NCBI GenBank assembly: GCA_038323375.1
Contig: JBBQGV010000015.1
Span: 974 to 64,973, forward strand
Origin: Chitinophagales bacterium
GTDB lineage: Bacteria; Bacteroidota; Bacteroidia; Chitinophagales; Saprospiraceae
Direction: 5' to 3'
Length of the DNA stretch: 64,000 nucleotides
Of the stretch, positions 1-64,000 are shown piece by piece. Numbering within the stretch: the first letter of the stretch is position 1; the number at the start of each line of letters is the position of its first letter. The translations under genes were made by a program, and so were the position numbers. The notes under the pieces are model-generated. The model was not told where the DNA came from. It searched no databases and worked only from the letters and a program-made list of their open reading frames with translations.

Positions 1-99
1 ATATCCATACCTGTTCTTTTCATCCAAGACCTCCACAAAATACACCCCGCTTGCCCAGTCAACAGTTGAAACAGGAGCGGTATTGCCTGTAACTTCCTT

Positions 100-921
100 T
101 TAGTAAACAATCTTGCCGGTAGTGTCTTTAATGTTAAAACAATACCTGTTGCCAGCATTTTGGAATTCAATGTTAAATTGATCGCGCACAGGGTTGGGGA
201 ACAGTTTGATTCCAAATTGACCATCCGTTTCAGGGTTGTCGCTTGATGATAATAAAGTATTACAGTTAGAGACATAGTTCAATTCTATTTCGTCATCTTT
301 ATAGCACAAAAGCCGGGTGTCCACACCGTCAACTGCTGAATGACAAACATATTCATCGAGAAAAAAATAAGCGCAGGGGAAATCCGTTGGATCAAGTGGA
401 TCAGGTAAACGAGTCATTCCAGCCCCTTCAATAATCTGAAAGGGCAGCGGAAAAACCTCCACATTATCAGGATTATTGACAAACCGACAATGCTGAACAG
501 CACGTGTAGCTCCTTCTATCATAAGTATGCCGGTACTGTCAACAACATAATTTACCATTACCATAATGCCAAATATGAAGCTCTCAAAAGTAATCGTATC
601 CCCGGTAATGGCATCGAAATCGTAAATTTTCTGAAATTGTTGGGTATTGTGGTGGTAGGAATACACTTTATTACCATCTGCATAAGCGAATCGGAAACTT
701 GTCGTGTGATCACGCGTATTAAAAACATTTATGGCTTTGCAAGGCGTTCCAGTTAGGATTGTATCTCCTTGCACGGCAAAATTGAATGTAGTTAACGAGC
801 TCGGAATAAAACTAATGCCAGATTCCACGACCCATCTCTGGCCATCTCTGAGCCATGCGTTTTGTGCATTTGCAGGCGAAAAAATGATGACAAAAAAAGC
901 AAGGGTGAGGTAAGTTCTCAT
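100..921 (-). CDS. secreted protein with T9SS C-terminal sorting domain
   Basis: 273-aa ORF. N-terminal signal peptide MRTYLTLAFFVIIFSPANAQ. C-terminal KLFPNPVRDQFNIEF... is typical of Bacteroidota T9SS CTDs. Confidence 0.6.
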   Translation of the reverse strand: MRTYLTLAFFVIIFSPANAQNAWLRDGQRWVVESGISFIPSSLTTFNFAVQGDTILTGTPCKAINVFNTRDHTTSFRFAYADGNKVYSYHHNTQQFQKIYDFDAITGDTITFESFIFGIMVMVNYVVDSTGILMIEGATRAVQHCRFVNNPDNVEVFPLPFQIIEGAGMTRLPDPLDPTDFPCAYFFLDEYVCHSAVDGVDTRLLCYKDDEIELNYVSNCNTLLSSSDNPETDGQFGIKLFPNPVRDQFNIEFQNAGNRYCFNIKDTTGKIVY

Positions 922-992
922 AAGTTTTGATTTAAAATTAGGGTATTTTTACAAAACAATTGCTTCAATCCGATACGCATAAACCAATAGTG

Positions 993-2417
993 TCAGTCCT
1001 TTGACAATTGCTCAACCCTTTTCAGTAAATTAAACAATATGGCTACATCCGTCCGCGGATTCACCAGCGTCACTCGTAACCACGTCAGCCCCCGCAATTG
1101 CGTTTGCACGATATAAAAATGCCCGTCTTCAACAATTGCTTTTCGGATGCGCGCATTTAGCTGGTTGTTGGCTGCTGCATCGCCCGAGCCGAGGTAGCGA
1201 AAACACACGATGTTGCATTCGGGCTCAACCGCCAATTCAAAATTGGGGTGGTTTTGAATCAATCCCGCAAAAGTGGCGCCCAGGTCGTACATGCGCGTCA
1301 CGAAAGTATCGAACAGCACCGTTCCATGGGTGCGCCAAAGCACATAAACCTTCGCGCCCATCATCACCTTTGTGCACTCGAACGTACGTCGGGCGAGGTT
1401 AAACCACTCCGGATCAGTGGCTTGTCCAAACAAGTATTGCGCTTTTTGATTGAACGTTTGATGGCTGTGCGCCCCGTTTTTAAAAACTAAAGCCGTGGTC
1501 ACCGCAGGTGTGAGGAGCATTTTGTGAAAATCCATCACCACCGAATCGGCCAACGAAATGCCTTTCACCAAATGGCGGTATTTTTGGGAAAAGACCGAAG
1601 CTCCACCGTGCGCGCCATCCACATGAAACCAAAGGTTGTGCTTAGCGCAAAACGCAGCGATTGCTTCCAGGTCATCAAAAGAACCAGTGGACGTGGAGCA
1701 GGCGCTGCCCACCACGGCGATGACTTCCAAACCGCTGTCCATCGCATTTTGGTAGGATTCCTCCAGCAATTCCGTGCGCATTTGAAACCGGTCATTCACC
1801 GGAATTTTGATGATCCCTGCTTCGCCCCAGCCCATGATGCGCGCGGTGCGATCCACGCAATAATGCGCTTCTTCCGACACCATCAATGCCATTGGACGAA
1901 CATTGCCTTCCTGCCAGACATTGGCTTCCGCCCGGATGCTGCGGGCCGCGAGCATGGCCGTCAGGTTGGCTAACGTGCCGCCGGAGGTCAGGAAGCCGTC
2001 TGCTTCCGGTCCAAAACCCATTTGTTTGGCCAAAGCGCGCACCACATTGACTTCGATTGCCGTGCCCGGAATACCCATTTCATAAACCCCCATCCCATTG
2101 TTGAGAAAATCGCCCAACAGGCCCGCCAAAGCAGCAATGGGCGCCGGCGGACTGATCTGATGCCCCATATAGCGTGGGTGGTGCAGTTGAACCGATTCGG
2201 TTAAAATCTCCTGCAATAGATCTACGGCGTCTCCACCCGGCGCCGCAGGGTCGAACTGCCAGCGTTCGAGCGCCTCGTCGGGTTGCCGCCAGGAGATGGC
2301 TTTTTCCGTCAGGCCGTGTTGCGTGTTGCTTAAATGGTTCGCTAAGGTATCAATCAGCCGATGTCCGGCTTCCCGAAAGGCTTCCGGGTCGTAAACTTGC
2401 GACAGTATATCTTCCAT
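993..2417 (-). CDS. group II pyridoxal-phosphate-dependent decarboxylase (diaminobutyrate/aspartate/glutamate decarboxylase-like)
   Basis: 474-aa ORF with HVDGAHGG and the DFHKML PLP-lysine motif. Length and layout fit fold-type I amino-acid decarboxylases. Confidence 0.8.
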   Translation of the reverse strand: MEDILSQVYDPEAFREAGHRLIDTLANHLSNTQHGLTEKAISWRQPDEALERWQFDPAAPGGDAVDLLQEILTESVQLHHPRYMGHQISPPAPIAALAGLLGDFLNNGMGVYEMGIPGTAIEVNVVRALAKQMGFGPEADGFLTSGGTLANLTAMLAARSIRAEANVWQEGNVRPMALMVSEEAHYCVDRTARIMGWGEAGIIKIPVNDRFQMRTELLEESYQNAMDSGLEVIAVVGSACSTSTGSFDDLEAIAAFCAKHNLWFHVDGAHGGASVFSQKYRHLVKGISLADSVVMDFHKMLLTPAVTTALVFKNGAHSHQTFNQKAQYLFGQATDPEWFNLARRTFECTKVMMGAKVYVLWRTHGTVLFDTFVTRMYDLGATFAGLIQNHPNFELAVEPECNIVCFRYLGSGDAAANNQLNARIRKAIVEDGHFYIVQTQLRGLTWLRVTLVNPRTDVAILFNLLKRVEQLSKD

Positions 2418-2498
2418 GATTCATTTGTTTTGAGTTGCAAGATTCATAATTCGGAAAAGATTTCTGAAATATGGTCAGGAATAAATATCTTGCTCTTT

Positions 2499-2633
2499 CT
2501 AATTAGTGTCTGTCCATTTAGTCCTGTGTCTGCTCTTTAGAGTTCGAGAACAAGGCGTGTTTTGCCCTAAACTCCCGATTTTGGGGCAAAACATAACGCA
2601 GCTATCGGACTCTAAAGACAAACACTAATTAAA
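2499..2633. repeat. REP-1 palindromic intergenic element (terminal inverted TAATTAGTGTYTGTC, internal CTTTAGAG/CTCTAAAG)
   Basis: Nested inverted repeats lie between divergent genes. Related copies occur at 21100-21182 and 46690-46740. Confidence 0.6.
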
Positions 2634-2642
2634 ACGAAAACC

Positions 2643-4124
2643 ATGACTTTTGAAGAATACCGCCGCCATGACGCAACTGCGCTGGCCGAACTCGTACGCA
2701 CCCGCGCGCTGAAAGCTTCCGAAATCCTCGAACTCGCCATTGCGCGGTCGGAAGCAGTGAATCCGAAAATCAACGCCATTATCCATCCGACCTACGATCT
2801 GGCGCGGAAAATGGCGGATTCGATCACTCCGGACTTGCCATTTGCGGGAGTACCCCTGCTGATCAAAGACCTGCTGATGGAGGTGGAAGGTCTGCCCATG
2901 CACCAGGGTTGCCGGGGTTTTAAGGGTTATGTTTCCAAACAGGACAGTTATGTGGTCGGAAAGTACCGCCGCGCCGGCATGTTGTTTCTCGGCAAGACCA
3001 ACCTGCCGGAATTCGGTTTGACGCCTTTCACGGAACCGGAACTTTACGGCCCCACGCTCAATCCCTGGGATCTCACCCGTACGACCGGCGGCTCCAGCGG
3101 CGGTTCGGCAGCGGCGGTGGCGGCAGGCATTACGCCGATTGCCACAGCCAACGACGGCGGCGGCTCCATCCGCATTCCGGCTTCCTGTTGCGGGCTTTTT
3201 GGGCTCAAACCCAGTCGCGGGCGGGTCAGCCTGGGCCCGGTGGCCGGAGAGCTCTGGAGTGGTGCCGTTTCGGAAGGCTGCGTCAGTCGCTCGGTGCGCG
3301 ACAGTGCGGCCCTGCTCGACTTGATTCAAGGTGATGGGTTGGGAGAACTGTACCTTACGCAACGGCCCGGCCGGCCTTACGCGGAGGAGGTTCAAGCCAC
3401 GCCGCCACGCCTGCGCATTGGTTTTGCCACCACGCATACGCTGGGGCAACAAACAGAACCAGAATGCATTGCCGCCGTGCAACACACTGCAAAATTGCTG
3501 GAATCGCTGGGCCACGAGGTGGAGGAAGTCCCCCTCCCCTATCGCAAAGAAGACCTGACCAAAATTTTCGTGATGATGGTTTTCGGGGAAGCTGCTGCCG
3601 ACGTCGGGGAGTTGGAATTGTTCCTGGGCCGCAAAGCAAGGCCATCGGATGTGGAGCAAAGTACCTGGGCGCTCTACCTGCTGGGGCGGGCATATTCCGC
3701 CTTGGACTTTGCATTAGCCAAGCGCCAGTGGAATGAAATCGCGCGGCGAGCCGCCGCCTTTCACGAACGATACGACCTGTTGCTGACGCCTACCCTCGCC
3801 ATGAAACCTTTCGTTACCGGTGCCCTGCAACCGACCAAACAGGAACGGTTGTTAATTCGCATCATCAGCACGTTTGGATTAAAAGGGTTGCTGCGCGCCA
3901 ACGTGGACGAATTGGCAGAAAAAATATTTGCCTTCATCCCCTTCACGCCTTTGGCCAATATGACCGGGCAACCTTCCATGTCGGTTCCATTGTACTGGAC
4001 GGAAGACAGCCTTCCGGTGGGGAGTATGTTTACCGCAAATATCGGGCGGGAAGATTTGTTGTTTCAGTTGGCGGGGGAGTTGGAAAAGGCGCAGCCGTGG
4101 TTTGAGCGGATGCCAGTGATTTGA
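2643..4124 (+). CDS. amidase (amidase-signature family)
   Basis: 493-aa ORF with the [14 protein letters not shown] amidase signature and a conserved Ser-cisSer-Lys context. Confidence 0.9.
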
Positions 4125-4698
4125 GTGGTTATTGGTGGGGCTTACTCCATATGTGGTTACTTCTTCCAACATCAGCCACGTTGAAAGAATACGTGATAGC
4201 CAGGAAACAGGAGCCACCACGCTGTTTCTTTTCTACAATTTGTGGGCTGAATGCCGAAACGTCTCACTGGGGAATAATTTATAGAAACCTAATGATAAAA
4301 ACCCCGACAGGGGTTGAACGTGAATAGACGCGGGGTATTGGTTGGCAACCCTGACAGGGGTTGAATGAAAAATAAGTTTAAAGGTTGAGATAGATACACC
4401 GCAAATAGGGCATTATATTCAACCACTTTACGGTTGCCCACGCTACCGACGCATTTCCCTACCTCTGATTGCATCCGAGGCTATTACACATTCAATCCCT
4501 TCGGGATTTCACCCGTACACCGGGATAGAATGAAAGCGGCGAGCAACCGCGATTCTGATGTCGGTAGAAAATCGAATTGTCCCGTTTTGTGCCGTAGGTA
4601 CGTAATATAGCCTCAATATTGCGTACCTACGGCACGCTAACCCATACGAAATGCTCCGGGTTTCGCCGATCCGGAGATCGGCGGTACAAAGTCACGAT

Positions 4699-5070
4699 TT
4701 ACACGAAATCATTCTGTGTATCCTTTGGCGCATGCACATCTTCGGGGAATTTCCCGCAGCGGCCACCCCACCGGCTTTTCCAATGTTCGCGTTCTTCCGC
4801 CGTCATGTTCGCCCAGCGATCGGCCATTTTTTGCTTCCAGTAGTGGTGTCGAGGCCCGCCGCCCCAGCCACCGCCGGGTCGAAAACCACCGGTCAGCAAG
4901 CGTGACAAGACCAATAAACCTAAGGATTGCCCTAAACCAAGCACCGGCAATCCGAATATACCGGGCATGAGCGCATTCCACAACAGCATGGTCGCAAAAC
5001 TTGCGGCCACCAAAAAGAACGCGCCGAAAAACATGAATTTTAAGACTTTAAAAGCTTTGAACCCTTTCAT
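4699..5070 (-). CDS. small membrane protein downstream of an ECF sigma factor (possible anti-sigma or partner)
   Basis: 123-aa ORF starting 11 nt after the sigma-factor stop. Two hydrophobic helices and a Gly/Trp-rich tail; no recognisable family. Confidence 0.45.
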   Translation of the reverse strand: MKGFKAFKVLKFMFFGAFFLVAASFATMLLWNALMPGIFGLPVLGLGQSLGLLVLSRLLTGGFRPGGGWGGGPRHHYWKQKMADRWANMTAEEREHWKSRWGGRCGKFPEDVHAPKDTQNDFV

Positions 5071-5080
5071 TTTTTTGATT

Positions 5081-5686
5081 TTAATCGTTCAACCATTCGT
5101 CGTACAATGCGCGGAGTTGTTCGCGCAGTTCCAGCACTGCATAGCGTTTGCGTGTCAGCAAGGTGTTCACCGGCACGCCGGTTTTTTCGGCAATCGCTTT
5201 AAACGGAATGCCTTCCAGTTCGTGCCAGACAAAAACATCGCGTTGCGCTTCGGGCAGGGTGTCAAGGGCTTCTTCGAGGGCTTCCAGCAACGCTTCCCGG
5301 AAAAGCGTGGCTTCGGCATCGTTGAAATCCGGCGTTAACAAGCTGTCTAACAGGTACAAATCCGCGCGATCTTCAGAACCTTCTACCGTCGGCACCGTCA
5401 ATTCCTGCATCAGCACCGGCTTTTTCTTCCGGTAGCGGTCGGTGATCTTATTGCGGGCCACCGCAAACAACCAGGCCGCGAACTGCTCCACCGGTTTCAT
5501 CAGGCGCTCCATTTCTGACAACTCATAAAAAACATCCTGCACGATGTCTTCCGCATCTTCTAATCGCGGCACCCGGAGGCGCACAAAAGACAGGAGCCTG
5601 CCGCTTTCTTCGCGGAAGACCTCGCTGATTTTGCTGCGCCTTTCAGTGGCGTTGTCCGGTATTGCAGATGCTGTTTTCGACTCCAT
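5081..5686 (-). CDS. RNA polymerase ECF-type sigma-70 factor
   Basis: 201-aa ORF. Region 2 (DIVQDVFYEL...) and a region 4 helix-turn-helix (GIPFKAIAEKTGVPVNTLLTRKRYA). Confidence 0.85.
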   Translation of the reverse strand: MESKTASAIPDNATERRSKISEVFREESGRLLSFVRLRVPRLEDAEDIVQDVFYELSEMERLMKPVEQFAAWLFAVARNKITDRYRKKKPVLMQELTVPTVEGSEDRADLYLLDSLLTPDFNDAEATLFREALLEALEEALDTLPEAQRDVFVWHELEGIPFKAIAEKTGVPVNTLLTRKRYAVLELREQLRALYDEWLND

Positions 5687-5827
5687 ACAATTAGGGAGAC
5701 GAACGAGTGGTGGGGATATTTTAAAAATTGTGGTTATTTTTTAAAATCGGCTTTGGAAAAAACAGGCGCCATCCTGAAATCTATTCCAGAATAGCTCATG
5801 TAAAATTTACAACCAAATAATATCCAA

Positions 5828-6415
5828 TCAGTTGAGAATTATCTTTTTTAAAATTCGTTTTCCATTTGATTGAATGGTGAGGTGATAATTGCCACGGGCA
5901 ATGTCCCGAAGATCAAAAGCAAATTGGTTCTCGCCTTTAGATAAGATCAGGTTTTCACCTAACCGCTTTACTAATCTCCCTGTTCCATCGTAAAGATCAA
6001 TAGATGTTTTTTCTTCTTTTTGAACAAAGAAAGACAAGTAGATTGCATCTTTAGCAGGATTTGGGTAGAGTAGGAAGCTAGTGCCCTCATCCAAAACCGC
6101 ATAATTTTCTTGAGGAAAAATGATTCGTTTAACCGTAAATTCATCCGATCGTGCCTGTAATTGCCCATCATTGCCTTCGATTGGTTCCATGACTAAAGTG
6201 GCGGCAAAAACACCCTCGATGTATAATTGATCCCCAACTAATTCCCAATCAGCAGGCTCCGTTTCAGCCATATTGAAGAAATCCATCGGGCTTGCATAGG
6301 AGACCGCCAAGGTTGTCACATGTTCAGGCAAATTGTTGATCTGCGCGGCTTTGATGCCATCCAGAAAAAGGGACCCTTCTTTGATTTCGACATTGGGGTT
6401 CAAATTGTCGCCCAT
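5828..6415 (-). CDS. T9SS C-terminal-domain protein fragment without a signal peptide; possibly the 3' part of a nonsense-interrupted gene
   Basis: 195-aa ORF ending in a T9SS CTD (LLYPNPAKDAIYLSF...). It has no signal peptide. It is in the same frame as upstream ORF 6449-6658, separated only by a TAG at 6449-6451. Confidence 0.5.
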   Translation of the reverse strand: MGDNLNPNVEIKEGSLFLDGIKAAQINNLPEHVTTLAVSYASPMDFFNMAETEPADWELVGDQLYIEGVFAATLVMEPIEGNDGQLQARSDEFTVKRIIFPQENYAVLDEGTSFLLYPNPAKDAIYLSFFVQKEEKTSIDLYDGTGRLVKRLGENLILSKGENQFAFDLRDIARGNYHLTIQSNGKRILKKIILN

Positions 6416-6448
6416 GATTGCACGCGGGCCATCATCTACACAATCCCA

Positions 6449-6658
6449 CTACCAGTTATCTGATTGTTGAAGCGTCATGTGCCCGCAGCAAGCGTTTATC
6501 ATACTCCCATTTGGCCCAACAGGCAGCGCGGTTATTTCATAGCACCTTGGAGGATTCGTAACGTTTTGCTGATCCCATTTGCATAAAATTAGTTTGGCCT
6601 GTGCTGAATAGGTCATGCTTAGCAAAGCGAGCACAAGGAAAAAAGTAGTCCGTTTCAT
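6449..6658 (-). CDS. signal-peptide-bearing 69-aa ORF; possibly the 5' part of the interrupted T9SS cargo gene
   Basis: Signal peptide MKRTTFFLVLALLSMTYSAQA. In frame with 5828-6415. Confidence 0.4.
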   Translation of the reverse strand: MKRTTFFLVLALLSMTYSAQAKLILCKWDQQNVTNPPRCYEITALPVGPNGSMINACCGHMTLQQSDNW

Positions 6659-6732
6659 AACAACAATTTCAAGGTTAATAAAATACTATTGATGTTTTGA
6701 ATTAAACATCAATCAAAATGATCCTCAACGTA

Positions 6733-6822
6733 TTGTGTCTGAAAATAGTGTTTGAAGTAAGCGTGTGCAAGTTGCAAAAAATGAGGTTGTCAAGACCTTC
6801 TTCATTTTTACAACAACATTAA
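6733..6822. repeat. about 90-bp direct repeat, copy 1 (partner at 7629-7721)
   Basis: TTGTGTYTGAAAATAGTGTTTGAAGTAARCGTGTGCAAGTTGCAAAAAA...TTCATTTTTACAAMAACATTAA is present twice in the same orientation, flanking the AT-rich gene 6895-7413. Confidence 0.7.
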
Positions 6823-6894
6823 GTTTGAAAAACGAAACGGCGTTGCTTCCGATTTGGAAACAACACCGTTCTATATCTATTATTGTTATCCTGA

Positions 6895-7413
6895 TTAATT
6901 ATTACCCCCTGGGGGAGGCGAAGGCTGGCAATCAAATTCTCGAACGGTCATACTACATGGGCATCCTCCATTGCATTGAAACGTGACAGAGCCGTTATGA
7001 ATAGTGCCACTGGGTGTACAGGAGCATTCACCATTACAAGATATGGTATAACATTTATCAGGAGCATCTCTGAAAAAAGAAACCTCTTTTACAAAAATAA
7101 CTTTACTGCTTTTACCTTCATCATTTGAAATTTCGATAAACATAGCTGTTTGATTATCAGCTTCAAGGAAGTTGAAATTAATAATATGGAAATCAGCCCT
7201 TGATTTAAACAATTGAATTACTGAAGGTTTAATAGCCTCTTTCAACGCCCCGATTGACTCCGAAATCCAAACACCATTTGGTGAAATAATTTCTTGAATA
7301 TTTTGTTCTTGCATTTCTTCTATTTTAGGATAGATATCTTTAGAACATGCAAATGCTAATATGCTAATAAAAATTAGCGTAATTTTGGAAAACAAGTTCT
7401 TAAAGTTCATCAC
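6895..7413 (-). CDS. lipoprotein with a Cys-rich C-terminus, function unknown
   Basis: 172-aa ORF. Lipobox ILAFAC|S. The C-terminal 50 aa carry 8 Cys (CYTISCNGECSCTPS...QCNGGCPCS...DC). Visibly AT-rich compared with its neighbours. Confidence 0.5.
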   Translation of the reverse strand: MMNFKNLFSKITLIFISILAFACSKDIYPKIEEMQEQNIQEIISPNGVWISESIGALKEAIKPSVIQLFKSRADFHIINFNFLEADNQTAMFIEISNDEGKSSKVIFVKEVSFFRDAPDKCYTISCNGECSCTPSGTIHNGSVTFQCNGGCPCSMTVREFDCQPSPPPGGNN

Positions 7414-7628
7414 TTTTTTTTAAAAAATTATCCTTTTTTTATTTAAGATGGCTTCAGGAATCCCCATCACTGATATTGGTAGTTATTAAAAAATGTCTCT
7501 AAGAACTTATACTGATATAGTCAATTGTCTAAATGCATCCTAATTAATAAATAGACATTTACTAGCTAATTAACAGCATACTGCACTAATGTGGTAGATG
7601 CTCCTTGTTGCAAACGCCCCCGCAATGT

Positions 7629-7721
7629 TTGTGTTTGAAAATAGTGTTTGAAGTAAACGTGTGCAAGTTGCAAAAAAAAATGAGCTTGTCGAGCCCATAT
7701 TCATTTTTACAAAAACATTAA
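7629..7721. repeat. about 90-bp direct repeat, copy 2
   Basis: See 6733-6822. Confidence 0.7.
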
Positions 7722-7853
7722 CACCAATCTCTCTTTTCGTCCATCAAAATCCACCGTTCGTCGGAAAATGAAAAAAAACGAAAAAAAATCAGGAAACTTT
7801 TGAACCGCCGAAAGTTTCCGCTGTTATTCAGCAAACAAAAAGTAGAAGTAAGC

Positions 7854-8456
7854 ATGTTTGGAATGGAGCAGATATTATCGAAGTGCGAGCAGTATTTTAT
7901 GCGTAACGGACTGAAAAGCACGACGATGGATGATGTATGCCGGTTCATGGGGATTTCTAAAAAAACCCTTTATCAATTCATTGAACAGAAATCCGATCTC
8001 ATCCACCGAATTGTGCAAAGGCGGGTTCAGGAAGAGCAACAAATGGCTAAAGCCATCCTGATCGAATCAGAAAATGCTATTGACGAGTTGATGCGCATCA
8101 GCAGGCATGTGCATGAAAAATTACAACAAACGGCACCAAGCATTTTATATGATCTTCAAAAATACTACCACCGCAGTTGGGAATTGATGGAGCAACACCG
8201 CAAAGATTTTGTGGTGGGAATAATCAAAGCCAACATCGAACGTGGCATGAAAGAAGGGCTTTACCGGAACGATCTTCAGACGGACCTCGTTACAGCGATT
8301 TTTTCATGTGCTTTAGCAGCCATGGTTGATGAAGGTTTTTATGCCGGAAATGAGTACAAACCATCAGAAGCCCATCGGGTTTTTATTGATTACCATATTC
8401 GGGGCATTGCTTCGGAAAGAGGGATGGAGCTGTATGAGGGGTATTTGAGGATTTGA
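7854..8456 (+). CDS. TetR/AcrR family transcriptional regulator
   Basis: N-terminal HTH (GLKSTTMDDVCRFMGISKKTLYQF). The ATG at 7854 is preferred over the TTG at 7800. It lies directly upstream of the efflux operon. Confidence 0.85.
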   Translation: MFGMEQILSKCEQYFMRNGLKSTTMDDVCRFMGISKKTLYQFIEQKSDLIHRIVQRRVQEEQQMAKAILIESENAIDELMRISRHVHEKLQQTAPSILYDLQKYYHRSWELMEQHRKDFVVGIIKANIERGMKEGLYRNDLQTDLVTAIFSCALAAMVDEGFYAGNEYKPSEAHRVFIDYHIRGIASERGMELYEGYLRI

Positions 8457-8641
8457 GCGCGGGCAGAGCCGGTAGGGTGCGCCCCTCGCGGTCGCCCAAA
8501 CACCCGAAATGATTTGAAGATTCGAGGATTTGAGAACAGAACGAACAACGCTCAACGCTCAACGCTCAACCCTTCACAAACCACACAGACCAATTTAATA
8601 CCAATAATAAAAGCACTCATTCAACTTTAACATAACAATTT

Positions 8642-10039
8642 ATGCGCACCAGATTTTTCCCGATCACCCTGCTGTTGTGGAGCCTGCTGACTCTGCTGAC
8701 AGCACAACTAAGCGCGCAACCTCAAAGCTTCAGCCTGAAACAGGCGGTGGAATATGGTTTGGCCAACCACAACTCTATCCGAAGCGCGCGCATGGACGTC
8801 CCTTATGCCGAAGCGGAAATCAAGGAATACAAAGCGATTGGAATGCCCAAATTGGAGGGCAACATCAGCTACCAGTATTTTCTTGAACTGCCCGTTTCTT
8901 TTTTGCCCGACTTCCTCACCCCAGCGGTGGAGAATACGCTGCTGAATTACGACCTGATCACCGAGGACCAACTGACGCCTTCTAACGGAGGCTTGTTCCC
9001 CGCGCAATTCGGTACCAACAACAGCCTATCGGCCAGCCTCAATTTCAGTGCGTTGATCTTCGACGGCGCTTATTTTGTCGGGTTGAAAGCCATAAAAGGC
9101 TTGCGCGAACTACGACAGGTGCAGATCGGCATCCCCGAACAGGATGTGGCTTACAACATCCGCAAAGCTTACCTTGCGGTGTTGGTCACCCGCGAAGGCA
9201 CGGCGTTGGTGAACAAAAACATCACCAATTTAGAAAAACTGCTTGGCGAAACCCGCGAAATCTACAAAAATGGTTTTGCGGAACTGCTGGATGTGGACCG
9301 GCTGGAATTGTCGCTTGCCAACCTGCAAACCGAGCAGGAAGTGCTGCAACGCCAGGAGCAAACAGCGATTACCCTGCTGAAGTTTCAAATGCAGTACCCC
9401 ATCAGCCAACCCCTGGAGTTGACAGATAAAATTGCAGATATGCAGATGGAAGTAGCCGACCCGGCACTGAGCGGCACCTACCTTTTCGACAACCGCGTCG
9501 AATACCAGGTACTCAAAAAAAGTTTTTACCTGAACGAGCTGAACATTGAACGCTTCCGCAAATCGTATTTCCCCTCGGTGGTAGGCTCGGCCTCTTACAG
9601 CCAGTCTTTGCAACGCAACAAACTATTCGACGGCGATGAAGCTGGCTTTTTCCCCACTTCCTTAATGGGTTTGCACATCAACGTTCCGATTTTTGATGGG
9701 TTCGACCGCAGGAGCAAGATCCAGAAAGCCTCGATTGACCGGGACAAAATTGGCCTGCAAATCAGAGACTTCGAACAAGTGATGGCTTTTCAGATCGAAT
9801 CGTCGCGCATTGCTTACCTCAATGCGAACGACCGCCTGAAAGCGCGGCAAAAAACCCTGGAACAGGCAGAACGCATCTTCAATACCACTCAAATTAAGTG
9901 GCGGGAAGGCGTGGGCTCCAGTTTTGAGGTCACCAATGCCGAGCGCGAGGTGTATACCGCGCAAGCCAACCTGCTGAATGCCTGGTACGACCTGGCAAAT
10001 GCAAAAATGGATCTGGAAAAGGCAATGGGCGTGAAGTAA
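8642..10039 (+). CDS. TolC-family outer-membrane efflux protein
   Basis: 465-aa ORF with a signal peptide and the duplicated coiled-coil/OEP repeat architecture. First gene of the efflux operon. Confidence 0.85.
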   Translation: MRTRFFPITLLLWSLLTLLTAQLSAQPQSFSLKQAVEYGLANHNSIRSARMDVPYAEAEIKEYKAIGMPKLEGNISYQYFLELPVSFLPDFLTPAVENTLLNYDLITEDQLTPSNGGLFPAQFGTNNSLSASLNFSALIFDGAYFVGLKAIKGLRELRQVQIGIPEQDVAYNIRKAYLAVLVTREGTALVNKNITNLEKLLGETREIYKNGFAELLDVDRLELSLANLQTEQEVLQRQEQTAITLLKFQMQYPISQPLELTDKIADMQMEVADPALSGTYLFDNRVEYQVLKKSFYLNELNIERFRKSYFPSVVGSASYSQSLQRNKLFDGDEAGFFPTSLMGLHINVPIFDGFDRRSKIQKASIDRDKIGLQIRDFEQVMAFQIESSRIAYLNANDRLKARQKTLEQAERIFNTTQIKWREGVGSSFEVTNAEREVYTAQANLLNAWYDLANAKMDLEKAMGVK

Positions 10040-10169
10040 TAGCCCCCCAACCCCTCCTTCGACTGCCGCTCAGGCGGCAAAAGGGGGAGTTGTCACGATA
10101 GAGGTAACACCTTTTAGAAAGGTGTCACCTCAATTAATCAAAAACTTACAATCAATTAGAATAACCGTT

Positions 10170-11300
10170 ATGAAAAGGACTATCCTATTTTCTATAATCG
10201 CCCTTGCTTTTTCGGCCTGCACGTCAGGCAGCGGCGATGACCTCGCCTCTAAAAGGGCGCAATTGGCTGCTTTTCAGACCCAAAAGAACGAACTGGAAGA
10301 CAAAATTCTGCAATTGGAGGCCGAAATCGCTAAAATGAGCGAAGGTACCGTACAGCGCGAAATCGCCAAAGCAGTGACTTTGGAAACGCTCCAGACTTCT
10401 CCGTTTTCTCACTACATCGAGGTGCGCGGGAACATCGAGGCGAAGCAAAGCCAGAGCGTGAATGCCGGAATGCCCGGTCAGTTGAAAAAGGTCTATGTAG
10501 TAGAGGGCCAACAAGTGTCGAAAGGGCAGTTGATCGCCGAAGTAGACGCCACTTCCATGCGGCAATCCATGCGGCAATTGGAGATCAATATTGAAACGGC
10601 CAAGACCGTGTACGAACGCCAGCAAAAACTGTGGGAGCAAAAAATTGGTAGCGAAATCCAGTACATCCAGGCCAAATCGGGCTACGAGTCGCTCGTTCTA
10701 CAATTGGCTTCCGTGAAAGAGCAGTTTAAATACGCCAGAATTACTGCCCCGATTGGTGGCACGGTTGATGCGGTGTATCTGAAAACGGGTCAATCCGTGG
10801 CACCGGGAATGCCGGTTGTGAACATCGTCAATACGTCTGACCTGCGCGCAGTAGCCAAAGTTCCGGATTCTTACTCAGATAAAGTGCGTGAAGGGTTGTC
10901 GGTAAAAATCATGCTGCCCGACACCAAAGATACCATCAACAGCAAAATCATTCTGGTGAGCAAGGCCATCAACCAAATGTCCAGAACCTTTACGGTAGAA
11001 TGCGCGGTGCCCGCAAGATCAAACATCAAGCCCAATATGTATGCGGTCGTTTCGATCAACGACCAGAACCTGAGCAATGCACTCATCGTGTCGGAAAACA
11101 TCGTTCAGTCGGACGAAAAAGGCAAGTTTATCCTGATTGCGGTCGAAAAAGACGGCAAATCCCGGGCAGAAAAACGCTACGTGGTGACCGGATTGTCGTA
11201 CAACGGCAAAATCCAGATCAAATCAGGTCTCAACGCCGGTGAAAAAATTATTTCGATGGGCTACCAGACGGTGACGGACGGACAGTTGCTGACGCTTTAG
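10170..11300 (+). CDS. efflux RND transporter periplasmic adaptor (HlyD/MFP) lipoprotein
   Basis: Lipobox ALAFSAC, then coiled-coil, lipoyl and beta-barrel segments (ITAPIGGTV). Start taken at the ATG at 10170. Confidence 0.85.
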   Translation: MKRTILFSIIALAFSACTSGSGDDLASKRAQLAAFQTQKNELEDKILQLEAEIAKMSEGTVQREIAKAVTLETLQTSPFSHYIEVRGNIEAKQSQSVNAGMPGQLKKVYVVEGQQVSKGQLIAEVDATSMRQSMRQLEINIETAKTVYERQQKLWEQKIGSEIQYIQAKSGYESLVLQLASVKEQFKYARITAPIGGTVDAVYLKTGQSVAPGMPVVNIVNTSDLRAVAKVPDSYSDKVREGLSVKIMLPDTKDTINSKIILVSKAINQMSRTFTVECAVPARSNIKPNMYAVVSINDQNLSNALIVSENIVQSDEKGKFILIAVEKDGKSRAEKRYVVTGLSYNGKIQIKSGLNAGEKIISMGYQTVTDGQLLTL

Positions 11301-11537
11301 GTTAGCCCCCTAACCCCCAAAGGGGGGAATTCGTTGTTCGTTGTTCGTTAGCGTCAGGATGGATTGAAAGGGATATTCCTAACATAGTTTCTTACGACAC
11401 GATCATCGCTTATTGTCGCATCATCGTTGTCCCCAACGAACAACACTTAACGAACAACGATTCTGACACCAAATCGGCCAATTTTCATTAGTACGGCTCA
11501 AAATCCCCCTTGGGGATTGAGGGCTAAAACACACCTA
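11301..11537. repeat. about 237-bp element with about 50-bp imperfect terminal inverted repeats between the adaptor and pump genes
   Basis: The left end is TTAGCCCCCTAACCCCCAAAGGGGGGAATTCGTTGTTCGTTGTTCGTTA. The right end is its imperfect reverse complement (...TAACGAACAACGA...CCCCCTTGGGGATTGAGGGCTAA). Confidence 0.5.
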
Positions 11538-11538
11538 T

Positions 11539-14500
11539 ATGGATTTCCTAAAACATATAAAAGAATTCAAGCCTACCAGTTGGTCCATCAACAACAAAAC
11601 CAGCGTGTATATCTTTACGATACTCATCACGCTGACGGGGCTTTCCATTTTCATCAGCATTCCCAAAGAGCAGTTTCCCGACGTGGTGATTCCGACGATT
11701 TTCGTTTCGACGATTTATCCGGAAGGTGCGAACCCGGAAGACATTGAAAAGCTCATCACCAAACCCATTGAAAACCAGCTTAAATCCATCAACGGCGTCA
11801 AGCGCGTAACGAGTCGCTCGGTTCCGAACCTTTCTTTGGTCACCGTTGAATTCAACACCGACGTGGAGACTGCCGAAGCCAAACAAAAGGTAAGCGACGC
11901 GGTGGATAAGGCCAAAAACGACCTGCCTACCGACCTCGACCAGGATCCCCAGATTCAGGAAGTGGACATTTCGGAGCAACCCATCATGCAGGTGAATATT
12001 GTGGGCGATTTGCCGCTGACGCAATTGAACAAATACGCTAAAGACCTGGAGGATAAGATTGAAGGTCTCAAAGAAATCACCCGGGTAGATGTCATCGGCG
12101 CACCCAAGCGCGAAATTCAGGTGAATATTGATTTGTACAAAATGCAAATGTCGGGCTTTTCTTTTTCCGACATTGAAAGCGCCATTGCCGGCCAGAACGT
12201 AAACATTTCGGCAGGGGAATTGCGCATCAATGAATTGCGGCGCACGCTGCGGGTCATTGGCGAGTTCAAGAACATGAGCGATATTGAGAACATCATGGTG
12301 CGTTCATTCCGGGGCAATGCCGCTTTTTTGAGAGACATCGCTACGGTGACTGACGGGTTTGAAGAAAAACAGGATTTTGCACGCCTTGACGGCAAAGCGG
12401 TCATTACCCTCAGTGTCATCAAACGCGCAGGCCAGAACCTAATTGGCGCATCCGAAAAAATTGTGGCCATCACGGACGAATACCAACGCACCAAGCTGCC
12501 ACCGGGCGCAGGCATCACGATCACCGGCGATACAGCCGATCAAACCAAAGTGCAGCTCAATGACCTGATCAATACCGTCATTCTGGGCTTTTTGTTCGTT
12601 TTCTTTATCCTGCTGTTTTTTATGGGACTGGAAAGCGCTTTTTTTGTGGCTTTGGCAGTACCGTTGTCCACCATGCTTGCTTTCCTCTTCATGCCTTCGC
12701 TGGGTTTCACGCTGAACATCATGGTTTTGTTCTCGTTGCTGCTGGCGTTGGGGATTATTGTGGACGACGCCATTGTGGTCATTGAAAATACGCACCGGAT
12801 TTTTCATCAGCATCCGGAAATTGACATCAAAACGGCAGCCAAAGCGGCGGCGGGTGAGGTGTTTGCCCCGGTATTGGCAGGTACCCTGACCACGATTGCG
12901 CCGTTTTTCCCGTTACTTTTCTGGCCGGGCATTGCCGGTAAGTTCATGAAGTTTCTGCCGATGACCCTGATCATCACCTTGTTTGCATCCTTGTTCGTCG
13001 CCTTCATCATGAACCCCGTTTTTGCGGTGGATACCATGAAACGCGAAGATGCAGTTAGGAAATCGAAATTTCGGAGAACGTTGCGCCCCATGGCTATTTT
13101 CGGCGTTTTGGCCCTGATTTCTTATTTGGCGGGCAGTCTGCTGATGGGGAACTTAGCCATGGTTTTAGTTTTTTCGGTACCTTTATACATCTTCATCATC
13201 CAACCCGTTGCAGAAGGATTCCAGTTAGGGGCATGGCCAGCTTTCATCCGCGGCTACCGAAATGTGTTGAATTTCCTGGTCAACCGCCGGGGTATGCCTT
13301 ATGTGGCTATTTTCAGCACGGTGGTGTTGTTGTTCCTGTCCATCGGTTTATTTGTTGCCTCCAATCCCAAAGTGGAATTTTTCCCGGAAGGGCAACCCAA
13401 TTTTGCGTTTGTCTATTGTAAATTGCCGGTAGGAACCGATGCCAGCGTAACCGACTCGTTGACCAAATTGATCGAAAAGAAGGTGTACGAAGTCATTGGG
13501 CAAAACAACCCGAACGTCAAATCGGTGATCACCAACGTCGGCATCGGCGCAGGCGACCCGATGGATCCCGACCGCGTTGTGACGCCGCACAAGAGCAAGG
13601 TGGCCGTGGCTTTCGTTCCGTTCGAAAAGCGCCGCGATTTCAATACCGCTGAAACCCTGAATAAAATCAGGGAAAACATCAAAGGCATCCCGGGCGCTGA
13701 AATTTCTGTGGAAAAAGAACCCAGCGGCCCGCCCGTAGGCAAGCCGATTACCGTTGAAATTGGCGGCGACGACTACGAAACCCTGGCAGGGATTCAGACC
13801 GAAGTGATTAATAAAATTGCAGCCGCAGGGATTGAAGGCATTGAAGATTTGCGCTCCGACCTCGTGCGCAACAAGCCAGAAATCCTGATCAAGGTGGATG
13901 TGCCCAAAGCGCAGGCCGACGGATTGAGCAGTGCCCAGATCGTGTTAGACATCCGAAAAGCGCTTTTTGGTTCGGAAGCCTCCAAGTTCCGCGACGCTGA
14001 AGAAGATGAAGATACGCCCATTATGGTGCGCCTTGATCCGGTTTACCGCGACCGACTGGAGGACTTGATGAACATGGAAATTGCCTTTATGGATATGGGT
14101 TCGGGCATGTTCAAACAAGTTCCGATTTCCGCTTACGCTACCATTGAATACACCACAACCTTCACCGGCATCAACCGCAAAGGCTTCCGACGGGTGGTGA
14201 CGTTGGGCTCGAATGTGTTGGGCGGTTACAATGCCAACGAAATTGTAGGGCAAATCAACCAGGTCATTTCTACCCTCGATTTGCCGGAAGGCTACGACGT
14301 GAAGATGACCGGCGAGCAGGAAGACCAGGCGGAAACCACCGGCTTCCTTGGTTCGGCGTTCCTCGGCGCACTGGCGCTAATGTTCCTGATCATGGTGACG
14401 CAGTTTAACAGCGGCTCCAAACCGTTCATCATTTTTTCAACCGTTTTGTTCAGCCTCATCGGGGTGTTCCTCGGGCACGCCATCACCGGCATGACCATGT

Positions 14501-14961
14501 CCATCATCATGACCGGGGTCGGGATTTTTGCCCTTTCGGGAATTGTGATCCGAAACGGGATTCTGCTGCTGGAATTTGCGGACGTGTTGCAACAACGCGG
14601 CGTCCCATTCCGGGAAGCCATCATCGAAGCCGGTACCACCAGGATCACGCCGGTATTCCTGACGGCCATCTGTTCCATCGCAGGGTTGATTCCGTTAGCC
14701 ATCGGCTTGAATATGAGTTTCTCCAGCCTGCTGACCACCGGGCATGCACATTTTTACCTCGGCGGCGACAACGTTGCGTTCTGGGGCCCACTGGCGTGGA
14801 CGATGATTTTTGGTCTGATTGTAGCCACCTTCCTGACGTTGCTGGTGGTGCCTTGTATGCTGTATGCTTATGAAAGCTTCCGCAAAGGGGTATCGAACGT
14901 GCTCGGCCGTAGCCTTGTACGCAAGAAAGAACCGCAGGTAGAAGAATACCTATCAGAATAA
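11539..14961 (+). CDS. efflux RND transporter permease (AcrB/AcrD/AcrF family)
   Basis: 1140-aa ORF with a 12-TM layout, two large periplasmic loops and conserved RND motifs (VDDAIVVIEN). Confidence 0.95.
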   Translation: MDFLKHIKEFKPTSWSINNKTSVYIFTILITLTGLSIFISIPKEQFPDVVIPTIFVSTIYPEGANPEDIEKLITKPIENQLKSINGVKRVTSRSVPNLSLVTVEFNTDVETAEAKQKVSDAVDKAKNDLPTDLDQDPQIQEVDISEQPIMQVNIVGDLPLTQLNKYAKDLEDKIEGLKEITRVDVIGAPKREIQVNIDLYKMQMSGFSFSDIESAIAGQNVNISAGELRINELRRTLRVIGEFKNMSDIENIMVRSFRGNAAFLRDIATVTDGFEEKQDFARLDGKAVITLSVIKRAGQNLIGASEKIVAITDEYQRTKLPPGAGITITGDTADQTKVQLNDLINTVILGFLFVFFILLFFMGLESAFFVALAVPLSTMLAFLFMPSLGFTLNIMVLFSLLLALGIIVDDAIVVIENTHRIFHQHPEIDIKTAAKAAAGEVFAPVLAGTLTTIAPFFPLLFWPGIAGKFMKFLPMTLIITLFASLFVAFIMNPVFAVDTMKREDAVRKSKFRRTLRPMAIFGVLALISYLAGSLLMGNLAMVLVFSVPLYIFIIQPVAEGFQLGAWPAFIRGYRNVLNFLVNRRGMPYVAIFSTVVLLFLSIGLFVASNPKVEFFPEGQPNFAFVYCKLPVGTDASVTDSLTKLIEKKVYEVIGQNNPNVKSVITNVGIGAGDPMDPDRVVTPHKSKVAVAFVPFEKRRDFNTAETLNKIRENIKGIPGAEISVEKEPSGPPVGKPITVEIGGDDYETLAGIQTEVINKIAAAGIEGIEDLRSDLVRNKPEILIKVDVPKAQADGLSSAQIVLDIRKALFGSEASKFRDAEEDEDTPIMVRLDPVYRDRLEDLMNMEIAFMDMGSGMFKQVPISAYATIEYTTTFTGINRKGFRRVVTLGSNVLGGYNANEIVGQINQVISTLDLPEGYDVKMTGEQEDQAETTGFLGSAFLGALALMFLIMVTQFNSGSKPFIIFSTVLFSLIGVFLGHAITGMTMSIIMTGVGIFALSGIVIRNGILLLEFADVLQQRGVPFREAIIEAGTTRITPVFLTAICSIAGLIPLAIGLNMSFSSLLTTGHAHFYLGGDNVAFWGPLAWTMIFGLIVATFLTLLVVPCMLYAYESFRKGVSNVLGRSLVRKKEPQVEEYLSE

Positions 14962-15002
14962 CGCAACAGCAAGACCTCTTTCTGAACCGGAATTTATGAT
15001 TA

Positions 15003-15039
15003 GCGGTCCTGCGACTTGGAGTTGCAGGACCGCTTTTTT
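15003..15039. terminator. bidirectional Rho-independent-type hairpin between convergent genes
   Basis: GCGGTCCTGC-N11-GCAGGACCGC followed by TTTTTT. Confidence 0.6.
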
Positions 15040-15041
15040 GT

Positions 15042-16577
15042 CTATTCCAGCACCACAAACTTCTGCAATGGCAATGGCCCCCGCTCTGATTGGACGGACA
15101 AAAAATAAATACCCGCTGACAAGCCGCTTATGGCCATGCCCGCCACGCCGCCATTAAATTCCAGCATGTCCTGTTTCACTAGCTTGCCCAGCGCGTCATA
15201 AATCCGTACCGAGGTTCGGTGCAGCCCGGGTTCCCCAGTTTCTACCGACACCCGATCGCGGGCAGGGTTGGGATAAATGTTCAGGGCCTCCCAAAGTGGC
15301 AGCGCCTCCTCCACCCCCACCACCAACTCACAAGGTGGCGCAGGCGTTTCCCCCTCCACCAAAGGCCCAAGGCGGTAATTGGGAAAATGCGGCATACTCC
15401 GAAACATCGGATAAGGCAATTGAATAGCGTGCTGCTCCACGCCACAAGCCAACCCTGGCTCATCCGGATAGTGGATGACGTGAATGACGTCACAACTGTT
15501 GCAATAGCAGTACATGCGGCAGTCGGGGCCTAATTGAAGCCGTTCAAACCAGGTTTCAAACGGCGAAACGTATCCATCATATTCTGCCACTACCTGCACA
15601 CTACCTGCAATGTCTTCCACTTCCGTATCGAACTGCATCATCGTTTCTGAAGTGGTGATGTAGAGATAGCGGGAATTCGGGGAAAACGCCGCGCCGCCCA
15701 CCGGGTAATCGTCGTTTTCAATGGGGATATACTGAAAATTGCTCAACAAACCCGTGCTGCGGTCAAAATCATATAAATGGATGCCGTCTATCGGGGAATA
15801 ATTGACATATTTACTGCCATCGGGGGAGAAGTTGGCTTGACCGGAACCTTGGCCTAATCGCGTAGAAGAATCCCCTATTGTTTGTAAAAAAGGCCCATGT
15901 AGTCCAGTTTCGTCTAACAATAAATGATAATGTTTGTTAGATAAATATTCTCTGGTGAAAATCCACCAAATTTCACCATTTGCATGTTTTACTGCGGTCA
16001 ATTCTCCAAAATTAAGAGTATCTTCAATTACTGGTTCGTTTTTAATGATAACTCGTCCCAAACCCTCATTAGCATTCATGTCTATTTCGGTGACATACAA
16101 TACATTAGTTAAAACATCGAAAACAGGGTTTGTTACATATATGATTCCTAAATGCAGTAAGTAATACTGATTAGAACTACTTGGACTTGGAAGCGCTAAG
16201 ACACTTTGGCGACCTGCCGTATATCCGCCTAACGATCCGTCGCATTGAGCTGAGTGTACTTGTCCCGGATTTAAATTGTTTCCATTTTCCATCAACCCAT
16301 GATTGGCATTTGCTATTTGACAACCATTTGTATAAAACGCAAGATCGCCCGTAGCACTACTCATTATTGCTACGCTACCAAAAAGGCTTAGCAAGAGATT
16401 TCTACTTCCAGTTATAACGGTAGATTCATTAAAATCGAGAAAAGAGCCTTCAATTCCAGGAATCGTATCGTTATAATCATAGCCAAAAAGCCAGATGTAG
16501 TCATGTTTTTGAGCAATCAACTTAGCACTGAAAATAAAAAGCATGATGAGAAAGAAGTATTTCTTTTTCATGACCAA
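15042..16577 (-). CDS. secreted T9SS C-terminal-domain protein
   Basis: 511-aa ORF. Signal peptide MVMKKKYFFLIMLFIFSAKLIAQ. C-terminal NIYPNPARDRVSVE... CTD. Confidence 0.65.
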   Translation of the reverse strand: MVMKKKYFFLIMLFIFSAKLIAQKHDYIWLFGYDYNDTIPGIEGSFLDFNESTVITGSRNLLLSLFGSVAIMSSATGDLAFYTNGCQIANANHGLMENGNNLNPGQVHSAQCDGSLGGYTAGRQSVLALPSPSSSNQYYLLHLGIIYVTNPVFDVLTNVLYVTEIDMNANEGLGRVIIKNEPVIEDTLNFGELTAVKHANGEIWWIFTREYLSNKHYHLLLDETGLHGPFLQTIGDSSTRLGQGSGQANFSPDGSKYVNYSPIDGIHLYDFDRSTGLLSNFQYIPIENDDYPVGGAAFSPNSRYLYITTSETMMQFDTEVEDIAGSVQVVAEYDGYVSPFETWFERLQLGPDCRMYCYCNSCDVIHVIHYPDEPGLACGVEQHAIQLPYPMFRSMPHFPNYRLGPLVEGETPAPPCELVVGVEEALPLWEALNIYPNPARDRVSVETGEPGLHRTSVRIYDALGKLVKQDMLEFNGGVAGMAISGLSAGIYFLSVQSERGPLPLQKFVVLE

Positions 16578-16637
16578 ATATGTTAACAGGCGATAACCGA
16601 CAAGGAGGCTATCGCCTGAGTGATTGAAGGAATAATG

Positions 16638-17414
16638 TTATCTGACTACGGAAAACTTGGCCGCGGGCAATGTAAGGTTTTCTCCTTCTACTTGCAGAAA
16701 GTAGATGCCCGGCAAAAGATCGTTTACGTCAAATGAAGCAGTACCGGATTCCAAAGCTAATGTCGCAGTCTTCAGCTTTTTGCCAAGTACATTGTAAATC
16801 ACCACATCCACTTGCGTTGTCTCTTTGAGATTGGTTGTTAATGCAATCCAGTCAGCCGCAGGGTTAGGATATAGGCTAATCGAAGGCAATGCTGCCGGCG
16901 ACGGCTGGCGGCGCAAAGGCACAGCAATGGTACACAAGACGGAGTCTTCGTAAGTGGTGTCCGGAGCAACCAAAGCGTACAGGCTGCGCGCAAAATAAAC
17001 CGCTTGCCCCCCTTCCAACGGGCACATTGTGGCGATGGCCAGCAGGGTATCTTTTTGGGTATTCGTGAAGGTATCTATACCCGAAGCAATGGAATTAAAA
17101 AACAGGCGGTTGACAATCTGAAGCATTTCGGCGGGCGTCTCCGTCGTCGTAATGGCGTCGTTATCCGTTTTTAGTGCGGCAAGGCCGGCTTCTGAGTCTT
17201 CCAAAATCCGAATCCCAAGCGTATCTAAGGAGAAACCAATAGCCGATGCAGCGGCAACAATCGCTGCTTTCAACCCCAGCAGGCTGTCCGCTTCGGCTTC
17301 TGTGGAAGCGGTGTTGGCCTGAATACTGAGGCTGAGTAAGGCTTCAAATTTTGTTACCAACAGGCTATCGTACGCTGCGAGGTCTTCCAGGTCTTTTTCT
17401 GCGGGTATCAACAC
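16638..17414 (-). CDS. T9SS CTD-bearing ORF without a signal peptide; probably the 3' part of a frameshifted gene
   Basis: 258-aa ORF with a GTG start and a C-terminal SLYPNPAADWIALT... CTD. It overlaps the upstream ORF by 7 nt in a different frame. Confidence 0.5.
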   Translation of the reverse strand: MLIPAEKDLEDLAAYDSLLVTKFEALLSLSIQANTASTEAEADSLLGLKAAIVAAASAIGFSLDTLGIRILEDSEAGLAALKTDNDAITTTETPAEMLQIVNRLFFNSIASGIDTFTNTQKDTLLAIATMCPLEGGQAVYFARSLYALVAPDTTYEDSVLCTIAVPLRRQPSPAALPSISLYPNPAADWIALTTNLKETTQVDVVIYNVLGKKLKTATLALESGTASFDVNDLLPGIYFLQVEGENLTLPAAKFSVVR

Positions 17415-19336
17415 CGCTTGAGCAGGCCAATGTAGTGGTCTTTGAATTCGTTGCCGCGGAGCAAGGAGCCTTCGTTCAGCCCAAAAAACTGGATGCCAAG
17501 TTCGGTTTCATCCATGATGTTGCAGGTTACATTGCTGCTTGTGGAGTTGGCACCGAAAATCCCCTTTGTTTCGGTAAAGGAGACGGCGTCCGGTTCGATA
17601 ATTTCATTGCAACTCACTAAGGGTTTCCAGGAACCCAAAAAACGAATGCCATCGTATTCGACATTGTCATCTGCCATAAAAATGGTATTGTTGACTATTT
17701 TGATAAAACTGCCTGAAGTAACCTGAATGCCGGTACGGGCATTCGACAGGGCAATGAAATTATCCAGAACTTTGTAAACACCCTCAAATCCGATCGGGGT
17801 TTCATTTATCCGTATTCCGATGGCATCCGGAAGCGTACCCACTTCATCCATAGATATATCGTTGTTTTGGATGGTAGCGTAACTTGGTATGTTTTCCAGC
17901 AAATGAATACCTGCCTGAGAAGCTTCTATTACATTATTATAAATATTGAAGCGCCCACTAAAGTTCACCCTCACTCCGTAAATAACATTCGTCATATAGT
18001 TGTCTGTAACTGTCAGGCGGGTTCCGGAGCAACTAATTGCACCGAAGCAGTTAATAAATGTTGGAGCATAGTCTTTGCCTAAGCCTTTTTGCTGAAAAAG
18101 CCGTTGACCAGTTGAACCGCCGGTGGTGCGAATAGCATAACCTGAGCCCGGAGTGCCCGCAGTTACGATGTTTTCAAAGCTGTTGTAATTGCAAACTACA
18201 TTACTTTCATAAGAAAGGATGCCGTTGCGCAGGTTTTTGAAATGGTTTTTTAATGTTTTATTAGGCGCTGAAATATCAATAGCCGAAAGGTTGGAGAGTG
18301 ATATCCCTGTTAGTCCTTTTTGGCCTGCATAAGGTGGCAACAGGCCGCCTTCTATTAAAAAAGTATTGTTGGACAAGCGGGTAACATTTACAGCGCCAAA
18401 TTCATTCTTGCTTTGGGCACGAAGACTGATCAGGTTATTGATAAAATCCGTATTCGCTATATTCAGTGTTGACCCTGCCCCGGCGAATATCGCATCTTTG
18501 CCATCCCGTATAGTGCAATTAATAACCACCAATTCGCCGCCTGGTTTGACTTCAATAGCATCCCACATGGCTTCGCAGCCATAAATTTCTACGTTGATCA
18601 GGGTAAGTTTTTGGCCGTTCAATACAATGATTTTTGCGTTTTCTTTCATAATGATGGTCCCTGGAGCAATAAAGGATCGAAAACAATAGTCTTCATCAAC
18701 AATTAATGTACCGTCAATTACAAGATTATCCATCTGGCACTCATTCTCATTCACGCAGCATACCTCAACGAGAGGAGCGTCCGGGTCAACGATGCTTTGC
18801 TGAGCTTCCGATACCTCAACTGTACCTTCAATGATACCAAAATCGCCTAAGAGAACTATATTACCTGCAGCATCACCTGAACCAGGAACACCAACAACAC
18901 CTGCTTCTACTGAAACCGGTACGTTTCCTGAGAGAGGTAATGTCTCCTCACTAAGTCTAAGTTGAAAATAATAAATCTTGGTTTCGTTCGCCGCAAAAGA
19001 TGCAGTTCTGTCTATTTTTACATAGGTAAGTGGCGGGAATTCTTCAGTATAAGGCGTTCCAAAACCTGGAGCGGTACATATTTCCAGTGTTGACTCTACA
19101 AATGCAATGGTAATTTCTACTGTAGCAGCAGCGCCTAAATTTTTGACCTCTGCTGTAAATTCGATGCACCCGCAGTAACGATTATCCAACGTATTCGAAT
19201 TGTTACTTAACGACACGTCTATGACAGGCGTAAATACCGGGGTAGAAGCAGTTGCGTGATTAGTCATGAGTAAGCAGGAAAAAAGTAAAAGAGTGATCAG
19301 GTAGACGGTAGACGGTAGACGTCTCCCAGATTGCAA
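17408..19336 (-). CDS. secreted right-handed beta-helix repeat protein; probably the 5' part of a frameshifted T9SS cargo gene
   Basis: 642-aa ORF with a signal peptide and repetitive N-x-I/V beta-helix-like repeats. It has no CTD of its own. Confidence 0.55.
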   Translation of the reverse strand: MQSGRRLPSTVYLITLLLFSCLLMTNHATASTPVFTPVIDVSLSNNSNTLDNRYCGCIEFTAEVKNLGAAATVEITIAFVESTLEICTAPGFGTPYTEEFPPLTYVKIDRTASFAANETKIYYFQLRLSEETLPLSGNVPVSVEAGVVGVPGSGDAAGNIVLLGDFGIIEGTVEVSEAQQSIVDPDAPLVEVCCVNENECQMDNLVIDGTLIVDEDYCFRSFIAPGTIIMKENAKIIVLNGQKLTLINVEIYGCEAMWDAIEVKPGGELVVINCTIRDGKDAIFAGAGSTLNIANTDFINNLISLRAQSKNEFGAVNVTRLSNNTFLIEGGLLPPYAGQKGLTGISLSNLSAIDISAPNKTLKNHFKNLRNGILSYESNVVCNYNSFENIVTAGTPGSGYAIRTTGGSTGQRLFQQKGLGKDYAPTFINCFGAISCSGTRLTVTDNYMTNVIYGVRVNFSGRFNIYNNVIEASQAGIHLLENIPSYATIQNNDISMDEVGTLPDAIGIRINETPIGFEGVYKVLDNFIALSNARTGIQVTSGSFIKIVNNTIFMADDNVEYDGIRFLGSWKPLVSCNEIIEPDAVSFTETKGIFGANSTSSNVTCNIMDETELGIQFFGLNEGSLLRGNEFKDHYIGLLKRC

Positions 19337-19788
19337 GGCAATGCGTTTGGTTTTTTCATAATTATTAGAAATTTGGTTAAATGATGGTCGTAATTTAATT
19401 GATTCAAATTAATTATCCAAATTTATACAGTTAATTTGTAAGACATTATACAAAAAAACATATCCATCCTGCGACTTGAAGCCGCTGGGCCGCTTTTCGT
19501 TCCTCCATTATTTTAGCCGGTTTGTGCTCCATGGAAAAACACGAAGCATTCTACCTCCTTGAGAGAAGTCAGCATCCAGACTTTTACTGAAAAAGTCGTA
19601 GTACCACTTTTGTTGACTTACTTCATAGTTATTTAGACCAATTACATGTTTCACAAAAGGATAAAAAAGTAGTAACATTTTCAGCCAACTTCCGTTTGAC
19701 CATTTTACAGGGTTAATCAGTTTTTCATAACCTGTAGGCTATTTCACACACACGATACTTATTCCACGAACTTGAAAAGACATTTTAT

Positions 19789-21105
19789 ATGCGTAAGACT
19801 TACTTAGTTTTTTTCACAATTATGGCATTTATATTTGCCTGCAAGCATGAGTCTTTTGGTACCCTTGACCTGGAGATGACGCAACTCATCGGAGACTTGA
19901 AGCAATATCGCCTCCCCAACAGCGATGATTACGCCAATATTCCACAATCTTCGGCAAATCCGCTCACGGCAAACAAAGTGAGCCTCGGCAAAATGTTGTT
20001 CTTTGAGCCGGGCTTCGGCGTAGAGGCCACGCACGCTGAAAACAGGCGGACTTTTACTTGTGCTTCCTGCCATATTCCTTCCGCCGGATTCCGTCCCGGG
20101 CGCTTTCAGGGCATTGCCGATGGCGGCCTGGGCATCGGACTTAACGGCGAAGGCCGGATGATGTCTTCCATTTACGTTCCCAGCGAAATTGACGCGCAAG
20201 GTGCCCGCCCGCTAAGCGTGCTGAATGTGGCTTTTGTAAGCAATACCATGTGGAACGGATCTTTTGGCTCGGAGGGGGTTAACGTGGGTACAGAAGCCCG
20301 CTGGGGGGTAGCCGACCCGGGCACGGCCATCAACCACGAACGATTGGGTGCCCTGGAAGGCCAGAATATTGAAGGGTTAAAAGTCCACCGACTGCTATAT
20401 ACCAAAGAACTCGTGGAAGCGAACGGCTACAAACAGTTCTTCGATGAAGCCTTTCCGGATGTGCCCACAGCCGAGCGCTACACCCGCAAAACGGCCAGCT
20501 TTGCCATCTCTGCCTACCTGCGTTCGCTGCTGACTACCGAAGCGCCGTTTCAGCGTTGGCTGAAAGGAGACCGGGCAGCTATGAGCGACGATCAAAAACG
20601 CGGCGCCATTGCATTTTTTGGAAAAGCCGGCTGCAACCGCTGCCACAATGAGCCAAACCTTGGTTCTGTAACCTTTCAGGCGCTCGGCGTAGAAGATTTG
20701 TTTGAAAACGGCGGCTTAAAAACTTCGGAAGCAGACCTGCGCAATCTGGGCCGCGGCGGCTTCACCGGAAATCCGGAAGATTTATATAAATTCCGGGTTC
20801 CGCAGCTTTATAACCTGGGCGATTCCGGCCCCTATTTCCACGGCAGCAGCAAACAAACGCTGGAAGAAGTGGTCGAATACTTCAACAATGGCGTCCACGA
20901 AAATCCGAGGGTGCCCGTGAGCCAGATTTCGCCTTTTTTCCACCCGCTCGGCTTGAACGAAGAAGAGAAAAAAGACTTAGTTGCTTTTATCCGCGACGGG
21001 TTGAGGGATCCGAATTTGCAGCGGTACGTTCCTGAGCAAATCATGTCTGGTTTGTGTTTTCCGAATAATGACTATGTGTCGCAGGCGCAAACGGGTTGTA
21101 ATTAG
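19789..21105 (+). CDS. di-haem cytochrome c peroxidase
   Basis: 438-aa ORF with two CxxCH motifs (CASCH, CNRCH) and an N-terminal lipoprotein/signal sequence. Confidence 0.85.
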   Translation: MRKTYLVFFTIMAFIFACKHESFGTLDLEMTQLIGDLKQYRLPNSDDYANIPQSSANPLTANKVSLGKMLFFEPGFGVEATHAENRRTFTCASCHIPSAGFRPGRFQGIADGGLGIGLNGEGRMMSSIYVPSEIDAQGARPLSVLNVAFVSNTMWNGSFGSEGVNVGTEARWGVADPGTAINHERLGALEGQNIEGLKVHRLLYTKELVEANGYKQFFDEAFPDVPTAERYTRKTASFAISAYLRSLLTTEAPFQRWLKGDRAAMSDDQKRGAIAFFGKAGCNRCHNEPNLGSVTFQALGVEDLFENGGLKTSEADLRNLGRGGFTGNPEDLYKFRVPQLYNLGDSGPYFHGSSKQTLEEVVEYFNNGVHENPRVPVSQISPFFHPLGLNEEEKKDLVAFIRDGLRDPNLQRYVPEQIMSGLCFPNNDYVSQAQTGCN

Positions 21106-21182
21106 TGTCTGTCTTTAGAGTGCGATAGCGGTGTTGTGCTCGAACGCTAAAGAGCAGACACGGGATTAAAAAGACAGACAGC
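21100..21182. repeat. REP-1 palindromic element copy
   Basis: ATTAGTGTCTGTCTTTAGAGTGCGATAGCGGTGTTGTG...CTAAAGAGCAGACAC, overlapping the peroxidase stop codon. Confidence 0.6.
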
Positions 21183-21642
21183 AAATAAGGGTGTCACTCG
21201 AAGTGTAATGTCGTCAACTTAGCGAACGATTACCACGAAGTGGTTGAAAATGAATAGGGGGTTGTGTAAAGAGGCAAAAGGCAAAGTGCAAAAGGCAATT
21301 TTGTTTCATAACACCTGTTGCTTTTGAAAACAAACAGAACGACTTTTTGAAATCATCCAATTTCGCAGAATTATTGCCTTTTGCACTTTGCACCTTAGTA
21401 CACAGCCCCGTAGGTCGCATAAACGAAATGTAACGCGCAACCCCGAATGGGGTTGAATCTTAATACGCCACATGCCATGGTCAGCAAATTGAAGCCAGTG
21501 CCGGGCAAAGTGCATTGGTAAATACGTCACAGTGGCCTGCAGGTATATATTTCTGCATCCTCTACGAAGATGCCGGACAGGCAAATAACCAATCGGCGCA
21601 TCACGCCAGCTTATTGCCGTTTACGATGGCTTCCTGTCTTTT

Positions 21643-22158
21643 TTGCCCACTACTTTTTTTGAGCACATGCTGGCTCCTGACGGTAAAATTTACGTTACCT
21701 CCACCAACGGGGTTAACCGCTTGCATGTCATCCACAACCCCAACGAGCCGGGTGCAGCCTGCAATCTGGAACAGCATGGCATTCGGCTACCCACTTTTCA
21801 TGCCTTTGCGGCACCCAATTTTCCGCATTTCCGGCTCTACGACCTTCCGGGCAGCCCGTGCGATACGCTGGGCATTTCTACGGCTGATCAGGAACCGGAA
21901 CCGCAGGAAGAAGGGATCAAGATTTTTCCTAATCCAGCGGATGGAATGGTGTATATCCAACTGCCCCCGGATGTTGCTGGGAAACTGCGGGTGTGGAATG
22001 CCGCAGGCCAAGTGATGTTCCACGAGGAAATCCGGGAGCGTGCCGGGCAACGCCTGTCAATAAATACTGCGCAGTGGCCTGCGGGGATATATTTTTGTAC
22101 GCTGCAAAGCGATGGCGGCAGGGCAAGCCGACGGGTTGCTTTTGTTGTGAATCATTGA
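21643..22158 (+). pseudogene. 5'-truncated paralogue of the 15042-16577 T9SS cargo gene
   Basis: The 171-aa ORF aligns by eye with only the C-terminal third of the 511-aa protein (VIHxPxEPGxACxxEQHxIxLP...FPxxRL, then the CTD). It has no signal peptide. A second orphan CTD tail (VNTSQWPAGIYFCIL) lies just upstream at about 21515-21560. Confidence 0.55.
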
Positions 22159-22289
22159 GCACTTTTGCATCGCAATAAGACCTGATGTGTGGGTATTTCA
22201 AAAATTAAACCACTCCTTCGGCAATAATCCCCTGCTATATTGTAGTTTTAAGGTCTCTCTTATTGTGTTTAAAAAATCGCCGATAACGA

Positions 22290-23843
22290 ATGGACAAAAT
22301 CAAAATCCTGTGGGCAGACGACGAGATTGACCTGCTGAAACCTCAGTTGCTGTTTTTAGAAAAAAAAGGATACGAAGTCATAACCGTCACCAACGGTTTC
22401 GATGCGCTGGAAGAAGTGGAAAATATACACGACATTGATGTGGTTTTTCTGGACGAGAGTATGCCCGGGATTACCGGCCTGGAAACTTTAGTCAAAATCA
22501 AAGCCACGAATCCGCTGCTGCCCGTGGTGATGATCACCAAAAACGAAGCCGAGCACATCATGGAAGAAGCGCTGGGTTCCCAGATTTCCGACTACCTCAT
22601 CAAGCCCGTCAATCCGAATCAGATTTTGCTTACGCTGAAAAAAATCATTGACAACAAACGCTTGGTGCGCGAAAAAACCAGTTCCAACTACCAGCAGGAT
22701 TTTCGCCAGATTTTCATGCAAATCAACAGCGGGCTGAGCTTTGAGGAATGGGTAGACGTGTACCGGAAAATCATCAACTGGGAAATCAAAATTGACGAAT
22801 CGCAGTCGGTGGAAATGCGCGACATCCTGTCCAGTCAAAAGCAGGAAGCCAACAACGCTTTCAGCAAATTCATCGCCAAAAACTATATAGACTGGGTGCA
22901 AAAAGGCAATGGCCCCGTGATGTCGAACACGCTGTTGCGCAGCAAAGTGTTCCCGAAAATGAGCGACGACATCCCCACCGTGGTGCTGTTGTTGGACAAC
23001 CTGCGCTACGACCAGTGGAAAGCCATTGAGCCAACCATCACCGAATTGTTTCGGGTGGAAAAGGAAGACTATTTTTACAGCATTTTGCCTACTTCTACCC
23101 AATACAGCCGCAACTCAATCTTTGCTGGTCTGCTGCCGCTTGAAATCGAAAAACGCTACCCTGACTGGTGGAAAAACGACAACGACGAAGGCGGCAAAAA
23201 CCTGCATGAGCACGATTTGTTAGGGGAACAAATCAAGCGCACGTTTCGCAAAGAATTGCGCTTCGATTACGTCAAAATAACCACCGTGGCTCAGGCGCGG
23301 CAGCTTCAGGACAACATCTTCAACTACCTGCAGAGCAACTTGATGGTAATTGTTTACAACTTCATAGACATGCTTTCGCACGCCCGCACGGAAATGGAGG
23401 TCTTGAAAGAATTAGCCGGCGATGAAAAGGCGTACCGTTCGCTCACACGCTCTTGGTTTGTGAATTCTCCGCTGTGGGCAGCCCTGCAAAAGGCGGCAGA
23501 ACGCGACATCCAATTGGTCGTGCTCACCGACCACGGCACCATTCGCGTCAATACGCCGTCAAGGGTAGTTGGCGACCGGGAAACGACCACCAACCTACGG
23601 TATAAAGTTGGCCGCAACCTGCAATACGAGCGCCGCGACGTACTCGAAGTACGCGAGCCGGAAAAAGCAGGTCTGCCGCGCCCCAATGTGAGTTCGGCGT
23701 TTATTTTTGCCAAAGAGGATGCGTTTTTCCTCTATCCGAACAACTACAACCACTACCACAATTATTACAAAAACACATTCCAGCACGGCGGTATTTCGCT
23801 GGAGGAGATTATTTGTCCGGTTATTCATTTGAGAACAAAATAA
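22290..23843 (+). CDS. porX: PorX-type response regulator (CheY receiver + PglZ/alkaline-phosphatase-superfamily domain)
   Basis: 517-aa ORF. Receiver domain (ILWADDE...VVFLDESMPGITG...KP) followed by PglZ motifs (LLLDNLRYDQW, HGGISLEE). Length and architecture match T9SS PorX. Confidence 0.8.
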   Translation: MDKIKILWADDEIDLLKPQLLFLEKKGYEVITVTNGFDALEEVENIHDIDVVFLDESMPGITGLETLVKIKATNPLLPVVMITKNEAEHIMEEALGSQISDYLIKPVNPNQILLTLKKIIDNKRLVREKTSSNYQQDFRQIFMQINSGLSFEEWVDVYRKIINWEIKIDESQSVEMRDILSSQKQEANNAFSKFIAKNYIDWVQKGNGPVMSNTLLRSKVFPKMSDDIPTVVLLLDNLRYDQWKAIEPTITELFRVEKEDYFYSILPTSTQYSRNSIFAGLLPLEIEKRYPDWWKNDNDEGGKNLHEHDLLGEQIKRTFRKELRFDYVKITTVAQARQLQDNIFNYLQSNLMVIVYNFIDMLSHARTEMEVLKELAGDEKAYRSLTRSWFVNSPLWAALQKAAERDIQLVVLTDHGTIRVNTPSRVVGDRETTTNLRYKVGRNLQYERRDVLEVREPEKAGLPRPNVSSAFIFAKEDAFFLYPNNYNHYHNYYKNTFQHGGISLEEIICPVIHLRTK

Positions 23844-23844
23844 T

Positions 23845-24384
23845 ATGTCGCGTTCCAATATCATTTACCTCGTCGTCATCCTGGCTGTGCTGGGATTTCT
23901 GGCCGGGCGTCATTTCTACATGCAGCCTAAATTCATCAACGGGGAGCGGGCACCGGACTTTTCGGGGACAACCTTAGCTGGCTATCCGATGCAATTGTCG
24001 CAATTGCGCGGCCAATATGTGCTCGTTGATTTTTGGGGGAGCTGGTGCGGCCCCTGCCGTGCGGAAAACCCAAAGTTGGCGGAAGTGTACGAACAGTTTC
24101 GCAATGCGACTTTTAAAGATGGCACAGGGTTCACCATCGTCAGCATCGGCATCGAACGCGATTCTTTGCCCTGGCGACGCGCCGTTCGCGATGACCGCAT
24201 GCGCTGGCCTTACCACTTGATAGAATACACGCCCAACCTCAAGTTTTTTGACGCGCCGATTGCCAACCTGTATCGCGTGAAGCAGGTGCCCACCAAATAC
24301 CTGCTCAACGGCGACGGCGTCATCATCAGCGTGAATCCGGATACCGGGGCGTTGGAAAAAGTCCTTCGGGAACGGGTGAAGTAG
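23845..24384 (+). CDS. TlpA-family thiol:disulfide oxidoreductase
   Basis: 179-aa ORF with an N-terminal membrane anchor and a WGSWCGPC thioredoxin active site. Confidence 0.85.
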   Translation: MSRSNIIYLVVILAVLGFLAGRHFYMQPKFINGERAPDFSGTTLAGYPMQLSQLRGQYVLVDFWGSWCGPCRAENPKLAEVYEQFRNATFKDGTGFTIVSIGIERDSLPWRRAVRDDRMRWPYHLIEYTPNLKFFDAPIANLYRVKQVPTKYLLNGDGVIISVNPDTGALEKVLRERVK

Positions 24385-24385
24385 A

Positions 24386-24478
24386 AGGGGCAAGTTTGCA
24401 AGCAGGCAAATTGGCAAGGGGCAAACTCGCAAGTTTGCAAACTTGCCCCTTGCCAATTTGCAAACTTGCCCCTTGCAA
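24386..24478. repeat. compound palindromic repeat and probable terminator (GGGGCAAGTTTGCAA units)
   Basis: GCAAATTGGCAAGGGGCAA ... TTGCCCCTTGCCAATTTGC plus repeated AGGGGCAAGTTTGCAA/TTGCAAACTTGCCCCT units between the tlpA-like gene and grpE. Confidence 0.5.
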
Positions 24479-24562
24479 CAAACATCTGCCATTTTGACGC
24501 ATCCCCCACCTCTGGCAAAGAAATTGCTATTCAACATAAGATTATTAAAATTCAAGGCGGTA

Positions 24563-25141
24563 ATGAACGATAAAGAATTAGAAGTAAATCTGGAATCCAC
24601 GATGGAGGAACTGGAGCAGTCGGAAGTTACAGACCTGAACGAGGAGGCTGTGGAAAACGAGCAAACGCAGGACGCGCAAGCTTCTTCAGGCCAGGAACTG
24701 GAAAATTTAAAAATGCAACACGAGGAATTGAAAGACAAATACCTGCGTCTGTACGCAGAATTTGAAAACTACAAAAAACGCGCCCTCAAGGAAAAAATTG
24801 ACTACATGGCTACAGCCGCACAAGACACCTTGACAGCGTTGTTGCCTGTTTTGGACGATTTTGACAGGGCTAAAAAAGCGGCTGATGCCGAAAACAGCCC
24901 GGAACCGTTCAGCGAAGGCGTTACTTTGGTGTACCACAAATTAAACACCACCTTGAAAAACAAGGGATTGACGGCAATGGAATCAACCGGCAAGGCTTTT
25001 GACCCCGAATTTCATGAGGCCGTCGTGGAAATTCCCGCGCCAAGCGAAGACAGGAAAGGCAAAGTCATGGACACCATTGAAACCGGGTACCAATTGAAAG
25101 ATAAAATAATCCGCTACGCCAAGGTAGTGGTAGGCAAATAA
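24563..25141 (+). CDS. grpE: nucleotide exchange factor GrpE
   Basis: Acidic N-terminus, then LKDKYLRLYAEFENYKKR and a C-terminal beta-domain. The ATG at 24563 is preferred over the ORF-track start, which lies inside the palindromic repeat. Confidence 0.9.
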   Translation: MNDKELEVNLESTMEELEQSEVTDLNEEAVENEQTQDAQASSGQELENLKMQHEELKDKYLRLYAEFENYKKRALKEKIDYMATAAQDTLTALLPVLDDFDRAKKAADAENSPEPFSEGVTLVYHKLNTTLKNKGLTAMESTGKAFDPEFHEAVVEIPAPSEDRKGKVMDTIETGYQLKDKIIRYAKVVVGK

Positions 25142-25147
25142 GCACTA

Positions 25148-26311
25148 ATGGCAAAAAGAGACTTTTATGAAGTGCTTGGCGTGACCAAAATCGCAAGCGC
25201 AGATGAAATCAAAAAGGCATACCGAAAGCAGGCCCTTGAGCACCACCCGGACCGCAACCCCAACAACAAAGCAGCGGAGGACAAGTTCAAGGAAGCGGCC
25301 GAGGCTTATGAGGTGTTGAGCGACGCCGACAAAAAGGCGCGCTACGATCGCTATGGCCATGCCGGCGTCAGCGATCAGGGCGGCGGCGGATACAGCAGCA
25401 GTGGCGGCATGACGATGGAGGACATCCTGCGCCAGTTTGGAAGCATGTTTGGCGACAGCGGCGGATTTGGCGAAGATCCCTTTGGCAGGAGCGGCGGCGC
25501 ACAGCGACCCGCAGGCGGCCAACGCGGCTCCAACCTGCGCATCAAAGTCAGCTTGTCGCTCGAAGAAATTTCAAGCGGCGTTACCAAAAAAATCAAAGTC
25601 AGGAAACACGTCACTTGCAATGTGTGCAGCGGCAGCGGAGCCAAAGACAGCAGTTCGGTAAAAACCTGCGGCACTTGTCGCGGTTCGGGCTATGTGCGCC
25701 AGGTGCGCAATACGTTTCTGGGGCAAATGCAAACCACTTCGCCGTGTCCGACCTGTAGTGGTTCGGGAACGGTGATTTCTGCTTTTTGCGGCAATTGCAA
25801 AGGCGATGGCCGCATGTACGCCGAAGAAACCATAGACATTGAGATCCCCGGTGGCGTGGAAGAAAACATGCAGCTTTCGATGCGGGGCAAAGGCAACGCC
25901 GGCGTCAAAGGCGGTCCGGCAGGCGATTTGCTCATCAGCATCGAAGAGACGAAACATGAAGCGCTCCAACGCGACGGCATGAACCTGATTTACGACCTGT
26001 ACATCAACTTCGCCGATGCTGCTTTGGGCACCTCAATTGAAGTACCGACTATTGATGGCCGGGTGAAAATCAAAATTCCGTCCGGCACCCAATCAGGCAA
26101 GATGTTCCGCCTGAAAGATAAAGGTTTACCTTCGGTGCAAAGCCACGGGCGCGGCGACCAGATCGTTCACGTGAACGTTTGGACGCCGAAAAAACTGAAC
26201 GACGAAGAAAAGCGCCTGTTGGAAAAATTGCGCGAAATGCCCAACCTGCAACCGCAGCCGGGAAAGGATGATCGCGGTTTTTTTGACCGGATGAAAGATT
26301 ATTTTAAGTGA
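25148..26311 (+). CDS. dnaJ: molecular chaperone DnaJ
   Basis: J domain with HPD, a G/F-rich linker and four CxxCxGxG zinc-finger repeats. Confidence 0.95.
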
Positions 26312-26397
26312 TTGGTGATTGATGTGGCACGTACCTCATCAATTCAGAGGTAACTATTTAGCACATAAAAATGGAATAAGCAGGCATCTACAGGAAG

Positions 26398-26476
26398 TGG
26401 ACTAAAGCCCGCGAAACGGAGCAGCACACGCGCCACGCGTTTGGTCGGTTCTTCGTTTCGCGGGCTTTAGTCCGCC
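26398..26476. repeat. REP-2 hairpin (GGACTAAAGCCCGCGAAACG / CGTTTCGCGGGCTTTAGTCC), likely dnaJ terminator
   Basis: Perfect 20-bp inverted repeat separated by about 38 nt. The same motif is amplified at 45218-45850 and 46764-46806. Confidence 0.65.
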
Positions 26477-26596
26477 TAAGTTAATCGTCGTATGCGAATG
26501 AGCGCATCTTCAAACGCATCGTTGTTTGCTCTACGGACGCTGTGGGTAAACAGTTACATTCAGAAAATGGATTTTTGCGGTAAAAAGTTAAGAACA

Positions 26597-27076
26597 ATGA
26601 ATAAATTCCTTCCAGCAATCTTTGCCTTCGCCTCAATGTTCCTCTATGGCTGCGGCCCGAATTATTTGCTGGAAGGCCGGCACGATTTCCCCGACACCCA
26701 ATGGACTTATGCCGATTCGCTGCGTTTTGAATTCGAGGTCGAAGATACGACCCGCATTTACAACCTGTATGCAGAACTTACACACAGCGTAGACTACAGT
26801 TTTCAGAACCTCTACACCCATATCCACACGATCATGCCTTCCGGCCAACGCCTGACCAAATTGGTCTCCTTAGAGCTAACCAACAAACTTGGGATATGGT
26901 CGGGCGATTGCAACAGCAAAACCTGCGAGATTCGCCTGCCCGTTCAGGAAGACCTTTATTTCAACCAGATGGGCCATTACACCATTGTAGTGGAGCAATT
27001 TATGCGCCAGGATCAACTGCCCGGGCTGGATAATTTTTCGTTGCTGATTGAAGAATTGGAAAAGAAAAGGCAGTAA
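26597..27076 (+). CDS. gldH: GldH-like gliding-motility/T9SS lipoprotein
   Basis: About 159 aa from the ATG at 26597. Lipobox FLYGC. The spacing of W..D...F.F, YN, Y.FQNLY, GxWSG and Y...V.Q.MR recalls GldH. This is recognition by eye only. Confidence 0.55.
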   Translation: MNKFLPAIFAFASMFLYGCGPNYLLEGRHDFPDTQWTYADSLRFEFEVEDTTRIYNLYAELTHSVDYSFQNLYTHIHTIMPSGQRLTKLVSLELTNKLGIWSGDCNSKTCEIRLPVQEDLYFNQMGHYTIVVEQFMRQDQLPGLDNFSLLIEELEKKRQ

Positions 27077-27100
27077 GAGGTAGCCATTCAATTCAAAATT

Positions 27101-27526
27101 TCACCACCTGCCTGTATACCTCATTCTGTTCTTGTCATAGGCTTGCAACTGGTAAATCCCGCCGGGTAACCACGACAAGTGTACTTCATCCGGGGTTTCA
27201 AAACTTTGAATACTGTATACTAACTGCCCTGTTGCGTTGAAAACCATCATTTCATTGAAGGAAATATCCTCTGCTCCAGCAATTTTCACCAGTCCGTGTG
27301 AAGGGTTTGGAGAAATGGCTAAAGGAACTGCGCCTATGTGCTCTTCAGTATCAGTAGTGATCCAGTAGCAAGGAGTATAATCAGGAGCCTTGTGCGGCTT
27401 GAATCTAAGTCCATAAATAGCTTGGGCTCCTAACCCTTCAACCTCCCTTTGAACGCCTACTACAGGGCTAATCCCCGATAGTGCTTCTGCTGTTAGTTCA
27501 AAAGAATAAGAGCTTTGACTGGCCAT
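27101..27526 (-). CDS. T9SS CTD-bearing ORF without a signal peptide; possibly the 3' part of a nonsense-interrupted gene
   Basis: 141-aa ORF with a C-terminal ISPNPSHGLVKI... CTD. It is in frame with 27581-27847 and separated from it by a single TAA. Confidence 0.45.
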   Translation of the reverse strand: MASQSSYSFELTAEALSGISPVVGVQREVEGLGAQAIYGLRFKPHKAPDYTPCYWITTDTEEHIGAVPLAISPNPSHGLVKIAGAEDISFNEMMVFNATGQLVYSIQSFETPDEVHLSWLPGGIYQLQAYDKNRMRYTGRW

Positions 27527-27580
27527 ACATGCACATATAGGAGGAAATCCATCCAGATCAAAGGGATCTGTTACATCTAT

Positions 27581-27847
27581 TTAGTGATTACTTAGAAAAG
27601 AGCCGCAAATACACACATTGTTAAGAAAGTATGCACTATCCCACGACACAGGAATAGGCTGATATTTAGACCAGACAAAAATGAAAATTAATGAACCGGA
27701 ATAGCAATTATGGGCTGGAATAAACTGGCCGTATTCTATGATAACTTTTGACAAGGCATTGTTGAAAGAAAGAGCAGCCTGTTGGCTATAAAGATGACTG
27801 ACAGGAACAAAGCATGACCATATAATTAGCATTGCTTTCGTTTTCAT
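27581..27847 (-). CDS. signal-peptide-bearing 88-aa ORF; possibly the 5' part of the interrupted gene
   Basis: Signal peptide MKTKAMLIIWSCFVPVSHLYSQQ. Same frame as 27101-27526. Confidence 0.4.
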   Translation of the reverse strand: MKTKAMLIIWSCFVPVSHLYSQQAALSFNNALSKVIIEYGQFIPAHNCYSGSLIFIFVWSKYQPIPVSWDSAYFLNNVCICGSFLSNH

Positions 27848-27850
27848 GGC

Positions 27851-28681
27851 TTAAATCTTTAGGGTAGTTCTTGAAATAATCACTCCATCCAGAATTAAGA
27901 CTAAAAAGTAGGTTCCCGTAGGAACTGCGCTTGTATTCAGTACTTCCTGATATGAGCCTGATTGGGAAACATATTCGGAAGACAACAGTATTTCGTTGCC
28001 CGAACCTGCAGGAAACAGGAAAACGTCCATCTTTCCTGTTACTTCGGTGTCATATTCTACCGTGAGCGAATTTTCAAAAGGATTGGGATAATAGCCCGTT
28101 AATTCATAATGAGGCGCTGTTTCCACGAGGCAGCCGCCGCTTGGCAAAGCAGGCAAACGAAACGTATATTCCTCTACAGCCTCCGTTTCGCAAGGACTTA
28201 TTAACGATAGTCGGAGTTTGTAATTGGTATTAGCTTGCAAGCCGTACATGTACGCGCTGGAATATTTGGGGTTCCGCGAAATACAAAATGTTCGGGCTTC
28301 ATCCGGTGTGCATCCATGATCGTAAATCAGATTGTCATTCATGGTCAGAATTTCAACTTTGTATTTGTCTTCGTTCATGGAAGCCATTAATTGAAAACAG
28401 TAACTACAATCTTCTGATACAGATTCATCAGGGAATACATGAATATTGGCCATCGGGGGTGGGCAATCACCGCCAACCTGTGCGATATAAGGGCAATATC
28501 CTTGTTCGCTTAATTTTGAAAGCATTCTATTTATCTGACAGGCTGTGAAAGCTCCATCATTTGGAAAGCCTTGCTCACTGAACGATTCTTCGGTATTTCC
28601 GCAGGAGCGAAGTCCAGCGCCCTCCTGAGCCGAGAGACTATAGAAATAAGGATTAATCAAAACAAACAACATCGGTGCCAA
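27851..28681 (-). CDS. secreted T9SS C-terminal-domain protein
   Basis: 276-aa ORF with a hydrophobic N-terminus and a C-terminal YYPNPFENSLTVEY... CTD. Confidence 0.6.
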   Translation of the reverse strand: MAPMLFVLINPYFYSLSAQEGAGLRSCGNTEESFSEQGFPNDGAFTACQINRMLSKLSEQGYCPYIAQVGGDCPPPMANIHVFPDESVSEDCSYCFQLMASMNEDKYKVEILTMNDNLIYDHGCTPDEARTFCISRNPKYSSAYMYGLQANTNYKLRLSLISPCETEAVEEYTFRLPALPSGGCLVETAPHYELTGYYPNPFENSLTVEYDTEVTGKMDVFLFPAGSGNEILLSSEYVSQSGSYQEVLNTSAVPTGTYFLVLILDGVIISRTTLKI

Positions 28682-28860
28682 TTTATTAACGTTTTTGATA
28701 ATCCCCCCCCTTGACCATCAGGGGCATACGGCAAAAAAGCATGGTAATTTTTCTCATAAACTCATTCGTTTTGAGGTAAATAGAACTGTTTCGTCCTGTG
28801 CAAGTTACAGAAATTTTCATTAAAAAAAAACTGGTAATTGAACTGTAATCAATGCAGCTA

Positions 28861-29036
28861 TAAGAGCTTGTTTGGGTTTTCGTGATCGAGCGAGGCGAGG
28901 AGATTTTGTTTTAGACAAAACGGATTTTGCCCCGACCGCGGTCGGGGTAACCGGCAGCTACGGCGAAAAAATCCAATGCCGTATAAAATAAAATTTGCCG
29001 CCCGTAGCCGATTGACGGAAATCCAAACAAGCTCTA
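28861..29036. repeat. about 175-bp MITE-like element with terminal inverted repeats AGAGCTTGTTTGG / CCAAACAAGCTCT
   Basis: 13-bp perfect termini plus internal hairpins (GCCCCGACCGCGGTCGGGG). The flanks read ...CTATA|AG and CT|AAG..., so a TSD is not clean. Confidence 0.4.
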
Positions 29037-29093
29037 AGTATCATTTATTGCAGCAGGCTTCGTATTTTGGGCGCAACCAAACCCGCTCCTGCC

Positions 29094-30863
29094 ATGACGA
29101 CAGATATTGCCATTGTTCTCTCCATCATTTTCGTAGCCGTTGTCTTGTTTATCTGGGAGCGCTTTTCCGTAGATACCGTTTCCATTTTGGTCATGATCGC
29201 GTTGATGGCCACAGGCATTCTCAGCCCGGGGGAAGGCTTTGCCGGTTTCAGTAACCCTGCCACGCTCACCGTAGGCGCTATGTTTGTGATCAGTACTGCC
29301 GTATTCAAAAGCGGCATCATGAACAATATCAGTCAGATATTGATTAAAGCGGGGCGTACGAATTTCAGCTTATGCCTGCTGTTCATTATGCTGATCGCGG
29401 GTGCATTGTCTGCTTTCATTAATGATACAGCTGTGGTTGCGCTGTTGATGCCGGTGGTCATTCAGGTAGCCAAAGAATCCAAAATCAGCCCGTCCAAACT
29501 CCTCATGCCCCTGTCTTTTGGTGCGCTGCTCGGTGGCATTTGCACGCTAATCGGGACGTCTACCAATATTTTGGTAAGCGGTATTGCTGAAAAGCAGGGT
29601 TTGCCTGCATTTGGCATGTTTGAAATGGCGCCTGCGGGGATTTGTTTTTTAGCTGCCGGAATCATTTACATTTTGGTAGCCGGTCAATTTTTACTCCCCA
29701 GCCGCAAAGCCAACCTCGATCCTGCCGACGATTTTGAAATGGGAAAATATTTGGCCGAAATCATTTTGTTGTCCAATTCCAAATCCGCCGGAAAAACCAT
29801 CGAAGCCTGTCCGCTGACCAAAGATTTTGATATTGAAATCCTGCAGGTCACCCGCGAAGACGGTGTCGTTGAATTTCCAAGCCCACACACCATGCTTCGT
29901 GCCGGCGACCTGCTCAAAGTGCGCTGTAATATTGACCGACTCAAGCAATTGGCTGTCCGCGAAGGCATTCAGGTCAAAGGCGATACCTTGCACGAAGCTG
30001 CTAAAAACCTGGCGCTGTACGAAACCTTAGTGACGCCGGATTCTCAATTCATTGACCAATCTCTGGCCGAATTACAATTCAAACAAACTTATACTGGTGC
30101 CAGCGTATTGGCCATTCGCAGCCACGGGAACATCATCCACGAAAAAATTGCCCACACCCAACTCAAATCCGGCGACATCCTGCTCTTGCGCTCTGACAAG
30201 CAAGCCATTCGCCTGCTGAGCCAAAGCAAAAACCTGCTTATTCTCAATGAATTTGAACAAAAAAAGACCAATTATACAAAAGTTATAGCCACCTTGTCCA
30301 TCGTATTTGCAGCCATGACTGTTGCAGCAACAGGCGCTATGCCCATTGTACTCAGTGCAGCCATTGGGATCATTTTGCTGATTATACTGGGTATTTTAAA
30401 ACCCGAAGAAGCCTATCAGGCCATCGAATGGAAAGTAATTTTTATGCTGGCCGGCGTGCTTTCGATGGGGGCGGCGTTGGAAAAAACCGGCGCTGCGGCC
30501 CTGCTTGGGCAAGGCATCAACGACACCATCGGCAGTTACGGCCCCGTAGCTGTGCTGTCTGCCTTTTTTATCATTACCAGCCTGCTCACCAACATCATGT
30601 CGAACAACGCCACCTCAGCCCTGCTGGCGCCCATTGCCATTGTCACAGCGGAGAGTATGGGCATCAGTTCGCGCCCGTTGCTGATGGCAGTTGTTTTTGC
30701 TGCGTCCATGAGTTTTATGACGCCGATTGGTTACCAGACCAATACCATGATTTACGGTCCCGGCAATTATAAATTCAAGGACTATTTGTTAGTTGGCACG
30801 CCGCTGAATATTCTAGTATGGCTGCTGGCGATGTTTTTGCTGCCGAAGATGTTTCCGTTTTGA
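29094..30863 (+). CDS. SLC13/DASS-family anion permease with two central TrkA-C domains
   Basis: Multi-TM N- and C-terminal halves flank two TrkA-C-like repeats (EIILLSNS...GKTI; ETLVTPDS...). The ATG at 29094 is preferred over the TTG at 29067. Confidence 0.85.
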   Translation: MTTDIAIVLSIIFVAVVLFIWERFSVDTVSILVMIALMATGILSPGEGFAGFSNPATLTVGAMFVISTAVFKSGIMNNISQILIKAGRTNFSLCLLFIMLIAGALSAFINDTAVVALLMPVVIQVAKESKISPSKLLMPLSFGALLGGICTLIGTSTNILVSGIAEKQGLPAFGMFEMAPAGICFLAAGIIYILVAGQFLLPSRKANLDPADDFEMGKYLAEIILLSNSKSAGKTIEACPLTKDFDIEILQVTREDGVVEFPSPHTMLRAGDLLKVRCNIDRLKQLAVREGIQVKGDTLHEAAKNLALYETLVTPDSQFIDQSLAELQFKQTYTGASVLAIRSHGNIIHEKIAHTQLKSGDILLLRSDKQAIRLLSQSKNLLILNEFEQKKTNYTKVIATLSIVFAAMTVAATGAMPIVLSAAIGIILLIILGILKPEEAYQAIEWKVIFMLAGVLSMGAALEKTGAAALLGQGINDTIGSYGPVAVLSAFFIITSLLTNIMSNNATSALLAPIAIVTAESMGISSRPLLMAVVFAASMSFMTPIGYQTNTMIYGPGNYKFKDYLLVGTPLNILVWLLAMFLLPKMFPF

Positions 30864-30876
30864 CGGAGTGCAGGAA

Positions 30877-32721
30877 TTAAGTCAGCAAATACCCAAACTC
30901 CTGCAAACGGCGTTTCACAGCCGCATAATTCCCTTTGGGGATAATGACCATAAAGCCCTCTGCTTTGATGATCAATGGCTTAAGAACAGGGTCTTGCGCC
31001 ACTAACTGGATCAGAGCCTTGTTGTCGGGCGGTATTTGCAGTACTTTGGGTTCATCTACCTGCTCGAAGGGGTTGATCTTATGGATCATATCCTGAAAGA
31101 AGGCTTGCCAGTTGGGCGGCAGTTTTTCGCCGATGATTTGTTTGAACAGGGCAATTTTGCCTTCCAATTCCTTTTTCGACCGAATATTTTTGAGAAAAAT
31201 CTGGCTGTCGGTGCGAAACCGGTTGGCACCAAGCCGTTCGGTGTAAGGCTCCAGAATCGCAGCGGCAGAGGCATCGGAAGCATCGGTCATGATGAGCAGG
31301 GTATCGGGAGAAAGTATAATATGGGTATCGGAGGCGATGCCGGAACTGTCGTAAACCTTGGTGATCCCACAAACAAAATCACCGAGTTTGGTGCGCCGCA
31401 CGTAGCGCAACCCATCCCAGGAGGAGTAGCAATCGCGCCCCATGGTTTCCAGGCCAGGATGGTCGTAGGCAATGTCGCACAGGCCAAATGCTGCGAAGAG
31501 GAAAAAAGAACCGCGCAGGAAGGGAATATCAACCGCCAGGCCAATCTGAGCGGACGTAATAAAGTGCTTGTTATTATAGAAATTTACCTCCGGATCCGTC
31601 CGGTCTAAATATTCATAGTAGAGCTTGTTGGTAATGTAGTAATTCGCCATAGGCCGAATGTCAATCAGGTTGAACCGCACGAAGTGGCGGATATTCTCAA
31701 AAGGAACCCATTCGCCAGCAGGCAGTGCCGCCAGTAGGTTGCGTATTTCAAGCTCTTTATGTTTTGTCACATCGTAGTTTTCCACAGTGGCCATACCTTT
31801 GAGATCGGGTAGTACGAGTGGCGCAGAAGGGATCAATGTGGGGTATTTTTTTTCAAACAAATCCTGAATCATTTGCGGGGTGTCGGCTGCATTTTTCGTG
31901 CTATTGCCATAAACGGCAAAACCCGCCAACAAGGCCGTACGCAGGGTACGCATCTTTTTATCCGCAGCATCGGGGAAGAACTCCTGAAGGCTAAGGCTGC
32001 GGTTCATTTTGGGCAAACTGATATGTGTCGGGCGGTTTTTGGCGGTATATCCTATCTGCCCCTGTTGCTTGTATGACAGTACCCGGGGCCATTCGAGCAG
32101 AATATCGCGTTCACCGGTGGTATAGGTATGTTGAGTAGGTTCGGGGGCGGCTATCGGGCTTAGTTTTGCGTAGTCGGGCAGGTCATAATAGCCGGCCAGC
32201 AATTGGCGCAAGGCAGGCGGCAGGCCGAGATTGAGCTTAACAGGAGTCGCGTAATAATAACCATAGCTGTGGTTCATCCGTTCGTCATAAAGCAAGTTAA
32301 ATTGGGGCAGTATGATTTTCTTTTCTTCTATTCTGTCGTAATAGGTTTTATGGCGCTCTAGTGAATAAACTTTCACACCAAATCGCTTTTCGATCTCTAC
32401 ATCGTCCAATTGTTCTTCCCAAATCATTGTTTGCCATACTTTTTCAACGTCTTCTGGCAAAAACCGCAGAAAGGCCTCGTAAATTTTTCTTGAACCGAAT
32501 GGCAATGCACAAATCTTCGTCATTGGTTCTTTCGGAAGGGTTTTCGCGTTCGTCGCTAATTTTAGCAATTCTGCATCAGCCCCTTCAGCAATGAGCATAT
32601 CGGCGTACTTCGCTATGAATTTTTTAGCTAACCCCCAATACCGCGAAGTCAGATCATCTTTGGTGAAACTTCCCCCAAGGATAGCGACTACTGATGTTAA
32701 TTGCTTTGTAAATGCGTTCAT
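30877..32721 (-). CDS. hypothetical protein translationally coupled to the SNF2 helicase
   Basis: 614-aa ORF. Its start overlaps the SNF2 stop by 4 nt (ATGA). No family recognised and no SWIM CxCxnCxH motif seen. Confidence 0.6.
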   Translation of the reverse strand: MNAFTKQLTSVVAILGGSFTKDDLTSRYWGLAKKFIAKYADMLIAEGADAELLKLATNAKTLPKEPMTKICALPFGSRKIYEAFLRFLPEDVEKVWQTMIWEEQLDDVEIEKRFGVKVYSLERHKTYYDRIEEKKIILPQFNLLYDERMNHSYGYYYATPVKLNLGLPPALRQLLAGYYDLPDYAKLSPIAAPEPTQHTYTTGERDILLEWPRVLSYKQQGQIGYTAKNRPTHISLPKMNRSLSLQEFFPDAADKKMRTLRTALLAGFAVYGNSTKNAADTPQMIQDLFEKKYPTLIPSAPLVLPDLKGMATVENYDVTKHKELEIRNLLAALPAGEWVPFENIRHFVRFNLIDIRPMANYYITNKLYYEYLDRTDPEVNFYNNKHFITSAQIGLAVDIPFLRGSFFLFAAFGLCDIAYDHPGLETMGRDCYSSWDGLRYVRRTKLGDFVCGITKVYDSSGIASDTHIILSPDTLLIMTDASDASAAAILEPYTERLGANRFRTDSQIFLKNIRSKKELEGKIALFKQIIGEKLPPNWQAFFQDMIHKINPFEQVDEPKVLQIPPDNKALIQLVAQDPVLKPLIIKAEGFMVIIPKGNYAAVKRRLQEFGYLLT

Positions 32722-35700
32722 TTTCCGAGCAACAATTTAATGTCATCCTCTGAAAGCGCTTTCAAAGAAGCGCCATCAGCGGAAATGATGTTATCGAAGA
32801 GTTCTTTTTTGAGTTGTTGCAACTGCAGTATTTTTTCCTCGATACTGCCCTGTGCTATGAGCTTGTAAGCCAGCACTTTGTTTGTTTGGCCAATGCGGTG
32901 CGCCCGGTCTATGGCCTGATTTTCAGCAGCCACATTCCACCAGGGGTCATAAATAAAAATGGTGTCGGCAGCGGTGAGGTTAAGCCCTACCCCACCGGTT
33001 TTCAACGTCATTAAAAATACGCGGCAGTCGGGGTCGTTCTGGAAGCGATTGACGAGCGATTCGCGGTCGCGGGTAGCACCCGTCATGGACACATAGCCCA
33101 CCCCGGCATCATCCAAACGCGAAGAGATGCTCTCTATGGCCGCCAGGAAATTGACAAAAATAAGCGCTTTGTGCCCATTGGCAAGCGCGTCCATGAGTTG
33201 TTCTTCCAGCAGTTCCAGCTTGGCGCTCTCCACGCGGCCTTCGGTAAGCGCTTCCGGCACCGTGGCTATTTGTCGCAATTCGCTCAATGCCTGAAACACA
33301 AAAAACTGGGCACCTGCCACGCCTTTTTCTTTGATCTGCGTGTTGACCGCTTCTGCAAAGTACTGCCGGCGTTGCTCGTAGAGGCGTTTTTGCGCTTCGC
33401 CCATTTCCACATAAAGGGTTTGCTCTATTTTGTCGGGCAGGTCGGCCAACACGTCCCTTTTGAGGCGGCGCAGCACGAAGGGGTATATTTTGCGCCGCAG
33501 TTGGAGCGTGGCTGCTTTGTCGTTATGCTTTTGGATGGGCACAAGGTAGTCCTCATTGAACTGAGCAGCCGAGCCGAACATCGCAGGGTTGAGGAAGTGA
33601 AACAGCGCGTACAACTCACCGAGGTTGTTTTCAATGGGCGTGCCGCTGAGCGCTAACCTATATTTTCCGCGCAACAACAGCGCCGCTTTGGTGGTTTGGG
33701 TGGTCAGGTTTTTGATGTTCTGCGATTCGTCGAGGATGACGTAGTAAAACGGCTCCTCTTTGAGTTTTTCAATCTCGTTGCGCATGGTGGCGTACGTAGT
33801 AAACACGAGGTTGGAGCTGCGCATGGCCTCGTATTCCCGACTCAATCCGTAAAAAGTATACGTGCTGAGTTGTGGGGCAAACCGCTTCACCTCGCGCTCC
33901 CAGTTGAAAAGCAGACTGCGGGGCATCACGATGAGCGTAGGCGTTTTTTCTTTGGGATAAATGGTGGCCAGCAAAGCAATGGCTTGCAACGTTTTACCAA
34001 GCCCCATATCATCGGCTAAGCAGCCGCCGAGTTGTTGCTCGTGCAGGTAACTCAGCCATTTGAATCCCTGTTCCTGATAGGGACGGAGTTTGGCGTCTAA
34101 TTTTGGCAGTTTGGCCTTTTGGGCGCTGAGTCCGTTGAATCCCTCAAAAATATTGCGCGAACGCTCAAATACCTTGTCTTTGGCGGCCTCCTCCAAAAGT
34201 TCGTCCATGAGCGGCAAATCGAAAAAAGAGAGCTGTGCTTTTTTCCCCTTTTTTTTGAATAGCCGTTCTAAGCGCCGGACGTAAGCTTCATTAAGCAGGG
34301 CATGGGTGCCGTCATTGAGTTGAATGTAGCGGTTTTTGTTGTATTGAGCTAAGGCATCGAACAGGCTGATTTTTTCGCCCTCGAAATCCAATTCCACGCT
34401 GCCCTCGAAAAAGTCAATGGAGTGACTGAGGTTGAGCTGGAGTTTGGGCGAACGGGTATTAATCTTGTAAGACCGCAATTTTTCTGCGCCGAACACGGTG
34501 TAAGTCGCCAGCAGATTCGGCAATTCGGAATAAATAAAAGCGGCAGCAGTTTCTTCAGGAACGACGAAGAGGCTGCCGTCAAGCATGATCTCATCGCGGT
34601 CGTTTTTCCGCTTTTTAGGTTCGTGCTTGCGCAGCAAATGCAGGATATTGCCTGCGAGTACCTCGGTTGGTGCCTGATCTATGTACTTCACCGTGACCGT
34701 GAGCGCCATGTCGTTGATTTCGGCATAGCGGTAGAGGTCAAATTGCTCTAATGCGTTAAAATCTAAGTCGGCCAGGCTTTGGCCTACGCGCAGGTAGAGG
34801 GCATTGTCATCGCCTATTTTTTCAAAAATCAGACAAGGAGCCGCCTTGATTTTATCGTCGGGGCGCGACACAAGTTGGTAGCCCTGATACAAAAGGTCGA
34901 GGTTTTCGAGGTAAGAAAAAACCAACGCGAGAAACAAAGGCAGGTCGCGGCGCGCTACTTCCGTATTAAACCAGGAAATAGCTGCAAAATTACTGCCCGT
35001 TGGTGCCACTTCTATGAGTTGGTTGGCCGCTATAACAAACTGCTCGGTCACTACCCTGAAATCGTCCAGTTGATTTGCATTGTGTTGTAAGGACAGGCGC
35101 GAACGAAGAAACCCTTCGCGGTCGGAAGCCGTGAGATGCAGACGCAATTGGCCGGGCAAGTCCGAAAATTCCAGCGGTTTCAAAGCGGCATCCACCACAT
35201 TATCGCAATGACGCAGGGCTTCCAACAGGAATGGATGCTGTGCCAAATAGGTCTTGTCTGCCGGGTGTTCCCAGTTGATGACGAAGCTGTTCTTTTCCTG
35301 AATTTGCTCCAACACGCGCAGCACGTTCCGCACGGCACCACCATAATTGAGGTAGCTGGTTTCCACGGTGCGGCCTTTTGCATTCACCACCAGGAGAAAA
35401 GCACCAAACTCATCAAAATTGATCTGAAAAAACACCTCAGCATAAGCGCGCGACGTTTTTTGCTGAAAGGTGGTGCGCTTAAACCGCTCAAAAGAAAATG
35501 GCTGGCGATCCGAAACAACCGGAGGTGTTGCAGCAGGCATCGGGCTATCCGAACTGGCTGATCTCGCTACGGTCGTTTTTTTCTTTTCAGGCTTAACATC
35601 CGCAGCTTTTATTACACCACCGGGTTTTCTGCCCCGCTGCTTGAATAATGGCGCAGGTAATATCATTATGTCTCCTTTTTCAGCCAGCTCAATATCTGTC

Positions 35701-35933
35701 AGAAAAAGGTTCATTTCATCAAAATCATACCCATCCCGAAGACTCGCCCGGACAAAAGTCGTCGGCATTTTTTCCAGGGTTTCGAAATTCCATTTTATCG
35801 TGACAAGCGTTTCTTCTCCGGGCATTTCATCAATACGCGTGATGTAGCCCTGCCATCCGCTTAGGTCGTATTTCTCCATATCAGGGTCTTTAACGCCTGA
35901 TTTTATCCTGACAAAATCGTTAATTTTAAACAT
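32718..35933 (-). CDS. SNF2/Rad54-family helicase with a large N-terminal extension
   Basis: 1071-aa ORF. Motif I LADDMGLGKTLQ, motif II ILDESQNIKN, motif III LSGTPIENNLGELYALFHFLNP, motifs V/VI LKTGGVGLNLTAADTIFIYDPWWN...QAIDRAHRIGQ. Confidence 0.9.
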   Translation of the reverse strand: MFKINDFVRIKSGVKDPDMEKYDLSGWQGYITRIDEMPGEETLVTIKWNFETLEKMPTTFVRASLRDGYDFDEMNLFLTDIELAEKGDIMILPAPLFKQRGRKPGGVIKAADVKPEKKKTTVARSASSDSPMPAATPPVVSDRQPFSFERFKRTTFQQKTSRAYAEVFFQINFDEFGAFLLVVNAKGRTVETSYLNYGGAVRNVLRVLEQIQEKNSFVINWEHPADKTYLAQHPFLLEALRHCDNVVDAALKPLEFSDLPGQLRLHLTASDREGFLRSRLSLQHNANQLDDFRVVTEQFVIAANQLIEVAPTGSNFAAISWFNTEVARRDLPLFLALVFSYLENLDLLYQGYQLVSRPDDKIKAAPCLIFEKIGDDNALYLRVGQSLADLDFNALEQFDLYRYAEINDMALTVTVKYIDQAPTEVLAGNILHLLRKHEPKKRKNDRDEIMLDGSLFVVPEETAAAFIYSELPNLLATYTVFGAEKLRSYKINTRSPKLQLNLSHSIDFFEGSVELDFEGEKISLFDALAQYNKNRYIQLNDGTHALLNEAYVRRLERLFKKKGKKAQLSFFDLPLMDELLEEAAKDKVFERSRNIFEGFNGLSAQKAKLPKLDAKLRPYQEQGFKWLSYLHEQQLGGCLADDMGLGKTLQAIALLATIYPKEKTPTLIVMPRSLLFNWEREVKRFAPQLSTYTFYGLSREYEAMRSSNLVFTTYATMRNEIEKLKEEPFYYVILDESQNIKNLTTQTTKAALLLRGKYRLALSGTPIENNLGELYALFHFLNPAMFGSAAQFNEDYLVPIQKHNDKAATLQLRRKIYPFVLRRLKRDVLADLPDKIEQTLYVEMGEAQKRLYEQRRQYFAEAVNTQIKEKGVAGAQFFVFQALSELRQIATVPEALTEGRVESAKLELLEEQLMDALANGHKALIFVNFLAAIESISSRLDDAGVGYVSMTGATRDRESLVNRFQNDPDCRVFLMTLKTGGVGLNLTAADTIFIYDPWWNVAAENQAIDRAHRIGQTNKVLAYKLIAQGSIEEKILQLQQLKKELFDNIISADGASLKALSEDDIKLLLGK

Positions 35934-36650
35934 TGCTGGCTGGTTTCATGATGGCAAACCTAAGCAAGATGACAGATATTTTTCGGATTTTTTAAACCAA
36001 ATCCTCCAGCGGCAACACCTTTTCCACCAATCCACCTCTCCAACTCCAACAACTCCTGCTTATATTCAAATAATACGGCACATTTTCCGCCACCACAATG
36101 TCGGGGGGAGGTAGTGGATTAGCATCGAAGGCATCTTAATAATTTTATAACTTTGCTAAAAATATCCCGATTACCTTACATCAAGCAGCCATGAATACGC
36201 AGGTTTTAAAGTATCAACTGAAGTCATTAGAAAAGCTTCCGGTCAAGATTTGGGACGACTCTAAGGAAGCTTCGGTGCATCTTGCGCGCTCCATTGCCTT
36301 AGCCGTTCGGCAAAAACAACAAGATGGTGAAAAGATCATGCTTGACATAGGAGCGTGTCGTAAATAACTTACCTGTTTGACCACATTGACATCCAGCGGA
36401 AAAACATCCACATTCCAAGCGGCGTCATTCCGATGGATCAGGTCGAAGCTTATTGCAAAAACTATGAAAAACTGGTCTAGGAGCACGGCGGAATTGACAT
36501 CCAATTGCTGGGCATTAGGCGCACCGGGCATATCGGCTTCAACGGGCCGGGCAACTACAAATTCCGGGATTACCTGACCGTGGGCACGCCCCTGAATATC
36601 CTGGTTTGGCTGCTGGCGATGTTTTTGCTGCCGAAGGTGTTTCCGTTTTA
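35930..36650. pseudogene. mosaic scar of duplicated fragments: SNF2-upstream spacer + nagB-upstream region + decayed nagB 5' CDS + solo MITE-A end + last 32 codons of an SLC13 paralogue
   Basis: By eye, 35930-36030 matches 41320-41350 plus 41536-41607. 36040-36350 matches 46822-47120. 36351-36375 is a MITE-A terminus. 36376-36553 matches 47288-47465. 36553-36650 matches 30765-30863. Stop codons and deletions are present throughout. Confidence 0.7.
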
Positions 36651-36759
36651 AAATTCCATCAAAAATTCACCCCAATTCGCCCCTTTCCTCCCCTGATTCA
36701 TCCGTTTCCATTGGTGATCGCCTTCATGGACGCCTACTTTTGTAAGAAAAAAGAACGTC

Positions 36760-39160
36760 ATGAGTAAAAAATTATGCTTATTAGGCTTATTCGTATTAGG
36801 AATGTATGGAAGTATCCGGAGTCAGAGTGCCATCAGTGGCCGGGTTATTGACCAGCAGGGAGCTGCTGTGGACTTCGCCAATATTCTATTACTGAATTCA
36901 AAAGACTCTTCTTTGATAAAAGGAGAATTGAGTGATGAAAATGGCCAATGGACTATGCAGATTCCTTTCACCGGAACGTTTATCCTGCGCGTAACGATGC
37001 TGGGATATAGCGATTACGATTACCCGCCATTTACCATCAGGAAAACTGAAGAAGCCATGCAGTTGCCGGAAGCGCGGCTGCAATCCAGTTCCATTCAGCT
37101 TGCGGCTGTAGAAATAACGGCGCGCAAACCTTTCCTCGAACAACGCGCAGGCAAGCTGGTCGTCAATGTAGACCAAAGCATTACCGGACAAGGTGGCACG
37201 TTGGTAGATGTGCTGATGAAAGCGCCGGGGCTGGTGGTCATGAATGGCAAATTGAAAATAGGCAGGCCGTTCGGGTGTTACGATCCTGATAGATGGCAAA
37301 CCGACGCGGTATATGGACATTGAAGCCCTGCTCCGCGAAATGCCAGCAGACAACATCGAACGCATAGAAATCATACACCAGCCTGACGCCAGTTACGATG
37401 CGGACGGCACCGGAGGCGTCATCAACGTCATCCTGAAGAAAAATGTCCTGCTGGGCACTAATGGCAGCTTCTTGCTGGCGGGTGGTATGGGCAAACTTCC
37501 CAAATACCGCACGGCTATGGCGATCAACCACGGTGCCGGCCCCTGGAAAATGTCCTTCAACGGCGGTTATATGTATCGTTCCAATTATGAAGAATTGCAC
37601 CTCAACCGCATTGTGGGCGATTCAGAATTTGACCAAAGCAATTTTAAACCTTCCACCCCCTACACGGGCTATTTCCGATCCAATATTGACTGGAACCCGT
37701 CGAAACGCCATGTTTTTGGATTATCGCTCGGCTATACCGCCACCACGAACAACCGCCTGCACACCAATACGACAGCCATCGGATTTACAGGGTCAACCCC
37801 CTATATTGAATTGGAAACAAAAAACCAGCTCAACAAAAAAACCAATCAGTACATCACGGGCGGCAACTACACGTTCCTAATTGATACCAGCGGGCAAAAA
37901 TTAGAAGCAGACCTGAGTTGGATCGGGTTTAACCGACAGGGGTCGAGCCTTGCCAACACGGCAGTTACCATGGGTGAAAATGTTCCTTATCCATCCTGGC
38001 GAAATGAGGAGCCTTCCTTAACCAATATCACGGTGGCAAGAGTGGATTATACCCGCCCCATCACAGAAGCCATCAAGGTGCAGGCAGGCGTAAAATACAG
38101 CTATGCAGGTATTGACAACAACCTAAAATCGTGGAATGAAAACAGCGGCGAATGGATGAGAAATCCACAGCAAACCAACCATTTCTTGTACACGGAACAT
38201 ACCGGAGCAGCGTACCTGAATGCCAGTTATGTTCATAAAAACTGGGAAGCCAATGTGGGGCTGCGTTATGAAGACAATTACGCAAAAGGGCGTTCACTGA
38301 CGCTGGATTCTACCAAAACCCGGCACTTGCAGCAACTGTTCCCAAGCTTCAGTCTGGCCGCTCCCATGGGCAAACACTTCGGATTGTCGGCTTCCTACAG
38401 CTACCGGATTGAGCGCCCCAACTATCAGACCCTGAATCCATTTATCTACTATTACGATCCGTATACTTTTGAAAAAGGCAATACCGACCTGCTTCCCGAA
38501 CTGACGCACTCTGGTAAACTGACACTGACTTACGACAAACACCCGTTCATCGCCCTGGAATATTCGCACACCAAAGACATCATTACGCTGGTGACTGAGC
38601 AGGACGACGCAACTGGCGCAGCGTATGCCGCTACCGTGAACCTGGATTACCTGCAACGCTACGGCGGTAGTGTGTTTTTCCCGATGGAATTTGCGAAGGG
38701 CCTCTCCGGATACGGCAGTTTGATGTTGTTTTACAACCGCTATTCGTCGGATTACCTCGGCGGCAATTTCGACCGCGATGTGCTGTCGTTCTCCGCTTAC
38801 CTCCAGGTAGCTTACAAAATCGGCAGCGGCTGGTCGGCAGAACTCTCCGGCTGGTATCAGGGCGAAGGCATAGAAGGCATTATGAATTACAAGCCATTTT
38901 ATTCGGCAAGCATGGGCATCCAAAAGAAACTGCTGGACAACCGCGCCAATGTGCGGCTCTCTTATGACGCCTTCGCTTTCCGCAACTGGCGGGGAACGCT
39001 CGAATACCAGAATATGGACATGGAAGTGACCTCCATCTGGGAAACCCGCGTAGTGCAGGCCACGTTTACCTGGCAGTTTGGAAGCCGTTTTCTGAGCAAA
39101 GACCGCCAGCGCGCCAACAGTAGTGCAGAAGAAACATCCAGAGCAGGCCGAAAAGATTAA
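36760..39160 (+). pseudogene. TonB-dependent-receptor-like outer-membrane beta-barrel protein (CarboxypepD_reg + OMP_b-brl_3 type), frameshifted
   Basis: ORFs 36760-37323 and 37313-39160 are in different frames. The expected GVTILIDGKPTRYMDIE continuation is readable in the second frame from about 37275. Confidence 0.7.
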
Positions 39161-39322
39161 TATTCCGAATACAGTCGCATCATCTACAGGGGTTGTGTAA
39201 GAGGAGGCTGACTCATAAGGCAAGTTGCCACTTATGAGACCCCTTCTTTACACAACCACCTGCTCCTTGTTTTTGGCTCACCCTGAAAGCTTTTTTTATC
39301 TTTTTCTGAAAGTTTCAAAGGA

Positions 39323-40400
39323 TTGCTTATGTTAGTGTCCGCATTTTCACCGGAAAACATCATTCGGATGCTTAGTTTGAGGGAATTGTTCAGGTTTGGT
39401 TTGCGACAGCCTTCGCGCAGCGACTGGTTTGTCACGTTAGCCTATTGGATAGGTGCCTCGCCTTTTATCCTGAGCAGTTATCTTGGTGACAGCCCTTTCT
39501 TACAGGCCATCGGTGGGATGGTGTTTACCATTCTTTTCGATACTACGTCCGTATTTATCCTGGTCTTCGGCATTTTTGCCACGTACATTCCAAGGCGACA
39601 ATACTTAGCTTTATTGGTGGCTACTGTTGCGCTGTTTGCCGTCAATTCATTAGTTTACAATTACGGCTACGGCATCATTTTTGGGTGGGAATACCGGTCG
39701 CCAAGTTTCGAGTTATTGCTTTGGGGGGTGCTGCGGCATGCCCAGAGTTACGGCATCCTGGCAGCCATCATGATCGGAAAGCAGTTTTTCGACATCCAGA
39801 AGCAGTTTTTTGAGTTGGAAAAAGAGAAGCGCGAGAATGAACTAAAAATGCTCAAGTCGCAGATTGACCCGCATTTTTTTGTTCAACAACCTCAATATCC
39901 TGGATGTCCTGATCGAACGCGATCCGGCGGCAGCCCGGGTTTATCTCAACCACCTGGCTTCCCTTTACCGCTACCTCATCCGGCACAAAGACGAAGAAGT
40001 AGTGTCGCTGTACGACGAGTAGGCTTTCGCTAAAGACTATATTTACTTGTTGCAACAACGCTTTGGAGACGCCTTCAAGTTTGATCTTCAGGGCAATGCC
40101 GCTGATATGCAGACCTTTTTTATTCCGCCCGGCGCCATGCAAACGGTTATTGAAAACGTCGTCAAACACAATGAGGGCGACGATCATCAGCCCATCATGG
40201 TGTCTATTTTGTTGGAAAATGACGCAATTCTGGTGCGCAATACACTGCGACCAAAATTGGAAAGCGCCGAAAGCAATGGTACAGGCTTAGCCAACCTGCA
40301 GGCGCGTTATCGTTTATTAGTTGATCAAACCCCCGATATCCGGCGCGACAACGGCGAATTCGCTGTGCGTTTGCCGCTGATCCGGGGCGTAAAAGCCTGA
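39323..40400 (+). pseudogene. LytS/YehU-type sensor histidine kinase, inactivated by a T7 homopolymer frameshift and an in-frame TAG
   Basis: A multi-TM N-terminus is followed by LKSQIDPHF. After the T run at 39874-39880 the expected LFNNLNILDVLIE reads in the +1 frame. A TAG at 40020-40022 then precedes the HATPase part (ORF 40047-40400). Confidence 0.7.
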
Positions 40401-40405
40401 ACCGT

Positions 40406-41176
40406 ATGCGCGTATTTATCCTGGAGGATGAAGCGCTTGCCGCACAACGACTGATGGAATTCATCCGGATTGCACATCCGGATGCCCAGATTGTGGGGTG
40501 GGAAAAAACAATCCGGCAGGGCATGTTATGGCTGCAACAAAATGAGGAACCCGACCTCCTGTTTTCCGACATTGAACTGCTGGACGGCAATGTATTCCGA
40601 CTCTATGAGGCGCACCGTGTCAATTGTCCCGTCATTTTCACCACCGCTTACGACCAGTTTCTCCTTCAGGCTTTTCAAGTCAACGGCATTGCTTACCTGC
40701 TAAAGCCTTACGATCTGGAACAGTTCAAACAGGCCATTGCTAAATACAACCGCTTATTTGGCACTCCCACAGCGCCGGTGCTGACAGAAGCGGTGCTGGC
40801 ACAACTGAAGCAGGCTTTCCAGCCCGCGTTTGCACAATACAAGCAGCGCTTCACCGTGCGCATGGGCGGCGGCATTTATCTCCTGAATACCGAAGACATT
40901 CAATGCTTTACTGCTGAGGACAAATTGGTGCTGGCCTGCACCGCCGAAGGCAAACGCTACCCGCTCAACCAAACAATTGCTGAATTAGAAGGTATGCTTG
41001 ACCCGCGTCGTTTTTTTAAAATCAACCGCGGCGACATCGTCAACATCATAGCCATTCGGAAAATTGAACCCCATTTTAACGACCGGCTGGCAGTTACAGT
41101 GGTGGGGATTCCAAGTTTTTTGGTAACGAGCGCAGCACGCACGTCGGAGTTTCGGAAGTGGCTGGAGGAGGGTTAG
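40406..41176 (+). CDS. LytR/AlgR-family response regulator (receiver + LytTR DNA-binding domain)
   Basis: 256-aa ORF. Receiver (ILEDE...LLFSDIELLDG...KP) and LytTR (FFKINRGDIVNI). Confidence 0.9.
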   Translation: MRVFILEDEALAAQRLMEFIRIAHPDAQIVGWEKTIRQGMLWLQQNEEPDLLFSDIELLDGNVFRLYEAHRVNCPVIFTTAYDQFLLQAFQVNGIAYLLKPYDLEQFKQAIAKYNRLFGTPTAPVLTEAVLAQLKQAFQPAFAQYKQRFTVRMGGGIYLLNTEDIQCFTAEDKLVLACTAEGKRYPLNQTIAELEGMLDPRRFFKINRGDIVNIIAIRKIEPHFNDRLAVTVVGIPSFLVTSAARTSEFRKWLEEG

Positions 41177-41233
41177 TGGTTGTGTAAAAAGACCTGGCAC
41201 TTATCTATTAGTATGGCAGACAAGTCTTGCATC

Positions 41234-41323
41234 TTATTCCCTCCTAAACTCGTTATCGCATTTTCCCGTATCTGGATCTTCAACCCCGGGTTTCACCTTG
41301 ACAAGGTCGTTTATTTTAAACAT
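41234..41323 (-). pseudogene. remnant of the first about 18 codons of an SNF2-helicase paralogue
   Basis: It translates to MFKINDLVKVKPGVEDPD..., compared with MFKINDFVRIKSGVKDPD at the start of 32718-35933. The upstream spacer is also duplicated. Confidence 0.6.
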
Positions 41324-41355
41324 TGCTGGCTGGTTTCATGATGGGCAAACCTAAG

Positions 41356-41535
41356 AAGCGTGTCGTGAATAACTTACCGGTTTGCGCGGTGGCTTTTTCC
41401 ATCATGCAGCGTTGATCGTCGGTCGCGTAGCTTAGGCTATACTCCCTTCTCGCGCCTTGCCTGATGAAAAAATCTGACATGCTGAGCCTGTCGAAGCACC
41501 TCGCCCAATTCACGCAACTTATTTACGACACGCTC
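41356..41535. mobile_element. MITE-A (180 bp), 20-bp imperfect TIRs, 5-bp TSD CTAAG
   Basis: Left end AAGCGTGTCGTGAATAACTT. Reverse complement of the right end GAGCGTGTCGTAAATAAGTT. CTAAG occurs at 41351-41355 and 41536-41540. The uninterrupted paralogous site at 35957-35963 reads AACCTAAGCAAG. Confidence 0.75.
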
Positions 41536-41733
41536 CTAAGCAAGATGACGGATATTTTTCGGAATTTTTAAAACAAATCCTCCAGCGTCAACACCTTTTC
41601 CACCAACCCGAGGCTGTGCAGGTTGTGTTTCAAGCCAAAAGTGGTCACCATCGTCAACATCAGGTGTTTTCGGGTTTGGGTGACCCTGTGAAAAACCCAC
41701 ATTTTGTTTCGTGAAGTTATTGGTGGCGGAATA

Positions 41734-41780
41734 GCGGGTTACGTGTCGGACACTTTGAAAGTGTCCGACACGTAACCCGC
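41734..41780 (-). terminator. long perfect hairpin immediately after the stop of the 191-aa gene
   Basis: GCGGGTTACGTGTCGGACACTT-TGA-AAGTGTCCGACACGTAACCCGC, a stem of about 22 bp, 3 nt downstream of the TGA at 41784-41786. There is no obvious U-tract. Confidence 0.55.
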
Positions 41781-41783
41781 TAT

Positions 41784-42359
41784 TCAACGCGCAAGGTTCT
41801 TGATCTGCTCTTTCAGTTCATAAGCCTGCACTGCCGTTCGCCGGAGAACGCGGTTTTCTCTCAAGACCTCCAGACTTGCTTCCATGCGCTCCGTAGAAAG
41901 CCCTTCCGGGAAAATTTGCCGAAAGCTTTGCTGCACCGCTTCCGTCGTAAAAGCCTTCCCCGGTAATTTGGAAATGGCATAAATCACTTGCGCTTCCTGA
42001 TCCGTGAACTGAATTTTCAGTTTGGGATAAAAATCAATCAATAACATGACGAAGCCGTAGATGATCTTTTTCACCGTTTCATCAAACAGCGCAATGCCCG
42101 CGTATTGGCCGATGAACTTCAGGATCTCTTCGGTGGAAAGCCGCGCAATATTGGTTAGTTTAAATGACTCGGCGCTGTGTTTGCCAGAGGAGTCCTGCTC
42201 CTGCCTGATAGAACGCGTTTCTTTGCTTTCGGCGATGGGGCGTGGAACAAGCTGAATGTTTTCGTGTAAGATGTCGAGCGTGGCTTCATCCAGCGCCATG
42301 CCGTGCTTTTCCAATGCGGCTGTAAGGTAAGCCGCCAAAATGTCTCTTTGATTTTCCAT
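41784..42359 (-). CDS. hypothetical 191-aa protein, last gene of the Roc-CHAT module
   Basis: It starts 13 nt after the stop of the 957-aa gene. It is helical, with a possible C-terminal winged-helix (LEVLRENRVLRR). No family recognised. Confidence 0.6.
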   Translation of the reverse strand: MENQRDILAAYLTAALEKHGMALDEATLDILHENIQLVPRPIAESKETRSIRQEQDSSGKHSAESFKLTNIARLSTEEILKFIGQYAGIALFDETVKKIIYGFVMLLIDFYPKLKIQFTDQEAQVIYAISKLPGKAFTTEAVQQSFRQIFPEGLSTERMEASLEVLRENRVLRRTAVQAYELKEQIKNLAR

Positions 42360-42372
42360 GATCCTGCGTTTT

Positions 42373-45216
42373 TTATTGAGGGTAGATGCGCTGGCCGTTG
42401 TAGTAGGCTTCGATTAGCTTGGGAATATCCTTATCGGATAGGTTTGCCCGGCTTATCCCCCGCCTAATTGACTGTTCGAGGCTTTTATTTTTAACTAAAT
42501 TCCGATAAACCCCGGCTGCAAAAATACGCGCTGTTTCGGAAAATATCTCTTTGGTGGTACCAATGGTAAAAATACCAACCTTGCTGATAGCTACCGCTTG
42601 TTCGCGGCTGTGACAGGCGTTGAGAAATACCAACTTGAGTTGAGGCAAGTCTTCTTTGAAGTTGCGAAAAAGGACTTCCAGTTGCTCGGATGACAGGACT
42701 TCTTTTCCATTTTTTCCATTACTGTGCAGCACTAACCCCGCAGGTTGCTTGATGATGCCTTCGGGATCCATGTCTCCCTCCTCCTGCCCATGTCCGCAAA
42801 AGTGTAAAATAGACGGCTCATGACGCTCAATTGCATCGTGCATATCACTTAGACTTGCCTGTTCACATATCTCTATACAAAACTCCCCTTCCCCTTGAAC
42901 GCTATCTTTAAGGCTGCTCCTGATGGATTCGCTCTCGATCTCCCAACTTATTAGTTTTTCCGTTGGATTGGCTTGCAAAAACAATAATGTCACTTTCTCC
43001 TGCCCAAATTCCAGTGGGGGAATGGGTATGGATAAAGACTGTTCAGCCCCCAGCTTTTCCACCCCCAATTTCTGAATTAAGCGCTCGGTTTGGGCTTGGT
43101 GTGCTTCTTTTGGAAGCTCCAATTTACCCTGATCCCGGCGTCCCAAAAATATTTTCAGATCTTCAACGGCCACCAGTGTGTCATTTTCGGCGGGTATCCG
43201 GTCTTGTTGCCAATTTTTCAACTTGGACATATTTACATAATCCTGACCATTGAGACTCACCCACTCTTGCACAGCTTCACCTTGCAGTTCTTCGATTGTG
43301 TTGCGGATTTTATCCATCAACCCCAGGTTATGCTTGTCGCAAAGGATATTGATGTCGTAGGCGTGCCTGCCACGATGAGTAGCGCGCTGCACGGTTACCA
43401 TCGCATAGTGCCCGGATTCTTTGACGACAATGCCATGTTGCCAGATGTCTTTGGTATCGGCTAATGACTGCGCTCTGACAATAAACCGCTGCATGGTGCC
43501 CTGATGCAGGAAATCGTGCCGGTATTGTATATACAGCATTTTCGACAAGCCCTGTACTACCTCAACAATGGAAGGCTCATCTTTCGGCAACAGTTGTGGT
43601 GCTATAAACTGCCGTTCTGCCAGAGGAACTTGGCGGTATTTATCTTCTTCCTTCTGTTCAGTAACTTCAAAACAAAGTTCGCAACTGATCATGAAGCTGA
43701 TAAAAAGTTCCTGTTCTGCCGGCGACGGCTGTTTTTTTGACCATATTTCCTGTAAGTTAGCACCTGAAAAACGGCCTTTGAGCGTATCCCGCAGGTAATG
43801 ATACTGCAACTTATTATTCCGGTTAAACACAGCATAAACCGCCTCAATAGCCCAGCTTTGATCCAGCATAACGGCGTTGCCAAAATAACCTTCCCGATAA
43901 AATACCACCCCGGTTTGTGCGAGCCATTTGAGCACATCCATTGGGTGTTCGATATGGTAATCTCCTGCAATGTCAAAATACTCATCCAAAGGCAGGGCTT
44001 TAGTCCCGGATCGCAACAGATCGCGCAGATGTTGTCTAAGGTTAGCCCAGGTTAAAGGCAGTTGTTTTTCGATACCCAGCCGTCGTTCAATGGCTTCCTT
44101 AACCGTAAACAGCAGCTTATTGCAGCCGTTGTTTCTTTTATCTGATATGAAAGAGTCTATCTGAAGAAAATCCATAGGTTTGTATCGCTGATCCAAAGCG
44201 TATTCGTCCGGGTGGCGGCTATTGTCTGCCTGGCTTTTGGTTTTTACGACAATTACGGGACTGTTACCACCCTGATGACGGATATAATGCAGCCAATAGT
44301 CTAATGAGAAATTCTCGTATTGACGTTCTTCGCCATCCTCTTGAATGGGACTCTCAGGATTTTGGCGCGTCTCCTCATCCCATAGAGCCAGATACACCGC
44401 ATTGACCTGCATAAACAGCCGGTGAGTAGCATGGTAGATGTCCTGCCCGCCAAAGTCCCAAAGATTCAGAATGAACGGAAAATCCGAAGGCTGTTCGCGA
44501 GGATATTGCTCCAGCACCACGCCATGAGTGGACAAATGGCGCTGCTCAAAGGTCTCATACACTAAGCGCTCTACCAGACAACTCTTCCCTACGCCTCCGT
44601 TACCCACCAGCAGTACTTTAAATTCCTTGTTTTCAGTCTCTCCATTGCCCAACTCCTGCAGAAAGCGTTGCATAAAAGGCAAACTGCTACCACTCACATC
44701 AGCGGCCTGCCTTTTAGCGCTGGTGAGTGGATTGCCTTTGAGAAAAAATTGTACCAATTTGGGAAAGCGAACCAGCAAATGGGCCGAAAATTCATTCAGT
44801 TGATTGTCACTGAGATCCAGGTGGCGCAGTTGAGCCAATTGCCCCACCAGTATAAAAGTCTTTAGTTTATTTCTGCTCGCATCCAACCAGCGCAGCCTGT
44901 CAAAGCCTGCGGGGAACTTCAGTTCGCCCTCCAGGCCGCTGTCGCTCACATCTAAGTGTTCCAGCGCGGGCAGCGCTGCCTGAAATTCCAGTTTTTTAAG
45001 CTGCTCATTGTTGCCAAGATTGAGGTATTGCAAATCCGGTAGTGCCGGCAAACTCAATTCCCCCACATCCAGCTTCGTGGCGCAAATACCAATGACCTCC
45101 CTCGCCTTGTTACAGCAAAAGGCATTCGGCGCAAAAAATTGCCGCAGCGCCGTCAAATCCGACTGCTCCTCAAAACTGACCCCAAAAAGGGTTTTCAAAA
45201 ATTGTTCTGGTTCCAT
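42373..45216 (-). CDS. LRR-Roc(GTPase)-COR protein with a C-terminal CHAT/caspase-like protease domain
   Basis: LRRs (LQYLNLGNNEQL, LEHLDVSDSGL, LRWLDASRNKL, LRHLDLSDNQL). Roc G1 LLVGNGGVGKS, G3 LWDFGGQ, G4-like VVKTKSQAD. A long COR-like middle region. C-terminal His/Cys dyad context ILHFCGHG ... LVFLNACHS. The ATG at 45216 is preferred; the ORF track extends to 45246. Confidence 0.8.
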   Translation of the reverse strand: MEPEQFLKTLFGVSFEEQSDLTALRQFFAPNAFCCNKAREVIGICATKLDVGELSLPALPDLQYLNLGNNEQLKKLEFQAALPALEHLDVSDSGLEGELKFPAGFDRLRWLDASRNKLKTFILVGQLAQLRHLDLSDNQLNEFSAHLLVRFPKLVQFFLKGNPLTSAKRQAADVSGSSLPFMQRFLQELGNGETENKEFKVLLVGNGGVGKSCLVERLVYETFEQRHLSTHGVVLEQYPREQPSDFPFILNLWDFGGQDIYHATHRLFMQVNAVYLALWDEETRQNPESPIQEDGEERQYENFSLDYWLHYIRHQGGNSPVIVVKTKSQADNSRHPDEYALDQRYKPMDFLQIDSFISDKRNNGCNKLLFTVKEAIERRLGIEKQLPLTWANLRQHLRDLLRSGTKALPLDEYFDIAGDYHIEHPMDVLKWLAQTGVVFYREGYFGNAVMLDQSWAIEAVYAVFNRNNKLQYHYLRDTLKGRFSGANLQEIWSKKQPSPAEQELFISFMISCELCFEVTEQKEEDKYRQVPLAERQFIAPQLLPKDEPSIVEVVQGLSKMLYIQYRHDFLHQGTMQRFIVRAQSLADTKDIWQHGIVVKESGHYAMVTVQRATHRGRHAYDINILCDKHNLGLMDKIRNTIEELQGEAVQEWVSLNGQDYVNMSKLKNWQQDRIPAENDTLVAVEDLKIFLGRRDQGKLELPKEAHQAQTERLIQKLGVEKLGAEQSLSIPIPPLEFGQEKVTLLFLQANPTEKLISWEIESESIRSSLKDSVQGEGEFCIEICEQASLSDMHDAIERHEPSILHFCGHGQEEGDMDPEGIIKQPAGLVLHSNGKNGKEVLSSEQLEVLFRNFKEDLPQLKLVFLNACHSREQAVAISKVGIFTIGTTKEIFSETARIFAAGVYRNLVKNKSLEQSIRRGISRANLSDKDIPKLIEAYYNGQRIYPQ

Positions 45217-45217
45217 A

Positions 45218-45486
45218 CGCTTTGTTTCGCGGGCTTCGTTTCGCACGCTTCGTTTCGCACGCTTTGTTTCGCACGCTTTGTTTCGCGGGCTTCAGTCCGC
45301 TTTGTTCCACACGCTTTGTTTCGCGGGCTTCAGTCCGCTTTGTTTCGCACGCTTTGTTTCGCGGGCTTTGTTTCGCGGGCTTCAGTCCGCTTTGTTTCGC
45401 ACGCTTCGTTTCGCACGCTTTGTTTCGCGGGCTTCAGTCCGCTTTGTTTCGCACGCTTCGTTTCGCACGCTTCAGTCCGCTTTGTT
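45218..45486. repeat. degenerate 12-14-nt tandem array built from REP-2 half-sites (GCTTYGTTTCGCRS / GCTTCAGTCCGC), minus orientation
   Basis: About 20 consecutive units begin 2 nt upstream of the Roc-CHAT start codon. Confidence 0.8.
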
Positions 45487-45580
45487 ACCCCCACAGTTCA
45501 ACTGTTCATTCATATATATCATTAGGTAGTTCATATAGCCAGGCTGTAGTGTGGATAGCCTACAAAATTTTCTTTTCTTT

Positions 45581-45835
45581 TGACAGCGGACTAAAGCCCG
45601 CGAAACAAAGGAAACAAAGCACACGAAGCGAACCCGTGAAATAAACGCTTTACGCTTTTGACAGCGGACTAAAGCCCGCGAAACAAAGCACACGAAGCGA
45701 ACCCGTGAAATAAACGCTTTACGCTTTTGACAGCGGACTAAAGCCCGCGAAACAAAGGAAACAAAGCACACGAAGCAAACCCGTGAAATAAATGCTTTAC
45801 GCTTTTGACAGCGGACTAAAGCCCGCGAAACAAAG
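45581..45835. repeat. tandem 78/69/78-nt repeats plus a partial unit, each containing GCGGACTAAAGCCCGCGAAAC (REP-2, plus orientation)
   Basis: Units start at 45581, 45659, 45728 and 45806. The 9-nt length difference is a GAAACAAAG duplication. The array is inverted relative to 45218-45486. Confidence 0.85.
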
Positions 45836-45892
45836 CCGCGACTCCCCGCGACACAAAAAAATAAAGGGTAAAAGGGTAAAAGTGACCAAGGG

Positions 45893-46636
45893 TTAGTACC
45901 GAGCCAGGCGAAAACCGATATTGAGGCTCCTGTTAACAGCATTGAAGAGGAAGTAGCGGTAGGACACCCGACAGAAGTCATCGTTGATGTTCCAGGACCC
46001 GCCACGAACCACGCGGCCAGCGCCATTGCTCTCTGCCCAGGCGCTGCCGTCCTGTGGCGCCTTTTTGTAATCATCCTGCCAATGATCCGCACACCATTCC
46101 CATACGTTGCCGCTCATGTCGTACAAACACAGTTCGTTGGGCAATTTCAGTCCGACGGGCTTTGTGGCACGGTGGCTGTTTTGCCTGAACCAACCCACCT
46201 CTTTCAACTGGTGGCTGCCCGCGTAAGGAAAGCCCAGACTCTGTCGCCCGCCCCGGGCTGCGTATTCCCATTGTGCTTCCGTTGGCAGGCGAAACCGGCG
46301 GCCATCCTGCTCATTTAGCTGCTGGATGTTGGGCAGGGCATTGAGTTTTTCCAGAAAAAGCCGGGTGTCGTCCCATGAAATCTGCTCGACGGGCAGGTCA
46401 GCACCTTTAAAGTGGGAAGGATTGTCCTGCATCACGCCCTGCCATAGTGCCTGGGTCACCGGGTATTGGCCGATCTCAAAAGATGCGATCTTGACGGGGT
46501 GGATGGGATTTTCATTGCGATATGCATCACGGCCCATCATAAAATCGCCGCCCTCCACGGTTACCATCGGAATGGATAAGCCATCGGCTATGGGGATATT
46601 CAGGATAGGAACAAGCGGTTTGTTTTGCACGAGCAC
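45893..46636 (-). CDS. formylglycine-generating-enzyme (SUMF1/FGE-sulfatase) family protein without a signal peptide
   Basis: 247-aa ORF. MVTVEGGDFMMG, RLPTEAQWEYAARGG, GNVWEWCAD, RVVRGGSW. GTG start at 46636, or a downstream ATG. Confidence 0.85.
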   Translation of the reverse strand: MLVQNKPLVPILNIPIADGLSIPMVTVEGGDFMMGRDAYRNENPIHPVKIASFEIGQYPVTQALWQGVMQDNPSHFKGADLPVEQISWDDTRLFLEKLNALPNIQQLNEQDGRRFRLPTEAQWEYAARGGRQSLGFPYAGSHQLKEVGWFRQNSHRATKPVGLKLPNELCLYDMSGNVWEWCADHWQDDYKKAPQDGSAWAESNGAGRVVRGGSWNINDDFCRVSYRYFLFNAVNRSLNIGFRLARY

Positions 46637-46689
46637 AGGGTTTGTTTTTGAGTTGGCGGCTTCAAAACGGCATAAAGCTAAGGTTTTTT

Positions 46690-46806
46690 TTAATGTCTGT
46701 CTTTATAGTCCGATAGCTGCGTTGTGCGAAGGCTCAAAACTGGTCATTTACACGAGTAACCTACGGCGGACTGAAGCCCGCGAAACAAAGCACACGCGAA
46801 ACGAAA
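46690..46806. repeat. REP-1 half-copy (46690-46740) followed by a REP-2 half-site (46764-46806)
   Basis: TAATGTCTGTCTTTATAGTCCGATAGCTGCGTTGTG and GGCGGACTGAAGCCCGCGAAACAAAGCACACG. Confidence 0.55.
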
Positions 46807-46966
46807 CCCTACACCACCAACTCCAACGACTCCTGCTTATTCAAGTAATACGGCACATTTTCCGCCACCACAATGTCGGGGGGGAGGTAGTGGATTAGCA
46901 TCGAAGGCATCTTAATAATTTTATAACTTTGCTAAAAATATCGCGATCACGTTACATCAAACAGCC

Positions 46967-48886
46967 ATGAATACGCAGGTTTTAAAGTATCAGTTGAAGT
47001 CATTAGAAAAGCTTCCAGTCAAGATTTGGGACGACTCTAAGGAAGCTTCGGTGCACATTGCGCGCTCCATTGCCTTAGCCGTTCGGCAAAAGCAGCAGGA
47101 CGGCGAAAAAATTGTACTTGGTCTGGCAACAGGCTCCTCCCCCATCAAGGTTTACGAAGAATTGGTGCGCATTCACAAGGAAGAAAAACTAAGTTTTTCC
47201 AATGTAGTCACCTTCAACTTAGATGAATACTATCCCATGGATCCCGGCGCGCAACAAAGCTATGTGCGCTTTATGAACGAATACCTGTTTGACCACATTG
47301 ACATCCAGCGGGAAAACATCCACATCCCAAGCGGTGTCATTCCGATGGATCAGGTGGAAGCTTATTGCAAAAACTATGAAAAACTGATCGAGGACCACGG
47401 CGGAATTGACATCCAATTGCTGGGGATTGGGCGCACCGGGCATATCGGCTTCAACGAGCCAGGCTCCTGGGAAGACTCCGAAACCCGGATGGTGCGTTTA
47501 GACACCCTTACCCGCCGCGACGCCATCAAGGATTTCATTTATGAAGATGCAGTACCCTATCGTGCTATCACAATGGGCATTGCCACCATCATGAAGTCGA
47601 AAACGATCTACCTGATGGCCTGGGGCAGCCACAAAGCCGCCATTGTTAAAGAAGCGGTAGAAGGTTCGATCACTACATCTGTTCCGGCTACCTACCTCCA
47701 AAAACATCCCAACATCAAGGTTTATGTGGACGCCAGCGCCTCCACCGAGTTATCCCGCATCAACACGCCGTGGTTAGTAGGCATTTGCAACTGGAACGAA
47801 GACCTGGTTTGCAAAGCCGTGGTCTGGCTGTCGCTGAAAACTGGCAAACCCATCCTGAAACTGACCGACGAAGATTATAGCGAAAACCACCTGAGCGACC
47901 TGACCATAGAATACGACGACGCTTATAACATCAACATCAAAATTTTCAACCGCCTGCAACACACCATCAGCGGCTGGCCAGGCGGCAAACCCAACGCCGA
48001 CGACACCCACCGGCCCGAACGCGCCAAACCGGCCAAAAAGCGCTGCATCATCTTCAGTCCGCACCCCGACGACGATGTCATTTCGATGGGCGGCACGTTC
48101 CTGCGCTTGGTAGACCAGGGGCACGAGGTACACGTGGCCTACCAGACTTCGGGCAATATTGCGGTGCACGACCACGACGCCCTGCGCTATGCAGAGTTTT
48201 TGAAAGAACTTTCTGAATTTACCGGGCCTGCCGACGACAAATTGCACACGCTCAGCAAAAAGGTCATCCAGTTTCTCGGGGAAAAACAACCCGATCAGTC
48301 GGACATTGCCGAAGTGCGTCAGATGAAGGGCCTCGTAAGAAGAGGAGAAGCGCGCGCAGGTGCTCGTTTTTGCGGCTTACAAGACCACCACATCCACTTC
48401 CTCGACATGCCATTTTACGAAACCGGGCGCACACGCAAAAAACCGGTGGGGGAAGCAGACATTCAGCTTCTCGTGGACTTATTGGTGAAAGTAAAGCCGC
48501 ACCAGGTTTACGCAGCCGGAGATCTCGCCGATCCGCACGGCACGCACCGGGTATGTCTGGAAGCGATTTTCGAGGCATTCAGGCGCTTGCAGGACGCTGC
48601 CTGGATGAAAGACTGCTGGCTTTGGCTGTACCGGGGTGCCTGGCACGAATGGTCAATTGACGAAATTGAAATGGCGGTTCCCATCAGCCCGAAAGAAATG
48701 GATCGCAAGCGCAAGGCCATTTTTATGCACCAAAGTCAAAAAGACCGGCCGCCTTTCCCCGGCGACGACAATCGCGAATTCTGGCAGCGCGCCGAAGAGC
48801 GCAACCGCGAAACGGCCAACCTCTACCGGGCGTTGGGGCTGGCGGAATATGAGGCGATGGAGGCGTTTCGGAGGTGGAAGTTTTAG
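46967..48886 (+). CDS. nagB: long-form glucosamine-6-phosphate deaminase (NagB domain fused to an LmbE/PIG-L-like domain)
   Basis: 639-aa ORF. N-terminal [29 protein letters not shown]-terminal FSPHPDDDVISMGG. Confidence 0.85.
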   Translation: MNTQVLKYQLKSLEKLPVKIWDDSKEASVHIARSIALAVRQKQQDGEKIVLGLATGSSPIKVYEELVRIHKEEKLSFSNVVTFNLDEYYPMDPGAQQSYVRFMNEYLFDHIDIQRENIHIPSGVIPMDQVEAYCKNYEKLIEDHGGIDIQLLGIGRTGHIGFNEPGSWEDSETRMVRLDTLTRRDAIKDFIYEDAVPYRAITMGIATIMKSKTIYLMAWGSHKAAIVKEAVEGSITTSVPATYLQKHPNIKVYVDASASTELSRINTPWLVGICNWNEDLVCKAVVWLSLKTGKPILKLTDEDYSENHLSDLTIEYDDAYNINIKIFNRLQHTISGWPGGKPNADDTHRPERAKPAKKRCIIFSPHPDDDVISMGGTFLRLVDQGHEVHVAYQTSGNIAVHDHDALRYAEFLKELSEFTGPADDKLHTLSKKVIQFLGEKQPDQSDIAEVRQMKGLVRRGEARAGARFCGLQDHHIHFLDMPFYETGRTRKKPVGEADIQLLVDLLVKVKPHQVYAAGDLADPHGTHRVCLEAIFEAFRRLQDAAWMKDCWLWLYRGAWHEWSIDEIEMAVPISPKEMDRKRKAIFMHQSQKDRPPFPGDDNREFWQRAEERNRETANLYRALGLAEYEAMEAFRRWKF

Positions 48887-49220
48887 TAACTTATTTTTTT
48901 TGATGCACCGGCGGCGGCCACGCCGATTTGGTGCTGCCCTGAAACATGGTGCAAGTGCGCGTAAAACTGAGCCGCTGAGACAGCAACCACGGCCTCGTGC
49001 TACCGGGCGAAGGCAAAGGCAATTTTGAACCGTTGCCCTCCGTAGCAAGCGGCATCCGCCTGAAAGGAGAAGTGTGGGCAGTGAAAATGGCCAGGCTTGG
49101 CTCCCGCGTACTCTTGCGTTTATCTTCTAATCATCAAAAGTCTCAAAAAGTCGCCTCAAAAAGCAACAATTCAGAAAATAAGGCGTTTTGTTGCGAATAA
49201 TTCGCAAAAACCCTCTTATT

Positions 49221-50137
49221 ATGCTGCTTCAATTTTCAGTTCGGAATTTTAGAACCTTCAAAGACAAAGCCTCTTTGAGCCTGATTGCTTCTAATTATGA
49301 CAAAGAGACTAGAGCAAGGGATTAGTTAGGAATAATGCCTTGTTACTCTCCGTTGCTGCGCAATTTAATGATAACATTTCCGAAAACGTTATTACCTGGT
49401 TTAACAGCTTAAAAACCATTTCAGGGCTAAGGGAAGAAGAGTATCAAGGCTATACAATGAATAGAACTCAAGATTCCCAATACAAAGATAAAATACTTGA
49501 TTTGCTTAAGTTCGCAGACATAGGGATTCATGATATAAAGCTCAAAATGCTTAATATTGATCAACTCCCCAAAGATATGCCCGATGAATTAAAACAATTA
49601 TTAACCAAAATAGCCAGAGAAAATGAAACTGAAATTTTTTCTGATATTTTAACTTCCCATAAAAAATTTGATGGATCAAAAAAATATGTCGGAGATACTA
49701 TATTGTCTTTAATTGACGATGAATCCTCCGGTACACGAAAATTTTTTGCTTTAACAGGGCTTATTTTAGACTCTATTGAAAACGGGCATACCTTAATTGT
49801 TGATGAACTGGATGCCAAACTGCATCCAAATTTAGTCTGTGAGATTGTTGCTCTTTTCAACTCTGGAAAATCCAATGCCAATAATGCACAACTCATTTTC
49901 AATACGCACGATACGAATCTCTTAAGCTCAGGTTTATTTAGGAGAGACCAAATCTGGTTTACAGAAAAAGATAAATTTGGAGCAGCAAAGTTGTATTCCA
50001 TGGCAGATTTTAAATCTGATGAGGTAAGGAAAAATGAAGCATTTGAGGAAACCTACCTTAGAGGAAAATATGGAGCTGTTCCTTTTTTGACGCACTTTGA
50101 TGAATTGACACTACAGAAACCTATTCCTGCAAAATGA
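49221..50137 (+). pseudogene. AAA_21-type ATPase (RloA/abortive-infection-like) with an internal deletion removing the Walker A region
   Basis: 49221-49325 encodes MLLQFSVRNFRTFKDKASLSLIASNYDKE... and then stops. ORF 49340-50137 carries the distal half (DESSGTRKFF, Walker B LIVDELDAKLHP, IFNTHD, RRDQIWFTEKD). No GxxGxGKS is present. Confidence 0.65.
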
Positions 50138-50534
50138 AAAACAAACAAGCAGATCAAATTGCGGCCAAAAAAAGACATCATGTTCAATTAAAAGAGAAAC
50201 GAAGAAGCGAACCTTTGCTGGAAAGAAATGGATCATTCTCCATCTTGAGGATCATTAGGGAGGCGGGATGAACAGAAGTGATTATGATGCTAAAATCAAC
50301 AACCTTTTAAGACCTTATAACCTTGTTTACGATGGAAAGAATAGTAAAATCATCACAGATGATTTTTTTGATCTGCTTGATGGCGTAGATGAAAAAACGA
50401 ATAAAGAGAGAAAGCTTTTAGCAATCAAGCGGGCTAAAAGGACTTATGATTTGTTTGATCATACAAATCCGGCAAGTGAAGAATCCTCAACGACTGTATT
50501 CAGGCTCGTTGAAGAATTATTGAAATATATTTAA
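50134..50534 (+). pseudogene. RloB-like (Toprim-type partner) remnant
   Basis: The start overlaps the ATPase stop (ATGA). A KWIILHLEDH-like motif is out of frame. Only a C-terminal 88-aa ORF (50268-50534) remains intact. Confidence 0.4.
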
Positions 50535-50554
50535 TACAACAAACCACACCCTCC

Positions 50555-50916
50555 ATGCCCACTTCCCGCCGCAAATTCATCCGCCAAACTGCTGCTGCCG
50601 CCATGGGTACCGGTTTTACAACCATGTTGCCTTTGGACGCCATTGCACAAATGAGGTGCCGCGTTTCTGCCAATGACAAAATCAATGTTGGCCTCATTGG
50701 CTGCAAAGGCATGGGGTGGTCGAACCTGAGCACCTTGTTGATAAACGTACCCGAAGCCGAGTGCATCGCTTTAGCCGACGTGGATCAAAGCGTGCTGGAC
50801 GAACGGGCAGAAAAGTCTATTGGGATGCGGCATCAGGTGCGTTCAAAAACGATACAGAAGCGAATGCTTTGCTCAAAGCAAATTATCAAAATGGCTGGAA
50901 ATTGCCAAAGAGTTAA
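50555..50916 (+). pseudogene. Gfo/Idh/MocA-family oxidoreductase with a Tat signal, internally deleted
   Basis: A twin-arginine leader SRRKFIRQTAAAAMG and Rossmann start INVGLIGCKGMG join directly, with a frame change, to the extreme C-terminus (VYWDAASGAFKNDTEANALLKANYQNGWKLP). Confidence 0.65.
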
Positions 50917-50987
50917 CCATTTTTCAACAAGACCAACCAAGCGCTTGTTATAGCATTCGTCGCCCCAAAATTAATGTAAGCTGATTT

Positions 50988-51881
50988 ATGATACCGAACT
51001 TCAATTTTCAAAAAAAGAGACTGACGCTGCCTGATCAAACGACCGTGGCTTACTTAGATACCGGGCACGATGCGGCTAAGCCTACCCTCGTCATGGTGCA
51101 TGGCTTAGGCAACAATGCTTCTGTTTGGCTCAGGCTGATGGCGCAAATTCAGGGTCAGTACCGCTGTATTGCCTTAGATTTGCCTGCTCATGGAGATTCG
51201 CAAGCCTGCACCCAAGCGTGTGGAATTAATTATTTTTCAGCAACCGTTGAGGGTCTTATTGAAGGCTTACAATTAGGCCAGGTGATGCTCATGGGCCACT
51301 CTATGGGTGGGTTGGTTTCGATCAAAACTATTTTGCGAAAGCCCACAGTCGTCAAGCAGTGCATTTTACTTGCCCCTGCTGGTTTTGAAACCTTTACGCT
51401 CAAGGAAAAAGCCTGGTTAAAAGCCATTTATGCGGTATGGATGCTCAAAAAGATGAGTGCAGCACGTATGGAACAGCAAACCAGAGAAAGTTTTTTCCGA
51501 TTCCCGCCTGATTTTGAGTTTGCCGTACAGGAAATTATCGCCATTCGCGAATCTCCGGAGGCATTCGAGGCGTACTGCGAAACGCTGTCTTTGTGCATGA
51601 ACAGCCTGCTTAATGAGTCGGTTTTTGATACCCTTTCCACCATTAGTCTGCCGTGCACTGTATTTTTTGGCATAGAAGACCTGACCATTCCCAACAAAGT
51701 CCTTCATCCGAACCTCACAGCCATCGAAGTAGCCGAGCAGGGGACGCGGAAAATTCCCAATGCCACCCTGCACTTGATTCCTGAATGCGGCCATACCCTC
51801 CAATGGGAGGCAGCTGATCAGATTGCTGATTTTTTACTAAATTTGGTTAGCTACTCTTCTTCCGCAGGTTCCGGACGCTGA
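50988..51881 (+). CDS. alpha/beta-fold hydrolase
   Basis: 297-aa ORF. HGLGNN oxyanion region, GHSMGG nucleophile elbow and a C-terminal CGH. Confidence 0.85.
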   Translation: MIPNFNFQKKRLTLPDQTTVAYLDTGHDAAKPTLVMVHGLGNNASVWLRLMAQIQGQYRCIALDLPAHGDSQACTQACGINYFSATVEGLIEGLQLGQVMLMGHSMGGLVSIKTILRKPTVVKQCILLAPAGFETFTLKEKAWLKAIYAVWMLKKMSAARMEQQTRESFFRFPPDFEFAVQEIIAIRESPEAFEAYCETLSLCMNSLLNESVFDTLSTISLPCTVFFGIEDLTIPNKVLHPNLTAIEVAEQGTRKIPNATLHLIPECGHTLQWEAADQIADFLLNLVSYSSSAGSGR

Positions 51882-53052
51882 CCTCTTCCCAAGAACGGCA
51901 ACCGGCTAATCCCAGGGTCAGGTCAATGTCTGCCAACAAATTCGTGATGACCTCGCGAACGCCTGCTTCCCCGCCTACCGCCAGCGCTAAGGCATAAGGC
52001 CGTGCCACCAGTACCGCCTTTGCGCCTAAGGCCATCGCTTTGAATACGTCTGCGCCACGTCGGATGCCGCTGTCGAACAAGACGGTCAGTTCATCCCCGA
52101 CGGCATTGGCAATTTCCGGCAATACCACCAATGAGCCTACCGCACCATCTACCTGCCTTCCGCCATGATTGGAAACTACGATGCCATCCACGCCATAATC
52201 CAACGCTTTTCGGGCATCGTCTATGTGCTGAATGCCTTTGAGTATGATGGGCATCCGGGTGCAATTCCGGATAACGGACAAGTCGTTCCAAGTTAGGCCC
52301 GGCCCGGTAAATACCTTCGTAAAATGGCGGATGGCTTTGAATTTATTTTGCTCAGGGTCGCCGCCTACGGCCTCCCGGAATACCGGATCGCCGAAGTAAT
52401 TGGCCAAGCCGTGGCCGTGCAAAAATGGCAGGTATCCCAGCTGAATATCACGTTCGCGCCAAGCCAAAACCGGGGTATCAAGAGTCACCACTAAGGCCGA
52501 ATACCCGGCCTCTTCTGCCCTCCGAATGACACTCCTTGTAAAATCGTGGTCGCGCCCCCAATACAACTGAAACCAATGTGGGTTTTCTGCGTTTTCCCGG
52601 GCGATGTCTTCCATAGGCATAGATGACACGTTGCTAACCACTTGTGGCACCTTCATGGAACGCGCAGCACGGGCAACCGCCAATTCAGCTTCCGGGTGTG
52701 CAATGGACAATACACCTACCGGCCCGAGTAATAAGGGAGAAGGCAAGCGCTGTCCAAACAGTGTAACGCCCATATCTGCATTAGAAATATCCACCAACAT
52801 ACGTGGCACAATTTGCCAATCATCCAGCGCCTCCTGATTGTTGCGCATAGTTGTTTCCCCGCCAGCGCCGCCTGCAATGTAGGCAAAGGCTTCGGGTGTC
52901 ATTTTTTCCGAGGCTTCTTGAAGTAAGTCTTCATAAGAAACCGGAAATTTATTTTTCCGGTTGAACAGGCCATTCAGGTAAATGTGCATCTGTCGCTCTA
53001 CACCAAAGGAAGGGCGCTCCATTTGTAAGGTATCACCGGTTCTATTTTTCAT
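51847..53052 (-). CDS. FMN-dependent alpha-hydroxy-acid oxidase/dehydrogenase (lactate oxidase/LldD-like)
   Basis: 401-aa ORF with VVSNHGGRQVDG, ILKGI and DSGIRRGADVFKA motifs. Confidence 0.85.
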   Translation of the reverse strand: MKNRTGDTLQMERPSFGVERQMHIYLNGLFNRKNKFPVSYEDLLQEASEKMTPEAFAYIAGGAGGETTMRNNQEALDDWQIVPRMLVDISNADMGVTLFGQRLPSPLLLGPVGVLSIAHPEAELAVARAARSMKVPQVVSNVSSMPMEDIARENAENPHWFQLYWGRDHDFTRSVIRRAEEAGYSALVVTLDTPVLAWRERDIQLGYLPFLHGHGLANYFGDPVFREAVGGDPEQNKFKAIRHFTKVFTGPGLTWNDLSVIRNCTRMPIILKGIQHIDDARKALDYGVDGIVVSNHGGRQVDGAVGSLVVLPEIANAVGDELTVLFDSGIRRGADVFKAMALGAKAVLVARPYALALAVGGEAGVREVITNLLADIDLTLGLAGCRSWEEVSVRNLRKKSS

Positions 53053-53054
53053 AA

Positions 53055-54347
53055 TTAAAATAGTTTATTTAAATAAAAAACTGCCTGAATAAAATTAATT
53101 TCTAATTGATCAAAATGGTATCGTTTGCCTCCTGTTTGCTCGTTTTGCAGCGTGAGGCCGGGGAAATAGCGAACATTGGTGCGCAGTAAAAAGGATTGGA
53201 GGCGATTGGGGCGGATGTCCCATCCAAAAATATACCCCAATTTCCACTGGTCTTCTTTAGCCTGAAAAGCGGTGCCAGGGTTTAGTGCATCCCCGCCAAT
53301 GGCCTCCAACCGTTCCCAGCCCGGGCTTATTCCAATAAAAGGAACAAACCCCTTGTAATCAAACAAAGATTTGCAAAGGTCTAATGACAAGGCTTTGCGG
53401 CGAAACTCCAGCGTACTGCCATAAGCGCTAATTTCACTGTTGATGCTCCGGTAAGACAGGTTGAGGTGCGCGTCTAATTTGTGGTGATAATAGCCTGCGC
53501 CCCATTCTATAAAAACATTCCCCCCCCTGTGTCGGCCCATATAAGGTGCTACATCGGTTGATTCCTTCAGGAAAAAAGTAGAAGAAACGCCCACTGCTGC
53601 TGAAAAGGTATTGAGTTTACCTGCTTTCCCGAGGCGATCCTCCAGCTCTTTGGTACGGCCATTGAGCAAGTCTTCTTCTGCCGAAACCGTCGTGTCCAGT
53701 AAATAACGGTATCCTATTCTGAATTGAAGTGGGGGCAAACGGAGTGTCGAGGCAGCAACCCGATCGAAATAATAAGTAGCCTTGTTGTTGTACATCCACG
53801 TGGCTGACAATTCAAAATAGTGCTTTTTATTGGCAATGGTGCTTACCCCGGCATGAATTGGGTAGCTCACTTTATTGTAATTGGAGCCGTCGTCGCTTTT
53901 GTCGTCTGTTTTACCGAGGTATCTAAAATTCAACGAATTGAAAGACATGCCCACAAAAGGGCTAATTTTTGCGGTATAAGGCGTTTTCCACAAAAAATAT
54001 CGGAAACCGGTTTCTGTGCCGGTAGCATAATCCGTTGTTCGTGTGCCTGATTGCAAATTGAGGATGGGAATGTTGATAAAAAAATCCACTTTCCCCCAAA
54101 AATGCATACCGGAAATATTCAGGTGCGTCGCCGAACGCGGTGCAAAAGAAAGTTTGTCAGGCTCGCTGCCTGCCACACCCGACACCTTCGTTTCCCATGC
54201 GGGGGCATATCCGGTATAGATCCCGAAGCCACTCTGGGCAAAACGGTGTTGGGTTTTAGGAGAAATAACCTCCGAGTTTTCTTGTCCAATGATTATGGTA
54301 TTGGACACAAACAGCAGGCAGCAGAGCGAGACAAATAGACGCATCAT
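53055..54347 (-). CDS. outer-membrane beta-barrel protein, function unknown
   Basis: 430-aa ORF with a signal peptide, alternating aromatic/hydrophilic strands and a terminal ...YLNKLF. It starts 8 nt after the KS-like gene and ends 2 nt before the oxidase gene. Confidence 0.55.
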   Translation of the reverse strand: MMRLFVSLCCLLFVSNTIIIGQENSEVISPKTQHRFAQSGFGIYTGYAPAWETKVSGVAGSEPDKLSFAPRSATHLNISGMHFWGKVDFFINIPILNLQSGTRTTDYATGTETGFRYFLWKTPYTAKISPFVGMSFNSLNFRYLGKTDDKSDDGSNYNKVSYPIHAGVSTIANKKHYFELSATWMYNNKATYYFDRVAASTLRLPPLQFRIGYRYLLDTTVSAEEDLLNGRTKELEDRLGKAGKLNTFSAAVGVSSTFFLKESTDVAPYMGRHRGGNVFIEWGAGYYHHKLDAHLNLSYRSINSEISAYGSTLEFRRKALSLDLCKSLFDYKGFVPFIGISPGWERLEAIGGDALNPGTAFQAKEDQWKLGYIFGWDIRPNRLQSFLLRTNVRYFPGLTLQNEQTGGKRYHFDQLEINFIQAVFYLNKLF

Positions 54348-54355
54348 GATTGAAT

Positions 54356-55621
54356 TTAATTATATCGACTTAAAATAATGGAAGTTGTATTTCCACCAGC
54401 CTGGATGGAGTTGACCATCACCTTTTCCAAAGGTACGTGTTCCAATGTTTCTCCCGGAATGGTCACCCTGGCATTGGTGGGGTTATTAAAATAACTACCA
54501 GCCCAGCCCGTTCCAAGCACTTCTTCGTTTTGCATCATCAGCGCAGCCGCTACCAGCGAAGTTTGGCCCGAAGCCCCAAAAGTTTCCCCAATAAATGGTT
54601 TTATTGTGGTGTAGTAGAGGTCTTCATTTTTCCAGATTTCATCAATTGCCTTTCCTTCGTATTCGTTGTACTGCCAAGGCAGGCAAGAAGCCCCCACGAC
54701 ACAGTCGATATCCGAAGGCGCAAGCCCTGACAATTTTAAGCTTTCCTCCATTACGTGTTTGAAGTCGGCCTCATTTTTTTCAAAGAAGAAATTGTCGTGA
54801 GCGCCGTCAAAGCCGGTATTGTAATTGAGTACTTCTGCATAAATATCGGCACCTCTTTCCAGTGCATGGTCTAATTTTTCCAGAACCACAAAGGCCGCAG
54901 CTTCGCCAATAACGGTTTTTCGCTCGTTTTTTGCATAGTCGAGGGCACGTTTGAGGGCCGTTTCCGCAGTTGTATCGGCATTCTCCGAAGGGCAGTCAAG
55001 CAAATATCCGCTTTCGTTATAAAAAATCAAATGAATGTCCCTTATTTCATCAAAACCACCACAAATAATGATGTCGGCATCGTCATTTTTCAGGAGGTCG
55101 AAGCCGTAGCAAACGCTGTCTTCCCCCATCAGCAAAGAGCTTGAACCCCTGAATTTATAGTACCGCGTGGTGTCGCCCAAGACTGTATTCGACACCGTTT
55201 TTGTGAAGTCGAAAGGACTGGCTTTGCGCGGACCTTCGCGAAACAGCTTTTCCAGATAGGCTTCAACGGCTGCATTGGCCGCCATTGACGTATTCAGAAT
55301 CAGGCCAATCCGATCTGGTGAAAGCTGGTTGCCTTCCAGTTTGGCACTTTTGACTGCCGTTTGGCACCCCAACATGGCGAGTTGGGAGTACCGGAGTGGA
55401 AATGGCGCTTTCAAATCGGCAAAATATTCTTTGATGTTGATTTCCGGACACGGATAAAAATATGTCTGATCCAGCCCTGATTCGTTCCAGGTGTTTTTGA
55501 TAACGACCCCACTTTGTCCGGACTTGAGGCTTTGGTAATAAGTTTCAGCGCCAATGCCGATGCTGGAGACCATGCCTACTCCTGTGATAACGATGCGTTC
55601 ATTTTGTGGTATAGATTTCAT
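54356..55621 (-). CDS. ketosynthase-like protein lacking catalytic residues (chain-length-factor-like)
   Basis: The 421-aa thiolase-fold ORF is colinear with the KS at 62693-63898. The active-site TACASG position reads SLLMGED, and the two His motifs (HGTAT, GHALGAAG) are replaced (GASCLPW, GETFGASG). Confidence 0.75.
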   Translation of the reverse strand: MKSIPQNERIVITGVGMVSSIGIGAETYYQSLKSGQSGVVIKNTWNESGLDQTYFYPCPEINIKEYFADLKAPFPLRYSQLAMLGCQTAVKSAKLEGNQLSPDRIGLILNTSMAANAAVEAYLEKLFREGPRKASPFDFTKTVSNTVLGDTTRYYKFRGSSSLLMGEDSVCYGFDLLKNDDADIIICGGFDEIRDIHLIFYNESGYLLDCPSENADTTAETALKRALDYAKNERKTVIGEAAAFVVLEKLDHALERGADIYAEVLNYNTGFDGAHDNFFFEKNEADFKHVMEESLKLSGLAPSDIDCVVGASCLPWQYNEYEGKAIDEIWKNEDLYYTTIKPFIGETFGASGQTSLVAAALMMQNEEVLGTGWAGSYFNNPTNARVTIPGETLEHVPLEKVMVNSIQAGGNTTSIILSRYN

Positions 55622-55626
55622 AATAT

Positions 55627-56112
55627 TTAGCTAGGTTTGGTAAGGTGAACGGTAATATTTCCTTTAGCGACTACTTCGTTTTGTGCATCCAGTACTTTTC
55701 CGTCATATACCGAAAAGTCCATGAATTTTTGCTTAATGAATACAACTATTGTAAGCTCTGAATTCGGAAAAACCGGTTTAACAAAGGTGGTTTTATCAAT
55801 TTTAATGGCCCGGCCCATCATTTTTTTATCCGATATATTTTCTCCCGATGCAGTACCGATCTGGTTTTCGATCATTTCCATCCGGCCAAAAAGACCGCAT
55901 GTTTGGAACATCATTTCTACCAGAATAACCCCCGGCAGCATGGGATAACCCGGAAAATGGCCCTTAAAAAAAGGCATGTCGGCGTTTACCTGTGTTTTGG
56001 CGGTGAGCGAGACACCGGGTTCGTAGCTTACAATTTCGTCCACCAGCAACATGGGTGGGCGGTGTGGCAATAAAGTTGCCGGTTTGGGAAAAGTCAAGGT
56101 ATTCGTACTCAT
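55627..56112 (-). CDS. FabZ/FabA-like 3-hydroxyacyl-ACP dehydratase (hot-dog fold)
   Basis: 161-aa ORF with HFPGYPMLPGVILVEMMFQ. Confidence 0.8.
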   Translation of the reverse strand: MSTNTLTFPKPATLLPHRPPMLLVDEIVSYEPGVSLTAKTQVNADMPFFKGHFPGYPMLPGVILVEMMFQTCGLFGRMEMIENQIGTASGENISDKKMMGRAIKIDKTTFVKPVFPNSELTIVVFIKQKFMDFSVYDGKVLDAQNEVVAKGNITVHLTKPS

Positions 56113-56885
56113 ATTGTTTGTAATATTTTTGTAGATACTGAAATTTGATCTAATATAGAACGAGACAAATCTGCTTCTGAAAAATGTCGAACATCCATTA
56201 AAAATTGATTTTTACTGGCTACCCAGCATAAATAATCCCTGTCTATTTGTACCGATTTAAGTATGTATTCCTTGCGGCTGGTCAAGGCTGCGTCCATATC
56301 CCGAAGCCCTTTGCCCGAGCATTTCACCTGTGCTTCTAATGCTGTCCAGTCTTCTATGTTGATGGAATCTGCGTGCGTAGTCAGCCCTTTGACGGCTTGT
56401 CCGAAGCGCAAAAAACTGCTTCGGTCTTTTTTGCACTGTACGTCAATGCCTACAATGCCTTCGTAGTTGATGGCACAAGCAATCAAATCCCGGGAATGAG
56501 ACAGGTTAAAGTCAAAATCCCCTACCCGGATAAATGGCCGTCCAAGTGCATCGTATTGCATCGGAAAACTGGCAGGCGATGCATCGGGATATACTTCGCG
56601 GAGGCCTTCGTACACCAACAATTTACTCAGGATCGATTTTAGCCGGTCAGCATGTTTTAAGTAGCGACTCCACCGATTCCGGATGGCTTCCGGAAACAAA
56701 GTCGCGTATGCCAGTAACAGATCCTGAAAAGAATTACTTTTTTCATAATAAGCATAACATAATAAATTCGCCAAAGGTAACTTGCCGTTGCTCTTCAATG
56801 AGTGCCGTACAATTGGCAAGAGACCGGTGCTTGTCGCGAAATACCTGAACGAAGTCTTTCTGTACAATTTCTGAATATTCTGCAA
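56109..56885 (-). CDS. Sfp-type 4'-phosphopantetheinyl transferase
   Basis: 258-aa ORF. FNLSHSRDL, GIDVQ, WTALEAQVKCSGKG. It overlaps the dehydratase start by 4 nt. Confidence 0.75.
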   Translation of the reverse strand: MQNIQKLYRKTSFRYFATSTGLLPIVRHSLKSNGKLPLANLLCYAYYEKSNSFQDLLLAYATLFPEAIRNRWSRYLKHADRLKSILSKLLVYEGLREVYPDASPASFPMQYDALGRPFIRVGDFDFNLSHSRDLIACAINYEGIVGIDVQCKKDRSSFLRFGQAVKGLTTHADSINIEDWTALEAQVKCSGKGLRDMDAALTSRKEYILKSVQIDRDYLCWVASKNQFLMDVRHFSEADLSRSILDQISVSTKILQTI

Positions 56886-56915
56886 GTTTGTAGCTATAAG
56901 TATCCATTGATCTAT

Positions 56916-58127
56916 CTATTTATGAATTTCCAAAACGCCTATATTCAGTAGGTCTCTAATAAAAATTGATTCAAAGCCTTCTTCTTCCATCTCTTGTTTG
57001 AGCTTTATTGACATTTTAAAAAGGCTTTTAAAGCAAGGCTCTGTCAGTTGAAAACACTGGTATGTGCGCTTGTTCAATAAAAAACAGTCATTTTCAATCA
57101 TAAATAAGCCAAAATTGGTTTTATTAAACTTCAATTGGGTATTAGCTGGTAAATCTGCATAATTAGCGGTGCTAATGTCTCGGGTAGTACTCACTTCCGG
57201 CGGTAAATATTTGTGCAGATAAAGCCATGTTTCCCATTGATCGTAGTATTGTATCAGATATTTTTCCAGCTCACTGTATAACTTGCGGGTTACTTCCGGG
57301 ATGTATTCTTTGGGAGCTCCGGCCCACTCTTTGGGGTCTATTTTAGGCAAAAGCAAGACTTTTGGAGGTTTTCTTTCCTCATCCGGATAATAAGAAATCA
57401 CGGGAATAATCGGGCGTTTGTTCATCCAGGAAATGGCTGCAATCCCTTTTCGGGAATTGATTTCCTGGCCAAAAAATGGAATTCTTAAATGAAACTGTTC
57501 TGACTTGTGGAAAATACCGCCCCCACCAGTATTGCCGTCAATGTAGGCAATAATGGATTTGCCTTCATAAAGGCATTTTGAAAGCGTCATGGCAATATTA
57601 GGCGACTCTGCGTTCAAAAGATCAAAAAACGCAGTTACTCCAAATGCTTTGTGTATCTCGGCCACCTTTTTCCGGATGCTGTCTCCCTGACGATGGTAGG
57701 TGTTTTCATCTACAATCAAAACAAAATCAAGACCTTTACTTGCCACAATGCCGATAACCGACCGATAAGACCCCAGGTGGTAGGTACAAATAACCGCCGG
57801 GAAATTTTCGGGTGCTAAAGCAGCTTCTGCACCGACTACGTCCAAGCGGTCAATTAATTCCGGCATCCCGGTTTCTTCATTGAGCAGGGCACGGCCGTAA
57901 AGCAGCTTCAAATAAATATCTTCGTATGCTGACGCTGGTATGTGGGGCAAAAATCGTTCCAGATTTGCCGTCAGAAATGTAAAATCCTTTAGTTGTAGCT
58001 GATCGAATTTCCGCTGTTCCCGCAATTGGATTTCTTGCCTCAACCCTTTGTAGCTCTCCACGTGTGGAAGGACGTTCGGGCTTTTATTTGAACCAGATTG
58101 AAATACAGGTATCGTTTCGACTGTCAT
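56916..58127 (-). CDS. LpxL/HtrB-type (lipid A biosynthesis-like) acyltransferase with an extra C-terminal domain of about 90 aa
   Basis: 403-aa ORF. YHLGSY (Hx4-type motif), a FFGQEINSRKGIAAISWMNKRPIIPV block and QWETWLYLHKY. The tail (FGLFMIENDCFLLNKRTYQCFQLTEP...FIRDLLNIGVLE) resembles a PqqD-like peptide-binding fold. Judged by eye. Confidence 0.55.
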   Translation of the reverse strand: MTVETIPVFQSGSNKSPNVLPHVESYKGLRQEIQLREQRKFDQLQLKDFTFLTANLERFLPHIPASAYEDIYLKLLYGRALLNEETGMPELIDRLDVVGAEAALAPENFPAVICTYHLGSYRSVIGIVASKGLDFVLIVDENTYHRQGDSIRKKVAEIHKAFGVTAFFDLLNAESPNIAMTLSKCLYEGKSIIAYIDGNTGGGGIFHKSEQFHLRIPFFGQEINSRKGIAAISWMNKRPIIPVISYYPDEERKPPKVLLLPKIDPKEWAGAPKEYIPEVTRKLYSELEKYLIQYYDQWETWLYLHKYLPPEVSTTRDISTANYADLPANTQLKFNKTNFGLFMIENDCFLLNKRTYQCFQLTEPCFKSLFKMSIKLKQEMEEEGFESIFIRDLLNIGVLEIHK

Positions 58128-58141
58128 ACGTATTGCTATTT

Positions 58142-59443
58142 TTAATTTAAAACTTCCGTAGCCAACTGCTCTCTTCCTACCTCCTCGCAGTTAAAATTAT
58201 TGAGTGTAAAAAGATTAATGATGTTCAATATCAGCTCAACAGAGGTTTGCATAGTACGATCCTGCATATCCATATCCGGGTTCACCTCAACCAGGTCAAT
58301 GCCAATGATTCGGCGGTCCGTCAGCACCAATTGCAGCAGTTGAATCAGCTCCGAAAGATCCAGGCCATTGGCAACGGGGGTAGCGGTAGCAGGCGCAACA
58401 ACAGGATCTAGTACATCAATGTCAATGGTCAAATAGACTTGTGCGTCCATTGGAATGAAAGACAAGTCGAGTTCATCATGGATGGATTTTTTCAGGTCGC
58501 TGCACCAGAAAACATGCTGTTTCGAATTATGGGGCCGCCCCATGAGGTTAAATATCCCCCTGATTCCCATCTGATAAATGCCTTTTACTTTCGAAATTTC
58601 GAGGCACCGGCTGGCAAAATTGCCGTGATGGTGTACTTTTTCAGCGTGATTAAGACTGTCATACTTAGAGGTATAGGTATCCGTATGGGCGTCCATGTGT
58701 ACGATGTAAATGTCATCAAACACCGCCGATGCAGCTTTTACAATCGGATAGGTTACAGAGTGGTCGCCTCCAAGAAAAAACGGAATATTCCCTTGTTGGA
58801 AAATCTGGAGCGCTGTTTTTTCTATTTTCCGGTAGATATAGGATTTAGATTCGTGGATGCTGACAAATAAATTGCCCAGATCTTTGATTAAATCCTTTTG
58901 CAAAAGTTCGAAAAAACAAGAGTTACTTGAGTCAATGCCTACCGCTTCAAGGCTGTAATTCCCAGCGCTTGCTGCATCTAAGTGCAACTTGTATTCGTTG
59001 GTGTACTCCCGGAGTTTTTCCGGAAAATGCGCACAGCCCACTGATTTGGGATTGCCCCCGCCATAAGGAATTCCGACAAAGCATAAATTGGCAAAATGCG
59101 GGTTTGTTTCGTCGTTCAATCCAAAAAGCGTATGTTTTAGTCTTGTCAGTATAACGAGCTGGTCTTCGAGAATGTCATTCTGAAATACGAGCCCGCGACT
59201 TACAAAAGAAGACAATGCTTGTTGTAGATCACCTGTGGGGTACTGTGGGAAAGCGGCCATAAGACCTTCAAACGTTTTGGGGATTTCCAGAAACCGCAAA
59301 ATGCTCATTGCTGTTTCTTTTACCTGAAATACCTTCCCCGACAGGGTGTTGTACAATTTATGTGCTGCATCTTCTCCTTTTTCGCGCTCTATGAGCAAGT
59401 AAGGCGAAATGATGTAGTTGGTAATTACTTTATTGTTTTCCAT
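58142..59443 (-). CDS. arginase/agmatinase-family ureohydrolase fused to an N-terminal PqqD/RRE-like domain (candidate peptide arginase)
   Basis: 433-aa ORF. C-terminal GGDHSVTYP, HMDAHTD, TIDIDVLDP and DLVEVNP Mn-binding motifs. The N-terminal 90 aa (LYNTLSGKVFQVKETAMSILRFLEIPKTFEGLM...LSSFVSRGLV) are RRE-like. Confidence 0.8.
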   Translation of the reverse strand: MENNKVITNYIISPYLLIEREKGEDAAHKLYNTLSGKVFQVKETAMSILRFLEIPKTFEGLMAAFPQYPTGDLQQALSSFVSRGLVFQNDILEDQLVILTRLKHTLFGLNDETNPHFANLCFVGIPYGGGNPKSVGCAHFPEKLREYTNEYKLHLDAASAGNYSLEAVGIDSSNSCFFELLQKDLIKDLGNLFVSIHESKSYIYRKIEKTALQIFQQGNIPFFLGGDHSVTYPIVKAASAVFDDIYIVHMDAHTDTYTSKYDSLNHAEKVHHHGNFASRCLEISKVKGIYQMGIRGIFNLMGRPHNSKQHVFWCSDLKKSIHDELDLSFIPMDAQVYLTIDIDVLDPVVAPATATPVANGLDLSELIQLLQLVLTDRRIIGIDLVEVNPDMDMQDRTMQTSVELILNIINLFTLNNFNCEEVGREQLATEVLN

Positions 59444-60731
59444 CGCGTCTATTTCTTATCAGGTTTTTAATACTATTCCGCACAATGCCTGAATTATGTT
59501 GATAACGCTTGTAAAAAATAAATGAGAATATGGTCGTAGCAAGTGCTGTTTTTCCCATTGATTCAATGGCACAGACAGAAAAATCGAGCTGATAAATGTT
59601 GTAAAAAACTTGTTTCCATGCATAAAATGCTTGTCCGATAAATTTGATAACGACATAAGCAATATATCCCCAAAATACGTAGCTGCAAATAGAATAAATT
59701 GCCAAAAAAGGGTTCTTTACATTCACTAACTGCCGCGTTCTTTCAGAAACCTGGAATGGCAGGCTGGGAAAAATGCGCTTTAGGAACAAAGTCCACCAAG
59801 CATCTGACTGCAACCGCAGGTTCGGAAGCTTAAATAAATCGCTATAAATCCAGTAGCCGTCAAACCGGAAGAAGGGGTTAAAATTAATGAATATGGTTAC
59901 TGTATTGATAACGATCAGACTCCTGAGTATACTGATGGTTTCCATATCGTAGGAGTTTTTAACCCAGTAAATCAACCCAAGATTAATCAATAACTGGAAA
60001 AATATTCCTCCAAAATTCACAATAATGCGTTTGAGGCGGCTGAGTTTCCAGGTTTCAGTTACATCCGTATATAATACTGGAAAAATAAAATAGAAGCCAA
60101 AACCGATACTTTTGGGTGGCGCTTTGAACAAGTATGAGGAGGCCGCATGCCCCAGTTCATGGATAAAAAGAATGAAAATTGCTACCGGGTAATAGATAAA
60201 AATATGCCCCAAATTTTTTAGGCACTCGGTACCCGAACTGGCAAATGTCCCGCCGGCTGCCGCTGCATCGTTGTATTGCGAAAATTGCTGGATATAATAA
60301 TAATTCAAACCCGCACCCGCCAACAGAAGCGTAAAAAAAGGTATCGGATAAAAAAAGTATTTCAGTATTTCAAGGAGCCATTTAAGCTGCTCAAACCGAA
60401 AAACATCCCAATGGCCAGTAAACCCGGACAGCATTCTGTCGGTTTTGTTTTTTTCCAGGCTTTCATCGTGTATGACCTCACCTGCTTCATTAAATATTTT
60501 AAGAGGTTTAATTTTTTCTTCGATAATTTGGGCAACGGTTTCTTCTGTAAATTCATATTGACCACGAGACCAGTTGTTTAGGCTAACCGTAATTTCCGGT
60601 TTTGTCTTTTTCTCTGTCAGTTGATCTATGATGATACGCAACAATTCTCCTATGTAATAATTGGTGCCATTGATCTGCAACAGGTACTGTTTATTGTCGT
60701 TACCGGTTTCTACTTCTTGTATGGTGTACAT
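59430..60731 (-). CDS. polytopic membrane zinc metalloprotease (M50/site-2-protease-like, HELGH)
   Basis: 433-aa ORF with multiple TM helices and HELGHAASSY inside a helix. Its soluble N-terminal domain of about 110 aa could bind peptide. Confidence 0.65.
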   Translation of the reverse strand: MYTIQEVETGNDNKQYLLQINGTNYYIGELLRIIIDQLTEKKTKPEITVSLNNWSRGQYEFTEETVAQIIEEKIKPLKIFNEAGEVIHDESLEKNKTDRMLSGFTGHWDVFRFEQLKWLLEILKYFFYPIPFFTLLLAGAGLNYYYIQQFSQYNDAAAAGGTFASSGTECLKNLGHIFIYYPVAIFILFIHELGHAASSYLFKAPPKSIGFGFYFIFPVLYTDVTETWKLSRLKRIIVNFGGIFFQLLINLGLIYWVKNSYDMETISILRSLIVINTVTIFINFNPFFRFDGYWIYSDLFKLPNLRLQSDAWWTLFLKRIFPSLPFQVSERTRQLVNVKNPFLAIYSICSYVFWGYIAYVVIKFIGQAFYAWKQVFYNIYQLDFSVCAIESMGKTALATTIFSFIFYKRYQHNSGIVRNSIKNLIRNRRDGKQ

Positions 60732-60790
60732 AATATATTATTTTAATTTTAAATAGAGCTTGGTATAAAAGCGTTGCCGTTAACGCGATA

Positions 60791-60837
60791 ACAAAAAGGG
60801 GCCGGGATATTGAATATGATAACCCCATCCCAGCCCC
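60791..60837 (-). terminator. Rho-independent-type hairpin between the last precursor gene and the protease gene (possible attenuator)
   Basis: Minus-strand RNA reads GGGGCUGGGAU-N18-AUCCCGGCCCC followed by UUUUU. Confidence 0.6.
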
Positions 60838-60939
60838 TTATACGCAATCAAACTAAGTGACTACTAAATTGCAGTTGCAAGAACTACTACAAGGCGTTTT
60901 TCAGTTCTACATGCTGCATGATCGTAAAAAAATCAGGTA

Positions 60940-61080
60940 CTATCCAGCTGCGGGTGGCGCGGCGGGTGTTTTCACTGTGTTGCCACTGCAGCGTGCGGTA
61001 TCCACAGCCGCTACCGTCATTTCAAAACGGCCTTCCAATTCAACTACGGACAATGCATCTTTGATTTCAAAATTGTTCAT
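60940..61080 (-). CDS. candidate RiPP precursor peptide, 46 aa (variant core)
   Basis: Manual translation: MNNFEIKDALSVVELEGRFEMTVAAVDTARCSGNTVKTPAAPPAAG. It shares the conserved 31-aa N-terminal region with the three genes at 61752-62308. Confidence 0.6.
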   Translation of the reverse strand: MNNFEIKDALSVVELEGRFEMTVAAVDTARCSGNTVKTPAAPPAAG

Positions 61081-61161
61081 AATAAGTAAATTTTGGTAAT
61101 TAGAAAATTAGAAAATAAAAATCTCAGTCATTAGCAGTAAACAAAAGTCGGTCATACTAAG

Positions 61162-61323
61162 GGTCGCTGAAATAATAACTGTTCACTTTTCCAGGAGGTC
61201 TTTTGCTCCTACTCTGCGTTGGAGAACCACCTCCCTTAGCTATGGCTAAGGTCGGGAACCCCCGCCTCGGTTAGCCACAAAATGCCTTGCCTGGCAAAAG
61301 CGACACTTGTTAATTCAGCGCCC
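61162..61323. mobile_element. MITE-B copy 1 (162 bp), TIR GGTCGCTGAAATAATAAC / GGGCGCTGAATTAACAAG, TSD CTAAG
   Basis: CTAAG occurs at 61157-61161 and 61324-61328. It is near-identical in length and sequence to copy 2. Confidence 0.75.
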
Positions 61324-61473
61324 CTAAGGAATCAAACAGGATAAAGATGTATTTACCAGATCCATTCTATTGATGTGTATCATTTATAAGTTAGATACCA
61401 TTCGTGAGTTGCCAATCGGTTACAAGTATCTTTATTCCTGCTTTTTTCAGCAATTACTGGCTGTACTTTTCAA

Positions 61474-61574
61474 TTAGTTAGCCAAGGTCCTGGACTCATC
61501 GGAAACCGATTTGTTGATCTTGCTGTCGTTGCAACGTGCAGTATCCACGGCAGCTACGGTCAGTTCAAAACGAT
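61474..61574 (-). pseudogene. 5'-truncated precursor-peptide gene
   Basis: It encodes only ...RFELTVAAVDTARCNDSKINKSVSDESRTLAN. The N-terminal half and spacer are replaced by the junction ...AAAACGAT|ATAATTACGCTTAG next to MITE-B copy 2. Confidence 0.6.
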
Positions 61575-61588
61575 ATAATTACGCTTAG

Positions 61589-61750
61589 GGTCACTGAAAT
61601 AATAACTGTCCACTTTTCCAGGAGACCTTTTGCGCCTACCCTTCATTGAAGAACCGCCTCCCTTAGCTTTGGCAAAGGTCGTGAACCCCCGCCTTGATTA
61701 GCCACAAAATGCCTTGCCTGGCAAAAGCGACACTTATTAATTCAGCGCCC
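61589..61750. mobile_element. MITE-B copy 2 (162 bp), TSD CTTAG
   Basis: CTTAG occurs at 61584-61588 and 61751-61755. The right-hand TSD overlaps the stop codon of the 61752-61898 precursor gene. Confidence 0.75.
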
Positions 61751-61751
61751 C

Positions 61752-61898
61752 TTAGTTGGCCTGAGCAGGTTCAGAAGAGGCCTTCACATCTGCTTTGTTG
61801 TCGTTGCAACGTGCAGTGTCTACAGCGGCTACGGTCAGTTCAAAACGATTTTCGAGTTCTACCACTGACAGGGCATCTTTAGTGTCAAAATTGCTCAT
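61752..61898 (-). CDS. candidate RiPP precursor peptide, 48 aa
   Basis: Manual translation: MSNFDTKDALSVVELENRFELTVAAVDTARCNDNKADVKASSEPAQAN. Confidence 0.65.
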   Translation of the reverse strand: MSNFDTKDALSVVELENRFELTVAAVDTARCNDNKADVKASSEPAQAN

Positions 61899-61956
61899 GA
61901 TAAAAAGATTGATTGATTAAAAAATAGAATTAAGAGACGGCTTAAAATAATTACGC

Positions 61957-62103
61957 TCAGTTGGCCTGAGCAGGCTCAGAAGAGACCTTCACATCTGCTT
62001 TGTTGTCGCTGCACCGTGCAGTGTCCACAGCGGCTACGGTCAGTTCAAAACGATTTTCGAGTTCTACCACTGACAGGGCATCCTTAGTGTCAAAATTGCT
62101 CAT
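61957..62103 (-). CDS. candidate RiPP precursor peptide, 48 aa
   Basis: Manual translation: MSNFDTKDALSVVELENRFELTVAAVDTARCSDNKADVKVSSEPAQAN. Confidence 0.65.
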   Translation of the reverse strand: MSNFDTKDALSVVELENRFELTVAAVDTARCSDNKADVKVSSEPAQAN

Positions 62104-62161
62104 GATAAAAAGATTGATTGGTTAAAAAATAGAATTAAGAAATGGCTCAAAATGATTACGC

Positions 62162-62308
62162 TTAGTTGGCTTGAGCAGGCTCAGAAGAAGCCTTCACATC
62201 TGCTTTGTTGCCATCGCAGCGCGCAGTATCAACAGCGGCCACGGTAAGTTCAAAACGCTCTTCGAGTTCTACTGAGGACAGCGCATCTTTGATTTGAAAA
62301 GTTGACAT
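62162..62308 (-). CDS. candidate RiPP precursor peptide, 48 aa
   Basis: Manual translation: MSTFQIKDALSSVELEERFELTVAAVDTARCDGNKADVKASSEPAQAN. Confidence 0.65.
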   Translation of the reverse strand: MSTFQIKDALSSVELEERFELTVAAVDTARCDGNKADVKASSEPAQAN

Positions 62309-62387
62309 ACTTAAAAATTTAAATGGTTAAAAAATATGAATGAATTAGATTTTGCAAAAAGCGCTAATACCCTGATTGTGTGTTTAA

Positions 62388-62669
62388 TTAGTCTTCTGCT
62401 TCCACCAGCAGGTTGCGCTGAATCATCGCGCTCAGTGTCTCTACGTTCTGGAAGGATTCTTCGTTAAATTCCGTAGGAATGATTCCGAATTCTTCGCCGA
62501 GGCGGGTAGAGATTTCAAGGACAGCGAGGGAATCCTGAATAATTCCGGGATCTTCATCAGTCCCGAAAAACGGCGCATCGTTTTTGATGTCTGCTGCCGT
62601 AATGTCTTCCAATTCCAATACATCAATAATGCATTGTTTTACTTTTTCCTGAATTGCATTGAGTTCCAT
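62388..62669 (-). CDS. acyl carrier protein
   Basis: 93-aa acidic ORF with a DSL phosphopantetheine-attachment motif (IIQDSLAVLEI). Confidence 0.85.
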   Translation of the reverse strand: MELNAIQEKVKQCIIDVLELEDITAADIKNDAPFFGTDEDPGIIQDSLAVLEISTRLGEEFGIIPTEFNEESFQNVETLSAMIQRNLLVEAED

Positions 62670-62692
62670 AATCTTCTATTTTTATAAATTAA

Positions 62693-63898
62693 TTAATTAA
62701 AATTTCTGATTGCTACCGAGGCCATATTCCCTGAAAACCCGAAGGAGTTGGACAGTGCCAGGTTAATTTTATAGTCAATGGCTTTTCCTTCTACCAACCG
62801 AATGTTATCAGGAGTGACAATGGACTCTTTCACGTTAATGGAAGGGGGGACGAAGTTTTTGTAAACCCCCAAAGTTGTAGCGACAAACTCTACACTGCCC
62901 GCTGCCCCCAGCGCATGACCAATCAGTGATTTGGTAGAGCTGACATACACCGGGTGCCCATCTACCAATTGTTCGATGGCCCTGATCTCCATCTTGTCGT
63001 TCGCCAGCGTAGCGGTACCGTGTGCATTGATATAATCTACCTGACTGGGCGTAGCACCGGACATTTTAAGTGCATTGAACATGGCCTGCTTGGCAAAAAT
63101 GCCATCCGGGTGAGGCGCTGTGGCGTGATAAGCTTCGTTGACAATCGAATATCCTGAAACTTCTGCCAGAATCGGCGCATTCCTTTTTTGAGCCGACTCC
63201 AGGCTTTCCATTACTACGTAGGCAGCAGCATCGCCAAGGTTCAAGCCATCCCGGCCTTTATCGAAGGGCTGGCAAGCACCTTTCGACAGGGCAAACAGCG
63301 AGTTAAATCCGCTGTAAGTCAGGTAAGTAAATATATCAACCCCACCTGCAATCATACAATCTACCCGGTTACTCCGGATCAGATCGAAGGCTCTTCCGAT
63401 CGAGTTGGTGCCCGAAGCACAAGCTGTGGAGATCGTAGATAATGGGCCGCGTATGCCAAAATGGGCTGCGATTCGGGAAGTGATATTGGGCGTGATGTGC
63501 AACAACAACGCATAATCCCGCTCTTCGCCTTTAATTTTGTTTTTCACCCAATCCATAAAGGGATAACTTCCTCCAACCGACGTGCCAAGACAAAGCCCCA
63601 CGCGTCTGGGATCGGTGCTACTCAAGTCTAAATTTGCCCTTTCAAGCGCCTCACCGATCGCCCGCACCGACAATTCGCCAAGGATCGTAACGTCTTTTTC
63701 ACGGGCCGCTTCGTAAATACCCTGGTCAATGGTACATCCCTGGCGGCTTCTGAAGAACTCGTCAGACAAGTCAAAGCGTTGAGTAGAAATGTCTTTGAGG
63801 CCAGATTTGCCTTCACGCAGGTTTTGTTCAAATTCATCCAGATTATTGCCGATGGAGCAAATGACGCCCAAACCGGTCACAACTACTTTAGATGCCAT
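62693..63898 (-). CDS. beta-ketoacyl-ACP synthase (FabF/KAS II-like), catalytically complete
   Basis: 401-aa ORF with the Cys-His-His triad context STACASGTNS, NAHGTATLAND and GHALGAAG. Confidence 0.9.
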   Translation of the reverse strand: MASKVVVTGLGVICSIGNNLDEFEQNLREGKSGLKDISTQRFDLSDEFFRSRQGCTIDQGIYEAAREKDVTILGELSVRAIGEALERANLDLSSTDPRRVGLCLGTSVGGSYPFMDWVKNKIKGEERDYALLLHITPNITSRIAAHFGIRGPLSTISTACASGTNSIGRAFDLIRSNRVDCMIAGGVDIFTYLTYSGFNSLFALSKGACQPFDKGRDGLNLGDAAAYVVMESLESAQKRNAPILAEVSGYSIVNEAYHATAPHPDGIFAKQAMFNALKMSGATPSQVDYINAHGTATLANDKMEIRAIEQLVDGHPVYVSSTKSLIGHALGAAGSVEFVATTLGVYKNFVPPSINVKESIVTPDNIRLVEGKAIDYKINLALSNSFGFSGNMASVAIRNFN

Positions 63899-64000
63899 AA
63901 AACTATTTTTTTAGACTACTTGTCAATTAATCGCTGTTCTCAAAATTAGCCAGGAAGTATCTATCTTATTTTTTGCTATTTAAACCCTGGTTTTATACGC

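Follow-up and report, generated by a model that had tools for sequence, protein, structure and literature searches.

The window analysed here, a 64,000-nt stretch of a Saprospiraceae contig (JBBQGV010000015.1), carries between a permease gene and nagB two versions of one upstream region, designated copies A and B, and only in the latter are the two flanks separated by a cassette of about 5.2 kb (Table 1). The cassette is composite, combining a gene pair for an LRR-Roc-COR_A-COR_B-CHAT protein (RocCHAT) and its 191-aa partner with REP arrays and the remnant of a diversity-generating retroelement (DGR). The 614-aa protein and SNF2 helicase encoded to its left form a pair that is conserved across Bacteroidota, with adjacent genes in 66 of 80 SNF2 loci; a metagenome scan with SNF2 retrieved the same species at 100% identity, other full-length matches at no more than about 64% and two C-terminal fragments at up to 73%. 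The samples that contain the species come from microbial mats and freshwater (runs X1-X9). The gene of the beta-barrel receptor is frameshifted in the window and intact (799 aa) in some conspecific contigs. Related loci used for comparison are designated L001, L002 and L003.

Table 1. Features of the locus between the permease gene and nagB, in window coordinates.
Feature	Position	Strand	Basis or remark
CitMHS/Na-sulfate-symporter-type permease, left anchor of the locus	29067..30863	+	Pfam; directly before lacI-nagB in L002
614-aa protein and SNF2 helicase (1071 aa)	30877..35933	-	Pfam; complete in duplication arm A only
Copy A of SNF2 upstream region (left flank of the initial annotation)	35959..36033		93% identity to 41535-41609
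Junction filler ACCTCT in copy A	36034..36039		Matches neither flank; lacI stop codon missing here
Copy A lacI-family 3' end remnant, frameshifted by a 2-bp insertion	36040..36119	-	Alignments
Copy A nagB promoter and 5' pseudogene	36131..36552	+	Alignment
Permease 3' end copy, in-frame fusion to pseudo-nagB	36542..36649	+	83% identity to 30754-30861
Outer-membrane beta-barrel receptor (OMP), split LytS-type histidine kinase (HK), LytTR response regulator	36760..41176	+	Kinase and LytTR regulator orthologous in L003
Copy B fragment of SNF2 start, ~23 codons	41234..41344	-	82% identity to 35866-35954
179-bp MITE-like element, absent from copy A	41356..41534		Terminal inverted repeats AGCGTGTCGTGAATAACTT / AACTTATTTACGACACGCT
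Copy B of SNF2 upstream region, terminating in CCACCAAC-CC	41535..41609		Alignment
Spacer downstream of the 191-aa gene	41610..41783		Repeat search
191-aa partner protein	41784..42359	-	No Pfam family
LRR-Roc-COR_A-COR_B-CHAT protein (RocCHAT)	42373..45246	-	Pfam, translation, homologues
REP arrays	45208..45841		14/24-nt units (45208-45500) and 69-78-nt units (45577-45841)
FGE-sulfatase (C-type-lectin fold) protein, DGR variable protein	45893..46636	-	Pfam; TR/VR alignment
High-copy short repeats between the FGE gene and the lacI remnant	46637..46806		REP-2-like at ~46694-46727; REP-1 at 46763-46796
Copy B lacI-family remnant, last 28 codons and stop (CTA, 46809-46811)	46809..46895	-	tblastn E = 2.8e-7; alignments
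Intact nagB, glucosamine-6-P isomerase and PIG-L domains, right anchor of the locus	46967..48886	+	Pfam

RocCHAT has the domain order of a Roco protein, with PF08477 at residues 210-338, PF16095 at 397-553 and PF25497 at 569-681, and its translation contains the G-domain motifs GNGGVGKS (P-loop) and DFGGQ. The CHAT domain (PF12770, E = 2e-10) spans residues 784-929, and by analogy its HFCGHG and NACHS segments constitute a candidate His...Cys catalytic dyad. Among homologues the C-terminal domain alternates among CHAT, TIR and PF19964. An exact-protein look-up of RocCHAT with two start codons returned no record, and no viral sequence closely related to RocCHAT or to the DGR reverse transcriptase (RT) turned up in a search that detects close relatives only. 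None of the three cassette proteins has a matching family in the PADLOC v2 models. The partner belongs to a tiny family (11 clusters) whose members always adjoin an LRR-Roc-COR-CHAT gene, and a PDB profile search with it found nothing. Its C-terminal part is predicted to be winged-helix-like in the AlphaFold model (mean pLDDT 61.6), where the invariant DSSGK.SA.S.KL motif of the family is placed in a loop of low confidence. A perfect palindrome with 28-nt arms (41729-41785) lies downstream of the gene, and a hairpin of this type is also found after nagB in L001.

The third gene of the cassette, hitherto annotated plainly as FGE (PF03781, E = 3e-51, residues 24-246), was reassigned as a DGR variable protein because of its adenine-specific mismatches to a template repeat (TR). 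Indeed, a variable repeat (VR) occupies approximately 45893-46022, at the 3' end of the gene, and in comparison with the TR of the conspecific contig L087 it has 14 of 33 adenines changed and none of the 82 C, G or T positions, being one codon longer; the adenine-only pattern holds also for the VRs of L087 and L001. Contig L087 encodes RVT_1 and bAvd and carries the TR and a second FGE target, L001 retains remnants of RT and Avd, and the 64-kb window has no match to RT or Avd. Since this DGR core (second FGE target, TR, RT and Avd) is present in L087 and absent here, the window locus is a decayed or an assembly-collapsed version, and its FGE gene would be an orphan or decayed DGR target. As first annotated, REP sequences bracket this gene: where 0.02 matches to GCGGACTGAAGCCCGC would be expected, the window contains 12, and 10 of these fall within 45285-46781. 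The MITE-like element to the left of the cassette is flanked by a CCTAAG direct repeat and reaches a depth of about 40-fold in metagenome contigs. One contig (X12) that skips 41345-41534 does not prove a MITE-free allele: beyond 31 nt that do not differ between A and B it reads on into copy-A sequence, and it may represent a chimeric path between the two copies.

Formal alignment of the two copies agrees with the initial annotation in that both flanks of the cassette are contiguous in copy A. By local alignment and repeat search, 75 nt of copy A (35959-36033) are 93% identical to 41535-41609, and positions 36040-36344 are 96% identical to 46817-47120, the right flank being resolved into sub-blocks (36040-36060, 36063-36102 and 36103-36314, equivalent to 46817-46837, 46838-46877 and 46879-47090) with 95-97% identity. 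As both flanks are paired in copy A, about 5.2 kb are absent from it, and as only the 6 nt in between (36034-36039) match neither flank, the similarity stops within a few bases of the junctions that had been proposed. The paralogy reaches further left than previously noticed (35866-35954 and 41256-41344, 82%) and comprises a third block on the right (36369-36552 and 47281-47464, 93%). The extra DNA itself corresponds to approximately 41610-46806, since the homology of the right flank to cassette-free relatives begins at about 46807 and not at 46814.

The cassette had also been described as bounded by the direct repeat CCACCAAC (41600-41607 and 46814-46821), which occurs 6 times in the whole window against 2.1 copies expected by chance. 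The right copy belongs to a lacI-family gene, of which it forms the coding 3' end (...L-V-V-stop); L002 and L003 conserve it together with the preceding CCTACA, which contains the lacI stop codon. The left copy has no lacI-stop sequence in front. With the right copy being the ancestral lacI 3' end and its stop codon lying on the cassette side, CCACCAAC is not a target-site duplication: together with the 6-7 nt before it, the right copy is conserved in cassette-free relatives, and the repeat was therefore not made by an insertion. The lacI-family gene has lost about 1.1 kb in copies A and B, with identical breakpoints, and no lacI remnant was found in L001. Nor can copy A be taken as a naive empty site. 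The lacI stop codon, kept in B, L002 and L003, is missing exactly at its junction, where about 5 differences cluster within 20 nt, as compared with 4-7% elsewhere, and the copy is therefore derived at this point. This degenerate duplication arm looks more like a scarred pseudogene copy left by a deletion than like a virgin site. Such a scar requires a second small event, given that recombination between the two CCACCAAC copies gives TTTTCCACCAACTCCAAC and copy A is 8-9 bases longer.

The paralogy as a whole is best explained by an old tandem duplication extending from the 3' end of the permease gene to the 5' end of nagB. Its novel head-to-tail joint is present, the pseudo-nagB 5' part running into the permease 3' copy at 36542-36552, and a chimeric ORF (36505-36651) crosses it. 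Within pseudo-nagB about 160 bp of internal nagB sequence are replaced by about 25 bp resembling MITE inverted repeats. For the spacers at 41177-41260 and 36650-36760 a source elsewhere was sought and none was detectable. The identity between the arms is uneven, amounting to 82-83% in the permease and SNF2 pieces versus 93-96% in promoter, lacI and nagB, which is not predicted by one simple duplication date.

A comparison resting on three informative relatives evidences a variable content at the same site. L002 has the permease gene, 62 bp, lacI and nagB, with no cargo between; L003 has LytTR, two WD40 propeller proteins and a Peptidase_C14-nSTAND1 protein, followed by lacI and nagB; L001 has a diverged copy of the cassette (191-RocCHAT-FGE1-TR-(RT and Avd remnants)-FGE2-nagB). 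The best explanation is that this Saprospiraceae lineage has a hypervariable site for cargo directly downstream of the lacI stop and upstream of nagB, and the content of the close relatives, with nothing in L002 and another system in L003, sustains the initial reading in so far as the cassette is accessory DNA. Its GC content (0.46-0.51) is similar to that of the flanks and does not point to a foreign origin. In L001 the cassette has a left neighbour other than the SNF2 upstream region, and therefore the adjacency of these two is lineage-specific. Between the window and L001, dS amounts to 0.53 for nagB, 1.86 for RocCHAT, 1.71 for the 191-aa gene and 1.14 for FGE2, and the divergence of nagB is not unusual in respect to other syntenic genes in L002. 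This discordance is evidence for exchange, and the cassette values, two to three times that of nagB, are also compatible with an entry of the cassette allele into arm B after the duplication.

The account which we prefer, and regard as moderately probable as a whole, combines a variable cargo site, a tandem duplication, reciprocal loss, a deletion scar in copy A and movement of the module without a recombinase. After the duplication, redundant genes would have been lost reciprocally between the arms: arm A would have kept the 614-SNF2 pair and lost OMP-HK-LytTR and the cassette, and arm B would have kept OMP-HK-LytTR, the cassette and nagB and lost the body of SNF2. The copy-A junction (36024-36050) would then be an imprecise deletion scar at a CCACCAA microhomology, and not a pre-insertion target. 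On the question of insertion into B versus deletion from A, we lean towards the latter, since loss from A is simplest when OMP-HK-LytTR (L003) and the cassette (L001) are already at the locus in outgroups and when, in the nagB 5' region, A and B are more alike (92.7% identity) than B and L001 (88.9%). Thus, from the initial proposal of a 5.2-kb insertion with an empty-site paralogue, the sequence facts and the accessory nature of the DNA stand, the pristine empty site does not, and insertion is the less favoured direction of the event.

The opposite order of events, which we consider rather unlikely, is that arm B was empty after the duplication, with the SNF2 upstream region abutting the lacI stop (CCTACACCACCAAC), and that the 191-RocCHAT-REP-FGE block then entered whole. 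Its route would have been an illegitimate join at CC(C) or CCACCAA microhomology, or the replacement of homologous sequence with that of a donor strain. Copy A would preserve the pre-insertion state with later point changes, and indeed both homology breaks coincide within 6 nt there. The dS values against L001 (1.1-1.9 in the cassette, 0.53 in nagB) are as expected if cassette alleles exchange independently of the flank, and at a larger scale the module is clearly horizontally mobile. However, this order has to accommodate the loss from copy A of a stop codon shared by B, L002 and L003, together with the excess of differences at its junction, and L001, which by nagB 5' distances split before the A/B duplication, already has the cassette upstream of nagB; moreover, the block has neither a mobility gene nor defined ends.

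A different concern is the linkage of RocCHAT, REP arrays and FGE gene, which could result from an assembly collapse across two near-identical repeats (REP array-spacer-REP-FGE 3' half), the true locus having a full DGR between them as in L087. Every independent conspecific short-read contig breaks within the REP arrays (45208-45841), positions 1-300 of L087 are 100% identical to its positions 3048-3347, the FGE 3' half (45891-46107) has a contig depth of about 2-3 times that of the flanks in X1, X4 and X8, and the window lacks 403 bp and 1426 bp that are found in all conspecific contigs. Nevertheless, an identical arrangement results if these repeats truly recombined and the DNA between them was deleted, and L001 shows that independent decay of the DGR does happen. 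We judge a collapse unlikely. The comparison of the A and B junctions is unaffected in either case, as the left junction is present in seven other contigs and the right one in L087-L093.

We find it quite improbable that the arms are two diverged haplotypes joined head to tail by recombination with DNA of a related strain, one being P-614-SNF2-lacI'-nagB and the other P-OMP-HK-LytTR-...-cassette-lacI'-nagB, with empty and filled states as old alleles. This would account for the significantly uneven arm identity (18 mismatches per 108 nt in the permease piece versus about 29 per 396 nt in nagB and promoter) and for arms that are wholly different between the permease piece and the SNF2 start, but not for the derived 1.1-kb lacI deletion common to both arms or the SNF2-start remnant in arm B, and a relative with either pure haplotype was sought and none found. 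Finally, a transposon-like or integrative cassette duplicating CCACCAAC as an 8-bp target is hardly credible, for the identical 8-mers do lie exactly at the A/B homology breaks but the right one is lacI coding sequence, the last 6-7 nt of the cassette would have to resemble the lacI stop region by coincidence, no such sequence precedes the left 8-mer, transposase, integrase and tRNA are missing, as are terminal inverted repeats among the longest inverted pairs, and the ends are not conserved in L001.

Turning to the preferred account and its recombinase-free movement, FGE genes, RocCHAT and a 19x-aa partner recur as a unit in unrelated contexts at L094, L095, L177 and L178, and the module is found again at L096; L177 comprises RT, Avd, nine FGE genes and RocCHAT-193, with a TR at the 3' end of the RT gene. 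The repetition of this FGE(n)-DGR-RocCHAT-19x architecture in distant genomes identifies the 191-aa gene, RocCHAT and the FGE gene as a genuine, horizontally shuffled module. The initial claim that the three genes arrived or were excised as a cassette is hence borne out as regards their recurrence as a unit, and goes too far given the composite make-up of the cassette. As had been noted, no integrase or transposase lies inside: Pfam finds none on the three ORFs of 41610-46806, the other ORFs there being translations of REP arrays. Of 90 inverted pairs in 41500-46900, the 25 longest are REP-REP pairs or the internal palindrome, and none of these 25 joins both ends. The 64 kb contain no tRNA, tmRNA or recombinase, such as an integrase island would have, and no Rfam families were found. 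Most likely the module moves by flanking homologous, illegitimate or REP-mediated recombination; between genomes it would transfer through homologous recombination in conserved flanks, microhomology or illegitimate joins and borders rich in REP and MITE sequences. No metagenome contig contains a 41607/46814 joint, and none has site A filled or site B empty. Two skips (41539 to 46694 and 41773 to 46697) were discarded as excision evidence, having sides of only 20-21 nt within high-copy repeats.

Variable hotspot regions and defence islands sit between conserved core genes, and the present locus resembles them in its sharp shared boundaries at the lacI stop and the nagB promoter, in having no integrase, in the exchange of cargo (Roc-COR-CHAT/DGR, caspase-nSTAND1/WD40 or none) and in the discordant dS of cargo and flank. 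It differs in that the cargo is caught up in a local segmental duplication and in the spread of REP and MITE elements; otherwise such genome plasticity is ordinary. With insertions of IS elements, transposons or islands it shares an 8-bp direct repeat at both homology breaks, but this repeat pre-exists in lacI, and transposase, integrase, inverted ends and tRNA are lacking. A note of caution follows, in that an internal empty site with a short direct repeat is no proof of insertion, as in the present case the repeat belongs to an old coding sequence, and it is the empty copy that is derived.

Regarding function, the cassette is best explained, judging from its domains, as a probable decayed gene cluster of the immune or conflict-system type, encoding a GTPase-protease with a small partner, and a lectin-fold protein that is hypermutable. 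DGR-diversified lectin-fold proteins would sense a ligand, the Roc-COR GTPase would switch upon this, and the CHAT protease would execute, possibly on the 19x protein. We put forward only tentatively that filamentous Bacteroidota possess, in FGE(n)-DGR-[LRR-Roc-COR-CHAT]-19x, a distinct and hitherto undescribed system of immunity or kin recognition. Its lectin-fold proteins, which are free-standing and number up to nine (L177), would be rewritten by the DGR and form a hypervariable receptor repertoire signalling to an LRRK2-like GTPase switch, the CHAT protease would act on the 19x protein, whose DSSGK.SA.S.KL loop may be a cleavage or docking site, and the window locus, its retroelement lost, would be a natural 'frozen repertoire' mutant. 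We know of no experimental defence phenotype for the LRR-Roc-COR-CHAT/DGR/19x set. The added value of the analysis is the re-annotation of the FGE gene as a DGR target and of RocCHAT and 19x as embedded in DGR loci in several Bacteroidota. If this link is functional, it would make Roc-COR signalling accessible in a tractable bacterial model, which would also serve to study how DGRs diversify receptors in immunity or self/non-self recognition.

In multicellular bacteria, an association of conflict systems with DGR-diversified C-type-lectin/FGS sensors has been described (Kaur et al. 2020, PMC7159879; Dore et al. 2024, PMC10907252). The module has in common with these an FGE-sulfatase/CLec-fold target with a C-terminal VR, an RT, bAvd and TR with adenine-specific mismatches, several paralogous targets, an NTPase switch with a caspase-like (CHAT) protease nearby and a host of filamentous lineage (Saprospiraceae). 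Contrary to them, its targets are free-standing, of about 245-260 aa, and unfused to an NTPase, vWA or effector-associated domain, the switch is a Roc-COR GTPase rather than a STAND or MoxR ATPase, there is a dedicated 19x-aa partner, and RT, Avd and TR are missing from the window. RocCHAT is also akin to the prokaryotic AP-GTPase (Roc)-COR counter-invader proteins, in which LRRs stand at the N-terminus and the C-terminal effector varies (Kaur et al. 2021, PMC8195603): LRR-Roc-COR precedes the effector, and the alternation of CHAT, TIR and PF19964 corresponds to the effector swapping described for this class; there, the association with flanking stand-alone DGR targets and a 19x partner appears not to be spelled out. 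Finally, like the Roco proteins (C. tepidum Roco, LRRK2 and DAPK1), RocCHAT has LRRs followed by the tandem of Roc G-domain and COR, but its output is a CHAT protease and not a kinase. The embedding of RocCHAT and 19x in DGR loci ties such an LRRK2-like Roc-COR switch with a caspase-like output to a hypermutating receptor set.

Formal alignment of the flanks of the Roc-CHAT/FGE cassette with the 'empty-site' paralogue proposed in the initial annotation (copy A, at 35930-36200; copy B being the cassette-bearing side) matched both flanks. In local alignments, 35959-36033 matches 41535-41609 (75 nt, 93%), 36040-36314 matches 46817-47090 in three blocks of 95-97%, and 36369-36552 matches 47281-47464 at 93%, leaving 36034-36039, at the copy-A junction, as the sole six copy-A bases outside both flank matches. 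The paralogy extends further than previously described: copy A runs on into a nagB 5' pseudogene which joins in frame, at 36542-36552, an 83% copy of the final 108 nt of the permease gene (29067-30863). Such a joint marks a tandem duplication whose unit ran from the 3' end of the permease gene to the 5' end of nagB. The stretches that separate the shared pieces have wholly different contents in the two arms (Table). The MITE-like element of arm B reaches a depth of about 40-fold in metagenome contigs; a short remnant-like piece in arm A (36348-36379) resembles its inverted ends and stands in for about 160 bp of pseudo-nagB. In the window and four conspecific contigs, the outer-membrane beta-barrel/CarboxypepD_reg receptor gene (36760-39160) is split by a frameshift close to position 37313, but it is unbroken (799 aa) in the conspecific contigs L081 and L084; the frameshift is a population polymorphism.

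Features of the two arms, the cassette and related loci
Feature	Position	Content
lacI remnants	46809-46895 and 36040-36119	28-codon remainder of the regulator preceding nagB in relatives
Arm A content		614-aa gene and SNF2 body
Arm B content		outer-membrane barrel, split histidine kinase, LytTR regulator
MITE-like element	41356-41534	179 bp, arm B only; 19-nt inverted ends (17/19 complementary), flanking CCTAAG direct repeat
Cassette gene 1		191-aa protein, no Pfam family
Cassette gene 2		LRR-Roc-COR_A-COR_B-CHAT, 957 aa
Cassette gene 3		FGE-sulfatase-domain protein, 247 aa
L003 (relative) cargo	1319-8669	Peptidase_C14-nSTAND1 (793 aa) and two WD40 propeller proteins
L094 (distant module locus)		FGE-(Avd remnant)-FGE-RocCHAT-193-FGE; unrelated metabolic genes around
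L095 (distant module locus)		FGE-FGE-IS-RocCHAT-195
L177 (distant module locus)		FGE-FGE-bAvd-RT-FGE-RocCHAT-193-FGE x6; TR at RT 3' end, VR-like FGE 3' ends
L178 (distant module locus)		FGE-RocCHAT-FGE

The left flank of the cassette is the region upstream of the SNF2 helicase gene, which adjoins the full gene (32718-35933) in copy A and, in copy B, no more than ~23 codons of it (41234-41344). The helicase and the uncharacterised 614-aa protein (30877-35933) form a two-gene pair whose conservation extends to 66 of the 80 Bacteroidota loci compared (the window and L098-L176); the first ~147 residues of the window helicase are lineage-specific, and in PADLOC it matches generic SNF2 models only (DpdE, ZorD). 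The right flank retains the end of a lacI-family regulator gene, whose last 28 residues (...IVVAENVPYYLNKQESLELVV) are coded by the minus strand at 46812-46895 (tblastn E = 2.8e-7), with the stop codon at 46809-46811. L002 and L003, two close relatives, have the whole gene (381 aa, LacI + Peripla_BP_4), and in both it and nagB are divergently transcribed. In the window a deletion with the same breakpoints in both copies has removed about 1.1 kb of it, and the local repressor of nagB has probably been lost in the source species.

A genome scan with nagB placed the window in uncultured Saprospiraceae. Three relatives proved informative. L002 (NagB 93% aa) is syntenic with the window from ~14.6 to 30.9 kb, beyond which the permease is separated by 62 bp from lacI, followed by nagB, and SNF2 and the cassette are both absent. 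In L003 (NagB 94%), HK-LytTR and lacI-nagB enclose two WD40 propeller proteins and one Peptidase_C14-nSTAND1 protein, a caspase/NTPase conflict system distinct from that of the window but in the same position. In L001 (NagB 96%) the order is 191-RocCHAT-FGE1-TR-(RT + Avd remnants)-FGE2-nagB, with only the C-terminal 50 aa of the reverse transcriptase (RT) and residues 43-116 of the accessory protein Avd remaining. The match to the window ends abruptly at the lacI stop in L002 and L003, and at the nagB promoter in L001. The cassette is not always carried upstream of nagB, being absent from L002 and L003, and these sequence comparisons show the site to be a cargo hotspot. Several metagenomes contained conspecific contigs, which share 99-99.9% identity with the window; seven of them (L081-L086, L097) reproduce arm A and the arm B left junction, every one ending within REP arrays. 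Two further deletions were noted in the window. At 49316/49317, 403 bp present in all conspecific contigs are missing, truncating a 450-aa AAA_15/AAA_21 (AbiEii/OLD-like) ATPase gene (ORF 49340-50137) in a low-GC (0.34) islet (49200-50400) just downstream of nagB; at ~56764-56885, 1,426 bp present in the conspecific contigs L087-L090 are missing, the two sides of the break overlapping by 17 nt, and with them the greater part of a gene for a 497-aa AMP-binding enzyme in a polyketide/fatty-acid-like cluster.

The cassette is composite. It contains no recombinase gene (ORFs and Pfam), in line with the absence of integrase and transposase noted initially, and the REP sequence GCGGACTGAAGCCCGC, with 12 window matches (0.02 expected by chance) of which ten lie at 45285-46781, agrees with the claim that such sequences border the FGE gene. 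A perfect palindrome with 28-nt arms lies downstream of the 191-aa gene (41729-41785) and, since a related hairpin occurs 3' of nagB in L001 (8771-8820), is apparently one of a dispersed set of hairpin or terminator-type repeats. The conspecific contig L087 has the order [REP]-FGE1-TR-RT(RVT_1)-bAvd-REP array-FGE2-lacI remnant-nagB; within its positions 1-4300, compared with window 45208-46636, an intact diversity-generating retroelement (DGR; FGE1, template repeat (TR) 1095-1222, RT, bAvd) is enclosed by REP/FGE-3' repeats that are nearly identical to each other. Mismatches between this TR and the FGE 3' ends, that of the window included, fall solely at TR adenines (14/33, against 0/82 at other bases), which identifies the window FGE gene, from its sequence, as a DGR variable protein with its variable repeat (VR), which has an additional codon, at ~45893-46022. 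No TR, RT or Avd was found in the window; the absent DGR part is bounded on either side by a REP array-spacer-REP-FGE 3' half repeat, the two copies being near-identical, and its absence could reflect homologous deletion or a collapse in assembly. In three metagenomes the FGE 3' half is covered ~2-3x as deeply as its flanks, which suggests that the two-target (two-FGE) form is common in nature.

The most economical history would be a single tandem duplication, with redundant genes then lost from one arm or the other, and we consider it reasonably probable that the cassette was deleted from arm A, the copy-A junction being an imprecise deletion scar at CCACCAA microhomology. At this junction the lacI stop is gone and ~5 differences fall within 20 nt, against 4-7% elsewhere, so that A is the derived state there. 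The locus holds LytTR in L003 and the cassette in L001, lineages that split off before the A/B duplication; in the nagB 5' segments common to both comparisons, identity is 92.7% between A and B and 88.9% between B and L001. The uneven divergence of the arms (82-83% vs 93-96%) counts against the duplication-and-loss history, as a single duplication date would not predict it. Insertion into arm B is rather unlikely, as the derived junction and the outgroups L003 and L001 favour loss from A, although cassette dS values against L001 (1.86, 1.71, 1.14), far above that of nagB (0.53), leave room for entry into B after the duplication. The nagB value is normal relative to other syntenic genes, and the discordance points to allele exchange at the hotspot. 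Neither an empty-B nor a filled-A junction occurs in the metagenome contigs. The direct repeat CCACCAAC is indeed present at both cassette borders (41600-41607 and 46814-46821), but a target-site duplication is rejected, as its right copy and the preceding CCTACA, with the lacI stop, are conserved in L002 and L003, neither of which has the cassette; the true right border thus lies at ~46806/46807, and the 8-mer is older than the insertion or deletion event. Of the proposal that the genes arrived or were excised as a cassette, what stands is that this hotspot carries a genuine cassette that can be exchanged; copy A is no pristine empty site, and the evidence leans to deletion from arm A.

That the genes travel together is borne out by the recurrence of the FGE/RocCHAT/19x set in L094, L095 and L177 and of FGE and RocCHAT genes in L178, which also indicates a unit larger than three genes. 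The 191-aa (19x) family comprises 11 clusters, and its gene follows the LRR-Roc-COR-CHAT gene in every recovered context. These proteins share the invariant motif DSSGK.SA.S.KL, in a low-confidence loop of the predicted structure, whose C-terminus looks winged-helix-like. Among RocCHAT homologues (Bacteroidota LRR-Roc-COR, P0012-P0131) the C-terminal domain is CHAT, TIR (PF13676/PF01582) or PF19964, an alternation that suggests typical modular effector swapping. The cassette encodes no mobility enzyme, and it is most probably gained, lost and exchanged by homologous recombination in conserved flanks, microhomology joins and recombination among REP and MITE repeats.

By analogy with predictions in the literature, the DGR-diversified lectin-fold proteins would act as sensors, with the Roc-COR GTPase providing the switch and the CHAT protease the effector activity. 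The 19x protein is a candidate substrate or adaptor. The main value of these results, moderate overall, lies in this link between a DGR and Roc-COR-CHAT more than in the indel itself. PADLOC has no model for RocCHAT, the 191-aa protein or the FGE protein. DGR-diversified FGS/CLec domains have been described as putative antigen sensors in NTPase- and protease-based conflict systems of multicellular bacteria (PMC7159879, Kaur et al. 2020; PMC10907252, Dore et al. 2024). PMC8195603 (Kaur et al. 2021) describes counter-invader systems that centre on LRR-AP-GTPase(Roc)-COR proteins whose C-terminal effectors vary, and notes FGS/DGR links for systems with AP-GTPase in place of STAND NTPase. No description of free-standing FGE targets or of a 19x partner was found in the accessible text of these papers. 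The window module fits the counter-invader class of PMC8195603.

Follow-up and report, generated by a model that had tools for sequence, protein, structure and literature searches.

On the minus strand of the window, the whole 64 kb stretch of DNA analysed here, we identified three genes that on balance we read as a reduced copy of a conflict system (counter-invader or programmed-death) consisting of a receptor, a switch/executor and a small partner. This conflict system is distributed in Saprospiraceae and other Bacteroidota, and the C-terminal hypervariability of its FGE-fold protein is its key feature. The analysis established the domain identities, the conservation of the catalytic residues, the recurrent gene linkage and a hypervariation of the receptor of the kind produced by diversity-generating retroelements (DGRs). 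An ORF check of the window placed the three genes where the first-pass annotation had drawn them, all on the minus strand:

45893..46636, minus strand: FGE-like gene (ORF call)
45893..46630, minus strand: FGE-fold protein, 245 aa (GTG start at 46630, from the public collection record)
42373..45216, minus strand: LRR-Roc-COR-CHAT gene (947 aa from ATG)
41784..42359, minus strand: small partner gene, 191 aa, starting 13 nt past the ROCO stop

A GTG at 45246 is an alternative start of the ROCO gene (42373..45246, 957 aa).

The product of the FGE-like gene, which is on public record exactly as P0258, is a stand-alone protein of 245 aa with a C-type-lectin-like fold. Pfam assigned it to FGE-sulfatase (PF03781, E 3e-51), and its best match in the PDB was 2y3c, the T. 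denticola variable protein TvpA (E 6e-33), with true FGEs matching more weakly (5e-17 to 1e-10). The absence of a signal peptide and of a sulfatase neighbour, described in the first-pass annotation, was confirmed: the approximately 20 residues ahead of the domain contained neither a hydrophobic core nor a lipobox, and no sulfatase gene was seen among the neighbours scanned. The window protein lacks a signal sequence and is presumably cytoplasmic, whereas TvpA is a surface lipoprotein. The Pfam name, and likewise NCBI's label for the protein ('SUMF1/EgtB/PvdO family nonheme iron enzyme'), would agree with an ordinary formylglycine-generating or SUMF1/EgtB-type enzyme that has no functional relation to the ROCO gene. 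This identity was rejected as highly improbable, because the first catalytic Cys of FGE aligned with an Ile at a hypervariable position, so that one catalytic Cys is lost, and because TvpA was the closest structure; the lack of a sulfatase and the FGE-ROCO-CHAT adjacency in 9/9 loci also argued against it. Judged by its sequence, the protein belongs with the TvpA-like DGR variable proteins and has a hypervariable C-terminus; it is not the generic ligand-sensing FGE domain supposed before.

The hypervariation was confined to one segment of the gene:

45895..46012, minus strand: variable repeat (VR) of the FGE gene, observed hypervariable core 45919..45991

In ten FGE proteins from one 90%-identity cluster, identity was about 100% across residues 1-213, and residues 214-238 occurred in at least five alleles. 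Between the window and the near relative L015, 24 differences were found in 73 nt of the VR and 5 in 2.8 kb of flank, and among three alleles compared, 31 variable columns lay inside the VR and 5 elsewhere in the gene. The ROCO gene (2844 nt) had 2-3 differences between strains. Strains with differing VR alleles had flanks that were 99.8% identical, which points to diversification after the strain split. The mismatches of the window VR to the template repeat (TR) of the sister locus L003 fell on 14/33 A sites and 4/82 other sites (Fisher p = 3e-6), and the adenine specificity of mismatches to the sister-lineage TR ranged from p = 3e-6 to 8e-9. Compared with the sister template and the other alleles, the window allele has a 3-nt insertion, and the window's copy of the system may be in decay.

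No RT, Avd or template repeat was found in all 64 kb of the window; therefore, the VR must be diversified from a DGR copy elsewhere in the genome, or its diversification must have stopped recently. A complete system was present at L005 in the order FGE, FGE, Avd, RT plus TR, FGE, ROCO-CHAT, small protein and six more FGE genes; its DGR is intact with at least seven targets. In seven VRs there, nearly all differences from the TR fell on adenines. RT also adjoined the module in L008, L009 and Lewinella persica. At L003 the DGR was decayed: Avd was reduced to a fragment and RT to its last 51 aa, with the TR intact. This intermediate state, together with the missing RT, Avd and TR, the 3-nt indel in the window VR and a 403-nt internal deletion in the neighbouring AbiLi gene, would fit an inactive relic, in which the cis DGR was deleted and repeats stand in its place, FGE is an orphan ex-target and the linkage is historical. 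We consider this unlikely, as the three ORFs are intact with their catalytic residues in place, the VR alleles diversified after the strain split, and DGRs with remote targets are documented (PMC10907252; PMC7159879).

The FGE-ROCO gap of 646-676 nt is filled by tandem repeats and terminator-like hairpins; hence, the FGE gene is probably a transcription unit separate from ROCO. The features outside the coding sequences were as follows:

45217..45836, no strand: locus-specific tandem and inverted repeat arrays with the core CGCGAAACA (TRF, motif map)
45835..45852, minus strand: GC-rich terminator-like hairpin, ~40 nt past the FGE stop (consensus scan)
41717..41806, no strand: long hairpin reaching into the small gene's 3' end (Rfam hits sub-threshold and of hairpin type only)

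The hairpin at 45835..45852 is a candidate terminator or DGR target-site hairpin, and that at 41717..41806 probably marks the end of a transcription unit. The repeat arrays sit where L003 and L005 have Avd-RT-TR; four independent assemblies break within them, and a fifth is a short contig stopping just short of the array. The motif map placed an extra copy of the core at 46766-46791, upstream of FGE.

The second gene encodes the ROCO GTPase-caspase protein, with the following features:

44725..45033, minus strand: leucine-rich repeats, aa about 62-164 (Pfam LRR_8/LRR_4)
44233..44619, minus strand: Roc GTPase domain, aa about 200-328 (Pfam Roc, E 6e-22)
43204..44058, minus strand: COR-A + COR-B, aa about 387-671 (Pfam 3e-23 and 7.5e-12)
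42454..42948, minus strand: CHAT/caspase-like protease domain, aa about 757-921 (Pfam CHAT 2e-10)
42790-42792, minus strand: catalytic His809, conserved in 54/55 CHAT-bearing homologues
42613-42615, minus strand: catalytic Cys868, conserved in 53/55 CHAT-bearing homologues

In the 957-aa numbering of the Pfam search, LRR_8/LRR_4 lay at about 72-174, Roc at 210-338 (E 6e-22), COR-A at 397-553 (E 3e-23), COR-B at 569-681 (E 7.5e-12) and CHAT at 784-929 (E 2e-10; 41 bits, cut-off 24), which bears out the LRR-Roc-COR-CHAT architecture read in the first-pass annotation. Conservation was counted in the 947-aa numbering over 55 CHAT-bearing homologues. The proposed C-terminal His/Cys dyad is H809 and C868, as listed. 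As for the GTPase motifs that had been named, the P-loop (G205/G210/K211) and DFGGQ (D254/F255/G257/Q258) were kept in 55/55, and TK of G4 in 50/55 and 47/55, but the Asp of G4 was not conserved. Neither a NACHT nor an NB-ARC domain was found; therefore, the NLR/STAND label attached to the protein holds only as an analogy ('NLR-like'). The PDB matches included CtRoco (3dpu/6hlu/8r4b, E 6e-28 to 5e-27), MbRoco2 (4wnr, 7e-21) and LRRK2 (1e-10). The nearest solved CHAT sequence was 8tl0_A, a 'CHAT domain-containing protein' (E 2.5e-8), which we take to be a SAVED-CHAT filament. Homologues numbered 512 at E<1e-10, many of them annotated 'COR domain-containing protein', and paralogous families carried TIR or EAD domains in place of caspase/CHAT. 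In this ROCO subfamily, divergence of the LRR was no faster than that of CHAT or COR-B.

The 191-aa protein matched no Pfam family and belongs to an unnamed one: a profile search yielded 128 representative clusters, nearly all of stand-alone proteins of 180-200 aa. Its AF2 model (80-sequence MSA; pLDDT 92.9, pTM 0.75) predicted N-terminal helices, a conserved β-hairpin (aa 50-66), a hydrophobic helical hairpin (76-114) and a C-terminal winged helix (120-189). The family's genes always lay directly 3' of a caspase-type protease gene, on ROCO or NACHT scaffolds. On the Haliscomenobacter hydrossis plasmid pHALHY01, the member comes after a gene for a Peptidase_C14-NACHT-WD40 protein and has a CHAT-MoxR-4xFGE system next to it; the small protein therefore tracks the caspase-type protease and not the ROCO scaffold. 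No adaptor domain shared by the small protein and the ROCO protein was found (hhalign probability 0.1%). The small protein is most likely a dedicated substrate of the protease.

On a less likely reading, the sensor/protease logic is kept and the small protein is a regulator, not a death effector. Its winged helix might bind DNA, possibly the CGCGAAACA arrays, with CHAT cleavage lifting repression, or it might be an antitoxin-like protease inhibitor, with cleavage lifting inhibition; in either case the protease would kill by way of other targets in the cell. Foldseek matched nothing in the confident model but the winged helix, which hit the DNA-binding-type folds of Fur, DpnI wH and Cdc6 WH (2-3 Å over 65-74 residues); repeat arrays with the conserved core flank the module genes in both the window and L003; and the central hairpin in the window's own subclade was only moderately hydrophobic (1.34), not TM-grade. 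However, L001, L002, L005 and L006 were recorded as keeping the small protein without repeats, the family's most hydrophobic segment (aa about 75-112) was clearly TM-like in 26/80 members, and conservation peaked in the β-hairpin motif rather than in the winged-helix recognition helix.

In the favoured conflict system, the small protein would be the effector. Its receptors would be one or more stand-alone cytoplasmic FGE-fold proteins whose C-terminal ligand-binding surface is rewritten by a DGR, and a receptor variant would bind an invader molecule. The ROCO protein would read the loaded receptor, probably via its LRR, and a GTP-dependent conformational switch of Roc-COR, as in CtRoco and LRRK2, would free the CHAT protease. 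The protease would then cut the small protein within a conserved stretch (around aa 40-75; candidate P1, the invariant Arg49), and release of the hydrophobic helical hairpin and/or winged helix would cause cell damage or growth arrest, with a presumed anti-phage role.

The co-localisation across genomes expected from the first-pass annotation was found: FGE adjoined ROCO-CHAT in 9/9 independent loci examined, and the small protein was present in 7/9, one member being only 27% identical. As L006 and L009 were recorded without it, the small protein is not obligatory for ROCO-CHAT/FGE loci. Genes of defence type lie in the neighbourhood, namely an AbiLi/AbiLii remnant and a DpdE/ZorD-like helicase. 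No PADLOC model matched any of the three proteins, and we infer the defence function, which is plausible. Overall, the architecture, linkage and neighbours of the proposed GTP-switch-controlled protease defence system held, whereas its NLR/STAND label, generic FGE, novelty and PADLOC check did not.

The missing PADLOC match, the different VR alleles in near-clonal strains and the enrichment of such systems in multicellular bacteria (PMC8195603, PMC10907252) would also suit a role in telling self from non-self (kin recognition) or in developmental death of cells of filamentous Saprospiraceae, by analogy with fungal HET/NLR incompatibility and with the DGR supplying allelic diversity. Such a role is distinctly unlikely, since a receptor without a secretion signal would see only intracellular ligands, and both the anti-phage-type neighbours (AbiL, DpdE/ZorD-like) and the location of the H. 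hydrossis family member among NACHT, SLATT and MoxR conflict genes speak against it.

AP-GTPase conflict systems and FGS sensors were predicted computationally before (PMC8195603), and the window locus is of a gene-set type predicted in this way and known from sequence. Proteins with LRR, AP-GTPase, COR and caspase were described by Kaur, Iyer, Burroughs & Aravind (eLife 2021, PMC8195603, Fig. 6D), whose source data hold 36 occurrences of the LRR-AP-GTPase-COR-caspase string. The first-pass annotation had regarded such a GTPase as experimentally uncharacterised in bacteria; our literature search indeed turned up no paper with experiments on ROCO-caspase proteins of bacteria, but the architecture itself had been catalogued. 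These systems share the N-terminal LRR, Roc-type GTPase, COR and variable C-terminal effector, here caspase/CHAT. However, that work is purely computational, leaves the gene after ROCO-caspase as '?' and does not discuss in its text the stand-alone FGS arrays around ROCO-caspase genes. Its Lewinella persica operon ('ROCO-caspase → ? → FGS → ? → RVT → ? → FGS') has the RT that is missing in the window.

With TvpA (2y3c) and the DGR-diversified putative antigen sensors that Doré et al. (PNAS 2024, PMC10907252) described in multicellular bacteria, the receptor shares the C-type-lectin/FGE fold, the C-terminal VR of AAY-type codons, the adenine-specific substitutions relative to the TR and the tie to CHAT, TIR and NTPase conflict genes; targets remote from RT are also known. 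In those sensors, however, the domain with the VR is mostly part of a fusion with STAND, vWA, kinase or CHAT modules, and the paper names no GTPase/ROCO partners ('GTPase' occurs 0 times), whereas window-type receptors are small, stand-alone and beside ROCO-caspase.

The small protein was compared with those of protease-effector modules in which cleavage at a specific site is the activating step (EACC1, Pepco, MBL, α/β-hydrolase; bacterial gasdermins; SAVED-CHAT/PCaspase). In such modules (Evans et al. 2025 preprint, PMC12642450), the caspase-like proteases are fused to a variety of sensor scaffolds, and the small non-enzymatic proteins encoded beside them become pore-forming effectors on cleavage, e.g. 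EACC1; EACC1-protease modules are also linked to DGRs. Unlike these, the 191-aa protein showed no sequence or structure similarity to them (Pfam, PADLOC; Foldseek winged helix only); it is longer than EACC1 (191 aa vs roughly 115 aa), ends in a winged helix, and its cleavage is what we infer here.

The LRR-Roc-COR core is shared with the Roco protein of Chlorobium tepidum (CtRoco; 3dpu, 6hlu, 8r4b; E 6e-28) and with human LRRK2 / DAPK1, and GTP-driven conformational and oligomeric switching is its established mechanism (PMC11052575). CtRoco is without an effector domain or known biological role, and LRRK2 and DAPK1 carry kinases, whereas the output of the window protein is a caspase-like protease.

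The module at 41784-46636 was found from the sequence to consist of three ORFs on the minus strand, as the first-pass annotation had described, and the ORFs and Pfam matches together indicated that this three-gene feature is real and correctly annotated. Its closest proteins come from Saprospiraceae metagenome-assembled genomes (MAGs); GCA_034439535, JGI 3300020203 and JGI 3300007799 are sister assemblies of this MAG lineage.

45893..46636, minus strand: FGE-like gene; the product in the public protein record starts from the GTG at 46630 and has 245 aa
42373..45216 (947 aa from an ATG) or 42373..45246 (957 aa from a GTG), minus strand: ROCO gene
41784..42359, minus strand: small gene encoding 191 aa, 13 nt after the ROCO stop codon

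The LRR, Roc, COR and CHAT architecture proposed for the large protein held on Pfam analysis: LRR, Roc (E 6e-22), COR-A (3e-23), COR-B (7.5e-12) and CHAT (2e-10) all exceeded the curated cut-offs. Roc was directly followed by COR, the arrangement of the ROCO family, and CtRoco structures aligned to aa 190-606 (E 6e-28). The CHAT domain (PF12770) scored 41 bits against a 24-bit cut-off over profile positions 117-261 of 289, and the PDB CHAT chain 8tl0 also matched (E 2.5e-8). The conservation of the GTPase motifs and the dyad was scored on an alignment of 55 CHAT-bearing homologues. G1 (P-loop) and G3 (DFGGQ) were invariant (55/55). As for G4, corresponding to the TKSQAD sequence noted earlier, its 'TK' was largely kept (50/55 and 47/55), but its Asp position was not conserved. 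The C-terminal His/Cys dyad, which had been recognized in a CHAT context, was retained almost throughout (H809 in 54/55 and C868 in 53/55; 947-aa numbering). Judged from these motifs, the Roc domain has intact nucleotide-binding motifs and is predicted to bind and hydrolyze GTP. By the tests applied, the large protein is a ROCO protein with a CHAT/clan CD caspase-like peptidase, whose proteolytic activity is predicted.

The earlier assignment to an NLR/STAND-like class was abandoned. Neither NACHT, NB-ARC nor any other STAND module exceeded the Pfam threshold in the ROCO protein; AAA_16 reached only E 0.03 and 15 bits against a cut-off of 32.6 bits. As the switch is a Ras-like GTPase, the likeness to NLR/STAND proteins is functional only. 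In the homologue list, the same LRR-Roc-COR core carried CHAT, TIR (PF13676/PF01582) or PF19964 variants. Such predicted interchangeable C-terminal effectors on LRR, AP-GTPase and COR are characteristic of AP-GTPase conflict systems, to which the protein belongs by its domain composition.

The FGE-fold gene is present upstream on the same strand, as claimed, and its product matched PF03781 (FGE-sulfatase, E 3e-51). It lies approximately 650 nt from the ROCO gene, and is probably a separate transcription unit rather than part of the same one, because tandem repeats with terminator-like hairpins fill this interval. Its closest solved relative was Treponema denticola TvpA (2y3c, E 6e-33), well ahead of genuine FGEs. 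TvpA is a variable protein of a diversity-generating retroelement (DGR). Like DGR targets, the window protein combines a C-type-lectin/FGE fold with a C-terminal variable repeat (VR), its hypervariable residues being 214-238 of 245. At 90% identity it clusters with sequences from different samples, ten in all; residues 1-213 are approximately 100% identical among them, and residues 214-238 occur as at least five alleles that look unrelated. The VR comparison was made through this cluster, since the ROCO-bearing contigs of 99%-identical strains (L007, L013 and L014) carry no FGE gene. At the DNA level, the window and the near-clonal strain L015 differed at 24 positions in the 73-nt stretch 45919..45991 and at 5 in 2.8 kb of flank. 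When L016, another near-clonal strain, was added, 31 of the 73 VR columns varied, mainly in positions 1 and 2 of NNC/NNT codons. The part of the gene outside this stretch (~640 nt) had only 5 variable columns, and within the same lineage 2-3 substitutions separate copies of the 2844-nt ROCO gene.

The Pfam match might suggest a sulfatase-maturing enzyme, which was rejected in view of TvpA as the best structure and the replaced first catalytic Cys. The CxxxxC pair is absent: 'LCHDSYC' of the Streptomyces coelicolor and T. curvata FGEs aligns to 'NINDDFC', and the first Cys position is a DGR-variable Ile, Ser, Tyr or Phe among the alleles. That the FGE is an enzyme unrelated to the module we regard as extremely improbable. 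The window FGE is a DGR-type hypervariable protein, not an FGE enzyme, and has no cis retroelement within the 64 kb.

The template repeat (TR) of the nearest sister lineage, L003, and not one from the window genome, served as the reference for the following comparison. A TR belonging to the window VR would be expected to match GTGGTTCGTGGCGGGTCCTG…AAC-rich…GGTACT.

Mismatches of variable repeats to the L003 template repeat
Window VR: A sites 14/33; non-A sites 4/82; Fisher p = 3e-6
L015 VR: A sites 16/33; non-A sites 4/82; Fisher p = 1.8e-7
L016 VR: A sites 18/33; non-A sites 4/82; Fisher p = 8e-9

Measured against this sister-locus TR, the VRs differ essentially only at template adenines, as expected of DGR targets. 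No reverse transcriptase (RT), accessory gene (Avd) or TR was detected in the 64-kb window by tblastn with the L005 RT and Avd or by blastn with VR and TR. The RT/Avd/TR element was present in the homologous loci L005, L008 and L009 and decayed in L003.

L005, 5785-18546: intact DGR array with nine FGE-fold targets on both sides of the ROCO-CHAT and small-protein pair
L003, 5477-5925, between two FGE genes: decayed DGR with an Avd fragment (aa 28-101, minus strand), the last 51 RT residues and an intact AAC-rich TR

The gene order in L005 is FGE, FGE, Avd, RT, FGE, ROCO-CHAT, small protein and six further FGE genes. Its TR is located at 8877..8994, and seven VRs mismatch it at 13-17 adenines and 0-1 other positions. 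In one target, FGE4, the VR is read out of frame. Two local VRs of L003 still differ from the L003 TR almost only at adenines. The loci form a decay series from an intact DGR (L005) through a decayed one (L003) to its absence (window). That the window copy is a relic would fit the end of this series, and we consider it quite improbable. Different VRs occur in strains whose flanks are 99.8% identical; VR diversification is thus younger than the strain split, which points to a DGR that acts from another genomic site or was lost very recently.

Repeat arrays sit in the window where related loci carry the retroelement.

45217-45836 and 46766-46791: locus-specific repeat arrays with the core CGCGAAACA

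Units of 14, 38 and 52 nt lie just upstream of the ROCO start, and units of 69 and 78 nt, in inverted orientation, lie downstream of FGE; every unit contains a small GC hairpin with a T-rich tail after it. The core also flanks module genes in L003, and it was not found in L001, L002, L005 or L006. Four other independent assemblies are broken within the array or at its edge, and a fifth short contig stops just before it; contigs that start within the array are L007, L013 and L014. The assembly across the window repeats may be collapsed. The arrays may act in regulation or termination, or be a scar left by the loss of the DGR.

Co-localization of the three gene types across genomes, on which the earlier reading depended, was borne out in nine independent ROCO-CHAT loci (window, L001, L002, L003, L005, L006, L008, L009 and L011). 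FGE genes adjoin ROCO-CHAT in 9/9, with one to nine copies, and an RT is adjacent in 3/9. The small protein occurs in seven of the nine, being absent from L006 and L009 and frameshifted in the low-coverage L008; its gene starts 2-40 nt after ROCO-CHAT in 6 loci. A family member of 27% identity again stands after an LRR-Roc-COR-CHAT gene and before an FGE gene. The Haliscomenobacter hydrossis member WP_013768897.1, encoded on plasmid pHALHY01, follows a Peptidase_C14-NACHT-WD40 gene after 30 nt and neighbors a CHAT-MoxR-4xFGE system and two NACHT proteins; tblastn of distant members against plasmids found only pHALHY01.

pHALHY01 (NC_015511.1), 11185-34089 (L017/L018): conflict cluster of a CHAT protein, a MoxR ATPase, a 2048-aa 4xFGE protein, a caspase-NACHT-WD40 protein, the small-protein homologue and two NACHT-WD40 proteins

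Approximately 10 kb from this cluster there is a pair of SLATT and nucleotidyltransferase genes. Since both ROCO-CHAT and Peptidase_C14-NACHT contexts were found, the small-protein family accompanies caspase-type proteases on more than one NTPase scaffold. A small effector-type gene beside a caspase-like protease on varied sensor scaffolds is the arrangement of protease-activated modules of the EACC1 and gasdermin type.

Relatives of the small protein numbered only 11 by word-indexed search and 128 cluster representatives by exhaustive profile search, nearly all of them stand-alone proteins of 180-200 aa; genome and metagenome scans with the small-protein alignment A1 gave 2 loci each. One profile hit, P0234 (410 aa, four repeats), was set aside as it resembles an unrelated repetitive secreted protein. 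The first AF2 model, from 10 sequences, was poor (pLDDT 64.7) and was replaced by a model from an 80-sequence alignment (pLDDT 92.9, pTM 0.75). The latter consists of two N-terminal helices, a loop, a β-hairpin (50-66), a helical hairpin (76-114) and a winged helix (120-189). The best-conserved family motif, ExxExR…DxxGKxxAxSxKLxN, lies on the β-hairpin, and R49 and N70 are invariant among 38 members. Hydrophobicity peaks in the helical hairpin in nearly all members, with TM-like values in 26/80 and not in the window protein. Homology to known effectors was not detected: no Pfam family or PADLOC match was obtained, and Foldseek against PDB and BFVD returned winged-helix matches only, leaving residues 1-115 without a match. 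An EAD-like adaptor shared by the small-protein and ROCO-CHAT families was rejected (hhalign probability 0.1%). The winged helix would suit a DNA-binding regulator or an inhibitor, and the recurrent position beside caspase-type proteases would suit a substrate; we judge the regulator or inhibitor reading unlikely. By analogy, the 191-aa protein is a candidate protease substrate. A long hairpin at 41717-41806 overlaps the stop codon of its gene and gave only sub-threshold, miRNA-precursor-like Rfam matches; Rfam on the window region 40-48 kb likewise gave sub-threshold hairpin matches only. It probably terminates the transcription unit made up of the ROCO gene and the small gene.

Several neighboring genes are of defense type, and the window otherwise has the content of an ordinary chromosome (DnaJ, AcrB, an amidase and a TonB-type receptor).

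22290-23843, plus strand: receiver domain of response-regulator type fused to a PglZ domain
30877-32721, minus strand: 614-aa gene with a 4-nt overlap with the SNF2 helicase gene
32718-35933, minus strand: 1071-aa SNF2 helicase, strongly similar to the defense helicases DpdE (1e-129) and ZorD (7e-104)
49188-50137, plus strand: AbiLi-type AAA ATPase pseudogene with an internal deletion of ~403 nt (aa 46-177 missing)
50268-50534, plus strand: 88-aa RloB/AbiLii-like fragment after the AbiLi pseudogene

The intact AbiLi copy in L015 has 450 aa (PADLOC AbiLi, E 9e-100), and in the window the predicted AbiLi/AbiLii pair is inactivated by the AbiLi deletion. No Pfam or PADLOC family was found for the 614-aa product, which with the SNF2 helicase may form another defense-type pair. 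PglZ is best known from BREX, and the receiver-PglZ fusion is probably a signaling protein. That the module serves kin recognition or developmental death instead of phage defense we hold to be hardly likely; the defense-type neighbors point away from it.

What the data show are the domain identities, the hypervariation and the linkage; the contact between receptor and ROCO protein, the cleavage and its outcome are proposed. DGR-diversified cytoplasmic lectin-fold receptors would detect an invader molecule, and the loaded receptor would be read by the ROCO protein, with the LRR as the likely docking site. The LRR was tested as the fastest-evolving domain, as a direct-sensor model would have it, and was not the fastest; its unremarkable divergence agrees with an LRR that binds an unvarying partner and not the invader. 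The CHAT protease would then be licensed by the Roc-COR GTP switch, the workings of which are established from CtRoco and LRRK2, and would cut the adjacent small protein, with the cut predicted within aa 40-75 and possibly after Arg49, to free a toxic or regulatory fragment. This sequence from DGR receptors to small-protein cleavage we consider somewhat probable on balance. A bolder joint proposal, which we regard as doubtful, is that the 191-aa protein is the founding member of a new group of death effectors activated by caspases and that the module is a minimal bacterial analogue of antigen-receptor immunity. Cleavage in the conserved segment of the β-hairpin would set free a helical hairpin that acts on membranes, and a repertoire of soluble lectin-fold receptors hypermutated by a retroelement, here maintained by an RT encoded elsewhere, would pass recognition to a GTPase of LRRK2/DAPK type, which in turn would fire a caspase.

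The locus matters mainly as a compact test bed for two questions. One is whether DGR-hypermutated lectin-fold proteins serve as intracellular antigen receptors in bacterial immunity, as computational and metagenomic studies proposed in 2020-2024; the other is the role of prokaryotic ROCO GTPases, to which LRRK2, the Parkinson's protein, and DAPK1, a death kinase, are related. For such tests the window provides a compact set that can be taken apart: a receptor gene, a switch-protease gene and a gene for the candidate substrate. Sister strains supply natural receptor alleles, and the cultivable relative H. hydrossis has a small-protein homologue beside its caspase-NACHT protein.

With respect to known systems, PADLOC-DB v2 models gave 0 families for the three proteins at E ≤ 0.1, so that the module did not correspond to a catalogued defense system. 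In the literature, no experimental study of bacterial ROCO-caspase proteins or DGR-fed immunity was found, in agreement with the initial statement that a ROCO GTPase with a caspase-like effector lacks experimental characterization. The kind of system has already been predicted computationally, and the locus is therefore not a new kind; its functional reading is plausible as a prediction. Kaur et al. (eLife 2021, PMC8195603) described prokaryotic AP-GTPase systems of LRR, GTPase, COR and at least 24 alternative C-terminal domains, caspase included, the interchangeable-effector pattern appearing in both text and source data, and treated FGS (FGE-fold) domains as invader sensors that DGRs diversify. 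Doré et al. (PNAS 2024, PMC10907252) reported in situ DGR diversification of conflict-system sensors and did not mention GTPase partners. The source data of Kaur et al. (PMC8195603) include the Saprospiraceae neighborhood 'FGS → ? → RVT → LRR+AP-GTPase+COR', and the small protein, the unnamed '?' gene of earlier catalogues, here newly acquires a family assignment, a confidently modeled fold, a context beside proteases and a proposed role open to testing. Its putative cleavage by the CHAT protease is modeled on EACC1 and other protease-effector pairs (PMC12642450).

Follow-up and report, generated by a model that had tools for sequence, protein, structure and literature searches.

A probable biosynthetic gene cluster for lipidated, ornithine-containing ribosomal peptides in a Saprospiraceae genome

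The arginase-family enzymes known to modify ribosomally made peptides fall into two families. The well-studied enzymes of the OspR type belong to PF12640, and only KgrD of the enteropeptin pathway belongs to PF00491 (PMC12703449). The arginase of the locus described here is a PF00491 member, which sets it apart from the OspR type and places it in the family of KgrD; an earlier note on this DNA, which took peptide arginases as established background, needs correcting to that extent. Other described systems share parts of the locus. In daptide clusters an RRE is fused to a site-2 protease and the leader reads ELExMEAP; the present RRE-protease and its leader ELExRxE resemble that cassette, a likeness which the earlier note overlooked. 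Selidamides have Lys in place of the Arg-to-ornithine conversion and so parallel the Lys-Cys peptides found at some arginase loci. Aryl-polyene pathways possess a similar set of ketosynthase, chain-length factor, acyl carrier protein and dehydratase genes, to which the present cluster adds peptides and RRE-bearing enzymes. Our literature search found no paper describing such a system or route.

The window, by which we mean the whole stretch of 64,000 nt analysed, comes from a Saprospiraceae genome (Chitinophagales bacterium, GCA_038323375.1, JBBQGV010000015.1, positions 974 to 64,973). In its ORF listing the cluster genes are co-directional and on the minus strand, and every gene named earlier was found in its place and orientation. 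The cluster does not end at 64000: a KR, an outer-membrane barrel and two unknown genes lie beyond that point. Within the window it comprises the following features.

62693..63898, minus strand: active, FabF-like ketosynthase, with which the visible part of the acyl-chain set begins (PF00109/PF02801; TIGR03150, 334 bits)
62388..62669, minus strand: dedicated acyl carrier protein (PP-binding 21.8 bits, NF006617; DSL motif)
62162..62308, minus strand: precursor peptide 1, 48 aa, ...VELEERFELTVAAVDTARC-DGNKADVKASSEPAQAN
61957..62103, minus strand: precursor peptide 2, 48 aa
61752..61898, minus strand: precursor peptide 3, 48 aa
61584..61755, minus strand: MITE-like 172-nt repeat adjoining the truncated peptide gene, 90% identical to 61157-61328
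about 61474..61573, minus strand: 5'-truncated peptide gene remnant, RFELTVAAVDTARCNDSKINKSVSDESRTLAN (repeat family D3)
61157..61328, minus strand: second copy of the MITE-like 172-nt repeat, with terminal inverted repeats (-40.7 kcal/mol)
60940..61080, minus strand: precursor peptide 4, 46 aa, differing in its tail
60788..60839, minus strand: terminator- or attenuator-like hairpin with U-tract, separating peptide genes from enzyme genes
59430..60731, minus strand: predicted polytopic HExxH leader peptidase (site-2-protease type) with an N-terminal RRE-like domain
58142..59443, minus strand: fusion of an RRE with a ureohydrolase of the arginase/agmatinase family (PF00491, E=2e-52)
56916..58127, minus strand: LpxL/PatA-fold acyltransferase with a C-terminal RRE-like domain, 403 aa
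56743..56907, minus strand: stump of an AMP-ligase gene, a 54-aa ORF (deletion junction at 56764-56780)
56109..56774, minus strand: Sfp-type phosphopantetheinyl transferase (PPTase), 221 aa (AASDHPPT_N, HetI/AcpT models)
55627..56112, minus strand: FabZ/ApeI-like dehydratase (PF07977, E=6e-20), overlapping the PPTase gene by 4 nt
54356..55621, minus strand: catalytically dead ketosynthase, a chain-length-factor-like partner (PF00109/PF02801)
53055..54347, minus strand: predicted outer-membrane protein, 430 aa (signal peptide present, Phe at the C-terminus)
51847..53052, minus strand: FMN-dependent alpha-hydroxy-acid dehydrogenase/oxidase (PF01070, E=1e-125), the last co-directional gene

Gene content, domain fusions, conservation and co-occurrence were determined by computation. 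Since short peptides stand here beside an RRE-bearing arginase, acyltransferase and protease and a fatty-acid-like synthase of their own, a lipid-tagged peptide is the most likely product, and we consider it probable that the cluster makes a ribosomal peptide which is modified from Arg to ornithine, acylated and freed of its leader.

The precursors share a leader of the form L-x-V-V-E-L-E-x-R-F-E-L/M, then a spacer rich in Ala, Val and Thr, then an invariant Arg-Cys pair; the tail is hydrophilic and varies. The first three genes form tandem units of 205 nt each, and precursor peptide 2 recurs as an identical protein (P0183) on 12 contigs. Among 11 peptide genes from 3 genomes, the 23-codon conserved block contains 576 synonymous against 149 non-synonymous differences; on this codon evidence all four intact peptide genes are genuinely coding and under purifying selection, and the small ORFs are conserved, as the interpretation of the earlier note requires. 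The hairpin with its U-tract, also listed there, does follow the fourth intact gene (60796-60839; -30.1 kcal/mol, z=-4.3; 0/200 shuffles fold equally well). The two 172-nt repeats fold as long terminal-inverted-repeat hairpins (z=-6.9) and flank the truncated peptide gene as described. The window has only these two copies, so that their family label, MITE-B, is tentative.

The arginase, the acyltransferase and the protease each carry an RRE domain, as judged from structure models and profile comparisons. In the arginase fusion, whose gene overlaps the protease gene by 14 nt, the N-terminal profile matches residues 6-90 of TigE (E=2e-11), in which residues 3-85 are a crystallographic RRE. At the N-terminus the AF2 model (pLDDT 90) likewise has strands and then three helices, while the remainder has an agmatinase fold (E=2e-22) with all Mn ligands invariant among 38 homologues. 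The N-terminal domain of the protease aligns with the arginase RRE (hhalign 94%, E=1.6e-7). This enzyme matches the maturation-protease models daptide_HExxH (NCBIfam, 77 bits) and YydH/LiaK (53 bits), PF02163 (Peptidase_M50) only weakly, and its motifs HExxH (here HELGH) and NxxPFxxxDGYW are conserved. The acyltransferase itself has no Pfam match, and its relatives carry PF03279. Its AF2 model (pLDDT 88) resembles PatA (Foldseek, 9e-12) and LpxM (1e-10), and its tail, strands followed by three helices, resembles both the RRE of the TbiB1-leader complex (Foldseek prob 0.98) and the arginase RRE (hhalign 76%). His117, Asp197 and Arg226 are invariant. The canonical HX4(D/E) motif is missing and reads H117-x4-R122, so that activity would depend on a PatA-like remote acidic residue.

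Many genera of Bacteroidota have a recurring module in which the protease, the arginase and the acyltransferase accompany a peptide with the leader ELExRxE and the core [R/K]-C. The partners of this module vary and may be fatty-acid-synthase-like, lanthipeptide, radical-SAM or ATP-grasp enzymes. Clusters anchored by the arginase occur in Saprospiraceae, Chondrinema, Spirosoma, Chitinophagales, Aquimarina, Hymenobacter and Pedobacter. Among 11 distinct arginase-fusion clusters examined, the protease is present in 11/11, ELExRxE peptides in 10/11 and the acyltransferase, within the fetched range, in 9/11. The expected co-occurrence of peptide family and arginase fusion is thereby borne out; all computational tests proposed in the earlier note came out in favour of its interpretation. 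Arg ahead of the conserved Cys goes together with an arginase: of the 44 distinct peptides in arginase-containing loci, 38 read R-C, 5 K-C and 1 R-S, while in loci without arginase S, A or G mostly takes this position. R-C peptides also occur in one cluster type (L096/L098) in which no arginase is present within 21 kb.

From these sequence relationships we infer the chemical steps and their order. The four intact small genes would supply precursors with conserved leader, Arg-Cys core and variable tail, on whose leader the arginase, acyltransferase and protease would dock via their own RREs. The ureohydrolase would cut the guanidino group off the Arg before Cys to give ornithine and urea; the leader motif ELExRxE holds another invariant Arg, formally a possible target. 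The acyltransferase would then transfer an acyl chain from the cluster's carrier protein to the ornithine side-chain amine, or may instead load it on the thiol of the adjacent Cys, from which it might later move to the amine. The lipidated peptide would move to the membrane, where the intramembrane HExxH protease would remove the leader, and export of the product may be the task of outer-membrane barrel proteins, which the cluster encodes at either end.

It is possible, if the less expected course, that the acyl group is placed on the conserved Cys thiol or on the new N-terminus after leader removal, and that ornithine serves otherwise. Under such chemistry ornithine might be made, for instance, to allow cyclisation or a later S-to-N acyl shift, or for its charge or resistance to proteases. 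In the arginase-free loci of the acyltransferase-RRE family, about 40 in number, the short ORF directly upstream nearly always has one conserved Cys after S/A/G; as Cys, and not a basic residue, is the only residue common to the neighbouring peptides across this family, the comparison favours Cys as acceptor. One distant arginase cluster without the Cys has Arg followed by Ser, and enzymes of the LPLAT fold normally acylate hydroxyl groups. However, arginase clusters restrict the position before Cys to Arg or Lys, which suggests that an amine side chain matters there, and a thioester is a labile end product. A natural fusion of RRE-arginase and acyltransferase-RRE in one 829-aa metagenomic protein (P0259) also argues against the thiol, as it suggests consecutive action on one site.

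Acylation of ornithine, our preferred reading, presupposes an acyl chain, which would be built by the ketosynthase, its dead partner, the KR and the dehydratase on a carrier protein primed by the PPTase. The active ketosynthase retains its Cys-His-His residues (TACASG, HGTAT, GHALG) and the dead one has lost Cys and both His, in agreement with the earlier note. The carrier protein also adjoins the ketosynthase in L001, L003, L005 and L096, and the dehydratase has ApeP-like/ApeI-like counterparts on the 99.9%-identical contig L091 and in L001 and L003. The PPTase probably starts at 56774, the same ATG as in near-identical contigs (L091). At 56764-56780 the contigs L091, L092 and L094 have an extra 1,426 bp encoding a 497-aa AMP-binding enzyme, whose resemblance to the cispentacin ligase AmcH is weak and below the NCBIfam cut-off. 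In these sister genomes the enzyme belongs to the acyl-chain set, and we assume that it starts the chain. By this alignment, a 1,426-bp deletion has removed the AMP-ligase gene here, and three independent assemblies from near-identical strains have it whole; the earlier note overlooked this loss.

With the ligase deleted, one peptide gene truncated and MITE-like repeats inserted around it, the pathway may be impaired in the source genome. We nevertheless think it rather unlikely that this copy is decaying or silent and yields no finished product while the family functions elsewhere. All other cluster genes are intact, with 99.9% identity to the undeleted contigs. Those contigs also carry the repeats, with spacing that leaves room for the truncated gene, so the repeats are not a mark of decay in the source genome alone. 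The deletion itself, bounded by 17-nt near-repeats, could be a MAG assembly artefact, and within the fetched range L008, L085, L088 and L090 have no dedicated ligase.

It is highly improbable that the substrate of the ureohydrolase is not the peptide but a free guanidino compound, such as an arginine-derived starter or acyl-chain end, as it is for the amidinohydrolases of some polyketide pathways. Its closest structures are indeed agmatinase, guanidino-acid hydrolases and proclavaminate amidinohydrolase, and the AMP-ligase of sister clusters could load an unusual acid. Yet the enzyme carries an RRE, co-occurs with peptides and protease even where ketosynthase, carrier protein and ligase are all missing, and its presence is tracked by Arg before Cys. 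An ordinary aryl-polyene, flexirubin or lipid A remodelling locus with chance reading frames, which the two ketosynthases, carrier protein, KR (flexirubin model FlxB, 214 bits against a cut-off of 340), ApeI/ApeP-like dehydratase, sister AMP-ligase and LPLAT enzyme would recall, is contradicted by purifying selection on the peptides, the RREs of three enzymes, modules that recur without ketosynthase genes beside lanthipeptide, radical-SAM or ATP-grasp enzymes, and the match of the protease to RiPP maturation models, and we give it almost no credence.

Two further genes close the co-directional block. The 430-aa predicted outer-membrane protein has no family match in domain searches. It is a conserved part of the cluster as found in Saprospiraceae, with orthologues in L001, L005 and L095. 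Membership of the FMN-dependent gene in the cluster is uncertain: it follows the cluster in L001 and L002 and was not detected in L005.

The gene content, domain structure and gene neighbourhoods make it highly probable that the minus-strand block at the end of the window directs the synthesis of a RiPP, its arginase, acyltransferase and protease all working on the peptides encoded beside them. The earlier note had read it as a lipo-RiPP cluster in which arginine is converted to ornithine, the peptide then acylated, and processed by the protease; its observation is confirmed, and its interpretation is supported as far as sequence analysis reaches. Every gene that it named is found in the window as a tightly packed minus-strand open reading frame. 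Pfam and NCBIfam searches recognise in the cluster an active FabF-like ketosynthase (KS), an ACP, a PF00491 domain, a FabZ/FabA dehydratase, a second KS-like protein, a PPTase and an FMN-dependent dehydrogenase, and pairwise alignment agrees with the description of the second ketosynthase as dead, its Cys and both His being gone. The reported lack of lanthipeptide, YcaO and radical-SAM enzymes holds for window positions 51847-64000 and for the extension on L091 (one of three near-identical contigs, L091, L092 and L094), and a family scan of the cluster finds no GNAT enzyme. The parts on which the argument depends are:

56743-56907, 54-aa stump of an AMP-binding ligase
56916-58127, minus strand, 403-aa acyltransferase
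58142-59443, minus strand, arginase fusion
59430-60731, minus strand, HELGH protease
60940-62308, minus strand, four intact precursor peptide genes
about 61474-61573, 5'-truncated peptide gene
61157-61328 and 61584-61755, two copies of a 172-nt element in direct orientation to each other, with terminal inverted repeats of about 40 nt

Three of the peptide genes encode 48 aa each and form a tandem array with a unit of 205 nt, while the fourth, of 46 aa, lies further on. That these small reading frames are real genes, as had been claimed, is borne out by 576 synonymous against 149 non-synonymous codon differences, counted over a conserved block of 23 codons in 11 peptide genes from three genomes. 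In the alignment of the 11 peptides this 23-residue block is followed by variable tails. The family is present in more than 10 genera and has a common leader motif, [V/I]-E-L-E-x-R-x-E-[L/M]; an Ala/Val/Thr-rich spacer then leads to a basic residue and Cys (ARC, DRC, GRC, IRC, KRC, sometimes AKC or IKC; R-S in one distant case). A homologue search returned only 5 proteins, all labelled 'hypothetical', because genes so short are seldom called, and every peptide of the family goes unmatched by the NCBIfam and Pfam models. Processing by the lipoprotein route was considered and rejected, as the residues ahead of the Cys are unlike a lipobox and a signal peptide is absent.

The truncated peptide gene sits between the two 172-nt repeats, which are 90% identical to each other and whose long terminal inverted repeats fold with z=-6.9. 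These had been described as MITE-B repeats; the two copies around the truncated gene stand, and the window holds no third. Both occupy corresponding positions in L091 and L092, so that the insertion is older than the strain split. The hairpin with a U-tract placed by the earlier note after the last peptide gene proved strong (-30.1 kcal/mol, z=-4.3). An Rfam search of 51000-64000 gave zero matches, and a scan for promoter and terminator consensus sequences gave counts no higher than in shuffled sequence; the large hairpin was missed by the latter because of its loop-size rule.

The link between the peptides and the three enzymes lies in the RRE (RiPP recognition element), a peptide-binding domain that is found on the arginase, the acyltransferase and the protease alike. 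Searched against Pfam as single sequences, the three putative RRE segments gave no PqqD match at E up to 10, so detection relied on profiles and structure models. The proposed PqqD-like domain of the arginase is recovered in this way: a profile of its N-terminus, for which 32 homologues were aligned, matches the radical-SAM enzyme TigE over residues 6-90 (E=2e-11), and the TigE paper defines residues 3-85 of that enzyme as an RRE. The arginase protein as a whole is 100% identical to an NCBI entry for a Saprospiraceae MAG. The AF2 model of the arginase fusion (pLDDT 90) places four strands and three helices ahead of a ureohydrolase fold. This catalytic domain scores 178.6 bits on PF00491 (cut-off 22), and its best structural matches are agmatinases and guanidino-acid hydrolases (agmatinase fold, E=2e-22). 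The set of binuclear-Mn ligands is complete: H228, D251, H253, D255, D341 and D343 are invariant among 38 homologues and lie within the motifs GGDHS, DAHTD and DIDVLDP.

The polytopic HELGH protein scores on two NCBIfam models only, both of which describe RiPP maturation proteases: 77 bits on the model for the daptide intramembrane metalloprotease and 53 bits on that for the YydH/LiaK epipeptide protease. Its N-terminal domain aligns with the arginase RRE in a profile-profile comparison (hhalign 94%, E=1.6e-7); its top PDB sequence matches, both weak, are a lasso PqqD chaperone and the N-terminus of the cyanobactin heterocyclase TruD, which we take to be the RRE region of that enzyme. The suspected RRE-like tail of the acyltransferase, its C-terminal 75 residues, matches the leader-bound lasso-peptide RRE TbiB1 with a probability of 0.98, and its profile-profile link to the arginase RRE (76%, E=2e-5) is weaker than that of the protease N-terminus.

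The earlier note assigned the acyltransferase to the LpxL type and suggested a check against PF03279: the window protein itself is unmatched in Pfam, whereas PF03279 is found on 20 of 62 homologues among the matches listed. Foldseek searches with its AF2 model (pLDDT 88) retrieve mycobacterial PatA (5f2z, E=9e-12) and lipid A LpxM (5kn7, 1e-10). Both single-sequence and profile searches of PDB sequences matched only designed TIM barrels, so the catalytic residues cannot be aligned by sequence to those of PatA or LpxM. Within the family His117 is invariant and Arg122, five positions on, nearly so, giving HX4R and not HX4(D/E); Asp197 is also invariant. In PatA a remote Glu (Glu200) reportedly partners the catalytic His; judging from sequence position, Asp197 may stand in for the missing acidic residue as Glu200 does there. 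LpxL and LpxM take acyl-ACP as donor.

A second line of evidence comes from the recurrence of these genes. Loci were retrieved around homologues of the arginase fusion and annotated by iterated profile searches (L-numbers denote these and other retrieved genomic or metagenomic loci). The co-occurrence check suggested in the earlier note came out in its favour: ELExRxE peptides, protease and arginase fusion occur together in loci of three Saprospiraceae lineages, Chondrinema litorale (with about ten peptide genes), Spirosoma validum, a Chitinophagales MAG, Aquimarina, Hymenobacter coalescens, Pedobacter sp. PAMC26386 and two unassigned metagenome contigs. Nine of these clusters have the acyltransferase as well, and the apparent absences (acyltransferase twice, peptides once) fall at the edges of the retrieved loci. 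When a genome collection was scanned with the arginase alignment, only 4 of 80 loci held the fusion type, ordinary agmatinases dominating the result. The partner chemistry differs by cluster, a KS/ACP/KR/DH set in the window, L001, L003, L005, L006 and L096 and a radical-SAM enzyme in L090 and L096, so that the three RRE enzymes and the peptide form a portable module.

Such a module excludes a plain aryl-polyene or lipid A locus, and both readings were rejected. The acyltransferase shares its fold with LpxL/LpxM and PatA (Foldseek E about 1e-11); the window enzyme differs from these in its HX4R motif, in an extra C-terminal RRE of about 75 aa and in its neighbours, which are peptide-related instead of lipid A or PIM genes. 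The architecture of aryl-polyene and flexirubin loci is reproduced: KS with a CLF-like partner, ACP, KR, DH, an LPLAT-family enzyme and no enoyl reductase. The cluster resembles ApeD-type aryl-polyene and flexirubin synthases in its KS and dead KS, ACP, KR, ApeI/ApeP-like dehydratase and LPLAT-family acyltransferase, as well as in an AMP-ligase found in the sister contigs. In identity it departs from them, as no gene reaches an equivalog cut-off for these pathways, and peptides, RREs, arginase and leader peptidase are present. We know of no aryl-polyene or flexirubin locus with precursor peptides, RRE domains, an arginase or an HExxH leader peptidase.

Several loci combine the module, or parts of it, with further chemistry. 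In L088 (Pedobacter sp. PAMC26386, CP060294.1 4040822-4062045) it adjoins a full LanB dehydratase and a LanC-like cyclase, next to six identical precursor genes of 52 aa ending in ...IRCDSESALEN; this arrangement predicts a lanthipeptide that is additionally Orn-modified and lipidated. At 11264-13601 of L085 (Hymenobacter coalescens), two genes directly after the acyltransferase-RRE encode proteins of 347 and 311 aa; judged by eye, the first looks like an ATP-grasp peptide maturase and the second like the SPASM-domain partner of 'grasp-with-spasm' systems. The locus also has an ABC transporter. The metagenomic L096/L098 variant has R-C peptides and within 21 kb neither arginase nor M50 protease; a C39-peptidase ABC transporter, a radical-SAM/SPASM enzyme, an ER-like zinc dehydrogenase and an Rce1-like protease are arranged around its KS/ACP/acyltransferase-RRE/ligase set.

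The residue that is modified can be approached by comparing peptides from loci with and without the arginase. Among 44 distinct peptides from 13 distinct loci with arginase, 38 have R-C, five K-C, none another Cys context and one no Cys; among 26 distinct peptides from 16 distinct loci lacking it, the corresponding numbers are eight, three, ten and five. Five of these eight R-C peptides come from L099, where the contig is cut before the arginase and which represents the same cluster as L100, and the other three belong to the one cluster type that has a radical-SAM enzyme instead (L096/L098). By these sequence counts, which are phylogenetically non-independent, the association of Arg-Cys with the presence of the arginase is clear. 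In the selidamides, the acceptor of NpuA is Lys, while KspA and PhaA need the arginase first. The natural occurrence of Lys in place of Arg in the present family mirrors this and supports the earlier proposal that the Arg of DTARC becomes Orn. We place moderate confidence in conversion of Arg to Orn at the R-C site.

The two modifying enzymes are also joined in nature. A search of 1.84 billion representatives found one metagenomic protein (P0259, 829 aa) in which an RRE-arginase and an acyltransferase-RRE form a single chain. Its two parts are 34% and 35% identical to their window counterparts, in each case with E about 1e-74. This fusion argues for consecutive action on the same substrate. 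Two further proteins, P0295 (829 aa) and P0316 (854 aa), are tandem double acyltransferase-RRE proteins, and L006 and L099/L100 carry two adjacent paralogues. That the acyl group finally resides on Orn is held with lower confidence than the arginase step: it is the R/K-Cys pattern that suggests a fatty-acylated Orn or Lys side chain, as in selidamides. S-acylation is a rival to this N-acylation, since it is the Cys that is common to the presumed substrates of the acyltransferase family.

Several characterised systems share parts of this design. Daptides (precursors MpaA, protease MpaP) have multiple tandem precursor genes, as here, and the present cluster resembles them in the E-L-E motif of the N-terminal leader (ELExMEAP there, ELExRxE here) and in the architecture of the leader peptidase, an intramembrane HExxH (site-2) protease with an N-terminal RRE. 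In daptides, MpaB/C/D/M convert an invariant C-terminal Thr to a dimethyl-diamine; this Thr is absent here, N, G, E, A, K or another residue being the last of the peptide. A Pfam and NCBIfam scan of cluster genes, both in the window and on L091, gave no match to an MpaC/D/M-type oxidative decarboxylase, aminotransferase or methyltransferase. The protease scores below the daptide_HExxH cut-off (77 bits against 300), and the modifying enzymes are an arginase and an acyltransferase. The leader/protease cassette is probably related to that of the daptides. From its sequence features, the system would be a leader-guided lipidated RiPP pathway with a daptide-like leader/protease cassette.

Selidamides (kamptornamide, phaeornamide, nostolysamides) follow the same proposed logic, in which hydrolysis of Arg to Orn precedes fatty acylation at the side-chain amine, and some members bear a native Lys in place of the Arg. 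They differ in their enzymes: OspR-type peptide arginases of PF12640 (PMC12703449) and GNAT acyltransferases there, PF00491 with a fused RRE and an LpxL/PatA fold with a fused RRE here. The selidamide-type arginase motif (as defined in PMC12703449) was not found, GGDHS, DAHTD and DIDVLDP of PF00491 being present instead. Selidamide precursors are in addition processed by a class II lanthionine synthetase, and a dedicated KS/ACP set is lacking there. The sole characterised RiPP arginase of PF00491 is the enteropeptin enzyme KgrD of Enterococcus, whose target Arg also adjoins a Cys (PMC12703449). It requires a radical-SAM-made thiomorpholine first, and its Orn is then N-methylated (PMC12703449); no acylation takes place, and a fused RRE on KgrD is unreported in the literature found. 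Goadvionins, lipolanthines and lipoavitides are RiPPs whose clusters likewise have their own acyl-chain genes, with the goadvionin acyl group delivered from an ACP. Goadvionins and lipolanthines differ in using GNAT-family acyltransferases, lipoavitides and goadvionins in carrying the acyl group on the N-terminus or N-terminal region, and these RiPP/fatty-acid or polyketide hybrids have neither an arginase nor an LPLAT-fold enzyme.

The acyl chain would be supplied by a set comprising KS and dead KS, ACP, KR, DH, ligase and PPTase, with the KR just past the window. Two JGI contigs and one ENA contig (L091, L092, L094) are 99.8-99.9% identical to the window over the cluster. As the earlier note had foreseen, the block continues beyond position 64000, with a FabG/FlxB-like ketoreductase, two uncharacterised proteins (232 and 210 aa) and an outer-membrane barrel of the CarboxypepD_reg type (725 aa); housekeeping ilv genes come next and are taken as the cluster boundary. 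The Saprospiraceae version of the set has no enoyl reductase, and an aryl-polyene-like set of this kind suggests that the chain is unsaturated or hydroxylated. Several genes match cispentacin and flexirubin models below threshold (the FlxB model with 214 bits, cut-off 340), which we read as general type-II similarity, not membership.

Between acyltransferase and PPTase, L091, L092 and L094 have an extra 1,426 bp encoding a 497-aa AMP-binding ligase, of which the window keeps just the 54-aa stump, with the junction at 56764-56780 in a 17-nt near-repeat. The ligase is kept at the same position in L001, L091/L092, L094 and L096, and a cut AMP-binding gene lies directly before a PPTase-like gene in L003 and L004. 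Its loss may be genuine or may have arisen when the MAG was assembled; through it, the pathway of the window genome may be incomplete.

The acyltransferase-RRE family extends well beyond this module. Its profile finds at least 520 representative clusters (50% identity) at E<=1e-30, nearly all full length including the tail, and a metagenome scan anchored on the family gave 80 loci, most of them without arginase and protease. A PF06580-type histidine kinase and a LytTR regulator accompany it in 20 of the 27 arginase-free, protease-free loci of at least 12 kb, and in 23 of all 48 loci of this size the kinase starts less than 1 kb from the acyltransferase gene, in most cases following it by 1-70 nt. 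Short open reading frames just upstream of the acyltransferase form recurrent families, one of them with the related leader IEELEARFK; in almost every one there is just one conserved Cys, and the residue ahead of it is S, A or G. The cassette of short Cys-peptide, acyltransferase-RRE, PF06580 histidine kinase and LytTR occurs in L086, L106, L115, L123, L137-L159 and others. This gene order is agr-like and by analogy may indicate lipidated peptide pheromones in Bacteroidota, a quorum-sensing chemistry that to our knowledge is not known from this phylum. On a wider reading, which we find possible but rather doubtful, the superfamily would be a new class of Cys-directed lipidated ribosomal peptides in Bacteroidota, mostly agr-like lipidated pheromones, with the window cluster an elaborated, arginase- and FAS-equipped branch making an Orn-containing lipopeptide.

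Important drugs, among them daptomycin and polymyxin, are lipopeptides, and engineering would profit from gene-encoded ways of making such compounds, which are being sought. The characterised ribosomal routes, the lipoprotein pathway aside, use GNAT acyltransferases in the literature found, and the known Arg-to-Orn step is performed there by PF12640 enzymes or the special case KgrD. In the literature covered, most subscription-journal papers lying outside it, neither an LPLAT-fold enzyme nor a PF00491 enzyme with a fused RRE was found described for any RiPP pathway; in the literature searched, these two enzyme types are without an earlier link to RiPPs. If the proposed mechanism is true, an RRE-PF00491 arginase and an ACP-dependent RRE-LpxL-fold acyltransferase would be two unrelated leader-guided enzyme types for those reactions, and the dedicated acyl-chain synthase alongside would make both peptide and lipid genetically programmable. 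The three-enzyme module is mobile, being paired in nature with lanthipeptide, radical-SAM and ATP-grasp chemistry. The acyltransferase family, with hundreds of members, many wired to two-component regulators, points to unexplored peptide chemistry, possibly signalling, in Bacteroidota.

Outer-membrane barrels lie at both ends of the cluster:

53055-54347, outer-membrane barrel-type protein of 430 aa, no family match
L091 5600-7777, CarboxypepD_reg/TonB-receptor-like outer-membrane barrel of 725 aa

Similar barrels stand beside the module in at least seven other genera, and a TonB-receptor-like barrel is its frequent companion across loci; those flanking the cluster could serve export or re-uptake of the product. 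Elsewhere in the window, the minus-strand gene at 42373-45246 encodes a bacterial Roco protein joined to a caspase-like domain (957 aa; domains LRR, Roc GTPase, COR-A/COR-B and CHAT protease), which has no relation to the cluster. Over 49000-50500 the GC content is only 35-37%, compared with about 47-53% on either side. This patch, within which an AAA_21 (AbiEii-type) ATPase is encoded at 49340-50137, may be a small mobile or defence island; L094 is longer by 403 bp at window position 49316/49317.
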